Of a stretch of DNA of 64,000 nucleotides, positions 1 through 64,000 are shown in pieces. The position numbers and the translations under genes were made by a program. This stretch comes from Cycas panzhihuaensis (lineage: Eukaryota > Plantae > Cycadophyta). The DNA lies in assembly GCA_023213395.1 (NCBI GenBank), contig CM041465.1, forward strand, positions 89,349,741 through 89,413,740. The letters are read 5' to 3'. How positions within the stretch are numbered: position 1 is the stretch's first letter; each line of letters opens with the position of its first letter. The notes beneath the pieces were generated by a model, which was given only the letters and a program-made list of their open reading frames with translations, was not told the DNA's origin and made no database searches.

Positions 1-877
1 AAATATTTTAAATTATTAGTTGAAGTCTACCGTTTTAGCCCCTAATGAGATGGACCTCGATCATATTAAGTAAAATGTGTTGAGTTAGCTTATGGCTTAT
101 TAAGGAGCATGATTAAAAAATAGGTTCCATATTTATAAAGGAGTTTTATGTGATCTTTTAATTGGGCATTATCACATGGTGATTTTTTGGCTCCTTGCAT
201 GGTGATCAAGATTTTTTGTATTTTGTTGGTGCTCTATGTAGCGATTAAAGGCCCTACAAACTTCATATTTTAATAAAATAAACGTGTGTTCTGTTAGAGT
301 TATTTAAAGCCTATATTATTATGTGTTTTTATGTAGATTTGTATTACTTTTCCCATTAAAATAAGTGAATGTTTTTTTCTTCCATTATAAAATGTTACCT
401 TAGAAGACCTATTATAACTATTAGAAATTAAAAATGTAATACATACAAGAAATATAATGGTGAGTTAAAGATATGATAATAAGCTCATAAAAGATGAAGT
501 TTGTACAATAAATAAATACCAGATATGAAGAATTGGCCAAAACTAAAATTAGAAAGAATAATAAGGTATATACTTCTATTACATGCTCACCATTAGTGAG
601 AGAACCTCATTGGTTAATCTAGAGGTGGAACACATCTCTATGTGGCCTACAACCTCCAATATAAAATATAAATAATGTAGAGAGAGATTACATGAGGATA
701 ATTATATAATTGGGTATTACACCCAATATTTTTCCCTTGTAATAGTCAATTACATAATGGATTGTCACATTAAATAATAAGTTTTGAGTTTTTGAATGAA
801 AGTTGAATCAAATATTTCTACAATAGTATAAAGAGCCACTTATATGCATATGAAGCAAAGTCCATCTACCATAATAC

Positions 878-1240
878 ATGGGTAACTAGCCACTGGAATC
901 ACCAATTGAGTAGGAACTACATTTGTATATATGGTTCAATTAACGCTAACAAGAATAGCTATAAAATAGTCCCACCCCTTGCTTATATAAGAATACAAAC
1001 AATCTTCAAATAAAAAATGCCAAGTCTTCAAATAAATTAAATCATAACCTATTATAATAGTATAATGAGCAACTAATGTCCATATGAATAGAACACCATC
1101 TACTAGAATGTATGGGTCACTAGTTGCTGTAACTGCTAGTTGAATAGAATGTTCCTTTATGTACATGGTTCTATTGGTGTTAATAAGAGTAGCTGTAAAA
1201 TGGTCCCACCCCTTACTTATATGGGAATGTAAGCAGTTTT
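878..1240. repeat. Diverged direct duplication, period ~233 bp, in the internal region of the 419-6504 element
   Basis: catgggtaactag...gtcccacccctt (878-980) recurs as tatgggtcactag...gtcccacccctt (1111-1214). Confidence 0.7.
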
Positions 1241-1984
1241 AAAAGGCCTCTATGGCTTCAACTTAGCTTATATCATGCCACCATGGGCTTACATCATACC
1301 TATATAGGCAAAAACACTAACAATAATATTAATACATGACTAGAAAGATTGATGTGACTCAAATATTACATGAATAACTCTCTCTCATAGAGTGAAGTTT
1401 AAAATGAAACTCAATGGGTTCTTTAGAGCCAAAAGAGTAGAGCTTAGTACATGTTATCCACCCCATTTAGGGTACAACATATCATGGAGCTTCGAAAATA
1501 CATATATGTGCTTGAAGAAGTTTAAAAAAATGAAGAAAAATATAAACTTATGATTTTGAGATAAAATTTCTACATAAAAATAGATCCAAATAGTATCAAA
1601 TGACCTGCCAAAAGAAATATCTCTCTATTATGAATCCAATGCAATAGATGAGACTAAAAAAAGAGCCTCTTAGTTTAAATTTTCATAAAAAATATGATAA
1701 TGACTCCATAAAAGGTAAAAATAGGGGTTTAACCCCTTTCGTTGGTAGCAGATGGTCATATAGGAGCCTCATGTAACCAAGGGCTAAATAGAAAGGGGGT
1801 TGACTTAACTCAAAATATTATCTAATTTACTTAAATCTAGCTTTGAAATTATAAAAAAATATTAACCTCATTACATAAAAAATAACATTTGTCAAATTAA
1901 AAAAATATATGCCAATTAATAATATATTAAAAAAATGAAGTTAACCATAATTTTAAGGTTTTGCCATAATGTTTATACTCAACC

Positions 1985-4900
1985 TGTTGAGAAGATAAGG
2001 TCCCAAGAACTTGAAACTGCCACCAAGATCTAAACTATTTTGCAACTAGTTATAGGAATCAAAATTAAAATTTAACATGCAAGTTCTTAAACTAGAGATA
2101 ATATAATAATAATAATAAAAAAAGGCAAGCATCACATATACACCTGATATAACGTAGTAAAACCCTAACAGTATGCTAGGGAAACATCCACATAATAAAG
2201 GTATCGATCTTTATTATCAAAGAATGGATAAATATACATAATCTGTAGCAGAATGCTGACACCAACAATAACCAGCTGCCCAACTCCTCACAGTACATCC
2301 AATACATCAAACACCATCAACATAATAAAAAAACACCCTAAATTAGGCTATATGAGATAGTCATATAAGGCACAAATCTCGACCATAGAATCTAGGGTAT
2401 TTTTAGTGAACAACCTTGATTCTCTTTACAATTTAGTATGCTTTTCAGTGCTAGCTTTTTGGGTTGAGGGCTATCGCCCCTGAACCCCCTCTTTGTAGGG
2501 GGCGTTCCAACACCCTGTGCCTCACCCGCCTTTGGAACCCCTTGGAAGTTTGGGGAACTGCGCTACCAACTTGTCAAAATTTTAGCCTCCAAAACATTGC
2601 TATCACATTATCTAACAATCTTCACTTTGATAATAATTTACCTGATACCTTTCCTAGACTATTCATCACCTTTTCTATAAGCTAAGAGAAGTCAAACACC
2701 ATTTGAACTTCTCTAATAGTACTGGTTTTATGAGCATATCAATACAATTCTATTTTGTGTTAACCTTCTTAAGTGCCACTCCACCTGCTTCCACAACTTG
2801 TCTAACAAAATAGTACTTAAGAGCAATATGCTTTGTCCTACTATGATAAGCTGGATTCTTTACTAAGTAAATGGCACTTTGATTGTCATAAAATACCTTT
2901 ACCTTTTCCTGTTTCCTTCCAAGCTCAACCAATAGACCCTATAACCAGATTCCTTCTTTACAAGCATATGTTACAACAATATATTCAACTTCTGTAGTCA
3001 ATAACGTAATTGTGCTCTATAATTTTGACATCCAACTAACTCGACCATTTGTAAGAGTAAATACATAAATTGAAGTAGACCTTCTCTTATCTAAATCTCC
3101 TACAAAGTTTGAATCAACATATCCATAAACTTGATTATCTGTACCTCCAAAGGTGATGTAATAATCACTTATACCTTTGAAATACTGAAGCACCCATTTC
3201 ACTATTGCCCAATGTTCTTTTCTTGGATTTGCCATAAACCTACTAACTACACAGACTGCATGTGAAGTGTCAAGTCTTGTATATACCATGACATACGTCA
3301 AACTTCCTATTATACTTGCATAAGGCATATGAGACATATAATCCTTTTCTTCTTCATTACTAGGACTCATACTTAAAGAAAGCTTGAAATGGGAAGCCAA
3401 TGGGATACTCACTAGTTTCACATTTCCTATACCAAACCTGGTTAGCACCTTCTCCATATATTTTTGCTATGATAATCATAGCTTACTATTTTCCTTATCT
3501 TTATGTATCTCCATACCTAAGATTTATTTTGTAGCTCTTAGATCCTTCATATCAAAAGTCCTAGCCAATTGAGCCTTTAACTTATTGATTTTTGCCATGC
3601 TCTTACTTACAACTAGCATGTCATCAACATATAATACCAAGATAATGAATAAGCCATTGTCTAAGAATTTAAAGTAAACATAATGATCATACTCACTTCT
3701 TTTAAAATTTTGGCTCTCCATGAAGGTATCAATCTTCTTGTACCATTGCCTACGTGATTGCTTTAGGCTATACAATAATTTCTTGAGCCTGCAAACAAGT
3801 CTTTTCCTACCATTCTATATAAACCCTTCTTGTTGATTCATATAGATCTCCTCATCTAAATCTCCATGTAGAAAGGTTATTTTTACATTTAATTGCTCCA
3901 ACTCCAAATTAAGGGAAGCTACCAATGCTAACAAAACTTAAATTAAAATAAGTTTGACAATTGGTGAAAAGATCTTATGAAAGTCAACACCTGCTTTCTA
4001 TGCAAAGCCTTTAGCCACTAATCTTGCCCTATATTTGTCAACCTTTCCATCAACATCTATTTTCTTCTTAAAAACCCACCTGAAACCAACAGTTTTCTTG
4101 CCATGTCAAAGTTATACCAAGTCCCAAGAATTAATTTTCTTCAAAGCATCTATCTCTTCTTACATAGCCCTCTTCCACTTCTCACTATGGATATCATCTA
4201 CTACTTCCTAATAGAATGTAGGCTCACCATCATTAGAAACCAAAGCAATAGAAATAGAAGGGATATACCTATCAGATGGATGACTTACTCGTGTAGACCT
4301 TCTAACAGTTGGTGGAGGAGTGTCCACATACTTCTGTAAGTATGTTATAAATTCATCTTCAGAAAGATCTTCTTACTCTTCTATTTCCAAAGATGGCTGG
4401 GTCTCAAGCTTGACCTATTGAGGTTCAACTTTTTACTCCTATTTCATTTCAAATTCAACACTGTCTAATTTTAGAAAGGGAGATTTATCAAATACAACAT
4501 CTCTGTTAATAGTAATTTTGTGGGTAGTAGGATCCCATAACCTATATCCCTTCACACCATCTCTATCACCATAACCAACAAACATACATCTCTTCGATTT
4601 TGGCTCTAACTTTGAACATTGACTTTTATCAGTTAAGGCATAAGCATCACAACCAAAAACTTTTAAATTTGAATAGTCACATGGATGTCCAGTCTATACC
4701 TCTTCAGGAATCTTACAATCTATTGCAAGTGATGGTGACCTATTTACCAAATAGTAAGCTATTTGAATAGCTTCTGCCCATAAGACTTGCTCCACTCCTG
4801 CATTACTTATCATGCTTATTTCTCTTTCCAAGAGTGTCCTATTCATGCACTCAATTATGCCATTTTGCTGTGAAGCATAGCTAGTGGTCTTATGCCTTTC

Positions 4901-5178
4901 AATCCTAGCTTCTCTATAATAGTTCTCAAACTCTAAGGAGTTGAACTCACCTTTATTGTTAGTTCTTAAACATTTGATTGACTTGCTAGTACTCTTCTCA
5001 ACTAGAGCCTTAAACTACTTAAATACACTGAACACTTCATATTTCCTTTTTAAAAAATAGACCCATACCTTTCTGGAGTAATCATCCATAAATGTGACAA
5101 AGTATAATGATCCTCCATAAGATATTATAGGGGCTAGTCCCCAAACATCTGAATGTACATAATCTAGAACACCTTTAC
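1985..5178 (-). mobile_element. 5'-truncated Tnt1/Tork-like Copia (3' LTR 1985-2617 plus pol) nested in the 419-6504 element
   Basis: TG...CA-bounded LTR 1985-2617 followed by PPT-like rc tcttcactttga; pol to its right stops at the integrase start (KGVLDYVHSDVWG) at ~5178. Confidence 0.85.
2683..5178 (-). pseudogene. pol: Copia pol pseudogene: integrase, RT, RNase H
   Basis: ORF fragments ILVLYVDDML (RT), GYVDSNFVGDLDKRRSTS and DNQSAIYLVKNPAYHSRTKHI (RNase H), FVTFMDDYSRKVWVYFLK (integrase); many stop codons. Confidence 0.95.
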
Positions 5179-5979
5179 AGAGTAGGAGGCCTAATTAGAG
5201 ATATGGAGCATATAATTTATTTATTTATTTGATACAAAAAAACATAGGCCAAGTATTAAAGGCCATAAATACAAATTATTTTTGAATTTTTTTTCAATAT
5301 AGTAATAACATAAGGAGATTACATAAGGGTAGAAAAATATTTTTGACCTTATTCACTTGTAAATCTATAAATCCTATTGAAATAGAGTCACTCCTAGCCT
5401 TTTAATAGTAAGAAGGGACTCTTTCAATTACTATGAACAATTCTTATTGCAATTTATCCATTGAGATAAAAAGGAGATAGTTACATAGAAATTGGAATTT
5501 TCATAAAGGAATTTCTGTGGACTTCACCATGAAGAACCTACATGTAATATTATTTTGGTGCTATATGCATATGAAATGTCCACTTGAGTAGCTTAAGGAT
5601 TCAAAACAACTACAAATATCCTCAAAATAACACCTAAAAATATTGATAATAGTCCCATAAGAAAATGTGTATAAGATGGCTTCACATAACTTGAGGTGAT
5701 CCTTCAAGATTAGGTCACAAAGCATGTACAACAAAAAATTTATAAGGCTTGTAAAACATCAAAGGATAACATGTACATGGCTCTATAATAATGCCTTTAA
5801 GGATTCAACCTTGGCCTCTGATACCATGTTAAAAATTAAAAATGTAATACATACAAGAAATGCAATATTGAGTTAAACATATAACAATAACAGATGAAGT
5901 ATATACAACAAATGAATCTAGATATAGAGAATTAGCCAAAACTCAAATTAGAAAGAATGATAGGGTACATACTTATAGT

Positions 5980-6351
5980 TGTGTGCCAAAACCAAACTCT
6001 CATAAGGAAATAAGCATAGGAAATCAACTAATTACAATCATAACTAAGTACAAGACATATACATGGGAGCACACGAACCATCATCATTACATTATGATGG
6101 GTCGCTCTGGTTCTCTCATAACTAGAGGTGACCCAAAATAGTACACATATAAATGGAACTTTACAACAGACATAGAATTGTAGTTAACCTCATTCTATGT
6201 GACAACAACTAGAGTACTACAACTCTTTCTAGAAAAATCTCTCTCCCTCTACATTCTTTACATCGTGATATTTATATTTACTATGATTCCATGTTAGTTG
6301 TAACTATCACAAATACAAATAAAAAGAGTTGCAACTTAATTACCACACATA
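5980..6351. mobile_element. Solo LTR inserted inside the 5' LTR of the 419-6504 element
   Basis: 372 bp absent from the partner LTR (419-728); ends tgtgtg...cacata; TSD ATAGT at 5975-5979 and 6352-6356. Confidence 0.85.
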
Positions 6352-6855
6352 ATAGTACATTCTCACCATTAGTGAGAGAACCTCATTAGTCAATCTAGAG
6401 GTGGCACATATCTCTATATATCCCACAACCTCAAATATAAAATATAAATAATGTAGACAGAGATTACATGAGGATAATTATATAATTGGGTATTACACCC
6501 AACAATAACTTCAACAAACCATGTCATGTTAGGAAAAAATATAGTATGTTATAGGTTAGTTAACAGTAGCATAAGGACAATCATCATAATAGAATTGATT
6601 AATAGAATATGGTAGTAAATAAAAAAGGGTTAAGTGATGTTTGGTACTTTGACTTAAGAGTTTCTAACACATGATAGGTAGGCTTCACTAGTTTAGGCAC
6701 ATGTGGGAAGCAATATAGCATATTATAACTTTAGGAGACAATAATATATTAACTATTAAGAGCATAGAGAGGATCCCATTTATAGCTTTAAATGAAGTAG
6801 ATTATCACATTGATAATGTATTATATTCATTAGGATTAAAGAATAATCTGATATC

Positions 6856-8763
6856 GATGTTAGAAGGTATTTAGAAAAGATTTCTTTGGTCTAGCACAGA
6901 GGACAAGGATAGATTCCATCTGGTTTCCTGGGACAAGGTTTGTAGGCCCATGTGGATGGGAGGGCTTAATATCAGAAGAATGGGGATGCTTAATAGGGCT
7001 CTGGTGGCTAAACTTGGGTGGAAACTAGTGAAAGATGATGGTGCCCAGTGGAGAAATATTATAGATAAAAAGTACTTTGGGGGGGGGGGGGGGGGGAGGC
7101 ACTTTTTGAAAGATGAGGTGGGGGAAGTTTTTGGATTCTCCATTTGGGAGGGTTGGTTCATGGGAGACCCATTTTAATAAATGGTATGAGATGGAAGCTA
7201 GGGGATGGGGAAAGCATCAGGTTCTGGGAGGATAAATGGTGTGGAAACTACAAATTGAAAGATAGACCATCCATTGGTAATCTATAGGGCATTTGTGAAG
7301 GTGCTTTTAGGACTACTGGGAGGTCTAAGGCAAAGATAGAGTATGGAGATCCTTTAAGGAGATACAAGGGGCCCAAGAGGGGAGGGAGGGCCGGGGGGGG
7401 GGGAAGTATTCATATTCTTAAGAGTAAGTTGATTCATTGATATATTCCCAAAAGGCCAATGGATGATACAATTATTTGGTCTCACTCTTTCTCTAGGATG
7501 TACTCTGTAAAGGAAGCTTATCAAATTATTTGCATGGAGGAGGGGTTTGGCAAGAACCTGCTATTGGTTGGGGTATGGAAGCTAGGGATTATTCCTAAGG
7601 TGGTAGTCTTTTGGTGGCTCTATTTACAAAATAAGATATTGACAATTGATAATCTTTATAGGCAAGGCTTAGCCATGCCAAATAGATGTGTGCTGTGTAA
7701 GAGTGATGAGGAGTCACTAGATCATATCAGTATTCATTGCATCTTCTCCAGGGGTGTTTGGGAATTTCTTTAGTCCAACCTTGGGATAGAATGGGTGGGG
7801 CCTAGGACATCGCTAAACCAATGGATGTTATGGAAATCTCCCTTTAGGAGCAAGATGTTAGGACTTCTATGGAAACTAATTGTGCCCATAGTAGTCTGGA
7901 ATATTTGGAAGGAACATAATAGAAGAATTTTCCAAGGGAGAGAGATGGATGAACCTAGGCTCTATGAGATGATTTATATAGTGATAGTAGAAATGCTTAA
8001 ACCCTTAGATGGGGAAATGGTCTCGAAAGAGGAGGAAGGCATCATGGATGGTTGGGGGATTAGAAGACCTAAGATCACTAGGGAAAAAAGGAGAAAGTGT
8101 TCTTAGCAGGCGCCTAGTGAGAACTGGGTCAAAATAAATTTTGATGGGGTGTCAAAATACAACCTAGGTGAAGCTGGTGGGGGAGGTCTATGTAGAAACC
8201 CAAATGGTATGATAAGATGGGCCTTTATAGAGTATTATGGCTAACAATCAAACCATAGTGCTAAACTAAAAGCTATGTAGAAAGCTGTAGCTATGGCTGA
8301 TGAGGATAATAGTAATAAGGTAATAATAGAAGGTGATTCTATGAATGTGATTAGGATCCTCAAGGGCGAGACAGAGGCCAATTGGTACAAAGTGGACATG
8401 GTGAGGGATGCTCAAGATATTCTAAGATCTAAACAGAGTTCCCAGATTTGGCATACGTAGAGGGAGGGTAATACAGCTACAGATTGGCTTGCCAATTAGG
8501 TAGTTCAAAATAAGAGAATGATGGTTTAGAAAAAGAACTTCTTAGAGGAGCTTCTGGGTCTGGTTAGAATGGATGTATTAGCCCAGAGTTGGGAGAGATA
8601 GCTATCAGGCCTATCATGGCACTCTATGTTAGTGTGGGGGTTGAGTTATATTAGGCCATAAGCATGTCGTGGCTATTCTGTTCCATAGCCGAAGGGCTGC
8701 TATTATAAAAATTTTGGGGACCTATCAAAACCCCTTCTAATTGTTTACCAAAAAAAAAAGAAA
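6856..8763 (+). mobile_element. 5'-truncated plant L1 LINE (ORF2 C-terminal part with zf-RVT and RNase H), inserted into the host Copia protease region
   Basis: FLW..HLVSWDKVCRP..GGL motif; zf-RVT (PKVVVFWW..CVLC..ESLDHISIHC); RNase H (WVKINFDG..IEGDS..REGN..DWLAN) at ~8105-8510; poly(A) 8750-8766; TSD aaagaataatct(g/a)atatc at 6838-6855 and 8764-8781. Confidence 0.93.
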
Positions 8764-11700
8764 AAAGAATAATCTAATATCAATTAGTTAGATTAGTAAT
8801 AATAAAATAGATGTTCTTTTTTAGGATGGAAAGACCACTATTAATAATTATAAAAGGAAAATGGTCACTAAAGGTATAAGAGAAGGTGGTCCTTATAGGC
8901 TCTTAGGTAATCTTATAAGCCAAAGAGCATTAACTATTGGTGTGTCAAGTAAAATTTAGTTGTGGCATGCAAGATTGGGGCATTTATGCTTCCTTGGTCT
9001 ACGCTTAATGAATAAACTAAATATAGTGCATGATAAAAGGGCATCTATGAACTCTACATATTTAGGAAGCAACAAAGAGAGAAATTTCCTAAAGGTAAGG
9101 CTTGGAGGATGGCTGAAAATTTGAGCATATTCTACTTACATATTTATGGTCCTATGCCAACTACTTCACTCAGAGGTGCAAGGTATTTCTTGACCTTTAT
9201 TAATTATTTATTTAGGAGGGTTTGGGTATATCCCATAAAGGAGAAATTAGGTATTCTTTATCTTCAAGGAATTTAAAGTGAAGGTGGAGAATCAAAGTGT
9301 CTAAATGGTAAAGATACTCAAATAAGATAATAAGGGAGAATACATCTCCAATGTCTTTATCTAATTTTGTAAGGACTATGGCATTAATAGGTAGTTAACA
9401 ACAATATACAATCCACAATAGAATAGTATAGATGAGAGGATGAATAAGACATTTGTCAAAAAGGCCAAGTCAATGATGAAGGAAAATAATCTCTTAAACC
9501 TTTTTGGGCTAAATTTATTTATGTAATAGTGTTCCTAACTAACAAGAGTGTTATGAAAATTGTATGGAATAAAACACTTGAAGAATCATGGTCAAGACAT
9601 AAATCTCTAATGAGTCATTTGAGAATCTTTAGAAGCATGACACATATGCATGTTCCTAAATAGAAATATTAGAAATTTGATGATAAAAGTTCTAAATATA
9701 TCCTTGTGAGATATAGTGAAGAAAGTAAATCATACTAGGTATATAAGTTGGCAACAAAAAAGGTTAATATAACTTAGGATGCCATCTTTAAACAAATAAA
9801 AAAATAGGTTATAGATTGGGACATCATCTTCAAAGAGGTTGATAAATAGGTTACATATTAGGACAAGGACTTGGATAATTTGAAGATTTAGTAATACAAA
9901 GGGAAGCATATTGAGGAATAACTTAAGTGTGGTTCATCTAGATAATAGCTTGTTGAGCCAAAGACTAAGTCAAAGAAGGAGGAGTATGAAGATGCTTAGG
10001 AAACACAACTAGAAATGTAGCCCAAGGTCACTCCACTTGTAAAAAATTTCCTAAATGGTACTTGAAAATTATTGTAAAAACTTAGTTACTTGATACAAAT
10101 AGAAAATAGAAGTTGAGGATGAGACTTGATATGGTCAATATTGCTTTAATGGTAAATGTGTTGAATGTAGAGGAGCCTTTTAGTTTTGATAAGGCCTACT
10201 AGGATAAGGTTGAAAGCTTGGTTGATTTACTAATAAGCTATCTAGAGACAAGTTTAACAAATTTAGATATTATATTGACACTAACAATAATTAGATAATA
10301 TATTCACCAAACCTTTACCTAAATACAAGATTGATAAATTTAGATCTTGTATCAACATTAAAGCTAATGATGTGAGCATTAAGGGGGAGTGTTAAAATTT
10401 ATATTCATATAGGACATAGTTGGGTTAGTGAAGTGTTAAGTCATCAATAGGATGATGACATGCATTAGGAGTTATATAAATTATTAATTGACTTGTGACA
10501 TATGTCAGGGTAGTTACAAGTTCTAGATTAGACTTTTACCATTCTAACTTGTATTTATATATGTATAGAGTTATATTATATCATTGCATTAAGTCATTCT
10601 TAATTAATAATAATCATTATTGAAGGAAGACTAATTCTACTGGATTAAACTAGTCTTATTATGTTTAATATTAGATTAATTTTGATTGTTAAATTTATAT
10701 AGATAGTCCTTTATTATTTATCATATTGAACTAGTGACATAGGGCATTCTCTTATGTATTAGGATGCTTGATGCTTATGCTTTCTAAGTTTGAAGGTTTC
10801 TCTACACGTTACACATTGTTGACCTTGCTAATTTTGTATTTTCATATTATCCTTAGGTTTAGTTGCACAATTATGCATCATGGAATCCTTTAGCATTGGC
10901 CTTTATAGTCTTTTACCTAATTATCTATCCTTGTAATTATTAGTAGTATGATATATTCAACTTTTCTTAACCATTTATGGCTCATTTCTACTTTACATAT
11001 AACTCTCACTTTTGTACTTTATGCATCTAACTTTGCCTACTTACTTTAACCTATATTATCAAGTAATATCTTTGTATCACCTTGATATTACTCTTGTTGG
11101 ATTTTATCACCACTTCCTACCTTTATTATATTTGAATATCATTGATATATCAATTATAATATCATTGTGAGTATGATTTTCTTTGTTTTATGCTTGTTAC
11201 CTAATCCTTTAAATTTTCATTCACTTTGCATTTAGTATACATACAAGTCTTTCTAAATTTTTCTTTTCCTTGGTTTACTTAATTCTATCCTTTGAAGGTT
11301 GATTGATTCACCACTATATATTCTTATTCCCAGTGCTCTTCCTAATTTTATGCTCCTTGTTTTAAGTGTCAAAAGTACTTTTAGTACTTAAGCCTAATTA
11401 TCCTCATGAACCATATGCAGAGCATGAGGTTGGTTAGCCACTCTCATGGAAAAATCATCACTATGCATATCATTAAGATATTTGCTTTCTTTACTAATGA
11501 TAATTATAGGTTGTACTTATTCCATCTTCCAAATATTCTTTATACCTATTTGGAATTTGGGGTTAGGGGTCTTCTATACTAAGTGTAATAGTGACTAAAT
11601 TAGTTACCATTATGAGGGTTACTTTCTCTAGGGAAGAGGGTATAATACCACTTGATGTTATCTCATGAGTGAATTATGAGGATAAAGACCACTTAATTTA

Positions 11701-11989
11701 AATGCTATTAATCATAATTAGGTATTGTCACTTATTCATCAACTAAATTGGGCTTCCTATTTAACCAATTGAAAATCAAGTCTTGTTTATTTGATTAGGG
11801 GTTTATTGTATTTAGATAGCCTCCATCTATTTTTACTGAGGTTGAATGTTCTATACGTAAACCATCATCTTTTATAGCCTTATTTTGTTCAATGTTAATT
11901 ATAATAGGTTAAAGACCTATTATTTGTAAGTATTAACTTCTTTCATAGATTTAGTATAGCTTTTAATCAAACAAAATAAACAAATTAAA

Positions 11990-12470
11990 ATGCCATAATG
12001 AAAACCTAATAATTAGACCAAAGAAATTTAATGAAAGCTCATGAGAGATATTATATTTTATTTATTTGTATTGATAATTTTTATCATTATAATGTAGTAT
12101 ATTCATATATAAATATATACATTTATTCATGGTATTTTAATATTTTTACCTTTTCATACTTATCATGACTCCCACCTATATTCAAATTAATTATAACTGG
12201 ATCATACTATGGGCTATAAAGATCACAATAGGCCTTCCCTTTTTGAAATGTTTTTCCCTTAAAGCTTAGGGAGAGTAGGAAATTACTAGTAGAAGCTCTT
12301 AGATTCCCATGTGATGTCCTCATTTGGTAGATTCTTTAATTTATTTAAGTATTTATTTGTTATATAATAATGTAGTTATTTTCTTAATTTTGTCAAAATA
12401 GCCTTTGGGACTTAAATTGATTGCCATTCATGATTAAATTCTAGGATCATTATTTAAGGAGTAGCATGGG
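11990..12470 (-). mobile_element. 3' end of a chromovirus-type Gypsy (chromodomain, PPT, probable LTR)
   Basis: rc of ~12235-12355 reads KYLNKLKNLPNEDITWE..FPTL, the chromodomain consensus, followed by a purine tract; LTR limits approximate. Confidence 0.6.
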
Positions 12471-14516
12471 TGTTAATTTTAAGTTTGACATTGGATACAT
12501 AGAAAACATTATGGATCCATGCTTAAGGCATACATGATTGGATCAATACATTTTATAATATAGAAGGGACTATAAAATATAGATGCAAGTTTCTCTTTAC
12601 TAAACGCCTTCAATAAAGATTATTTATAGGAATGGAAATGGACAAAGACTCAATCTCCTATATTAAAGTGACACCCAAATTGATGACTATCAACTTGTTA
12701 TTCATATGATTTTGGACTTGATAGGGATTTACATTAAGTGCTTATAGAATTAGATGCATTTATTATTAGAGTTGTTTGACTACTAGAACCCTTAAGGATG
12801 ATTAGAAAGACTAGACATCTGGGGGTGGATACCCATAAAATGTCAAAAATGGTGGTATTTTTATGGTTGAGTGGTAATATGGGTTAAAATAGTATTCAAC
12901 AAGATGCACTTATTATACTTAAAGAGATTATTTATCACCTATAAAATAATGAAGATAAGACTCAAGACATTTGTTGATAACTTTAGTCTAGACATCTCTC
13001 TAGGGATGATATAATATACTTATTTATAATTGTGTGCATATTAGATGAAAAAATTTAGATAGAAAATGACTAGAAAATTTTGGGTCTCTATTATTAATAA
13101 TAGTCTTAGGGTACCTATGCAAATTATAGATATGTTTCATTAAGAGATCAATGATTTATTATGCTAAAGATATGCTTATTAAGGGTATGAAGTACATGCA
13201 TTTGGTTAGGTGATCAACTACAACCAAAATGACATCTTTGCTTGTAGATGGTATATAATACTATAAATTCCACATTGATATCAATCCATTTTCTTATTGG
13301 AATAAGTAATGGCTATAAGAGACCAAGGGGCTTTACTATTTCTCCTTTCTTGCACTAGCAAATATCACAAGCTATGATAAAGTTCTGGACATCTTTCTTT
13401 TGACTGGTCTAATAAAATAATTCATAAATACTATCATATCTTCTTGAATCCTGAATGTCCAACTACTAGGGTGGAGTGCCCTTCTTAGAGGATAGAATAT
13501 TTGAGTATAGAAGTGTGGGGAAGGTAAACATGATTTTTATATAGAAGTGTTTTCCCATGAAGAGTCTAATTAAGTGGTCACTTTCTCCATAGGTATTCTT
13601 AGAGCTTTTCTTTAGTGACAAAGCTGTGATAATAGGCTATGTAGAATTAGTCAAGCTTGGTGTGAGTGCATATATTACTTGGCATGATTCCTATTTAAAC
13701 TTTTATTAGAGACTATTGGCCATTATGTTATTCTTACCTTTTTATTTATAATATTAATGTCAAAGTATTAGATCTTAGTAACCTATTTCTATTGTACCTC
13801 TAACAAGTTAGGCTACAATTGTAAATACCTAAGGCTATGATGGTTATTATGTATTATGAGCTTATTCTCAAGCAACTATTAATTCCATTTTACTAATGCA
13901 TATAGTATTGCTAGCATCTCTATATTTTAGGTTGAATATATTTAATCATGGGTGTTCAACTTATGACTCTACATGGTGTTGGGTTAGTTGTTTCACATAA
14001 GAACAACACTAATTCTAGATCTATATGCATCATAATGGAGCTTTAATGATTGAGAAAAATAGGCAGGGCTAGGACTAGATCTAACATGATAGCATTCTTT
14101 AGTCAGGAGAAGGCTTGTTTTCCTTATTCAATCCATCCAAAAGTATTCTTCTTGTATAAGTCCATGATGAGAGATATAATACATGAATAATGGTAAACAT
14201 ATATATGATAAAAGCCTATGATCTCCAAGAAGTCTTGAGGAGATTTAGTAGAGATTAAAGTAGGCTAGTCTAGAATGTCTTAAGCCTTATGAGGATCCAT
14301 GTACATACCTTCAACAAAAATAACATACCCCAAGTATTCCATGGTTTGCTTACCAAATTAACATTTAGATTTCTTAGAAAATAGGTTATTATACATAAAT
14401 GCACCAAAACCTTATCAAGATGATGTAAGTTCTATTGACAATTTTCACTATAGATAAGAATATCATTAAAAAACACCATGATGAATTTTTACATGAAGGG
14501 GTAAAATACTAGGACA

Positions 14517-15100
14517 TGTTTATCCTAATATTCTCTTTAATTTCACATATAAGGAGATTAAAAGTCATAATAGAAATAGTAATGATCTCACTTTATTGAT
14601 ATGAAACCCCAAAATATTATAGAAAAGACCATACAAAGGGCACTAAAACATTATATAATAGTATATTCTTACAAAAGCTTACAAGACATAATGGTCCTTA
14701 CATTTACATTAAAATTTAAATAAGAAGCCAAGGCCTCTTCCATAGGATTCATATTGGTGGAGCAAATGACCTTAATTTTATTAGCATGCATAATAACCCA
14801 AACACAAGAGTTAATATTTAACATTAACCTTTAGTCACTTGGTAACATACTTGAGGTTTGGTTTCGCTGGTGATAGAGGGTTATGTAATAGGTCCCCTCC
14901 TCTGAGAAGGTGCATCTGTTACTTAATAAATTTTATGGATTCCTAAGTTACATCTTTAGCTTTATAATTGTCCCATTACACCAAATACTTAGGGATAGTC
15001 TAGTTCTAGAGGTAGTATTATTGATGATTTACAATACAGTCTAGTAGGACTATGAGGAATTATTTTTCATTGAGTATCAGAAGGATAGTCTAGGGAACCA
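14517..15100 (-). mobile_element. 3' end of a chromovirus-type Gypsy: LTR ~14517-14889, PPT, chromodomain remnant
   Basis: LTR homologous to 42357-42727; PPT rc ggtcccctcctct at 14891-14903; rc reads KYLV*WDNYKAKD. Confidence 0.65.
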
Positions 15101-17018
15101 CCATGTTGCCTAGATATTTTTTAGATAAAAAACATAAAAAACATTATGGGTTCAAGTATTAGGAAGAAGCTCCAAGGCATAAGTAACTCCTCTGAGCTAT
15201 TGGAGTACCTTATAAAGACCATAATAATAGGGGCTAAGTTTATGGTATTTATTCTTGATAATGAATTATTATTTATAGGGCTAAGGGCAAAGAAGAACTA
15301 GGTTATTAATAGAAAAAGATCAATTAGAACATTGGCACTCAATAAGTTGTTTCATATGATTTTGAGTGAAAGATAATTCTACTTAATGGTATGTAAAACT
15401 TGGTCCATATCTAGGCGTTTCTATTGGGCCATAACTCTTTAGAGGTTTATGGCCAAGGTATGAAGGGATGGTGGGGGATAGTCATAGAGAGCCATAAATG
15501 GGGGTATGGCAATGGCTAAGTGGTGAGAGGAGATATACCAATACTTTACGAAAGCTAATTAAGAAGTCTATATATTTTAATGTTCAAAGGCAAAGTAGCA
15601 TAGATAAGTTTCCAATGACTTATTGAGGATTTTTTATTAGTCATTAGTTTATGGATGGTATGCTAAGATTATATTAAATAAAGTGTTTGATGTGTGAAAG
15701 AGTACTTGCCAAAATGAACTAGTGAATTTAGGGTTCTTATCAAATACTATGGTTAAGAGGAATCCATGTAGGAAAAAAATAATTTAGATATAGATGTTAG
15801 TAATATGAGAGGCGTTAGAAGATATGTGGATAGGTAAAAAAAGAGCATATTTAGTTAGTAGATCAATGATTATTAAAATAAAGTTGAATTAGATAAATGA
15901 AGATAGGTCTATTATAAATTCCATAGCAATGTCTTACCTTATGGAATGCGTAAGGGTTGGATCAGGCTTGACTAAGCCTTAATTTTGATTTAATTCCTTT
16001 AATAGGTATTACATTATAAAATAAATATAAGAATTATGGATTTAATGTGGGACTATTAGAAGTTAGACTAGATATAATAATATATTTTATTAAACCTTGA
16101 GTGTCCTCGTAAGGGGATGGAATGGTACTTGGCTAAAATACAAGGGATAAAAAAGTATGCATGATGAATAATAATGTGGTTCCTATACAATAGGTGATTG
16201 TAATGCATTGTCTAATGCTTTAGGTACTAATTTTTAAGACCCATTAAGCATAGTCAGGTTGGGAGTGGTTATTAAGGGCCAATTCAGTTAACCATATTAG
16301 TTGAGGTTGGGAGATGGTATGAATTGTAGGTTTAGAGGGGAGGCAAGAGAGAGTATCAATAACTACATTTTCTTTACCTTTCTTATAAGTGATGGTAAAA
16401 TCAAATACTTGAAGATGATTGATCCATTTTTCTTGTTCTTTTGATAGAACTAGTTAGTTCAGAAGATAACGAAGGTTGTGATGGTTAGTTAAGATAGTAC
16501 ATTTGGACTTGAGTAGATATTATCACTACTTATTTATGGCATGTAGGATGAATTTCATTTATTTTTAATATGTTGATCATTTAGATTCATGGTCCTTGAT
16601 CTTATGACTTTCAAATTCTATTGGGTGAAGATTCTACATAAAAACTATAACCAAATTGAGTCTAAAAGCATTACACTCTAGTTGGAAGAGTTAGGAGAAA
16701 TTGAGGGTATTAAGGAGTAGGGTAGATGCCATGATTATATTAAGATTCTCCAAGGCATCATTTATAGCTTACAAACAGTAAAATAAGTCCTTTTGAAGCA
16801 GATGTATCAAAGGAGCTATATGAGAGGCATATTTCTTAATAAATCACTAATAAAATCTTATAAACCCTAAGAAATTATGTAATTGTATGAGACTTTTATA
16901 TGTAGGCCATATAGTGATGATTAAAAATTTGATTAGTGAAATAATATGCCTTAAATATTATAGTTTGGATTTACCAAATTCACATTTAGACAATTTGGCA
17001 TATAGTTAATGCTACATA

Positions 17019-20000
17019 TATTGGGGTTAATGTTCCTCACCCCACTCCCATCTTAGAAACATGTGCGTGCACATATGTTAATAGTAAATTAGGTAAGTTT
17101 ATTTTAATGTTAAGTTGTGAATTATTTTATGTTTATTTAAACTTTATAGGTTGAGGAGGTTTCCCTCCTCCCTCACAACTATATATTCTATGAGGTTCTA
17201 AACACTAGTGTTCTTTAACACCACCTGCTTTGGAATATTTATATACTCTTCAACTATGGCTTGAATACAATGATATATTTTAAATGCATTTTCAATATGG
17301 ATTGAGATCAATGTTTACCTACTCTGCTATGCCCTCTACTACATTTATAACATTTAGTATCAGAGCTTATTGATCTTGGTTCGCTAACATTTAGTATCAG
17401 AGTAAATCCTAGTACATAGCTTCTAACTCTTCATTCACTCAATAAAAATACAACATAAGACTGCTTGTTGGACTCCTTGTAGGCTAATCTATTCAATAAA
17501 GAACATGGTTTGAGATTTCATCATCTATGAAAGGCGATATTGTGATTTAAATTTGTGATCTTCAATATTTAATAATAGTTTATTCTTCATAATTTTATAT
17601 GCATAAATATATTTTATTATTTGGACTTCCATTTATATTGATTTAAGGAGATCTATTATGTGAAAGCCACCCTTATTCATAGATGTTTTTGGAAAATATT
17701 TTAGTGATCTATATAAAGGATTCAAAGATCTGTTGGAGGTAAACTTTGGTGAAAGTAAGATTCAAAAGTAACATTTATTAAATATTTTATTTATTTTTGA
17801 CATTATTTATTATATAGTTTTTGAGAAATATTTGATATTTTGATACTTAAAAAATTATTTAATTAGTATTTCTTTAATATTTGTAGTCAAATTGATTGTA
17901 TTTAGCACTGCAATAGGTTGGTTTAATTATTTTTCAAATTTATTTGATAAATATCATATTTTCCATCATTTTTCACTATTTTTCAAGGGTTTTGTAAGGC
18001 TCTATTCTTCTCAATACAAGTTTTTTTTTTCAAAACTTTCATATTTCCTAGGTATCTCTCATCATTGCATCCCTTCATCTAAATTTTTGTCTCATTCCAA
18101 GTCCATTTGATTCCCCATTAGGGTTCAACACTCCAACTTTAGTTTGTCATTTTTGCGTGCAAGTCACACATACCTTAAAAAAGGTACCTATGTTATTTTT
18201 ATGATATTTCTACAACTGTTTATCCGATTTATGAACCATTTAAAGCGTAAAAAATTTGATTTATAGATCTACAGTTTAGAGTCATCATTTACTTGATTTG
18301 AGAAATTTTTTATAGAGTTTGATTAGGTCAAATTTAACCTTCTTTCTACACTTATTTGAGTTATCACAAAAGGGTCTGTTTACTGTTTATTCAATAACTT
18401 AATTATTATAGCTCTATTTTTTAAACTGTAAGAATCAACAGAAAGGATTTTTAGTGATTTATATATTAGAACTAGTTTCATATTATTTTGATACTATTTT
18501 ATAAGTGCTTACAACTCCTTAATTTAAAGCTCTATTTCAGCCATAATTAAGCAAGTTTGTGATATTTTTTGAGCTATTTTTTTCACATTTGAATAGTATT
18601 TACTGCTAATTAGTTTCTTGAGGATATTTACTAGTTTTTCATAAGATTATAAGTTGATTTGTAGCTTTTTAGCATCAATTTAGCTTCTTGAGGATCAAGA
18701 GGCCTACACAGATTAATACATCAAATTAGTATCACTTACCTTGACCATTTATTTTACTTCACATTTTCATTTGAATATAGAATAATTTTTTGATCTTATT
18801 AGATCATTTCAAGTATTATATCTTCTTAGAAATTTTAAGATATACCTAGTTTACTTCTGAATTTATAAAGGAATTTCTTATCATTTAATTTATACTAGTA
18901 TAAAAAATATTCTTTCTATATCTTAAAGTCATTTATTTAGCTTAAAAGGCATTGTAAATGGCACAATGACAAGTTCTTTTACTCATTTTATACTTTTAAG
19001 TTTATTTGATATTCTAAGATTTAAGAGTATTTAAATATTGAAGGTTCTATTGATTCATTACATCACTTAGAGAAGGTGTATATAGTATTCTTATTTACAA
19101 AGAGCATCTCAATTTGAAAGTTATTAGATTACATATAATCATTCAAGGAACATATTTGATTGAAGATATATTCATTTAAAAATTTATATTTTAAGCTTCT
19201 TGATTTACTAGTAGAAGGCATATTTGAATTTCTTTAAATCCATTGTATTTGAAAGTTGAAAGGTACATAATAGTGCATAGCTATAAACTTATTCTTTTAC
19301 ACTTTTAAGCATTTTAAGGCACACTCCATTAAGCATTTTATTTTTAAGATTAACATATTTATTATCACTTAAAATGATCATTTACTTTACATTCTTTAAG
19401 AAATTTCTTAGCTATTTGATTAAGAAGGTATTTGAACATTAAAATAAATTAAAGTTTCATTTATTTGAGTTCTTATTTTTTAGCTCTTTATTATTCAATC
19501 AATTTTTTTGAAAGAAGTACATTAAGTTTGCTTTGAAAATGAAGCTTGTTACGTTATTTTGCATATTCTTTTCAGAGGAGCATTTACCATTCTCAATTCA
19601 AAAGGATATTTGATTGCATATTTATTTTATTCAATAAAGAAATATTTATCATGCTTTATTCTTTTATGTTTTGAATAGTGAAATTTATTCTAAAGCATCA
19701 TTTGTTATTTTTTATTTGAGGATTACTCTTCTTATTTGTTTATTAAAAATCATATTTTTTGATCATGTACTAAAGTCATTTATACAATGGTAATGAATCT
19801 AAGTAACATAAGGTTTCCTACATTTGATTGAAATGATTTTTAACTATGGAATACAATAATGAAATCATACTTTATTTCAAATGACCTTTGGAAACATGTA
19901 AAAGACAGATATAAACTAAATATTAAAGAAGATATAAAAAAGGACAATGAAGCCCTAGTACTATTATTTTGTAGTACAGATAACAATATATTTTTTAATG

Positions 20001-20824
20001 TTTATGAAATAACCATAACCAAATCTATATGGGATACTTTAGAATTGATTTATGGGGGAGATACCTTAGAATTTAATATTACTAATTACATTGATGATGG
20101 TTTTCTTGTGAGACAAATATTAGAGTAGGTGCATTTTAATGAAAAGACTAATATTACTTGTACTAGTATAGATTTTAATAAAAGTAATGACTCTAATGTT
20201 ACATTTAGTGAGATGATATATACCTTGGGCTTAGCTAAAGTAAAAGATAAAGATCAAGACAAAGCTATCTCTACTCATTCAAATCAAGATATACCTACTT
20301 GAAAACCATTTAAACCATATAATATTAAAGAAACACACTTTGTCGAAAGGATGATAAGGCAAGTTATTGATTACATCAATGATGATGATGATCAAGCTAA
20401 AGGATAAGTATTCAAAGTCTTTCTTAAGTATTTATTCCATAAGTTTAAGGAGAAATAAAAGATGATTATGATGAACATTAAGGGGGAGTATGTTGGGGTT
20501 AATATTCTTTACCAAACTCCTACCTTAGAAACATGTGAGTGCACACATATTAATGGTAAGTTAGGTAAATTTATTTTAATGTTAAGTTATATATTATTTT
20601 ATATTTATTTAAATTTTATAGGTTGAGGAGGTTTCTATCCTCCCTCACAACTATATATTCTATGGGATTCTAAACCCTGATGTTCTTTAACACCACCTAC
20701 TTTGGAATATTTATATACTCTTTAACTATGGATTGAATACAATGATGTATTTCTAATGCATTTTCAATATGGATTGAGATTAATATTTACCTGCTTCACT
20801 CCGCTCTCTGCTACATTTCCAACA
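17019..20824 (+). mobile_element. Non-autonomous Copia-derived LTR element (Gag-N-terminus only; TR-GAG/LARD-like)
   Basis: 334-bp LTRs 17019-17352 and 20491-20824; TSD ACATA/ATATA; PBS tttagtatcagagc 17353-17366, duplicated at 17390-17402; PPT agggggag 20481-20488; no pol. Confidence 0.9.
19787..20490 (+). pseudogene. gag: Truncated gag-like ORF (Copia Gag N-terminal/UBN2-like) with an RNase-H-tail-like C-terminus
   Basis: FPTFD..MKSYFISNDLWKHV..KDNEALVLL..TKSIWDTLELIYGG; ends FKVFLKYLFHKFKEK..IKGE at the PPT. Confidence 0.75.
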
Positions 20825-21584
20825 ATATAAGGATTTAAAAGATATCTTCTAAATGTTAGATGCATTGTACCATATAGGAACTATATACAAGCATGCCATC
20901 TAAAAAAATAATGATAAATTTTTATAAGTAGAGGAGAAAGATTTTATTTATTAATGCTTAGAATGCAGCTAGGGTGTTATAAAGGCTAAAGGGCATGGCC
21001 TAACACTCAAAATAGCTATGAAATTTTTGAAAGGCTATCTTATATTGATCTAAAAAGACAATGGGAATTTGGTAGTAGCTAAATTAAAGATTTAGCTTAG
21101 AAAATATGGTGGTGCTATGGATCTCATCTAATATGTTATTAATCTAAAGGGTAGAGAACTTATTTTTTATAGTGATTTTATTAAGTTTGTGATAATTGAA
21201 CCATAGTTAATAAGATACATATTTTTTTATAATTAAACTAAAGTTAATAAGTTTATAATAATTGAACCAAAATTAATAAGATCTATCCTTTTTAGGTACT
21301 AATACAGTGGGAGCCACATACATGCCTTTATTAGGTTGGATAATGCATATGTCCATCAATTTGTTCATTATGGTTTCAATTTCATTCTTCTAATGATATA
21401 AATTCTAATAAGCTAGAGGCTGATGGGGTTATGTAGATTTTTAAGTTTGATCATATGATAATAGTCATGGTATAGAGGAGGATTACTAAGAAGGGGGGTA
21501 AAAATAGATTGGTACTTAGTGAGGATGGGCTAGATATCTATATGAATTTTAGTACGAGGTTGAATGCTATTAATACATACTCTA

Positions 21585-21691
21585 TGTTGGATGTGGTATT
21601 GGAGTGATACCACATCTTGGGAGAAGAAATTTGAGACATAAAGATGGACAATGAAAATAAACTCTACTTGTTATATTACAATATAAAATAT

Positions 21692-21730
<39 letters not shown>

Positions 21731-22700
21731 GTATACTTATATATATGTGATATCTTTTAAGATCAATAATGGTGTGCTCTTTATAGCTTGGCATACAAAC
21801 CAAGATGCTACTTGCACACATATTAAGATGAGTACAATATAATAATCAAAAGAATCCTAAGGATTATAAGAGCATAAAGGGGAGATCTACATAATAATTA
21901 ATGAATTAAATATTAGTCTAAATATTAAGCCTAATATTTCTCCCTTTTAATATTTAATTCATGATTTTCATATTTGCTAGTCTTGTTGCTTTATTTTCTT
22001 ACTATTGTAGCTACTCCAAGATACATAAAATCTTTATCGAATTTCCAATGTCCATATGAATATAACTCCATTTACTAGATCACATTGGTAACCAACCAAT
22101 GTGACCACTAGTTCTATAGGTAGTCACTTTAGTTGCATGGTTTGATCAACTCCTTAACTAGCACTACTCTAAGAACACACCATCTTACATGGCCTATCGA
22201 GTATGCTAAAATCATGTAAGAGTAATTAGAAAGAGTGTGTCCTATCTCTTACTAAATAAGACTATAAGGAAGCTTTCTTTGGCATCTAATAGCTAAAAAT
22301 ACAACAATGGATACTGTGGCATTAAAATTTCAACTATAGGCTCTAAATCATACCTCAATGGGCTACAATCATGCCACTATAGGCTACAACATGCCTTTAT
22401 GGGCTTTACAACATACCCCTATGGGCTTCATCATGCCACTATAGGCTTACAAATAAAGACCTTAATACATAAGAGGTCTTAGTAGCTAAATAAGGCTATA
22501 AGCATGGGGGCTTCATTGATCTCTTAAAGGATGCAATGCCAATAATTTTAATGCATCATAAATCATATATAGTAGAATTTTATAAAGGATATACACATGT
22601 ATATCATGCTCATATAACTTAAGTGAATCTCACACAAAAAAGTGACTAGACTAAGATATTTGTCTCTTATAGTTGTCACTTGTAGTTAATCATCACCTGC
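21585..22700 (-). mobile_element. LTR (21585-21936) plus adjacent internal fragment of a truncated element
   Basis: tgttgg...ctaata followed by PPT rc tttctccctt; ~20-bp repeats (gggctacaatcatgccactat) at 22330-22450 resembling 1250-1310; right end approximate. Confidence 0.55.
21693..21730. repeat. (CA)n(TA)n microsatellite
   Basis: Directly visible. Confidence 0.95.
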
Positions 22701-24540
22701 TATTATTAAAAGTAGACTCCCTCTTGATTCTAAACTCTTTAAATTTGTCACACATCTTTGGCTTTTAACATTTAGCCAACATGTGTAATGCCTTGTCTAA
22801 GGTCTTACATGCTAAATCAATAATTATATCATCATTGGTCACCTCGCAGGGTGACAAAAATCACTGAACTTAGCCATTGTAGGTTTAATTTTTAAATGGA
22901 ATTATATGACATAACATTAGACTTTAGTCGTCATGCAAGATATTAGTGTTAAATTATTAAACATGGCCTTCAAGACCTTATATGGCATCAAATGATACAT
23001 TATTGAGTGTTTAAATTTTTTTTTACTCAACTTTAGACTTCATTTTTGCTTATAAGACAAACTTAAATGGTGTTAAATAAGTAGTCATTTTGAAGAGGGG
23101 TGAAATAGGATTCCAACATTATTGACAAAATCAAAATCAGAGTCCATATAAAGAAGATATAAAGAAAATAGTATAATCAAGTGCTTAAAAATAAAAATAC
23201 CTTTAAAAAAGGCACTTAACCCTTTTAACATTGGACTCTTAGTCATGCTGCCACCTCCATATGACCATTTAGTAATGGATAAGGAGTTGTGGACTTTAGA
23301 CAATATTTAAATTTAGTTAAATTTTTCAAAAAACTTTAAAAATTTTTAATGCAATGATAAATCTAAAAATAACTCTAATTAAACTAAAATTTTTTAAATG
23401 ACTTCTAAAAAAATAAAGTGCTAATGAAAATTTTATGGCCTTTTTTTTTATCTTTCATTTCAATTTTGTGTTTGCATTGTAGGTCATGATGTTAGTGGTA
23501 GCTATTATTTAAGGATAGATTGAAGCAAATGATGACGAACAATATAGGGTGGCATGTTTGTAGGTCATAGGTTAGTGCGATTTGCAAGAGCTATTGGGTG
23601 TGATGTCGCCATTGCTGGAAAATGCCTCTCTTAGAGATTGATCATCAATTGAATATAAAAGTTCTCCAACATAGAACTTTGAGGACATGTAATGAGTAAT
23701 ATGTTAGAACTAATATGTTATGAATTGTCTTAGAAGGCTTCCTAGTTTGGTTGTAAAAGTCATAGCTGCTAATTCAATATTTGAATCATAATATATCTCC
23801 ATGCAAATAATGTGTTCAATGGGCTATATAGTATGTCATAGATTAGAGCAGAGACTATATCTTCATGGCCTACTAACTTCTACGATTCCACTTCCAAGTG
23901 AAAGATAATGGGTATATGCCTATTTTTGCGATATCTTTATTCTTCTTAAACTCTAGCTTTAGTGAGGCTTTATTTATTGTATCCTGTTCTACCTATGGTA
24001 TGTCATCGATGTACCTAATGCCTTGCATATTATGCATAGATCCTAATTACTCCTAACCATCATTTTCAAGTAATAACACCATCATAAACTTGAAGAAAAT
24101 GAAGTAGTCTTGTTAGAGATGGGGCTTATCAAATGGACACAGCCAGAACTTTGTAAAGAGAGGGTTTGTGCCCTAGAAAAACACAGATATTAGAAGAGTA
24201 AACAAAGCCCTTTGGAATAAAGCCAAAGAGATCAACATAACACCAAGTTCAATTATAATGCATAAACAAAATATACATAGCTACCCTTCTAACCAATACG
24301 AGATAGAATATGAAATCTCCCAGATCTATCTTGATTACATTTATTGCTAGCTTGAAATACTCTACTTCTTTCCATAAATTAACAACTAAAACTTATTATT
24401 TATAGGTAGACTCCATGGATATATTTTAAAAGGCATGCAAAGATCACATGCAAGTTCACTTGTATAAACCTAGAAATAGGTAGAATTTCATCTTTGAAAT
24501 AGGTGAAATTTAGTAGTATTAACCATATATACTTTGCTCA

Positions 24541-24804
24541 TTTGATAGTGGCATATTAACCATATATATTATGGACATTTGATAAATACTACAAAGGTTA
24601 TATTTATTGTTGAATACAGAGATATCATAGTGGATATAATGCAGACAGAAAACTCATAATTATAGAATAGAATTTGATAGTGGCATATTGACCATATATA
24701 TTATGGTCCTTTGACAAATACTATAGAGTCTATATTTATTACTGAATACAGAGACATCATAGTGGATAGAATGTAGACAAAAAACTCACAATTATAGAAT
24801 AGAA
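24541..24804. repeat. Tandem duplication, 2 x 132 bp
   Basis: tttgatagtggcatatt...attatagaatagaa at 24541-24672 and 24673-24804. Confidence 0.9.
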
Positions 24805-25082
24805 AATAGCCAAATATATTGACTAAAATAAGAGATACATTGACAGAAAAGAGAAAAAAATAATAAATATTTAAGCTGTTAGGATGGCTAGTCCCATGTG
24901 CTCACTTTCACTTTAGTGGACTTCCAAAATAATCCTTTTATAGGCTGGATTTGTAGCTTTAAATTAACAACTTTGCTTTTCACTCTTCAACATTTAACAC
25001 TTCAAAGAAACTTGTTGTTGGCACATGAATCCTCCTCCTCATAAAATAAAATCTACTAAGAAAAAAGATTATGGCATGATTA

Positions 25083-25094
25083 TGTGTGTGTGTG

Positions 25095-25143
<49 letters not shown>

Positions 25144-25170
25144 CTATATGTGTATGTGTGTACATATATA
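25083..25170. repeat. Compound (TG)n-TATA-(CA)n microsatellite
   Basis: Directly visible; self-complementary around gtatac. Confidence 0.95.
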
Positions 25171-25909
25171 TAGAGTAACCATATTACTTGACATCTGGGT
25201 GATATCATTCTAAGCGATAGTGAAATCACTCTACATGGTGATGAACTAGGTCTCTAAAACTAAAATTTTATCTACCTGTGCTAGTGCCATCATTTGGATA
25301 AATATAAGCTACTGAAGGAGAAGGGAATTCTATAAAAAGGATTAGAAAGATAGAATGGGATAAATGATTTAGGAAGATATAGAAAGAAAGGGGGCTACAG
25401 AATTGAGAAGTGATTTAAGGGAAAGAGAAAAAAGGAAAGGGGGTGGGTGTTTATAGCCTATCAACCTTTAAAAAATGTGTAATGAATTCACTTAAAATAC
25501 TAAAATAAGTGTAGAGAGCTTGTCAAAATAGGGTAGATGAGTTTTAATGGAGCTGGAGGAGCAGAGCAGGACTTCAAAAATATTGCATCTTGAGTAAACT
25601 GGTGATTTCTGATAATTGGTGGTGTTAAAAAACACCAGGGAGGTATTCCCATCCCTTAAATAGTGGATTTTGAGGAGGCGTCAAGCACCATCACCCTACG
25701 TGCACGTTAGCCAATGTAAATTTAAAATATATTAAAAAATTAAAACAAATAAATGAAAGTGTGTACCTTAAGATAGTGGTGTCAACTCCTAGTGGCTATT
25801 GGAAGGCTCAAGGTGCCCTAGGGGCCCTTAAAGGTGGCTTTGAGGGGCCCTAAGCGCACAGGTCTTTAAATAACATTGAGATTATTCCCAATAGTCTCCC
25901 CCATAAGCC

Positions 25910-28900
25910 TAATGTGTATGACTCCTAAATTGTATTTAAACTTCTCAAATTTGACCTTTCCCAAAGCTTTTGTAAAAATATCTATTGTTTGATTTTCAGT
26001 ACTGCAATAAGTCAACTCTATCTCATCTTCTTATACAAGTTCTTAAATGAAGTGGTGTTGAGTCTCAATATGTTTTGTTCTACTATAAAATACCAGATTT
26101 TTGGCCATTTAAATAGTACTTTGATTGTCATACCAAATCCTAGTGGGACCTTGTTGTTTAATTTAAAAATTCTGTAAAAGTCTTCTTAACCATATTGATT
26201 CACAAGCTCCTAAAATTGTGGCTTTATACTCTACTTCGGCTATGGATAAGGAAATGGTATTTTGTTTCTTTGTACTCCAAGATATCACTGCTAATCCCAT
26301 ACTGAATACATAACCCATGGTAGATTTTCTATCATCAATATCACTAGCCCAATCTGAATTTGTGTAACCAGTTAACTGAAATTTGGATGTAGCTTTGTAG
26401 TATAACCCAAATTCTGGAGTCTTTTTAAGGTATCTAAGGATTCATCTTACTAATGAGATGTCTTTGGATCTTACATAAACCTGGACACAATATTAATTGA
26501 ATATGTTATATCTGTCTAAGTAGAAGTCAAATATATTAGGCTACCAATGAGTTGTCTATAGAGTGTGGGATCAACCGAAGTCAAGTCATCTGTCTTAGAA
26601 AGTTTGATTCTAATTTATGCTGGTATTATCAATGGTTTACAATTTGTCATTTTAAATCTTTGTAGTAGATCCAATATATATTTACGCTGAGAAATAAATA
26701 TTCCTTATTTGTCCTGTCAGGCTTCTAATCGTAGGAAGTAATGCATAAGGCCTAAGTCTGTCATTTCAAATTCCTTACATATAGCATCTTTAAACTGATG
26801 TAAAAGATGGGAGTCATTTCTAGTATAAATTAAATCGTCCACATAGAGTCCTACAATCAATATCAAATTTCCCTTAATTTCGGTGTATAGGTTTGGATAT
26901 GCTTGAGATCTTTCAAACCTTTGATCTTTAAAATACTTGTTTATATGGGAATACCAAGCCTTGGGTGCTTGTTTTAGACTATATAGTGTCTTCTTTAATT
27001 TGTACACTTTGTTTTCTTCCACCTTAACTTCAAAACCAAGGGGTTGAGTGACATAGATATCTTCTTTGAGATAACCATTTAAGAAAACACTTTTTACACC
27101 TATTTGATGAACTTTCCAACCCATTTGGGTGACTAAACTTATTATCATGATAATAGATTCCATCCTAACGACTGGGATAAATGTTTCTATATAGTTAATG
27201 CCTTCTATTTGGGCATATCCTTTAGAAACTAAACGAGGTTTATATTTATCAATGGAGTCATCATAGTGGAACTTGGTCTTATAGACCCATTTGGTGCCAA
27301 TAGCTTTCTTCTTTGGTGGTAAATCTACAAGTTCCCAAGTATCATTCTTAATGATGGACTTATATTCCTCTTTCATGGCCTTCTGCCAACATTCATATTG
27401 ATTAGCCTCATCAAAGGTTTGAGACTCATGAATTCCGAGGACCTTACTCATTAGTGCAAAGTTGACCCTTCATGAGCATGTAGATCTTCTATTGTTATCC
27501 AATATATTTCCTAAGTCATAGTTGCATTGAACCCATTTGGGTAGATGTCATGATGGAGGTCGAGATAATGTTTCTTCCCTAGTGGGTTCCTGGATATTTC
27601 TCCACATAGGAGGCACATATTTAGATTTATTTGATGTGTCAAATCTAATGGCAATATCCTTCTATTGTTCTTGATTAGCTTGGTAGTAGTTGTCTTCTTG
27701 AAATTCTACATCTCTACTCACTATAACTTTTTTTGATTTCGAATCATAAACTTTGTAAGATTTTGAGGATTCACTATATCCAATAAAGATACATTTTACA
27801 CTATGGTCATCCAATTTAGTTCTTCTTTGATCAAGAATATGGGCATAGGCTAGACATCCAAATACCCTAAGATGATGTATACTTGGTTTATAACTGGTCC
27901 ATGCTTCTTTTGGAGTTTTCCACTTAAGTGCTTTGGTGGAACATCTATTAAGTAGATAGATGACTGTATGAACTACTTCAACCTAAAATTCATGGCCAAA
28001 GTTTTTATCTTTAAGCATACATTGTGCTATTTCTATGATAGTTTAATTTTTTCTTCCTACTATACCATTTTATTGTAGGGTGTAGGGGTTGGTAAGTTGT
28101 CTCCTGATCCCATGACAGATATAATAATCCTCAAAAGTATTAGATGTAAACTCTCCCCTATTATCTAATCTTAGAGAAAGGATATGATATTGACTTTGTC
28201 ACTCAATGAAGGTTTTGAAGTCAACAAAGTGATAAAAAATATCGGATTTATATTTTAGAAAGAACACTCATGTCTTTCTTGTAAAGTCATCAATAAATAT
28301 GAGAAAATACTTGGCACCTACTAAGGAGGGAGTAGTCATTGGTCCACAAATATCTGTGTATACTAATTGAAGGGAGGCAGATGCTCGATGGCTAAAATTT
28401 GGAAAGCTTTCTCTATGTTGTTTGCCAAGAAGGCATCCCTCACACAACTTTTTATTAACATCAATAGGTGGTAAACCATTAACCATGTCTAATCTTTTCA
28501 TAAGAGCTAAACTATTGTAGTTAAGATGACCAAAACGTCGATGCCATAAATCACTATCCATAGTAGTTGAGGTTCTAAGGGCATAGGTATATGAAGGGGT
28601 GAGGATAAGCTTAAATAAACGATCTTTAGTCATTATACCTCTGGCAATAATAGCTTTATTTTTTCTTTTATCTTTGATGACACATTCTCTATTGTTAAAA
28701 ATCACCTTATAATCTTGTCCTATCATCTATCCTACCGATAACAAATTTTTCCTTAGGGTAGGAACGTATAAGAAATTATCTAAGTATCTATTCACCAATA
28801 TCAGTTAACAAGGTTATGTTACCTTTCCCAACTGATTCGTGAGAAGCATTGTCTTCAAATATGATTGACCATTTTTTATTTTTATCCAAGGTTTGAAATA

Positions 28901-29360
28901 AATATTCTTTATGGGTCATGTGAGTTGAGTAACCTAAATCAATATACCATCTATCATCCTCTTCTTTCTTAGTAGAAAAACTAGATAGAAATAATATATT
29001 ATTAATTTTTGATTCTAATGAATTTGAAGGATGTCCTCTAGGGGGTGGTCAATGTTTTAAAAAATATTTATCTTTAGTGTGACCATTTTTATGACAATAA
29101 TTACAATATAATTGATCTCTTCTTCCATAAATAAGGCTTCGACTCCTTGGTTAAGAATGATCAATATTGAAAGATCTCCCCCTTTCGTCATAGAATTAAG
29201 GAGAATTGTTTCTTGGTTAGTTATCACAATAGTCATGAGTTGATCTTGAAAGTTGAGAATTCCCATGACAATGTGGACAATAAGGATGATTCTCAACTTG
29301 TCTCATTTGGTTAGGATTTCTTGGAGCATTAGGATTTCTTACAGGGTTTTTATATTGTTG
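25910..29360 (-). pseudogene. pol: Copia gag C-terminus (zinc knuckle), protease, integrase, RT, RNase H pseudogene
   Basis: YCNYCHKNGHTKD; WYIDLG; LWHRRFGHLN..CEGCLLGKQHR..DICGPM..FIDDFTRK; WVYKTK..LYVDDL; TGYTNSDWAS..SIKWPKIWYF region; stops and frameshifts. Confidence 0.95.
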
Positions 29361-29610
29361 GGGTTGTACACCTCTCAATATTTATAATTTTGGGAGAGGA
29401 GGGAAACTCCTCAACCCTTGAAATTTAAATTAATAATAAAATAATGCTAACTTAACTCAAATGAAACTAACTCAAATTAACTTAAATCAAATCAAATCTT
29501 ACCTTAACTTACCTACACATATTGAGCACCCCCATATGTAAAATGAGGTTGATGAGGTGTACAATCCTGGTTAGAAGGTGGGAGTGGAGTAATGACGATT
29601 AACTCTAACA
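29361..29610 (-). repeat. Internal partial LTR (U3-like part) of the 49300-55908 family
   Basis: gggttgtacacc..gaggagggaaactcctcaacc..aacttaactcaa..acaatcctggt..taaca aligns with 49655-49879; preceded on the element strand by a PPT (rc ttctcaccct 29611-29620). Confidence 0.88.
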
Positions 29611-30360
29611 TTCTCACCCTTAATGGTCATCACAAACACTTGTATCTTCTCCTTGAACTTATGGAACTTGTGTTTGAAAAAAACTTTAACATTCTGATCT
29701 TTATCAACTTGCTTCAACCTTCTTGCAAAATATATCTCTTTACCAAGAAGTGGTGCAAAAAAACTATAAGTAAATGATGCTTGATTTGTACAAAAAAGAA
29801 TAGCTGCAACTTTGACTTTAATTTCTGGAAATTTAACTTTGACTGTCATATCATTAGGTCTCTTTTCTGTCATATCATAAGATTCATTCTCCATCATGTC
29901 CTAAGATTCATTCTCCATCATGTCATAAGATTCATTCTTCATCATGTTATAAGATTCATTCTCCCCCTCAAATAGAGGATCAGGTACTTATGTAGCAAGT
30001 TGGTCCTGCGATCTGAATCTTCATGGGTGTTGTCATCATGATTTACCTGTTCTGTCACCTATCTCACATGCTCATAAAAAATAATATCAAATACATTAAG
30101 GGTATCTCCCCTGTAAGTAGAAATTAATACATCCCAAATTGATTTAGAAGTAGTTAATTCACAAATCTTTAAAAAAATATCATCATTCATAGTGTAAAAT
30201 AATAAACCTAAAACTTTATTATCTTTTTTAAAATTTTCTTTAATATTGAAATCATATTCACATTATAAATATTTTAGAAGGTCATGTGAAATAAATAATC
30301 TTGTATAGTTCTATACCATAGTTAAAAAATTTGCCTATTAAATATAGGAAATTGTGCCAT
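29611..30360 (-). pseudogene. gag: Truncated gag-like ORF of the non-autonomous family
   Basis: MAQFPIFN..; TSKSIWDVLISTYRGDT; ends DKDQNVKVFFKHKFHKFKEKIQV..IKGE; homologous to 49880-50624. Confidence 0.8.
29871..29962. repeat. 24-bp coding minisatellite (~4 copies, ENESYDMM)
   Basis: catcatgtcataagattcattctc repeated; ~3 related copies at 50157-50228. Confidence 0.85.
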
Positions 30361-33300
30361 TTTATCAAAGAAACTTTAGTACATAAAAAGTATGCTTTTA
30401 CCAAATCAAAAAGTTAATAAATGAATGAACATATATGACTTTAAATAAATTTTTTAAATGAGATATAATACCCTTTGAAAATAAATGAACTAAATGCAAC
30501 CTTTATAGGTGTAATAAGGAAATAAACTTTTCAATAATGATAAATGCTTTTAATATATGTATGCCTTTAGAAAGTATATGAACTAAGCATAATAAGGAAA
30601 TGATCATTTCAATAATGATAAAAAATGCTTTTCAATAAGTATACCTTTCAAATAAACTTTGAAATAAAATGAATATAAGAGTAAATTTGAATGTAATAAA
30701 TATTCTTTAGCTATGCAAATCTGAAATAAACTTTGATGATAAAAAAAGTCCTTAACCTTTTGATTTTCTTTAAATGAATAAATACAACCTTTCAATGCAA
30801 TAAATCCTTAGCCTCAATGATAATATATAATGTTGAAACTAAAATGTATATGTGTATTTTCACTTTGAAAAATAAAGAATATGAAGAAATATTTGAACAA
30901 AAAGTATTGTACTTCTTAAAAGAAAGTTTTATAGGATAACCTCAAGTTTGGAAGCTTCAAAACTATGCTAAATGATATTAGAATAATGTGAAACTTTACC
31001 AGTATATAGATAAATGAAATATATATCTAATAGAATTGACCGTTTTAAAAATGGTTCCTACAAGTCAAATTTGAATAATTCAAATGTACATACCTCCTTT
31101 TGAGGCCTAACATGAGTAGGGACATCAAAATTATATAAAAATGCCAATAAAATACTTATGAAATACTATTAAAAAGATTAAATATCATTAGAAGACTGCT
31201 TAATATATTTTCAGCTAAAAAAATTTGAGAGATATATAAAACATATATAAAAATAGTAGATTTGAGGTAATTAAGTATATCAATTTTGATCGATTTGAAA
31301 ATCAGTAAAAGCACATTAAAACATATAAAAACCTATGTTAGATCGAAGAGGGGTGATTCAACTTCCCAACAAAACTAGCGTGACTGAATTCTGATACAAA
31401 ACAAAGAAGTTATAACAAAAATGACAGTAGGTACCTTTATGGTAAAATGTTTAAAAGGTGCTAAAAAAACACTAAAGTGCCACTTTCGGTGATTAAAATA
31501 ATGATTAAAATAAATTCTAAAAAATAAAATAAATAGTTAGTAATGAAGTTTATTGAATGTAGATCATTGTAGAATAAATCTAGGTAGAAAATAATTTCTT
31601 AGTAATAAAATATAATTAGTTCAAAAAATGATTTTGTAAAAAGTTTAAAAAAGGCTCAAAAAAGGATTGATTGACTTTAAATCTACTGAAATAGGGTCAA
31701 ATCAACACTAAATTGGTTATATGACCAGTCAAAATTGATCTATAGAAAATATTTCTGACCCAATGAAACTAATTTCATTAAAAATTTATGACTTAATCAG
31801 AAGTTATGGCAAAAATTTAGCAATAACCCTATGTAAAATTAAAAAAGAAAAAAAAAAAAAAAAAGTTTTAAACGTTGTTATCCCCTTATTAACGTAAGTT
31901 AACGGTCATATGAATATGGATATGAGCAAGGGCTAGCAGGAAGGGGCTAGTTTTTTTTTTTTTCTTAAATGTTAGAACTCAAAATTTATATAATTTAATT
32001 TAATCAATTCAAACTATATAAAAAAATAAAAATAACAATAAAACATAAAAAAAATAAAAGGGAAGTAATGCGATATGCCACTGTTATTGCCTACGTGTCA
32101 TCTGTTGCGTCGCCCTCCTATCACGCTGTGCTACACAAAGTTTTGCAGAGAGCCGTGAGACACCACCAGGCTAAGGTAAATCCTGCGCTATCGCCACAAC
32201 CAACAGGCGAGCCAGAGGATTTGAAATCAAGATGGAGTGGTGGGTGGAGGCTTCTTCGATGATTTAGGAATTGCAGTCTATAAGCTACACATTTAACAAC
32301 TCCAGATCGCTTTGATTAAATAGAATATCAAACAAAGAAAAGGAATAGGGTGATAGTGGTAATGTAGTTAAGGGTGGTTGGAAGCATATGGATCTACTGT
32401 AACATGCAGAAGAAAGACTCTATGGTCTGCACGAAGCAATCCGTTCACCATTCCTCTTTCGGGTTCAATCTTCGAGATCAGAGATAGATTGTGGAAGCGA
32501 TGGATTGGGTGTTACTCAACAGATCTTGGTTAATAGTACATTTGGAGGAATTTGATGATGATGATAGGGATAACAGTCAGGTGCATTCAGTAGCTCAAGC
32601 TGTGATTGTAGGTTTATATAAATAAGGGCTCCATCAATACCATTCCACCATTAAATTACTTTTTCACGTATTATTAAGACATGGTGACGTGCTGCTTCAA
32701 CCAAAAGTAATCATCGGAAAGAAGATCTTCTATTATTTTCGAGTTGGATTTTGGTCTCTTATTTGGAATATAAAAGCAAAGTGGCTATAGTATTTGTTTT
32801 GTATTTCTATTTGGTGTCTTAAATAGAAACTTTCCTCTGGTAATAGAAAAAGAAAAAAAATTGTAACTGTAGAAGGATGCTCATATGAGTCTCAGCTTCG
32901 AAACATTGAAAGGCCGCACTAATTATGTATTATGCATAATTGCTCTTATTGATGAAATGGCGAAATACTTATGCAAAGCGTGATCTCGTGGATTATAACG
33001 ATTTGTGATTCTATACAACCCGATGGAGTTTGCTATCTACCCAACACATTATTTGTACACGCATCGTTTGCATTTAACAACTATTATCAGAAGAATTTGA
33101 GGGCATTAGGAACCTGTAATTTTGGTGGTTGGACGAAAGGAGTGAAAAATGCCTCAACAGTAAAAGCAAAATCATCTTTTGGAGGAGAAGGAGGCGAGAA
33201 TATGCATGATCCAACCAAGCAACCATAATAGAGGAAAGGAGATTCCAAAGGAGCATACGCATGAAAAATCTGAGTGATTTGTTATTGGCTTTGGTGCTTA

Positions 33301-33949
33301 CACATGGTGATACGAGTAATAAAATGAGAACTAGTATATTTTCATATATTAGTAGGCTATGGACAAGTATAAGGAATTTAGATCAAACGTATCTTCAAAA
33401 TATGTGTTTCAATTTATTGCATAATGGGTTATTTTAAAACTGCTAAGATTATTATTGTTTGAGTGACCATCAAGTTTAGTGATGCTTCATTCTTTCTAAA
33501 CAGGCAAGGTATTTTGGGTGTTATTCATCATTGCAGATGGTGGCTTGTTTCTGACCTTTTAATGACTTCTTGGCTGTGTTCGCTTCATATGAAGGAAATA
33601 GAATGGATGGATGTTTTTCAAAATCTTATAGCTATTATAGAGAGGAGCTTTTGACCATCTACTAGTTTGTTTTACACTCTTAAGTTATGCGTTATTATAT
33701 TTCTTGAAGGTAGATTTGCTTATTCAGTTGATTTCAAATCAGAGGGAATAATGAGCATGGGACATAGCTGAGAAAATAAACTGAAAGCCTAGCCAAGATG
33801 GGCTGAAAATATAATCTTATCACTTAAAATGATAATGAAAAATATTTAAATGAAAATATTTATATATAAACTCATAAAAACTGGTGATTCAATGTTGAGT
33901 TTTTTTGTTGATTCAATGGATCACAAATGAAAATAAAAGATTTTAAATA

Positions 33950-35060
33950 TTTTGACAAAAATATATCAAGCAAATGAAATGCATGTATTTATATTTGAGA
34001 TCTTTTCAAATATATTGCAGATATATCAGAAGTATGTATTTAAAACTAAAAAAATAACTGAAGAACCTAGAAATATAGTTGTAGCAAACTTGCAATAGAA
34101 AATGGTCTTCAAAAAGCTTCCAGTAGATAGATCTTCCTCCACATAAGTTAAATATAGGTAGATCTGTTGTAATATGTGGCTTGTTGGGTTGAATATGCAC
34201 TAAAAGCTATAGATATGTAAAAAACCTTAAAAAATATAGTCAAATTTATGATGAAAAAACACAGATCTAAAATAAAATATAGTAGATTTGAACTAAATGT
34301 TGTAGATTTGCAACAAATATACTAAAAAATGTTAAAATAATTACTGAAATAAGTAGGTTTGTAATGAAATATAGCAAATTTGAACCAAATATAATAGAAA
34401 ATAGTAAAGTATTTAATGAAATAAGCAGATCTGAAAAAATGTAGCACATTTGAAAGAAAACTTAATAAATATTATAGATCTTAAACTAAATATTGCAGAT
34501 CTAACATAAGTATAGTAAATCTAAAAAATATAAGGCAGATCTTGAAGAAATATAGCTCAAATCTGAGAAAAAACTTGAGTAAATATTGTATGCAGCTGTA
34601 ATCTTTCATAGATTTGAAAAATATTTGATAAATAGATAGAAATCTGCTTGAAAAAATGCCAAATATTTGATAAAAATGTAGATCTAAGAAAATATATCAC
34701 AAATCTCAAGAAAACTTGAATAATATGTATCTTGCTACTGATCTCCTTCATAAATCTGCATAAATATTAGATAAATAGGTAGAAATATTCTTAAAAATAG
34801 TTAAATATATGATAAGATGTGTAGATCTAAAAAAATATAACTCAAATCTAAAAGAAACTTTGAAAACAAATGTAGCTTGTAGCTGAAATCCTTTATAAAT
34901 CTATATAAAATCTGAAGAAATCTGAAGTATGTTTGTTATAGCATAAATATATCTTAATAATAAGCAAATCTACTAAAAAATAGAAGAAACTTACTGAAAA
35001 AATCTTGAAAAAAATAAATGTAACCAGTATTTTGCTTGTGAGCAAATCTGCCTCAAAATC
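33950..35060. repeat. Degenerate array of AGATCT-core motifs in the leader after the PBS
   Basis: Recurrent gcagatct/gtagatct/caaatct every ~20-40 nt; homologous array at ~54380-55270. Confidence 0.65.
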
Positions 35061-36206
35061 TTCTTGCTTCTTTGAAAAATTTCAATAGGCGAGTAGTCAT
35101 CTGCTCTCATACCAAATGATGGAGCTAGAGGAGCATAGCATAACTTCATAAAGATTGTATCTTGAGTAAATTGGTGATTTCTGATAGTTGACAGTGTTAA
35201 AAAACACTAGGGAGGTATTCTCATCCCTTAAATAGTGAATTTTAGGGAGGCGTCAGGCACCATCACCCTACCTGCATGTTAGCCAATGCAAATTTAAAAT
35301 ATATTAAAAAATTAAAATAAATAAATCAAAGCATGTACCTTAAGATAGTGGTGTCAGCTCTTGGTGGCTATTGGGAGGCTCAAGGTGCCTTAGGGGCCCT
35401 CAAAGGTGGCTTTGAGGGGCCATAAGCGCACAGGTCTCTAAATGACATTAGGATTATTCCCAACAAGTTTTAAGTAAAATTTTTAGGTTATGGGATCCAT
35501 GAGGTTATTTTTCTTCAAAATGATGGTTAAAACTAACCTAATGGAAAATGATCAGTATAAAGCATTAGTTAGAATAAGATGTATGGATGAATAAGAGTAA
35601 AATTTAGCCCATAAATATTTTTTTATATGGACTCTCCTCATTTAGGTTTCATTTATAACATAGTAACATTCGTAGAAGTGACCCTCTAGAGGAATGGATG
35701 TACAAAGAGTCATATTCTTATCTAGGCTTTTTTTTTTTTTGAAGAGTGGGCACTAGACTTAAGGACTAAACTTTGAACTCAAGGACTAGACTCTTAATTA
35801 AAGGTACGGATGGGAAGAAGTCGATAACTACTTTAGTATTATTATTATGTTATGATTTTATAAGTTACTTCTATCTTATATTTTATGTTATTAATGTTGC
35901 TATTGTACTATAATTTATAGCTTGATTATATCTTGTAATTATCTTATTGATGCTTATGGTATAATTAGTGAGTGTAGATTTGTATTTTTTTTTTTGAGCA
36001 TCGATATTGAGACAATATAAAATAATATTAATGCAATAGGTTTTCCTAACAAACTCTAACACCTATTTACTTTGTTTATAGGCCCTTTAATAAGTGTCTT
36101 TATTGATATTAATGCTTAGCCTAATATATTAGACCATTAATTAGTGAGGAATATTCATTCCCATAGCCACAATAGCCATGTAAAGGTGTTCAAGAAAGGT
36201 ATCTTC

Positions 36207-39200
36207 TAAAAGTTAGGATTGAAACATAGAACCAAATTGACATGTAACAACATAGGTTTTTTAGGTAGAATTGGTTTTACCATCAAAATGATTATCATTC
36301 ATTAAGAACCCATACAACTTGAATTATCTAATACATAATATAATACACCTATATGTATAAGCAAGATTAGTAATAATTAATAAATAAATCCATAACTTCT
36401 TTGACATATTCATAAGTCCATTTAGGGCTTTGTAACTCCTAATGATACACCTACCCTTTTTTATCCATATATGGACATTAATCTAACACTCCATCTTAAT
36501 GTTTATATCATTGGATTTAATACTAATATAAAATTTAAATTATTAGACTTATCTTTAGGCAAAGGTTTCATGAAAATATTAGCAATATGCTTCTCCATTA
36601 GTGTATATAAAAGCTTGACCTCTCCATTTTAGATTTGTTCCCTAATGAAGTAATGATAAATATCAATGTGTTTGGTGTAAGCACAGAATACTAGGTTCTT
36701 GGAAATCTTCAAGGTACTTTGATTATTATAGTACAATATATTTACCTTCTCTTGATATAGTCCCAAATCACTAAGCACTTGCCTCAGTTAGATGGCTTCG
36801 CAAGTTGCAATAACAATAGCTTTATACTCTACCTTAGTAGATGATAAAGTAACATTGGGCTATTTCTTATTGCTCTAAGTGATAATAACAAAACCCATAT
36901 TGAAGCAATAACTTGAAGTGGACCTTTTTCTATCCTTACATCTAGCCTAATTAGAATCTGTATATCTTGTTAGCCTAAAATTATCATTTTGGCTAAACTC
37001 TAATCCAAACTATAATGTCTCCTACAAACATCTTAGGATCCTCTTAACAGATTTCTAATGGCTTTGCTTTGGTTTAACCATGAGCATTGAAACCATACCA
37101 ACAGTAAGGAAATATTAGGCCTAATAGTAGTCAAATAGATGAAACTATTAACTATTTATCTGAAAGTCATACCATCAACCCACTTATTATCTAGAGTTGT
37201 TAACTTTAAACTTATTTCTATTATGGTATTAATAGATTTATAATCCTATATTCTAAATCTCTTCAGAAATTCCCATACATACCTAGCCTATGAAATGAAG
37301 GTTTTTCTAGGATCTTGTTATACATCCACTCCCAAAAAGTAGTGGAGTAATCCAAGATCTGTCATCTCAAATATCTTCTTAAGATCATTCTTCAAGCCTT
37401 CAAATTTTGAGTTATTATTCTCTATGATCACAAGATCATCTACATATAAAATTACAAAGATGACTAAATTTTCTTCACCTTTGATATATAGGTTTGGATC
37501 TACTGGAAATCTTTCAAATCCATTGTTCAAAAAGTATTGATCGATCTTAGAGTACCAGGCTCTCGGAGCTTGTTTGAGGCTATGCAAAGCTTTTTTCAAG
37601 TGACATACTAAATACTCTTTACCCTTGGCAATATATCTAAGTGGCTGCTCTATATAAACCTCCTCTACAAGGTCTCTATTAGGGAAGGCACTTTTTACAT
37701 CAAGCTAGTGTAACTACTATTTAAATAGAGTAATTATTGCTAGTATTAGTCTAATTATCACCATCTTTACTATTGGAGCAAATGTCTCCTAGTAATCAAT
37801 TCCTTTTGTCTGCTTGAATCCTTTGGTCACTAATCTTTTACATGTATCGACTATGCCATCTAATTTGAATTTGGTCTTATATACTTATGTATAACCAATC
37901 ACCTACTTGCTTGATGGTAAATTAGCTAAATCCAAAGTTTTATTCTACTTAACAATATAGATCTTAGTATTCGTGGCTGTCTTCTACTTCTACTTTTGGT
38001 TTGCCTTCTCAAAACTCAAAGGTTCATCAACATCCAATACATTTTCCATTAAAGCAAAATTAACTATATCAAGTCTCCTCCTCAATTGTAATTTATCTTC
38101 TATATTATGCAACTCAGCTTAAACTATTATTTTTAGATACCATTTAGGAAATTTAACTGGTGGAGGAATCTCAAGCTACATCTTTGACTGTGTCTATTGA
38201 GAATCTTTATTCATCCTTTTAATTTATTCCTATTTTTTTAGCTTATTCTTAGGCTCAACAAACTATTATCTTAAAAAACTAGATTTAGGTTATTCCTTGA
38301 TTTGCTTCCCTCTATCTTGTCATATCTTCAAAGTATTCAGGTCCTAATCCTTATTTGAAACATGTTTCTACCTCTTCAAAGATAACACCCTAACTTGTAT
38401 ATACCTTTTTAGATATCAATTCATATACATGATATGCCTTGCTTTCTTCACTATATCCCATAGGAATACAGTTAGAACTCTTATCATCAAACTTTTGGTA
38501 TTTCTCTTTAGGAATATATATATATACTATGCTTCTAAACATTTTAAGATGGATAATTATAGGTTATGTCCTAACCATGCTTATTTAAGTGTTTTGGTCT
38601 ATACAAATTTAGTCACACTCTTATTTGTTAGGTATATTATTGTATAAATTCCTTTAATGTAAAAGATGTCTGAGAGGTTCTTTATCATCATCCTTAACTT
38701 GGCCTTATTAACCAATGATCTATTCATTCTCTCAACTACTCCATTTTGTTGAGGACTATATATAGTTGTCAACAACTTCTTTATATCATGATCTTTACAA
38801 AATTAGACAAAGGCATTGGAGGTGTATTCTCTCCTATTATTTGATCTCAATATATTTATTCTTTGTCTGCTTTCATTCTCTAGTCTTGTTTTGAACTCTT
38901 TAAATATGTTGAATGCCTGAGACTTCTCCTTTAAAGGATAAACCCAAACCTTCCTTAAAAGGTTATTAATGAATATCAAGAAATGTTTTACACCTCTGAG
39001 TGAAGTAGTTGGCATAGGACTATATATATGCTAGAGTGTATCATGCTTAACTTTTTAGTTGCCCTTCAAGCCTTACCTTTAGGAAACTTTTTCCTATATC
39101 ACTCTCCATAAATGTAGGGTTCATAAGTACCCTTTTCTACCTTGAACTTTAGGATAACATGCACTATATTCAATTTATTCATCAATTAAAGGTCAAGAAA

Positions 39201-41839
39201 GTGTTATGAATCTTATTTGATATATATATAGTCAAATACTCTCTTTGGTTTATAGACTTACCTAAGAGCTTATAAAGATAATTATCCCTTATACCTTCTG
39301 CAATTATTTTTCCATCATAATCATTAATGATAACTCTTTTATCTTTAAAGAGAATAATAATTCTATTGTCCTCTATTTAACTGATAGAAATTGGGTTTAT
39401 TTTCAAACCTAGCACATATAAAACATTCTCCATATAATAATCATCACAATAAAGGGTAATGATTGGGACCTCCCCTATGCCTTTGATAGTAAGCATATTG
39501 TTATCTCCTAAGACTACTGTTGATCCATTGACTTCCCATTAATATGAATCCTTCATGTCTTCTTATCATGTACTTAAATGCACCTGAGTTTATGTACCAA
39601 ACATTGTTAGACCTCTTTTCATTCATTGCCTTACTCCATTGATTAATCTTATGATACTGTTCAGCTTGTAATAGGCTACAGTCTCTTCTAATATGGCTTA
39701 ATTGCTTACAGTTATGACAGATCCTATGAGGTAATTCATTTGAACAGAAACAAGCATTTTCCACCTGTTTTTAATATAAATTGTAGCAAATTAAATACAA
39801 CCACATGAAATAATGGGTGTGAAATAGCCCTTAGACAACATAAACACTTTTTATTAGAAAATATTAACTATGGGGTCCTTGGTCAATTCATAAAGCACTG
39901 ACATAACATAAAACATTATTGGTCACCATGTCAGGAGTTAGAATTTTATCATATAACCATGTGCATTATGAAGAATACAAAAAAATATTGTAGAAAAGTG
40001 CTTTTTATTTTTATGAACAACTCCTTTATGAGTCAAAGAATAACTTACCTCTTTTCTTCTCAATGTGACCAAGGGCTTATAGTTAGGGGGTTAATTATAC
40101 TTAAATAAAAATTAAAAATAATTTAATATCTTCATATTTTATAAATGATAAAATATATTTTTATCCTAAGTAGCTACAATTGAATATGCTAAAATCTTCT
40201 CTATGTTACATGACTAAATTTAGTGAAATTTGTCTATTCATCTATAAATTAACTTATGATGGTGTCAATATAGTTTGAAACCTCTTCATATCCATTCACC
40301 ATTGATCATTCCTCTCACTAGTTTTAGCATTTATTAAAAAAATATCTTTGCATTCATAATTCATCTCTTCATTTTTCGTCTCATCTCAAGATGGCATCTT
40401 CTATTCAGACTTCATCTGGCATTTCCATGTATCATCTATTACTAGGCATAATTACAATCTCTATAATAACTTTGTTTGAATGTCTTCTTCCTTTGCATAA
40501 GTAAGAGGGCAATATTTATTTAATTATAGGTGGTAATCTACAAGTTGTTTTACTACATTTATCTTCTGTGGGTATCTCAACCTTCATTACTTTCAGTCAT
40601 AACCAAGGCACATTCACTGTGAATGACATTCTTTATTTGTGTTTGTATTGGCGTCTTTGCATTCAAGATCTATAAATTTGCTTCTAGGTGTTTATTCATG
40701 TGATTAGCTCTTCATTATAATAATTCTTCTCCATCTGCATTAGGGTGTCTATAGTAGTATAAGGCATATGCATCATGAGTTTAAAACTTCTCTATTTAAC
40801 AACTTTGTGAGCTACGCAACATTCTCTTGTAGTTGTGCTTGCTTGCAAGTTAATGCACTTTGATTTTCTTTAGATTTATCACTAATATAATTGTGCTTTA
40901 CTAGGATTTAATGGTGAGTCTATTATTATCTAGCCCTACATAGTAGATTTTTTCTTGAAGACTCCATATAAAGAAGAAACACACTCACAAGTCTCTCCAA
41001 TATATGCCTTTACATTAGTTGCAGAAATTAGAGGATAACTCATGGATGAACCTAATATATCCATTTTTCTAGAATTTGTAGGATTCCTTGTAACTCCAAC
41101 CACATATCTAATTTCAATCCCTTAGTCTCTTAATAACAACGACTAATAGTTTTGAATGAATTTCTTCAATGCAAATGATTATAATAATGACCTTTTCATT
41201 TCCAATGGACTTATTTATCATAATAAAACTATATATTATAGGAAAATTATTAATAAAGTTTGATTGAAAATAGGAATGAATTATCTAAAATGTCCAACCA
41301 GATCTCAAACTCTCATAATATCTAACACTTCAAAGAAATTTAGCCCATTAATTAAACTCCTTATTTTTTTATTAAAAAAAAAAATTGATGATGGTAATAA
41401 CCTATAGTTTAACAAATGCTTCCACAATAAGCTGGTAAAATTTTACACTTAAAATAATTGCTATAGATTAATAATAACACAAAGTTACACTAGTTCCACA
41501 TGTCACTAGCCACAAAATAATTCTACATCCTATAACTAAACTAGCTCTCATACCATATGAAAGTTAGGATTAAAACATAGAACCAAATTAACACATAAAG
41601 ACATAGGCCTTTCAAGTAAAATTAGTTTACCATTAAAATAATTGATATTCATTAAGAACCCATACAACCTGAATTATCTAATACATAATACAAAACACCT
41701 ATATATATAAGTAGGATTGATAATAATTAATAAACGAATTTGTAACCACCCTAACATGTGTCACAATTCCATTTAGGACTTTATAACTCCTAGTGACTCA
41801 CCTGCATTATTTTGTCCACATATAAATATTAATTTAATG
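36207..41839 (-). mobile_element. Full-length degenerate Ty1/Copia element
   Basis: 282-bp LTRs 36207-36488 and 41558-41839; TSD TCTTC/GCTTC; PBS rc gctctcatacca 41544-41555; PPT rc ctccatct after 36488. Confidence 0.9.
36520..39764 (-). pseudogene. pol: Copia zinc knuckle, protease, integrase, RT, RNase H pseudogene
   Basis: CHNCKQLSHIRRDC; WYINSGAFKYM; MPTTSLRGVKHFLIFI; LKQAPRAWY..LYVDDL..FEMTDLGLLHYFLG. Confidence 0.93.
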
Positions 41840-42356
41840 GCTTCTTAGTGCTATCCAATAATTAGTGCACTATGGGTGATAGGTAATCAACAAGCTTCCC
41901 ATTCAAGTTATATGATTGATCTTAAAGGTTTCCTCTTATATACCTAAATATATGTGGAGGCTTGCTTCCATATACAAGTGCTGCCAAAGGCTTGTGTAAG
42001 TGGTTCGATCTACTTTACTTCATGTACTGGTATATACCTAAATATGCTTAGCTCATAATGATAGCTTCCTATGGATATTTAAAGGCTACTAGAATAGGGT
42101 TTCTACCTAAACCGCTAAGGGACAATGGGAGAGACTGATTACTACTTGATAGTAGAGTTTTACATAACTTATTAAAATAGAGAATGTAATAAAATGAAAG
42201 AGAGGGTTATGAAATTTTTATTGTGGGAATTTTCGGCCACCGCTTCCCCCTCCCCCCCCTTTTCCCAATTTCCTATTTCATTTCTTTATTACACCTCTTC
42301 TTCACAATCCTTTGAATTTAACCACTAATCAAGCTTCAATACCACTTGGGATAGAT

Positions 42357-44400
42357 TTATCCCAATATCCTCTCCAATTGCACACATAAAGAGCTTGAAT
42401 AACACAATAAAAATAATAATGATATTATTTTATTGATATTAAACACCAAAAGATTACAAAATAACCACATAAAGGACACCAAAAGATCATTCAATAATAC
42501 ATTCTTATAGAAGTTTACAAGACCTAATGCCCCTTACATTTACATTGGGCTTTAAATAGGAAACCAAGACCTCTTTTATTAGATTCTTATTGGTAGAGTA
42601 AATAACCTCTAATTTTATTGGTGTGCATAATGACCTATGCACAAGAGTTAAGAACTAACATTAACCATTAGTCAGTTGGTCACATGTTAGCAGTTTAGTT
42701 CTTTTAGTGGTATAGGGTTATGTAACAAACACACTATTCATGATTGCTTATAAGATGGGTAGAGCATTCATAAGACTGAATGGCATGACCTCAATTGAAA
42801 TAACCCTTGATAAGTGTAAAAAAGATTATTTTTAAAATCTTAAATATGAGCTTGGATCTAGTAGTATCTAATTTATAAGTTAATCTTAAAGAAGAAAGTA
42901 GACCCATATAACTTATTGATGGCCTTATCCTTTATGGGGCTAGGATATTTATTCTTGATTGTGATAGTATTTAGCGCCCCATAGTTAATATAAAATCTTA
43001 AAAAACTATATTTTTTCCTTAGGAACATAATTAGAGTAGTATGGGGACTCATGTTGGGCATGATTGCACTAAGGTCCAAAAGATCTTTAGTGAGACATTT
43101 AATTTTATTCTTTTTTTTAATGCCCATATTGATAAGGATGTATAAAGTTTGGTCCTATACTAGGTTTGATCTTAATTGAGTGCTTTATACCACAATTAAG
43201 TGGGAGTTTAGTTGACAAGGTCTAGAAGGCCTATTCGTGCTTAATGACTAGGGATTGAAGATCTTAACATTAATCCTCATGTAGTTAATCACCAAGAATG
43301 GGGCCATCTATTGAATACAACTAAGCGATGAACCTAGAATGTTCTTTAAACAAGAGTTTCATCCATTTTTTGGCCAAAATAACCCTAGAATTAAGTGCTA
43401 TAATTCTAGTAAGTTGGTAAAACTTACCATCATAATGGAAATGGATAAAGTTTGATTTAGTACATAGGTGGTCAATTTCCATAGCCATTTAACTTTGAGG
43501 ATAGCATCTAAGCTACTAATAGGAAATACATAACAGTTAATAAAGAAGGAGAAGGTGCTAATCGATAGTTACTAATGTGGCATTTCACCATCACAAGTGA
43601 TTGAGCAATGTTAAGGTATTAATATCTTAAATATCTAGGAGTTATTAACATGGATGGTAAGCAAATTGGCAAGTTTAGTATTTATGAAGTTATGCATGTT
43701 GCCCAACTCAATGAGGACCACAACTTTCTCTTTGCATAAGAACCCATGTAACTTGATAGTATTTAGTTATTGTATCTTAGAGATGGCTAGTACTGAGATG
43801 GGGGACTAATTGTTATAGTGGAGTTTGGTCAATTGAGAGTTGGTCATCAAAGATGTCTACTTTTTCTCCTTTAATTTCTTTCTTGGTTCCATAAAATTGT
43901 TTCTATTTTGCACATATTTTATTATTGCTTGGAACTTATTTATCTTTACATCAAAAATAGATGTTGATGCAGGAACTTGTTTCTTACGTGTAAGTCAATT
44001 ATCTAGGACTTTAGGCGTCATCTTTCCCCTTTAAATATTATTTAATCACTTTATGATACCCTTTTGTATGGCATCTTATGTATTGAATGGTAATGACTTA
44101 CTTTTAAAGTTAATTCTTTGTAGTTAAGGGTTGGTTGGGTGATCTTGTAGGATTCATTTTCCAATGAATTAAATGAACACTTCCTGCCCCCACACCCATC
44201 CTCTCCATAAGGAAAAAAAAAACATTATATAAATACATTATACTATTAATAAAATAATTTGGTAATTGGACTTTGAGACATTGTGGCTTTGGTTGAACAT
44301 TAGGACTCATATTTTAGGAGGACATTGGTCTCAGGGTTTTGATGAGTAAATGACATTGCATATCTCCTTGATTCTCCTACTTGTCCTTTCACTCATGTTT
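42357..44400 (-). mobile_element. Chromovirus-type Gypsy fragment: LTR ~42357-42727, RT N-terminus, protease, gag remnant
   Basis: RT motif NYGALNTITIKNKYPSP..LYGSTFFFKINL (42873-43127); protease VVVLIELGNMHNFI at ~43680-43725; LTR homologous to 14517-14889; right end approximate. Confidence 0.8.
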
Positions 44401-45869
44401 AGATTACTTTGTTCTTTTGATGGGTAGACTTATATGGTAAGGCATGAAGGAATGGGGTTTTGTGTGAAGAGTCGAAGAAGGACTTTGAGAAGAAGGAATG
44501 CCTCATATTTTTTCATAACAATGAGTGCATACTTATAAGTATAACCTTGTCAATACATAAGATATTAAAGAAATGTTACTTGATGTATGCACGTATGCAC
44601 GAAGACTTGATGTCTGCATGAAAACGTGTTTGATGAGCTTAATAATTACTTCATGAATCATAGTCTCTTCATGATATTTACATTAGGCATGCTTTTCTTT
44701 AGAATAGATGTATATAAACTTGCCATCCATAAACATGTTTGCACCCAAAATTCATCTCCCTAACTAGTCAAAAGAGAGTCCATTGTTAAGCATCCTAATC
44801 TTATTTGAGTGGCACCCATCCACATGATGTTGGTCAGCCTTAACCGATCTATACAATGCTCTCTATATGTCATTCAAACTTAACCTTGCCATACATAGAG
44901 TCATCCATTTAATGCTCACTTGAACGCTGCTCAATAGTAGGTATCATTGAAGACATAAAAACTTAAGGTAATCACTTTCACGCCTTGCTTTATACACACT
45001 ATCAAATGGTTTATTAAATCATTCATTAATTCTGTTTGCTACTAATGGAGACAATACTATTCGTAAGTATATCATCTACTCAAACCGTTACAGAGAATGC
45101 ACCATATTAAGGTGTTTTCCATTAATATATATTTATTAGCCTTGCCCGTTCTCTTTGTCTTTATGTTCGACTAGGTATTAAACGTTGCCAATTCAATGAC
45201 CTGATCTGCAGGGTCGCCTCTCTATCAGTCTTCAGTTGCGTGTCCATTGCAGATCTACATCGACATTGAGATTCCTCCTTTTCTTGATCATTCACAGCTT
45301 TTTTTTCTTTTTTTTTTCAAACGATGGTCTGTATATACTTACAGTTCAGGGTTTGATTTGTCGCATTAATTCTTTGCTGCCACCATACATTGGGGTATCG
45401 GCGTTTGGTTTCAAATGATTGATATTTAAGTTATAAATGAATAATGCCCATTGCATGATAATTGATAATGCGAACGGCGTCTTGTGTACTCATTTGATTC
45501 AATGAAGATCGCCTCTTATTTGATATGCAGAGTAGTGTGCATACATAAAACACAAACATTGCATGTTACAGCTTTGAAGGCCAAGTATTTTAGTATATAC
45601 GTTCGCCTTGCTTTAATCGTTGGACACGCTGCGTCAACTTGATCATCTTACTTGGCGGATTATTTTCTTTTGGCAATATTAATACATACATGCATATTAA
45701 TACATACATATCTCTTGTTTTTAATATATATATATTTTTTACCCAAATTAATTTGAACGATTAGAGGCACATTTTATTGACATTTTAGTTGCTCAAACTT
45801 ACTCTTTCATAATCATGTTTAAAAATAAATTTAATTATTTTTTTAATTTTTTTACAAAGTTATAAGGAA

Positions 45870-48800
45870 TGTTGGAATAGTTTAGTCCACACGAAGTATA
45901 ATAGCAATGTACATTTATATAAATTACTCTATTGTGCACATGAAGTATAATAGTAATGCACATTTATACAAATTACTCTATTATGATGTCGATATTTTAT
46001 AGATATTTTATACATAGTCATATTGTATATTATAAATACACAACCAATGTATTATATGCAATAACTTGATGTAAGAATGTTTCGATGGTGTTAATCAAAG
46101 TTAAAGTACCTTAAGGGTATCATTATAATATTGGTGTTTATTTTTATCCGTTATGATATTGGTGTTTATTTTTATTTATGTAAATATTATTTTTTGTCAT
46201 CTTATTTTTTAATATGGTTTCAGAGTGTTCAGGTTATGTAAGATTTGTTGAGACCCTAGTGTGATTATTGCAGCTCTATCGATTTGCTTGGTAAAAACCT
46301 AGTTCTAATGATGTGTGGGAGGAGGTGGCTTTGTAGAACTCGTTTGCCAGTTTGCCACAATTGGTTCATAACTCTGTTCGTAGGTTCATAGTTATGTTGT
46401 AGTGAAACCCTAGTTGTAAATTAGGGTTCTGTTGTGCCCATCTATTGCCTACTAGCGTTGAGTGTTGCTCCGTTTATGGTTCATGTGAGGGGTGTACTTG
46501 GTCCAGTCGTTTTATTTTGTCTAGAAACACTTTTAGACTCTTTGCAAATGATTGTTTTCTTAGAGAGATGTTGAAGAGACTGTAGATGCAGAGACACTTG
46601 CTAAAATCACTGTAGAGGTTGAAGTGTGTAGTAGAGATTGTAGCTACAATTTTTTTTGTAACAATCATAGACACACATGAAAGACGAGTATTAGTATTGT
46701 ATCTACATTACATGTAGCCAATGCTTGGATGCCCCTGTAAGACACCAAAAATTTATAGCTGAAAGTCATTACGTAGATTTTGTGTGCCATTTAAGGCATG
46801 TAGATATCACGGGAGAAACAATCATAGCTTGTCATGTTTATCTACGAAAATTCAAAGTATTTTCATATTATATATTCGCCTGGATGATATTGATTTAATC
46901 GTCGTTGAATTACATTGCATCTATTTGTATTGATAATGTTACATGACATTATAAGTCATCACATATGATATATTAATTCTTCGTCATGTTTGATAAATTA
47001 AGTCACCCATGCATTTATATATTGCATGATTTATAAATCGCTAGATCGAATTATCACCCATAGTAATTGAATTTGATCCATCTTTTATCGATTTGATTTA
47101 GTTATCAGTCCACGTTTTCATTTTTTGCACACAGGTGGAATTATGACACATATTTTTTTAATAGCTTTTTAAAAATTTAACTAGATTGAAATTGTGATTC
47201 AAATCTATTAGTCCCATGCGCCTCAACCCCTTGGTCATATAGTATATTGATATGATCTATTTTAATTAGCTAAGGGTGTTAAACCCTAAATTTTTGTTAT
47301 TTTTTTAAATTACATTTTTTATAAAAGGGTACTTGGACGTTTTCCTTAATATCTCGAGTTTTAGGAGTTTGTTTTTTGAACTGTCTAAACTATTAGAATC
47401 CTGACTTTGATATATTTTGATGCTATTTTCATAGAGAAATTTAAGATTAAATTTAAGTCTTTATACTAGATCCCTATGTGGTAACTAGACAAAACTCTCT
47501 TTTGCACCTTTTACATCATTCTCTTGCCTATTCTTTGAACCCATACTAACTATTTTTAAAACCCTAGAAGGCTATTGTAAACCATTTTAAGGAAATTTAT
47601 TGTAACTTATATATTTGGATCCTATAAAGGACTAAGAGACAGAAGAAGCTCCTAAAATCAAGGATAGGGTAGCTATTATCTTGCTGACAGATTTGTGACT
47701 ATGTGGCCTATCTTGTATGCATTTGAAATGAATTTTTAAAATCTTGATTACTCATTTGATCAGTATAAAGGAGGTCATAAAATTGAGAAGATAGTATATA
47801 TAAATTGATATGTGACTCATTCTTGAGTAGTTTACGCTTACAATTATAGAAGAGAATGGCGTAGTGATATTCTTACATGAGACAAATAAATATTATTACT
47901 TAAGGGATATACTTATTCCAATATCTCGGTGTATTGGAGCTAACTACTATTTATGGACAATTAGAATAAGATGTTTGTTCATAGCCAGAGGTTTATGGAA
48001 AATTGTTACTGATGGATATGATATTCTTAATGATGAATAAGAAAGGGGAAAACTTAAGAAGAAAGACAAAAACATTTTTCATGATTTTTGTTGCATTAAA
48101 TAAGTTGATCTTCCTCCAACATATTATGTTATTATTCATAAGGTTTACCATGCTAGTACTACTAAGGAAGCTTAGTATTTTTTGAAAGATATATTTAAAA
48201 GGACTCCTGAAGAGATATAATAGATTATTGATAAGACAAACAAGATTATTGATGATTATGATACACGTAAAAAGAATGAAGAAAGTACTATTGATGATGA
48301 TGTAAAGGTGTATCAAGACATTGATGGAGAAAATATGAATATTAATGAAACTACTACTGAACATAAAGAGACTATGGTTGAATGTATTGTTGAGACTACT
48401 ACTACTATTGAAGATGTTGAGAGTGATAAACTAATTACTATTACTAGTAAACATGATCAAGCAATTAATGTTCCTAATGCTCCTATTGAAGATAAGTTTG
48501 ATGATTTATCTCTATCTATTGATTCAAGTCCAAATGATGTTCCTATTTTGAGTATTGATTCAAGTTTGAAGAATTTGTAAGTTGATGAAGATTCTACTCC
48601 AAATGTTGAAGAAATTATTGATTAAGAAGAAGAATTTATGTAGGATGCTAATATTTATTTTACAAATAATTCTACTAACAAATAGGTTATGATTAAATAC
48701 ATGCTTAATGTAAAATTTGAAGATATTACTAATATTTGTAAAGATAGTTACTTACAGGATCTACATTAAAATCAAATTAGCCCTCTTCCTATGATGAAGA

Positions 48801-49247
48801 ATCAAAATTTGCATCCTAGTATGAAGAATTTCAAGTTTAAGGATCATTACTTACTAGAGTTGTTATAGCAAAGACATCAGTACATAATTGAAGACAAAGA
48901 TTAAGTTGAAGACATCATCTTCAAGGCATTTCCAAGGATAAAGTATTGTAAATTCAAATGACCTAAATATGCATTAAGAGGGAGTGTTGGAATAGCCTTG
49001 TTCACACTTCGTGAGGCATAATAGTAATGTACATTTGTGTAAATTAGTTTCTTATGATGTTAGTATTTTATACATAGTCATATTATGTATTATAAATACA
49101 CAACCAATGTATCATATGTGACAACTTGATGTAAGGATGTTTCAATGGTATTAATCAAAGTTGAGGTACCTTAAGGGCACTATTATAATCCTGGTATTTG
49201 TTTTTGTCTCTTCAAATATTATTTTTTGTCATCTTTTTTTTTCAACA
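45870..49247 (+). mobile_element. Non-autonomous Copia-derived LTR element with truncated gag-like ORF
   Basis: LTRs 45870-46214 and 48985-49247; PBS tggtttcagag 46215-46225; PPT aagagggag 48976-48984; gag-like ARGLW..DGY at ~47985 followed by an acidic low-complexity ORF; TSD poorly conserved (AGGAA/AAGAT). Confidence 0.8.
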
Positions 49248-49299
49248 AAGATAAACACTCAATATTTGGGCTTTTATTTTATTGAATTTATGTAGAAGA

Positions 49300-49465
49300 T
49301 GAAGGAAAATAATGTTTGCAAGACTATGCTTTGATACTAAATGATGGAAACAATAATAGCAGGACTATGCTCTGATACCAAATGAAGGAAAATAATGTTT
49401 GCAAGACTATGCTCTGATACCAAATGATGGAAATAATAATAGCATGACTATGCTCTGATACCAAA
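49300..49465 (-). repeat. Tandem array of 4 (U5 end + PBS) units, ABAB, inside the 3' LTR
   Basis: Units 49300-49341, 49342-49382, 49383-49424, 49425-49465, each ending gactatgctctgataccaaa (first unit slightly mutated). Confidence 0.95.
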
Positions 49466-49879
49466 TGAAGGAACAATAGTAGTAGGAGAACAGGGCAGAA
49501 CATATATCAAACAACCATAAACTAATATTGCATCAATACATCAATGTATCACAATCACAATAGCATAAAAATATGAAAGTATTATTGTTCAATCCATTGT
49601 AGCAGAAAAGAGTAATACAAATTTCTCATATGAGGGCGGTGTCTAAAGACACCAGGGTTGTACACCCCATAATATAAATAGTTTTGGGGGAGGAGGGAAA
49701 CTCCTCAACCCATGAATTCAAAATAACAATAAAATAATGTAACTTAACTCAACTAAACTAACTCAAATTAACATTAATTACCTTAACTTACCTTGACATG
49801 TTGAGCATCACATGTCTAAATTGAGGTGCACAATCCTGGTAGGTAAGAGGGAGTTGAGTGATGACATTACACTATAATA

Positions 49880-50624
49880 TTCTCCCCCTTAATATCAGCA
49901 CAGACACTTGTATCTTTTCCTTAAACTTATGGAACTGGTACTTGAAAAAAACTTTAAAATTCTGATCTTAATCTTTATCAACTCTTCTCACCCTTATAGT
50001 TACATATGTCTCTTTATCATGGAATGATGTAGAAAAACTATAAATAGATGAAACTTGATGTAAATGTAGATGAATAGCTGTAATTTTGACTTTGTCAACT
50101 GGAACATTAAGAAGGCTTTGAACTTGAACTTTTATAATCTTTATGCTTTGAACAACTATCATATCATCAGGTTCATTCTTTGTCATATCATCAGATTCAT
50201 TCTTCGTTATATCATAAGATTCATCTTCATGCTCCCCCTCAAATGGAGGATCAAATCCTTATGCAACAAGGTGGTCCTGCATTTGATTTGAATCCTCATA
50301 GTTGTTGTTGTCATGATCTATCTATTCTGTTACTTGTCTAACATGCTCATCAAATACATTGGGGGTATCTCCCCCATAAATGGAAATTAATAAATCCCAA
50401 ATAGACTTAGATGTTATTAATTTAGAAACCAATGAAAAAACATCATTAGTCATAGTGTAAAATAATAAACCTAAAACTTCATTATCTTTTCTAAAATTTT
50501 CTTTAATGCTAAGGTCACATTCATGTTGTAAATACTTTAAAAGATCATGTTCAATAAAGTAAGTTTGCATGATGTCATACCATAGTGAAAAGTTATGGCC
50601 ATCAAAAATAGGAAATTGTTCCAT
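49880..50624 (-). pseudogene. gag: Truncated gag-like ORF (Gag N-terminal/UBN2-like domain, acidic repeats, RNase-H-tail-like end)
   Basis: MEQFPIFDGHNFSLWYDIMQTYFIEHDLLKYL..KDNEVLGLL..TSKSIWDLLISIYGG; the frame continues through isolated stops to FKVFFKYQFHKFKEKIQV. Confidence 0.8.
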
Positions 50625-53600
50625 TTTGAAAGCAATGTAATAAATAAGAAAATAATAATGCGTTTGAAAGCAAACTTAAAAAATCCTTTTCACTTATGCA
50701 AAACTAAAATAAACTCTTGAGAATGAAATATAAAGAGTTTTCAAAAATACCAATTTCTTAAATGAGTAAATTTAAATCTTCAATATAAGAAAAACTTTCC
50801 CTTTTTGTATAAAAAATAACTTTTCTTTGAGAAAAATATATATTGCCTTATGAATAAATACTAGTTCAAAACAGCTTAAAATGCTTGTAGAAAGATCAAG
50901 TAGAAACCTTGAGTTAAACAATGAGATATAAACTAGAATTTTCTTAAAAATTTTGAAAAAAGGTAAGCTTATTAGGATGTAGTTGTATGCTCAACTTTAG
51001 CAGCTTGAAAACTATACTAAATAATGTCAGAATAACTTAAAATTCTACCAATATGCAGATTAATAAGGTATGAATTCAATGAAATAAACAATTTTAAAAA
51101 CAGGTACCAATAAATCACGATTTGAATAATGCAAAGGTATATACCTCCTTATGGGGCCAAACAGGAGCAAGGTAGTCAAAATTGCATAAAATTAGTAATT
51201 AACTTTTAGAAAATATTGAAAAAATGATCAAATATTATTAATGAGATTGTTTAATGTACTTTCAATTGAAAATTTTTGAAAAAATATATTAAAAAATATG
51301 TAAAAATAGCAGATTTGAGGTAGTAAGGCACCTCAACTTTGACTGATTTAAAATTAAGGAAAAATATGTCAGAATGAAGAGAAATGAGTCAGATTCCCAA
51401 TGAAGCTAACAAAATTGAAATCTGATATAAAATGAAAAAGTTATAGTGGAAAAGGTAACAGGTGTCTTTATGTAGAATGTTAAGAAACGGGAAAAAAAAT
51501 AACTAAATTCCTTATTTCAGCGATTAAAAATACTAATGAAAATAAATTAAAAAAATTGAAGTAAGAAGTGGGTATTGAAGTCTATAGAACATAGATCGTT
51601 ATAGAGGAAATTTGGGCAAAAACCATATACCATTAATAAATTATAGCCAGTTCTAAAAATGATTTTGTTAACAGTATGGAAAATGCTAAAATTTTGAAAG
51701 TTTAATATTAGAATAGTCAAAACAGGGTCAAATTGGCACCAAATTGGTCATATGACCAGTTGAAATTGGTGTACAGAAAATTTTTGATCTATTGGAGCAA
51801 GTTTTGTCTGAAACCGATAAGCCAGTGAGAAGTTATGGCCATAAAAGCACCAATAACTCTATGAAAAAATAAAATTAAAAAAAAAAAAAAAAAGGTTAAA
51901 AGGTTATATTATTCAAAAAACTTCTTAAAATATGGGTCTGAAGATGAACTGAGCTGGGATTGAACCTAAGATCAGTCAGGAAATAAACACCTCCGATGCC
52001 AGGAGGATAAACTCGCTCGTCAAGATTAAAAACATAAAAGATTATTGAAAAATGTTATATTAAAGAATAAATGGCTGCTGTATACAAAAGCTGAATGCCG
52101 ATAAGATAATCAAACAATGAATAATATAATGAACAGGCAAGGGTGCAACAATGATGCAAGCCGAGTGTAATAATCAAATAATGAATATAATGGAATGGCA
52201 GGGCACAACAATGATGTAAACCGTATGATAATCAAATAATGAATAATGAACAATGAATAAATAATGGAATGGAACGGTATAATAATGAGATGATCAAATA
52301 ATGAACGCCAAACTGAACCCCAATATATATAGTAAATAATGATGATAACCTTAGAATGAACCGCACCAGAGTCGAATAATATCACACAATGGCAAGAGGC
52401 TGATTACACAATGGCAAGGGGTATCTAATAATGAGATGATGAAACATAATGTAATAAAAACGGAGCTGAATATAATCAAATAATGATGGACAATAAAATA
52501 AGGGCAAGGGCACTGTGCCATATAACAATGAAATGCCGTATAATAATCAAATTAAATAAAGTAATGGAACAGCAATGAATAAGCCAATATTAATGCAAAC
52601 CGTGAACAAAACCTGAACGCAATGCAATATGCAATAATGATGACCGAGCAAGCCGTAGTAGTGAATAATGAAGTTGAATGCACAAATACTGAATGGTACA
52701 GATCCCTTAGCTGATCGAGCTGGCACAGAGGCCAAGGAGACGGCAATAATGCACACTGAAGGAGACGTAATATGCAATGCATATAGCCATGCAGGAGACA
52801 GAATGACGTAATACGAGATGATGCAAATAAGCACGCAAATAACGAGAGACGAAACAATTAAATGAGGCGCGTACGAGTCTAATAACCAGCAACAAAGCGT
52901 TGAGCCAAGATAGCATAATGATTACGATGCAAATAACCGAGAGATGAAATAATGAGACACGGGCCTGGCAAGGCGAGATGGCACCGATTGCAGGGGCACG
53001 GGACGATGCCGATTAAGAGTCTAATAATGAAGCAGCAACTGATTAAATAAGGCGAGACACTAGACCGGTAATGAAGCATGGAAAGACGGAAAGACAAATA
53101 TATAAGACGCAAAGTGAAGTGAAGTTAATATTAAAAAAAAAAAATGCTGATTAATAAATATTAGCATGAGACCTAATATAGAAGACATAAGCCAGAGCCG
53201 ATTAATAATGAAACGGCTTAGCAACCCGATTGCAGGTGCATCGCAGGAGACAAGATGGAACAGCCGAGTCGAACAACACAGTACCGAGATAGCACATAGG
53301 CTGAGAGGAGTAATGGGCAGCGCGAATATTAAAAACAGATGGCAGAATTAAATGGCGATGACCCTTCGATTTAGTCCAATAATAATGAAGCAAAAAAACT
53401 CCGATGAGATGCACTGAATGCATGATGCAAGCTTCGAATGTAAATTGATGGGGCCCAAAACAAACGGTTGATTGTAGAGAGGCGGTAACCAATGCTAAGG
53501 TATTAGCCAAAGGAGCACATTTTAAGCGGCCATAAGTAATGACGCAAAGATACAATAATTGCAGGCTACGAGTAACACAGAGAGAAAGAGAGGGTTAAGT

Positions 53601-53714
53601 CAAGTCGAGAGGGTGAACTGCACCCATCAAATACACTCTGCTGACACTCTGTCTAGAAAATTCTTTTATTTGATCACTATAATTAGAAATTTGATTAGTG
53701 ATGAGGTAGTTGTC

Positions 53715-53981
53715 ATGACACAGAAAAATGAGGTTGAAAATGGCAAGCTAGAGGTAATAATCCAAGAAAATGTAAAATTATCCAAACAATTACAGGAAAG
53801 TAATGTAGCAGTTAGAAAGTTACAGGAGTATTCTGCAGAGCTTCAAAGGCATTTGATTGATTTTGAACAAGGAGTTAATCAATTTTCAGAGCAACAGAGA
53901 GAAAACATTGATGTTCTTGATGGTAGTAATGTTGATGATACAGATCTATATAAGTACAGGCCTTTATGTCAAATAGGTTAG
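53715..53981 (+). CDS. Hypothetical 88-aa coiled-coil-like ORF, antisense to the host element
   Basis: MTQKNEVENGKLEVIIQENVKLSKQLQESNVAVRKLQEYSAELQRHLIDFEQ: E/Q/K/L-rich with a heptad-like pattern, uninterrupted; no recognised homologue. Confidence 0.4.
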   Translation: MTQKNEVENGKLEVIIQENVKLSKQLQESNVAVRKLQEYSAELQRHLIDFEQGVNQFSEQQRENIDVLDGSNVDDTDLYKYRPLCQIG

Positions 53982-55327
53982 ATGTTTTTTTGAAATATAT
54001 CCACGAAAAATAACCAGATTCTTCTTTCCCCCTTTTTAATATATCGATAAAAAAAATATATAAAAAACATCTATAAATTTGTATTTGAAACAAACTTTAA
54101 AATATATTGCAGGTATATGAAAAAAGATACAGAGATTTTACAAAATTTTTTTCAAATAATAACAGTAAAACAACTTAATGGAGCAATATACTCATATAAC
54201 AGAGTCACAATATTAATAAATTTTTCAAATATTTTGAAGAGAATATATCATAAAAAAAACTCTTATATATTTGTATTTGAAAAAATTTTAAAGGAATATA
54301 TTGAGTAAATATATAAAATATTTGTAAATTTGAAAATGGAACTGAAGAACCTGGAACACGCAGTTGTAGCTGGCTTGATCTCGTGTATATCTTCTTCAAA
54401 AGGATGAATATGCCTCAAATATTGTAGATCTGATAAATAGTTGATTTGCAGCAGAAAAAATAGGCTTGATAAGCTTCGGATGGCTGAAAATGCCTCAAAA
54501 GTTGTAGATATGCAACTGCTATCTTTTGTAGATTGAAATATAGCTTATAACTGCAAAAACACTTTTATGAATTTGCATAAATCTTGTGAAATAACACTGA
54601 ATATACTCGTTATATCATAAAAAATAACCCAATAATGAGTGAATCTATTGAAAAATATAATAAATATGTTGAAAAACTTATAGAAAATATCACCAAATGA
54701 TGAAAAATCGCTAATCTGAAGTGAGACCCAGTAGATCTGTAAAAATATTATGTAAATGTTGTAGATATGGCCTTAGTATAGCAGATCTATAGCAAAAAAT
54801 ATCACAGATATGAATAAATATAATATAAAATAGTGAAAACTTATTGAAATAAGCAGATTTATAGTAAAAAAATAGCAGATCTGAAGTAACAAATTGTAAA
54901 TCTTTGAAGAAAACTTAATAACTTTTGTATGCAGCTGATGCTCTTTTGCAAATTTGTAAAAAATATCAAATAAGTAGACAAATAACTTGTAAACTATCAA
55001 AATATATGATAAATCTATAGATCTGAAGAGAAAAATAACTTAAATATGAGAATAAAACTTGAATGTATATAACTTGCTGCTGAAAATCCTGCGTAGATCT
55101 GCACAAATCTGAAAATAGATCTCAATAATATTTGTTGAACCAGAAATATAGCTCAATAATAATCAAAATCTACTGAAATAATATATAAAACTTGTTAAAA
55201 ATTTTTAGAAAATAAATATAGTTAATATATCTTACTTGTAAAAAAAATCTGTTGTAGAATGCTAGTAGATCCTGTTGCTCTTCTTCAAAATTTCAACAGG
55301 CTAGCAATCGCCTACTCTGATACCAAA

Positions 55328-55493
55328 TAAAGGAAAATAATGTTTGTAAGACTATGCTCTGATACCAAATGATGGAAACAATAATAGCAGGACTATGCTC
55401 TGATACCAAATGAAGGAAAATAATGTTTGCAAGACTATGCTCTGATACCAAATGATGGAAACAATAATAGTAGGACTATGCTCTGATACCAAA
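55328..55493 (-). repeat. Same 4-unit PBS array inside the 5' LTR
   Basis: gactatgctctgataccaaatga repeated four times with alternating spacers, plus the internal PBS at 55315-55325. Confidence 0.95.
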
Positions 55494-58400
55494 TGAAGGA
55501 ACAATAGTAGTAGGAGAACAGGGCAGAACATATATCAAATAACCATAAACTAATATTGCATTAATACATCAATGTATCACAATCACAATAGCATAAAAAC
55601 ATGAAAGTATTGTTGTTCAATCCATTGTAGCAAAAAAAAGTAATATAAATTTCGCATATGAGGGCGGTGTCTAAAGACACCAGGGTTGTACACCCCATAA
55701 TATAAATAGTTTTGGGGGAGGAGGAAAACTCCTCAACCCCTGAATTCAAAATAACAATAAAATAATGTAACTTAACTCAACTAAACTAACTCAAATTAAC
55801 ATTAACTTACCTTAACTTACCTTGACATGTTAAGCATCACATGTCTAAATTGAGGTGCACAATCCTAGTAGGTAAGAGGGAGTTGAGTGATGACATTACA
55901 CTTCAACAGAAGAAATGGTTAAAGGGTATATAGTTAAATCATTAGGTTGTAAGTGGGTACAAGTTTGAGTCCTTTCAACTCACCCTCACAAAGCACACAC
56001 ACACTTTTTAGATTAGTTACTCTTTTTTAAAAACACTTTTATCATTTTTAATTCTTATATGTATGCTTTAATTAACACCACTATTAAGGTATGGATGCAC
56101 CCTCATTTAACTTGTTTTAGGGAGCTCTTTTAAGATCTTAAATCCACATATATTCACTCATATTCAACATTCAAATATGCTTTCTAGTGGATACTAAATG
56201 ATCCTATTTATTATATATAATACTTCACACTTTTGATTAATTAAATATGTATATATGTAAAGGTAAAAGTGAACTTTAGAAGGTATTACATATTGATCGT
56301 TAAATATCATATTTTGGTCAAGTTTTGATGAGTTTGTAAGCTTGTAAGTACACATATATCATACACATTATAAAGAGGAAATAGATCACTTGTATACACT
56401 TTATAGATGGCTTCATTTTAACACTTGATGACAACCCTCAAATCCCTTTAAAATGAAGCCCTGTAATTTATGATTCTTTAATCAACTTCTAATAAGTATT
56501 CAAGTGAATAAACTTACAGACATATACTTCTAAAAACACATTCATTTTATAAGGACAAGAATAAAATTTAAAGACGTAACATTATGATTATTGAATGACA
56601 TATTCTCATCCATTACTATGATTTTCTAATCAAATTGAATTTTATATTTCATAAAGAATTTTGATGCATGAAATATGTCTAAGGTTTAGAAAGTAAAGGA
56701 TCTTTTATTCCTTGGTTAAATCATCATTTTCTTGACATATATTAAAATTTAAGAGAATTAAGTGCTCATGTGGTTCTCCTCGTGTAGGACATAGGTAAGT
56801 ATTTTCAAACCTATATATAGGTATAAAATTAGATTTTATAATTATTAATGTACTTATAGGTTAGGGGGAAAACTACTTGAATTCACATTTTATTTTGCTA
56901 AAATAAAATGAACTGAAGGTAAGGGAATATGTTGCATTTTCATGTAGTTTGATTTTGATTTTTTTTTTGACATAGAAAAATAAAGTTAAATGATAAAATT
57001 TTTACTTCATTTAGCTATGTTGGTATATAGGTGCATTGGGGGTTTTAGATTATATTTTCATTTCAATTTTAGAATAACTCTTATAGGAGTTAAGGCAAAC
57101 ATTATTGGAAAAAAAAATTACAAATATATATTAAAAGTAGCATAAAAATTTTTATTTTTATTATATAATTACATATGATGAATTCAAGATTTGGTAGATC
57201 CTTGATGCCACCTCCTACTTCTATCTACGTGTATCATTCAATCGACATCTTAGGCTATGACTTTTTATTGAACTAGAATTTTGAAATGAGTCATCATCAT
57301 CAAAGTGTTTCCATTTTATAAATTCGTCAGTGTTACTTAGGATCCTTGAGTATGCCTTAAGTATTTATAAAGTCCAAGTCATATTTTATTACTCTTACAA
57401 TGACATTATTGGGATAAGACCTTGTATAATAGTGGGGCCCTATAGCGTGCCAAGCCCTCATCTAGCTAGGGTTAATTCCCTAGTAGGGATATGATCATAT
57501 TGGTGTATTTTACTTGTTAAGACCTATCCATAAAAACCTAGGCTATTAAGTAACTTTATGTTACTAATTAGGCTATGTGTATACCAAAGAGTAAGTGGGT
57601 TGACTCTATGCTCACTCTTTAGGAGTGTGTCATAAAGTTATGGCTAGTTAAGTAGCATTCCCTAAAGAGACTATAGGGGCATTTATCTTGCCACTCCCTA
57701 TACTATTCAATATTACTTAAGGTATTTTATGGTTTACCTTAGAGTTCATCACCATGGTTGGTGATGATGATTTTAATAGGGGTTGAGGTTGTATCTTGTA
57801 GGGGAGCCCATCTAGTAATCCTTGGTTAGAGGAGTGTACAGGTAGCTTTAAAGACTTTAGGTCAATCTTCCCTACCTTATTGTAGAAAAATATCAACATG
57901 ATAGCCTAGTGTTAGTGTAGTGGGTCAAGCCCCCACCAATTAAGTCAATTTTATTTTATTATTTATTTGTTTATTTGTTCATTAGGTTATTTAAATCCTT
58001 AGATTGATTATTTCATATTTTGATTAAGTGACACATAGTTCACTATCGTTCAATCGAGAACCCCCCTTTTAATCTTATTTCTAACTCATAAAATATTAAC
58101 CTAAATATGATCTTAGTCTCATACTAGGTGTTTAAGTTATTTTAGGTGGAAATTGAGGGTATTATATTGTTTTATCGGTATTTTTCTAGTGATCATATTG
58201 GGGAATTGAATTGTAGTCTAGTAGCTTGTCACCTATCCCTTCCCTTTCTTTTATAATGGTGTATTAGTATCTTGGAGTTCCTGTTAATCCCAATAGATTT
58301 TCTTAATAATTGAGAGTTTTATCTCCTCTTTATTCTTATACAGTTAAGGAGGATTTTGTCCCTTATTAATCAATAAATCTATATCTTTCACCTCATAGTT

Positions 58401-58619
58401 TTACCACTTCATCTATCTCATATTTAGTGGAATTTATTATAACTTACTTATTTTCTATCATCTAACATTACTCTTATCAAAGTCTAAAGGTTAATATTGA
58501 TTCAAAAGCTTGGAGTCAATCTCCTTCCCCAATTAAACCTAATATTAATAACTCAAAACCTCACTTTTGATGCCTTACTTATATTAGAATATCTCCCCTA
58601 GTCATACTTATATTTACGC

Positions 58620-58780
58620 TAGATATGCTAGCCATATCACTTGGTTTGCCTAAATTTTATGGCAAACTTGATGAGGATCTTGAAAAATATATTGATGCAT
58701 TTCTTAATATTACCCAAGTTTATCATAACTCTATATCGATATGATATTTTTTCATGCCATTTTAGGAAATACAAGTATAT
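58620..58780 (+). pseudogene. Gypsy gag N-terminal remnant
   Basis: Reads LGLPKFYGKLDEDLEKYIDAFLNIT, the typical LPKFxG..EDPxxHL motif. Confidence 0.6.
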
Positions 58781-61700
58781 ATCAGTTCATAAACTCTTAT
58801 ATAATTCTATAAATGATACTCAGTGTTTCCTATAGTCTAGAAGCTTCATAATCATGCTACCAATAGACAAGTGAAGGTATGTGCTTATTACTTTCTAAAT
58901 TAGCTTAATTTAGTTCTCTAACAAGTATATGATATCATTTGCCTACTCATATACTAGATGAATATGCATGTACTTAGTTGATAATGATTCCAACCATGGT
59001 CAATGGCTTAATAGTTGTCCATCCAAGCTCAATGAGTTAAGAATGACCTTTCAATACTTTTATAAGACACATTTTATCTTTCTTTTTCTCTTGTTTACTC
59101 CATTGTTCTGCTTAGTTTGCTCTTTTATCCATTTTATCATTGAAATTGATAATTTTCCATGCATTTTCATCCATACCACTAATATTTTTATCCATCCCAT
59201 TATGTTTTGCTGCTTATATTACTTTGATTTTTATCATCCCATTTTAATTTTTATTTGTATTTCAAAATTGGTACCATGATGTTCTTTGTGGTACTACGAA
59301 AATATAAACTTCATAGTATTATAGCAAACTTTATGGTGTCAACTTTATCACTTTAAATTTTTTTAGCCTATAGTTGGTCATGTATTTATGGCACCTAAAC
59401 CATGGCCCAATCCACTGTTTTATCAAATGCATGGGCTACCTATGAGTTTTGATCCAATGTGATGAGTCAATTAATACCACTAGTATTAATTAGCACCAAA
59501 ACCATGGGTAATTAGCCCATAGTTTTAGCCCATGGTTTTCCTCAATCTATGGGCCCCAAACCATGTGCCCTAGCCCTCCTTTTCTATGTATGTATTCCTT
59601 TTTTCATTAGAAAAGAGAGGTCAATTTTAGAGTGATTATGCTACCAAAATTTGGATAAAGCTTTCACTTTCATTTAAGTTTGTTTATTGGATTTCTTACT
59701 TGGCTTGGAGATGAAAGGCTAGCTAATGTCAGAGCACTCTAGGCTAGAGCAAATTATCATTAACATTTTTAATTTATTGAGAACTAGGATAACCCCCCCA
59801 CATAACTAGAAATTTCACCCTTTTGGCTAAGTATATTTCTGTTTCTTTTGATCATCAAATTATTGGGATAGTGCCCCTATTGGGGCAATTTCTAGAATTT
59901 TAGTATGTTAGAGTGTGGCAACACTTTTTTAGCATTTGTCAATGCTAAGAAACGATGGACCTTAAGTGGAGTGCCAATGTACTCTTGTTCCCTCCTATTT
60001 ATTCATGGGGTTCAAAGGCCCTAGTTTTCATCAACACCACTTATGTGTTAGATCTATTTGACTCTTGTTGTTCTTACCTTGTCTCATATGTATTTTACTC
60101 ATGATATCCTACATTTGTTATTAGAGATATGTGTATTGATATAATTTTAATAATGCATATGTATGTCATCCAACCTTATGATAGAATCTCTAAGTATTGC
60201 TAATTCATCCCTATATTTGGAGTGTGTCTCTTATCTATAAGAGCAATATCTCTCTATTACATTTAGATTGCATATTCCTACATTGAACTAAATAAGTGAA
60301 AAGTCATTTTACTTTATCTATTATATAAAATTCATCTCTCTTGTGCGACTTTATGGACATATTTACTTTTTTACATACACCTTCGAAACTAAAGCATCTT
60401 TAGATTTGATTTGTAATATTTATGTTTTCATATATGTAATGAGAGATTGATTGGTCTTTGATTGAGGCTATATAACCCTATATAGTTGCATAGTATGTAC
60501 CATAGATAACATATGTTTGATTTGGTTTATCCATTTATGTCGTAGTATACTTGTGTGAAATCCTCCCGCTGGTCTGATATTGATGTCTCATTTCTATGTG
60601 TTAACTAGTTGATAGATCATTTTACGATTTAGATTTGACTTTATTTGATACTAATTCATCCTCTAGTTGCATTCATATAGTCTACAACCTTCATTAATGT
60701 AGCATTGGTCATTCTATTTCCTTGCTTATTCTCATCTCATAGTTTTTTAATATCATATATGTCTATTGTAGTCTATTTAAAATCCTCACAACATTATAAT
60801 CTATGTGTTCTACTTTAACATTTGCATGTTAGTTAGTCATCTCTTCTTGATACATCAAGTCATCTGGTAATCTGTATTATGAAGCCATATGTTTTTGTTG
60901 CATGCGTCCTACATATTATCCATTGTCTCAAGACTAGTTCATCATTCATTGATGTGATTATGGTCTAAATTTCCTATTTGCTCTATTGAATATTTATATT
61001 AGTTTGGCTTATGTTTCTTAGCATTTTTGGTCATCCTAGTTTTCATTCAAATTTCAAAGTGTTAAGTCTTCCTAGCTCTTTATCATGTGTTTGTCTCCCA
61101 CATATTTGAGTTGAGTCCATTCGAATATCTAGTGTCTATATGAAGTTGAATGATATTTATACCTACTGGAGTCTATCTTTGGAAATAAGCATATCTCTAT
61201 AGTTCACATAATGTTAGGCATCTCATCTTTGTGGGTTGTCCAATTGATAATTTACATGATGCTTGTTTTATTTTATCTTAGGAAGGCCTACTACATTTTT
61301 TTCTTTTGCATCTTATGAGTTGCATTCATGTTTAAATCTCAGACATCTAGGGAATTATGTTTTTAAAATTTTATCTTATTGGGAGCATACCTTAAATTTT
61401 CTCTAGCAAAAAAACCTTTCACATATTCACAAACTCATTGGTGAAGCATTTGGCATGGTGTACTCTTCTCTACCATAACATATACATGTGTTAGTGGCCT
61501 TCATTCATCACGAGTTGAAAAGAGTAAGAGTAAGTAGGCCAAAATAGCCAAGCAAGTGTATAGTTTAAAATTAATAAAAAGGGACTAATAAAATCATTAT
61601 TTATTTAAGTATTTAATTCTTTAAAAATTTAATTATTTTTCATATTTTTCTAAGTTCTTCTTGCTTATAGTCCCCTTGTCATACAACTTATAAATCACGT

Positions 61701-63627
61701 ACAACAAACAAGTGACTAGACATTCCATTTTTTTAAAGGGGTTTAACTGCATTTTTAGAACCCTACGTCATTTTAAGTAATTGGTTCTACTTCAATAAAC
61801 ATTATTGTCATATGTGGGGCCTATTTTTAAACTCATTAGCTTAAGAGTAATCTTCACTTTCACTTGAACAAAATGAGTGGTCACATACTTATAGTAGGTT
61901 TACATTTAGTTGTCTATTTAATGAGTCGAATTTGATGTAACCTTTTTATTGCAGTTTATATATTAAATTTTACCTCCTTATACTGTTTAAGGTATAGCTT
62001 TGCTATAAAGTATCAGAATTAAGTGTCATTTGAAGTATTGAATTTGTATTTCAATTCTCTATAAAGTGAACAATTATTTATATTTTTTTAAAAATCATTT
62101 GATATGCTATTTTAATGTTCAAAGCTGATACAAGTTTGTGGGTTTCTTACAAGTTAACCCAATAAACAAACTTAGCATAAATTTCACTTTATAGTCATAA
62201 TTTAAAACAAAAATCTTTATTTTGGAGGAGTTTAAGTTCCAATTAGGATATGTTTCACCAAAATCTGGCCCTTGATCAATTTCTATATATCTTATTGATG
62301 GGTTTATTTCTTCATGCATGTATTTACTTATCAAATGAGTGCTAATAAACTATTTGGTATATATTATCATGACTTATAATAGAATTTAGATTGATTTTGG
62401 TGAAAGTTTATACTAGTATTAAAGATGATGTATAATTGAATGATGACGTATGTATGATGATATGTCCAATATGCCAAGGAGTGAAAACTATAGTAATAAA
62501 TCTTCCCCTACATTTATTCCAATTAACTTTTCCTTATACTTCACCTCTTTTTGTATCGTTTCTTCTTAATCTCAAGTTTCATTATTAATTTATGGTATTT
62601 TCTAAGCCTTGTTATCACTTTGAGCACCTCTTTTGAGTCTTATTTTACCTTTTCTAGAGTTGATCTTGTTTTATTTACTAAATAATGTTTAACATTTTTA
62701 TATTTCTTTCTTTGTCTTCTTTATTTCTTATTTCATTACATTTTTTACATTGTCAAAAATATGATTTTATTTATGAAACGTGATCAATCATGTTTTATAA
62801 ATAAAATCACATTTTTTACCCTTCATAAAATATGACCAATCATGTTTTATGAAGGAAATCACATTTTTTACTGTCACCCATGTAATTATTTTTAGTTAAG
62901 TGCATTATTTCCCTCTTAATCTCACTCACTATTGTCCAAATTTTATGCTCTTCACCTCCTTTTCTTGCCTAAGGACGCTAGACTTTGTAGATTTAAATGA
63001 TTAATGTATCTTTGTAAGGGAGAAAGAAAGGAAAGATAGAATAAAGAGAAAGGGATTTTATAGGCTTTGAAAATATTCCTGAGATTTTTTTTTAAGATTT
63101 ACTACAATGTTTAACTTTGGTAAGGCTTTCATTTAAGCTACAAACTTCCATTAGAAATAGAGTAATATTGTTTTAGCCTTTTACTTTGATTTTCATGGAT
63201 TGATATTCATAATATGCCTTTTTTTATGCCATCTTCACTATCTTTGTTCTAGTTGTTATTGTGGTTCTTTTTTCCTTGAAAAAACTTGGCTAAAAGGTGA
63301 ACCCTTTATGAGGCTTTTAGAGGTTAGTTGAGGTGAAGAGAAGATTGCATTTCCCCTCTTCACCATCATTCCATAGATCCCCCCTTTCGTTCTTTATAGT
63401 AGTCAAGTTTTTCTAAGAGATTTTGTCTCATCCTTCTTGTTTTGGTGGTGGTTTTGCTAAATCTTTGCCATTTCTCCTTTTTTACCTATTTTTTGAAAGG
63501 AAAAATGGTAAAGAATCAAATGAAAAGGAAGATGCTATGCCAAGGTATAAGTATAATCTCTTTCATTAGAATTTTCTATGGTTAGTTATTTTGGTTTCCT
63601 TGATTTTCCTTTTCCTCTTTTCTCATT

Positions 63628-63629
<2 letters not shown>

Positions 63630-63663
<34 letters not shown>

Positions 63664-63670
63664 GATAGAT
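63630..63670. repeat. (TG)n(AGAT)n microsatellite
   Basis: Directly visible. Confidence 0.95.
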
Positions 63671-64000
63671 AACATTGCATGTACTCCTAGTTTCTTTATT
63701 TTGTAAGAAATCAAGTACAATCAACAACTTCATGGTTGCATATCACTTAAATGAATGTTAGTTCACTTCATGCATTAGTATTTAAGTTTTCTATTGTTCA
63801 TGCAACTTAGATTTAAGCTTTCATGTTAAATCTTTAAAGTTACATTTATTATTAAAGTTATAAAAGGTTCATTTTTAGCCTTGCATGTTAGATTTTATGG
63901 TTCATCTTCTTTGTTGGAAAATATTTTATGGTTAAAAATATCACAACCTTCATCAAGATCACTCATGCAAGATGAAGAACTTTGATTTGCAAGAAGTTTC

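What the first reader, a model, noticed from the sequence alone, without database searches (positions are those of the whole stretch)
49300..55908. LTRs carrying an ABAB array of four extra tRNA-iMet primer-binding sites
Seen: both LTRs of this TSD-bounded element end in four 41-42-bp units made of a constant part (element strand TTTGGTATCAGAGCATAGTC) and two alternating variable parts ending in CA. The variable parts resemble the last ~22 nt of the core U5 (tcctactactattgttccttca). A fifth PBS lies just inside the 5' LTR. Established: TGGTATCAGAGC is complementary to the tRNA-iMet 3' end, PBSs normally lie outside the LTR, and the primer position defines the U5 end. Inference: priming from the most downstream PBS copied the upstream units into both LTRs, so PBS choice can make the LTR grow or shrink each cycle. 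Each unit also offers an alternative CA integrase end. A multi-PBS leader could help this pol-less element compete for primer tRNA and RT, or buffer silencing by 3' tRNA fragments that target PBSs.
Basis: partly seen in the sequence, partly recalled or inferred. Interest (0 to 1): 0.8.

Follow-up and report, generated by a model that had tools for sequence, protein, structure and literature searches.

The report
Retrotransposon ends with stacked primer sites
A plant jumping gene carries four extra copies of its "end plus primer-binding site" module inside both terminal repeats; similar stacks turn up in about eleven other sequence groups of such elements, and they likely arise because the primer site used during copying sets where the terminal repeat ends.

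Summary
Observation confirmed. A non-autonomous copia-type LTR element (minus strand, 49300-55908, TSD GAAGA) has 581/580-bp LTRs: a 415/414-bp core plus four 41/42-bp modules (TT, 12-nt tRNA-Met PBS, ATAGTC, U5-like end) in ABAB order. A fifth PBS follows the 5' LTR. The TSD abuts module 4, so the cDNA was most likely primed at PBS5. The two AB halves share no fixed difference, so the doubling came shortly before insertion.

It is not a one-locus oddity. Contigs of five runs laid from related organisms carry arrays, and some LTRs end after a module. A relative in the window has two PBSs but a 3' LTR ending at the first. A metagenome scan gave 33 tandem-PBS loci in 11 clusters, copia and gypsy, coding and non-coding, with 2-6 PBS-like sites.

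Best reading: PBS choice and out-of-register strand transfer lengthen, retain or delete modules. Use of inner PBSs and any benefit (primer competition, small-RNA buffering) are untested. Coding elements carry arrays too, so this is no special trick of pol-less elements. Ten literature searches found no description in natural LTR retrotransposons; an earlier unchecked AI note saw the same layout elsewhere.

The parts
55909..55913 (.). Target-site duplication, right copy (GAAGA)
55494..55908 (-). 5' LTR core (415 bp; TG start, CA end; TATA-like motif at LTR position 201)
   Evidence: the TATA assignment is inference
55453..55493 (-). 5' LTR module 1, type A (TT + PBS1 + ATAGTC + U5-end copy, ends CA)
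55411..55452 (-). 5' LTR module 2, type B (PBS2)
55370..55410 (-). 5' LTR module 3, type A (PBS3)
55328..55369 (-). 5' LTR module 4, type B (PBS4); terminal CA reads TA
55314..55327 (-). TT spacer + PBS5 (1 mismatch), followed by the leader; inferred priming site of the cDNA that made this copy
49880..55313 (-). Internal region, mostly non-coding and AT-rich; homologous in stretches (67-74%) to the relative at 29361-35123; GC/CpG-rich block near 52600-53500 of unknown origin
50325..50675 (-). Copia gag N-terminal stub (117 codons stop to stop); no pol
   Evidence: Pfam Retrotran_gag_2 E 6.7e-5, 22.9 bits, below the curated cut-off of 27; tblastn E 1.4e-6 to a copia polyprotein N-terminus
49880..49889 (-). 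Polypurine tract directly before the 3' LTR
49466..49879 (-). 3' LTR core (414 bp)
49300..49465 (-). 3' LTR modules 1-4 (A 49425-49465, B 49383-49424, A 49342-49382, B 49300-49341); last CA abuts the TSD
49295..49299 (.). Target-site duplication, left copy (GAAGA)
17019..20824 (+). Older relative: two PBS-like sites (17355, 17392), each behind CA-TT, after the 5' LTR; its 3' LTR ends at the core end, before the first PBS position
   Evidence: LTR K2P 0.148; flanks ACATA/ATATA

Best explanation
This is a non-autonomous copia-type LTR retrotransposon whose two LTRs each end in four stacked 'U5 end + primer-binding site' modules, likely because its cDNA was primed from the last of five primer sites, so the four upstream modules were copied into both ends. 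Every PBS has a CA plus two bases in front of it (shown; one CA has decayed to TA), so priming at any of them would give an end that integrase can use (inferred). Three outcomes are predicted. Priming at the last PBS puts the array in both LTRs (this element). Priming at the first leaves it in the leader with a short 3' LTR (the 17-20.8 kb relative). Priming at two sites on one RNA deletes what lies between. Growth would come when the plus-strand strong-stop DNA, which ends in a PBS copy, anneals to an upstream PBS or U5 microhomology on the minus strand of a co-packaged RNA. AB annealing to PBS1 gives ABAB on the 5' side, and the next round primed at PBS5 copies it to both LTRs. The array is most likely a tolerated by-product of reverse transcription that recurs in many plant LTR families.
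For: The TSD abuts module 4 only, and array and core have diverged alike. All 7 variable columns among the four AB copies are singletons and none separates AB1 from AB2 in both LTRs, so the halves were identical at insertion, whereas A and B differ at 6-9 of 27-28 positions. In contigs of related organisms, A-type and B-type variable parts run on into core LTR sequence (X7 11 and 3 contigs, X9 5, X2 3), so both types exist as U5 ends in the family. Heterogeneous flanks (agreement 0.57-0.59) join at a module end in X1 (9 contigs), X2 (9) and X9 (10 and 7). A leader+PBS joined directly to core occurs in X7 (3 contigs). The relative at 17019-20824 shows the 'first PBS' outcome. In the 33 metagenome loci, CA-NN precedes 32 of 33 first PBSs and 15 of 16 other PBSs not forced by the pattern. 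LTR-like copies end at CA after 2 or 3 modules in L002, L017 and L027 and in L016. In 16 of 18 informative arrays the module shares at most 2 nt with the leader start, so the joint lies at the PBS end. The reverse-transcription steps are as described in PMC7197481 (passages).
Against: No strong-stop DNA, RNA or particle data exist here. No TSD-matched pair shows one array primed at two different PBSs. Modules are ambiguous in short contigs, so the module-end flanks may all be terminal modules of their own arrays; only the top rows were shown (405 loose ends hidden). The second PBS of the 17-kb relative could have arisen after insertion. In 2 of 18 informative arrays (L003, L005) the module starts with 12 and 28 nt of leader, as ordinary tandem duplication would give. 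Many spacers (L004, L006, L013, L019, L022, L024, L030, the 17-kb relative) share only 4-10 nt with their own core end, so a U5-copy origin is not shown for them. No clear microhomology explains the focal A joint. L016 and L026 are 99.9% identical upstream, so L026 may be an assembly chimera. The second L002 copy has no TSD.
Confidence: 0.65

Rival explanations
1. Inert passengers: the modules arise by ordinary DNA slippage or unequal crossing-over at the 5' LTR/PBS junction of a parent copy. Only the leader-adjacent PBS can prime, because it needs leader structure, so every upstream module is copied as extra U5 and never used.
For: Head-to-tail 41/42- and 83-bp repeats are natural slippage substrates. 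L003 and L005 modules are leader start + U5 end. A recent AB doubling fits slippage as well. All module-end flanks could be terminal modules.
Against: The 17-kb relative ends its 3' LTR before the first of two PBSs. 16 of 18 informative arrays lack a leader prefix. A and B match different U5 ends in the family, and arrays such as L022 are mosaics of several module types, which points to recombination between RNAs.
Confidence: 0.22
2. Selected device: stacked PBSs raise the chance of capturing primer tRNA and reverse transcriptase, or dilute PBS-directed small RNAs (3' tRNA fragments, miR845-like), so array-bearing subfamilies spread.
For: Recurrence in 11 clusters of both superfamilies. PBS and CA-NN stay intact while spacers vary widely. 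PBS-directed small RNAs exist in plants (miR845; PMC7197481 passages).
Against: Conservation of PBS and CA-NN follows automatically if modules are copies of the junction. Within this element, decay hits PBS and variable parts alike (2 of 96 vs 5 of about 236 positions). Coding elements have arrays too. More target sites could as well strengthen silencing (inference). No expression or fitness data.
Confidence: 0.12
3. Assembly artefact or a chance microsatellite-like repeat at one locus.
For: The window's own reads were not available; no listed contig piece spans the whole stretch.
Against: Each LTR and each module has private mutations; the TSD is exact; contigs of organisms A, B, D and E span 2-3 PBSs. 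The three prokaryote-genome hits of the tandem pattern are plain repeats, none with CA-NN.
Confidence: 0.01

Closest known systems
Canonical plant Ty1/copia LTR-PBS junction (tRNA-Met PBS just inside the 5' LTR, 5-bp TSD; PMC6317226 passages; PMC7197481 passages)
   Same: TG...CA ends, 5-bp TSD, 12-nt tRNA-Met PBS 2 nt from the LTR end, PPT, copia gag stub.
   Different: One PBS outside the LTR is the rule; here four more junction modules lie inside both LTRs.
Dual-PBS retroviruses and vectors (Voronin & Pathak 2004, title seen in the reference list of PMC3902901, text not held; Li et al. 1997, title in the reference list of PMC11181671)
   Same: Two PBSs in one RNA 5' end. The titles report frequent dual initiation and stable maintenance of dual PBSs. 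That dual initiation deletes the stretch between the sites is recalled, not read.
   Different: Engineered or culture-selected HIV with two sites; not natural arrays of 2-6 sites each with its own CA end, fixed in LTRs across species.
Drosophila Gypsy two-PBS system (PMC1635307, abstract)
   Same: More than one site binds the primer tRNA.
   Different: The second site is at the RNA 3' end and is dispensable; not tandem at the U5 border.
Cassandra/TRIM tandem arrays and template-switch complex elements (PMC7215508 passages; PMC1950507 abstract)
   Same: Same 12-nt PBS; tandem units proposed to arise by template switching or recombination.
   Different: Their unit is a whole LTR plus internal domain with PPT. 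Here it is a 41-42-bp junction with no PPT, and Rfam finds no 5S domain.

Membership tests
LTR retrotransposon | Two direct LTRs with outer TG...CA ends | tested here: met
   581/580 bp, K2P 0.039; outer ends TG and CA
LTR retrotransposon | Target-site duplication of 4-6 bp | tested here: met
   GAAGA on both sides
LTR retrotransposon | [quoted passage not shown] | tested here: met
   PBS5 55314-55325; PPT 49880-49889. The 12-mer is the tRNA-complementary PBS of PMC7215508; pairing with the host's own tRNA was not tested.
Ty1/copia superfamily | Copia-type gag and pol with INT-RT-RH order | tested here: inconclusive
   Only a gag N-terminal stub, below Pfam's cut-off but with tblastn E 1.4e-6 to copia polyproteins; no pol to order
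Ty1/copia superfamily | Lineage (Ale, Ivana, SIRE, Tork, Gymco etc.) by RT/RH/INT tree | not testable with these tools
   The element has no pol, and its autonomous partner is unknown
Non-autonomous large derivative (LARD-like; definition recalled) | Several-kb internal region without pol | tested here: met
   5.4-kb internal region; no ORF of 150 aa or more; no pol hit
Non-autonomous large derivative (LARD-like; definition recalled) | Conserved internal RNA structure and no coding remnant | tested here: inconclusive
   A gag stub is present; internal structure not examined; the array region folds no better than shuffles (z 0.81)
Cassandra / TRIM | Small size; 5S rRNA domain in the LTR (Cassandra) | tested here: not met
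   6.6 kb; no Rfam hit other than a chance snoRNA match at E 0.85
Tandem (complex) LTR elements sharing a middle LTR | Repeat unit contains a whole LTR, internal region and PPT | tested here: not met
   The unit is 41-42 bp without a PPT

The most novel reading that the evidence does not exclude
Many plant copia and gypsy families carry a self-editing 'primer-site cassette': a stack of functional U5-end/PBS modules that are swapped between subfamilies, extended and pruned at each round of reverse transcription. The LTR end is then not fixed but chosen per cycle, and the stack is kept by selection for primer capture or against PBS-directed small RNAs.
Probability: 0.2. Interest if true: 0.8.

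Novelty: new variant of a known kind. Interest (0 to 1): 0.55.

Why it matters
The 3' LTR end of each integrated copy is a fossil record of which primer site was used. Families with stacked PBSs therefore allow in-vivo primer-site choice and second-strand-transfer register to be read from genome assemblies alone, something so far studied mainly with engineered dual-PBS retroviruses (titles seen). The feature recurs in unrelated copia and gypsy families yet was not found in print here. One likely reason: LTRdigest reports a single best PBS near the 5' LTR border (PMC2790888 passages). It also bears on LTR boundary calls, on PBS-anchored methods such as ALE-seq, and on models of silencing through the PBS. 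If the modules are inert, it remains a tidy structural variant.

Tried and rejected
No whole genome is held for this window, so the copy census could not be run. No RNA holder listed. Summed contig depth is higher inside the array than at its junctions, but it is no copy number and was not used. Joints skipping about 1-4 module lengths are mostly ambiguous, because modules fit several places; only those with leader letters on one side suggest array-free copies. The array region shows no special fold (z 0.81). A U5 stretch at LTR positions 375-389 can pair with PBS+ATA (-12.1 kcal/mol; 16 of 5000 background windows), but it is the best of about 400 windows and not significant. An ungapped 22-nt comparison of modules with the core end was uninformative and was replaced by a gapped test. 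The gag stub found no longer homologue (0 of 44 candidates). The neighbouring copia RT is 38-58% identical to its best 120 listed hits, named ones from plants; the host was not identified. The 17-kb relative's spacer has no second match in the window (best 16 of 23). Literature: 10 searches found no paper on tandem PBS modules in natural LTR retrotransposons. The library lacks most subscription journals, and no supplements were read. Sequence and place look-ups of earlier findings were empty.
Full report
OBSERVATION. The element lies on the minus strand at 49300-55908 between two GAAGA copies. Its LTRs are 581 and 580 bp with K2P 0.039. Each is a 415/414-bp core plus four modules of 41, 42, 41 and 42 bp. 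A module is TT, the 12-nt PBS, ATAGTC and a variable part ending in CA. A fifth PBS with 1 mismatch follows the 5' LTR, and a PPT precedes the 3' LTR. The 12-mer occurs 12 times in the window at up to 1 mismatch, against 0.11 expected. The internal region has no ORF of 150 aa or more. It carries only a copia gag N-terminal stub near the 3' end (Pfam E 6.7e-5, below the cut-off; tblastn E 1.4e-6).

WHAT THE ELEMENT ITSELF SHOWS. The TSD follows only module 4 of the 3' LTR. Array and core have diverged equally between the LTRs (0.044 over 166 nt vs 0.037 over 414 nt), so the array was in both LTRs at insertion. In LTR retrotransposons minus-strand DNA starts at the PBS and copies U5 and R (PMC7197481, passages), so an LTR ending two bases before PBS5 means priming at PBS5; this step is inferred from established mechanism. 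All 7 columns that vary among the four AB copies are singletons: the two halves were identical at insertion, so AB became ABAB shortly before. A and B differ at 6-9 of 27-28 positions, an older split. A is a copy of the core U5 end (0 and 1 of 20000 background windows score as well); B matches this core only at its last 12-13 nt (274 of 20000).

THE FAMILY IN OTHER RUNS. Twenty of 21 listed runs hold the stretch or part of it, from 11 studies; 10 hold half of its words or more. I laid 6 of them, all as contigs: X1, X2, X5, X3 on 55150-55960 and X1, X2, X9, X7 on 55285-55535. In each,000 contigs per run were laid, and only the best rows are shown. Listed pieces spanning two or three PBSs occur in X1, X2, X7 and X9, so organisms A, B, D and E carry arrays; in X3 one joint shows a further module. 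No listed piece of X5 spans two PBSs. Loose ends with low agreement (0.57-0.59), as mixed flanks give, join at a module end in X1 (9 contigs), X2 (9) and X9 (10 and 7). A-type and B-type variable parts also run on directly into core LTR sequence (X7 11 and 3 contigs, X9 5, X2 3), so both types are U5 ends of other family members. Three X7 contigs join leader and PBS straight to the core, a module-free copy. Back-joints show BB order and further module types. Limits: modules fit several places, contigs are short, and no TSD can be read. These data show variation but not that an inner PBS of a given array was used.

A SECOND OUTCOME IN THE WINDOW. An older relative at 17019-20824 (LTR K2P 0.148, flanks ACATA/ATATA) has two PBS-like sites 37 bp apart, each behind CA-TT, yet its 3' LTR ends before the first. 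This is what priming at the upstream site predicts. Its spacer shares only 7 nt with its core end, and it could have arisen after insertion.

GENERALITY. The pattern PBS-N18-45-CA-NN-PBS gave 33 loci in metagenome contigs. They fall into 11 sequence clusters, several loci being the same place assembled twice. Arrays hold 2-6 PBS-like sites and vary within clusters. They include a copia element with an intact-looking gag start (L032) and a gypsy with Ty3 capsid and protease (L013). The CA before one PBS per locus is forced by the pattern; among unforced sites CA-NN precedes 32 of 33 first PBSs and 15 of 16 others. LTR-like copies end at CA after two or three modules in L002, L017 and L027, and in L016 (same place as L029 and L033) downstream of a copia RNase H region, while five sister contigs have one module then the leader. 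Caveats: L026 may be a chimera of L016, and L002's second copy lacks a TSD. As a control without the CA constraint, prokaryote genomes gave 3 hits, all plain tandem repeats without CA-NN, and viral contigs 1 hit. Of 20 arrays examined for their joint, 2 were uninformative, 2 begin with 12 and 28 nt of leader (ordinary duplication across the junction), and 16 share at most 2 nt with the leader start. In L023 and the L002 cluster the module is a U5-end copy starting right behind the PBS at a 3-4-nt near-match to the PBS end. In many others the spacer shares only 4-10 nt with the core end, and its origin is unexplained.

MECHANISM. Shown: the anatomy, presence in both LTRs at insertion, the recent doubling, variation in number and type, LTR ends after modules, and recurrence. 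Inferred: (1) priming at PBS5 for this copy (strong); (2) priming at an upstream PBS leaves the array in the leader (one example); (3) growth by out-of-register second-strand transfer, where plus-strand strong-stop DNA ending in a PBS copy anneals to an upstream PBS or a U5 microhomology, possibly on a sister subfamily's RNA (moderate); (4) loss by dual priming (recalled from dual-PBS retroviral vectors, whose texts I could not read). PBS choice alone moves modules in or out of the 3' LTR but does not add any. DNA slippage with inert inner sites is the main rival. A selected role is possible but has no direct support: decay inside this copy is even across PBS and spacer, and coding elements have arrays too.

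COMPARISON AND NOVELTY. The element works like, and passes the structural tests of, a non-autonomous LTR retrotransposon; copia membership rests on a weak gag stub. It is not a Cassandra/TRIM array or a complex element with a shared LTR. The nearest precedents are dual-PBS HIV (titles only) and Drosophila Gypsy's distant second PBS (abstract). Ten searches found no account of tandem junction modules in natural LTR retrotransposons; the library omits most subscription journals. From PMC7472051, PMC6317226 and PMC2790888 I saw passages only. An earlier AI note (e1-9523320) reports the same layout in another genome; it is unchecked and is not counted as support.

VERDICT. Real, recurrent and apparently undescribed in the searchable literature; explained largely by known reverse-transcription chemistry; function unproven. 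New variant of a known kind, interest 0.55.

Noticed in passing
window 17019-20824 (+), 29358-35463 (-), about 45870-49247 (+), 49300-55908 (-): Four non-autonomous copia derivatives share one plan: LTR, PBS, long AT-rich interior, a gag N-terminal stub close to the PPT, LTR. The stub's position at the 3' end, often followed by an acidic low-complexity repeat, is odd.
   Followed up: partly
window 25547-35463 (-): Composite copia between AAACT copies: LTR and single PBS lead straight into a leader 67-72% like the focal element's, then a gag stub, PPT and a short focal-like LTR (29358-29610), then copia gag-pol remains and the outer LTR. It could be a nested insertion that lost everything between two PBSs.
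   Followed up: partly
window 52600-53500: GC- and CpG-rich block (GC 0.40-0.44, 12-16 CpG per 300 bp against 0-3 in most other bins) inside the element, absent from the relatives in the window; possibly captured or recently inserted DNA.
   Followed up: no
L022:2086-2400 (+), also L001, L006, L013, L019, L031: Gypsy cluster (GC 0.52-0.57) with mosaic arrays of up to six PBS-like sites; the 44-67-nt spacers share a constant 3' half but not the core LTR end, and different LTR cores use the same spacer type.
   Followed up: partly
L024:697-810 (+) and L032 (-): Two copia contigs share the sequence downstream of the last PBS (77%) but have different LTR ends and four versus two PBSs; L024's modules are 72% like the focal array although its LTR core is not.
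   Followed up: partly
L034:1-33: A viral contig begins with two tRNA-Met PBSs 21 nt apart; plant pararetrovirus genomes are conventionally numbered from this site (recalled); identity not checked.
   Followed up: no
window 55520-55534 (LTR positions 375-389): A U5 stretch can pair with PBS plus the next three bases of a module; not significant after multiple testing, but worth checking across the family.
   Followed up: partly
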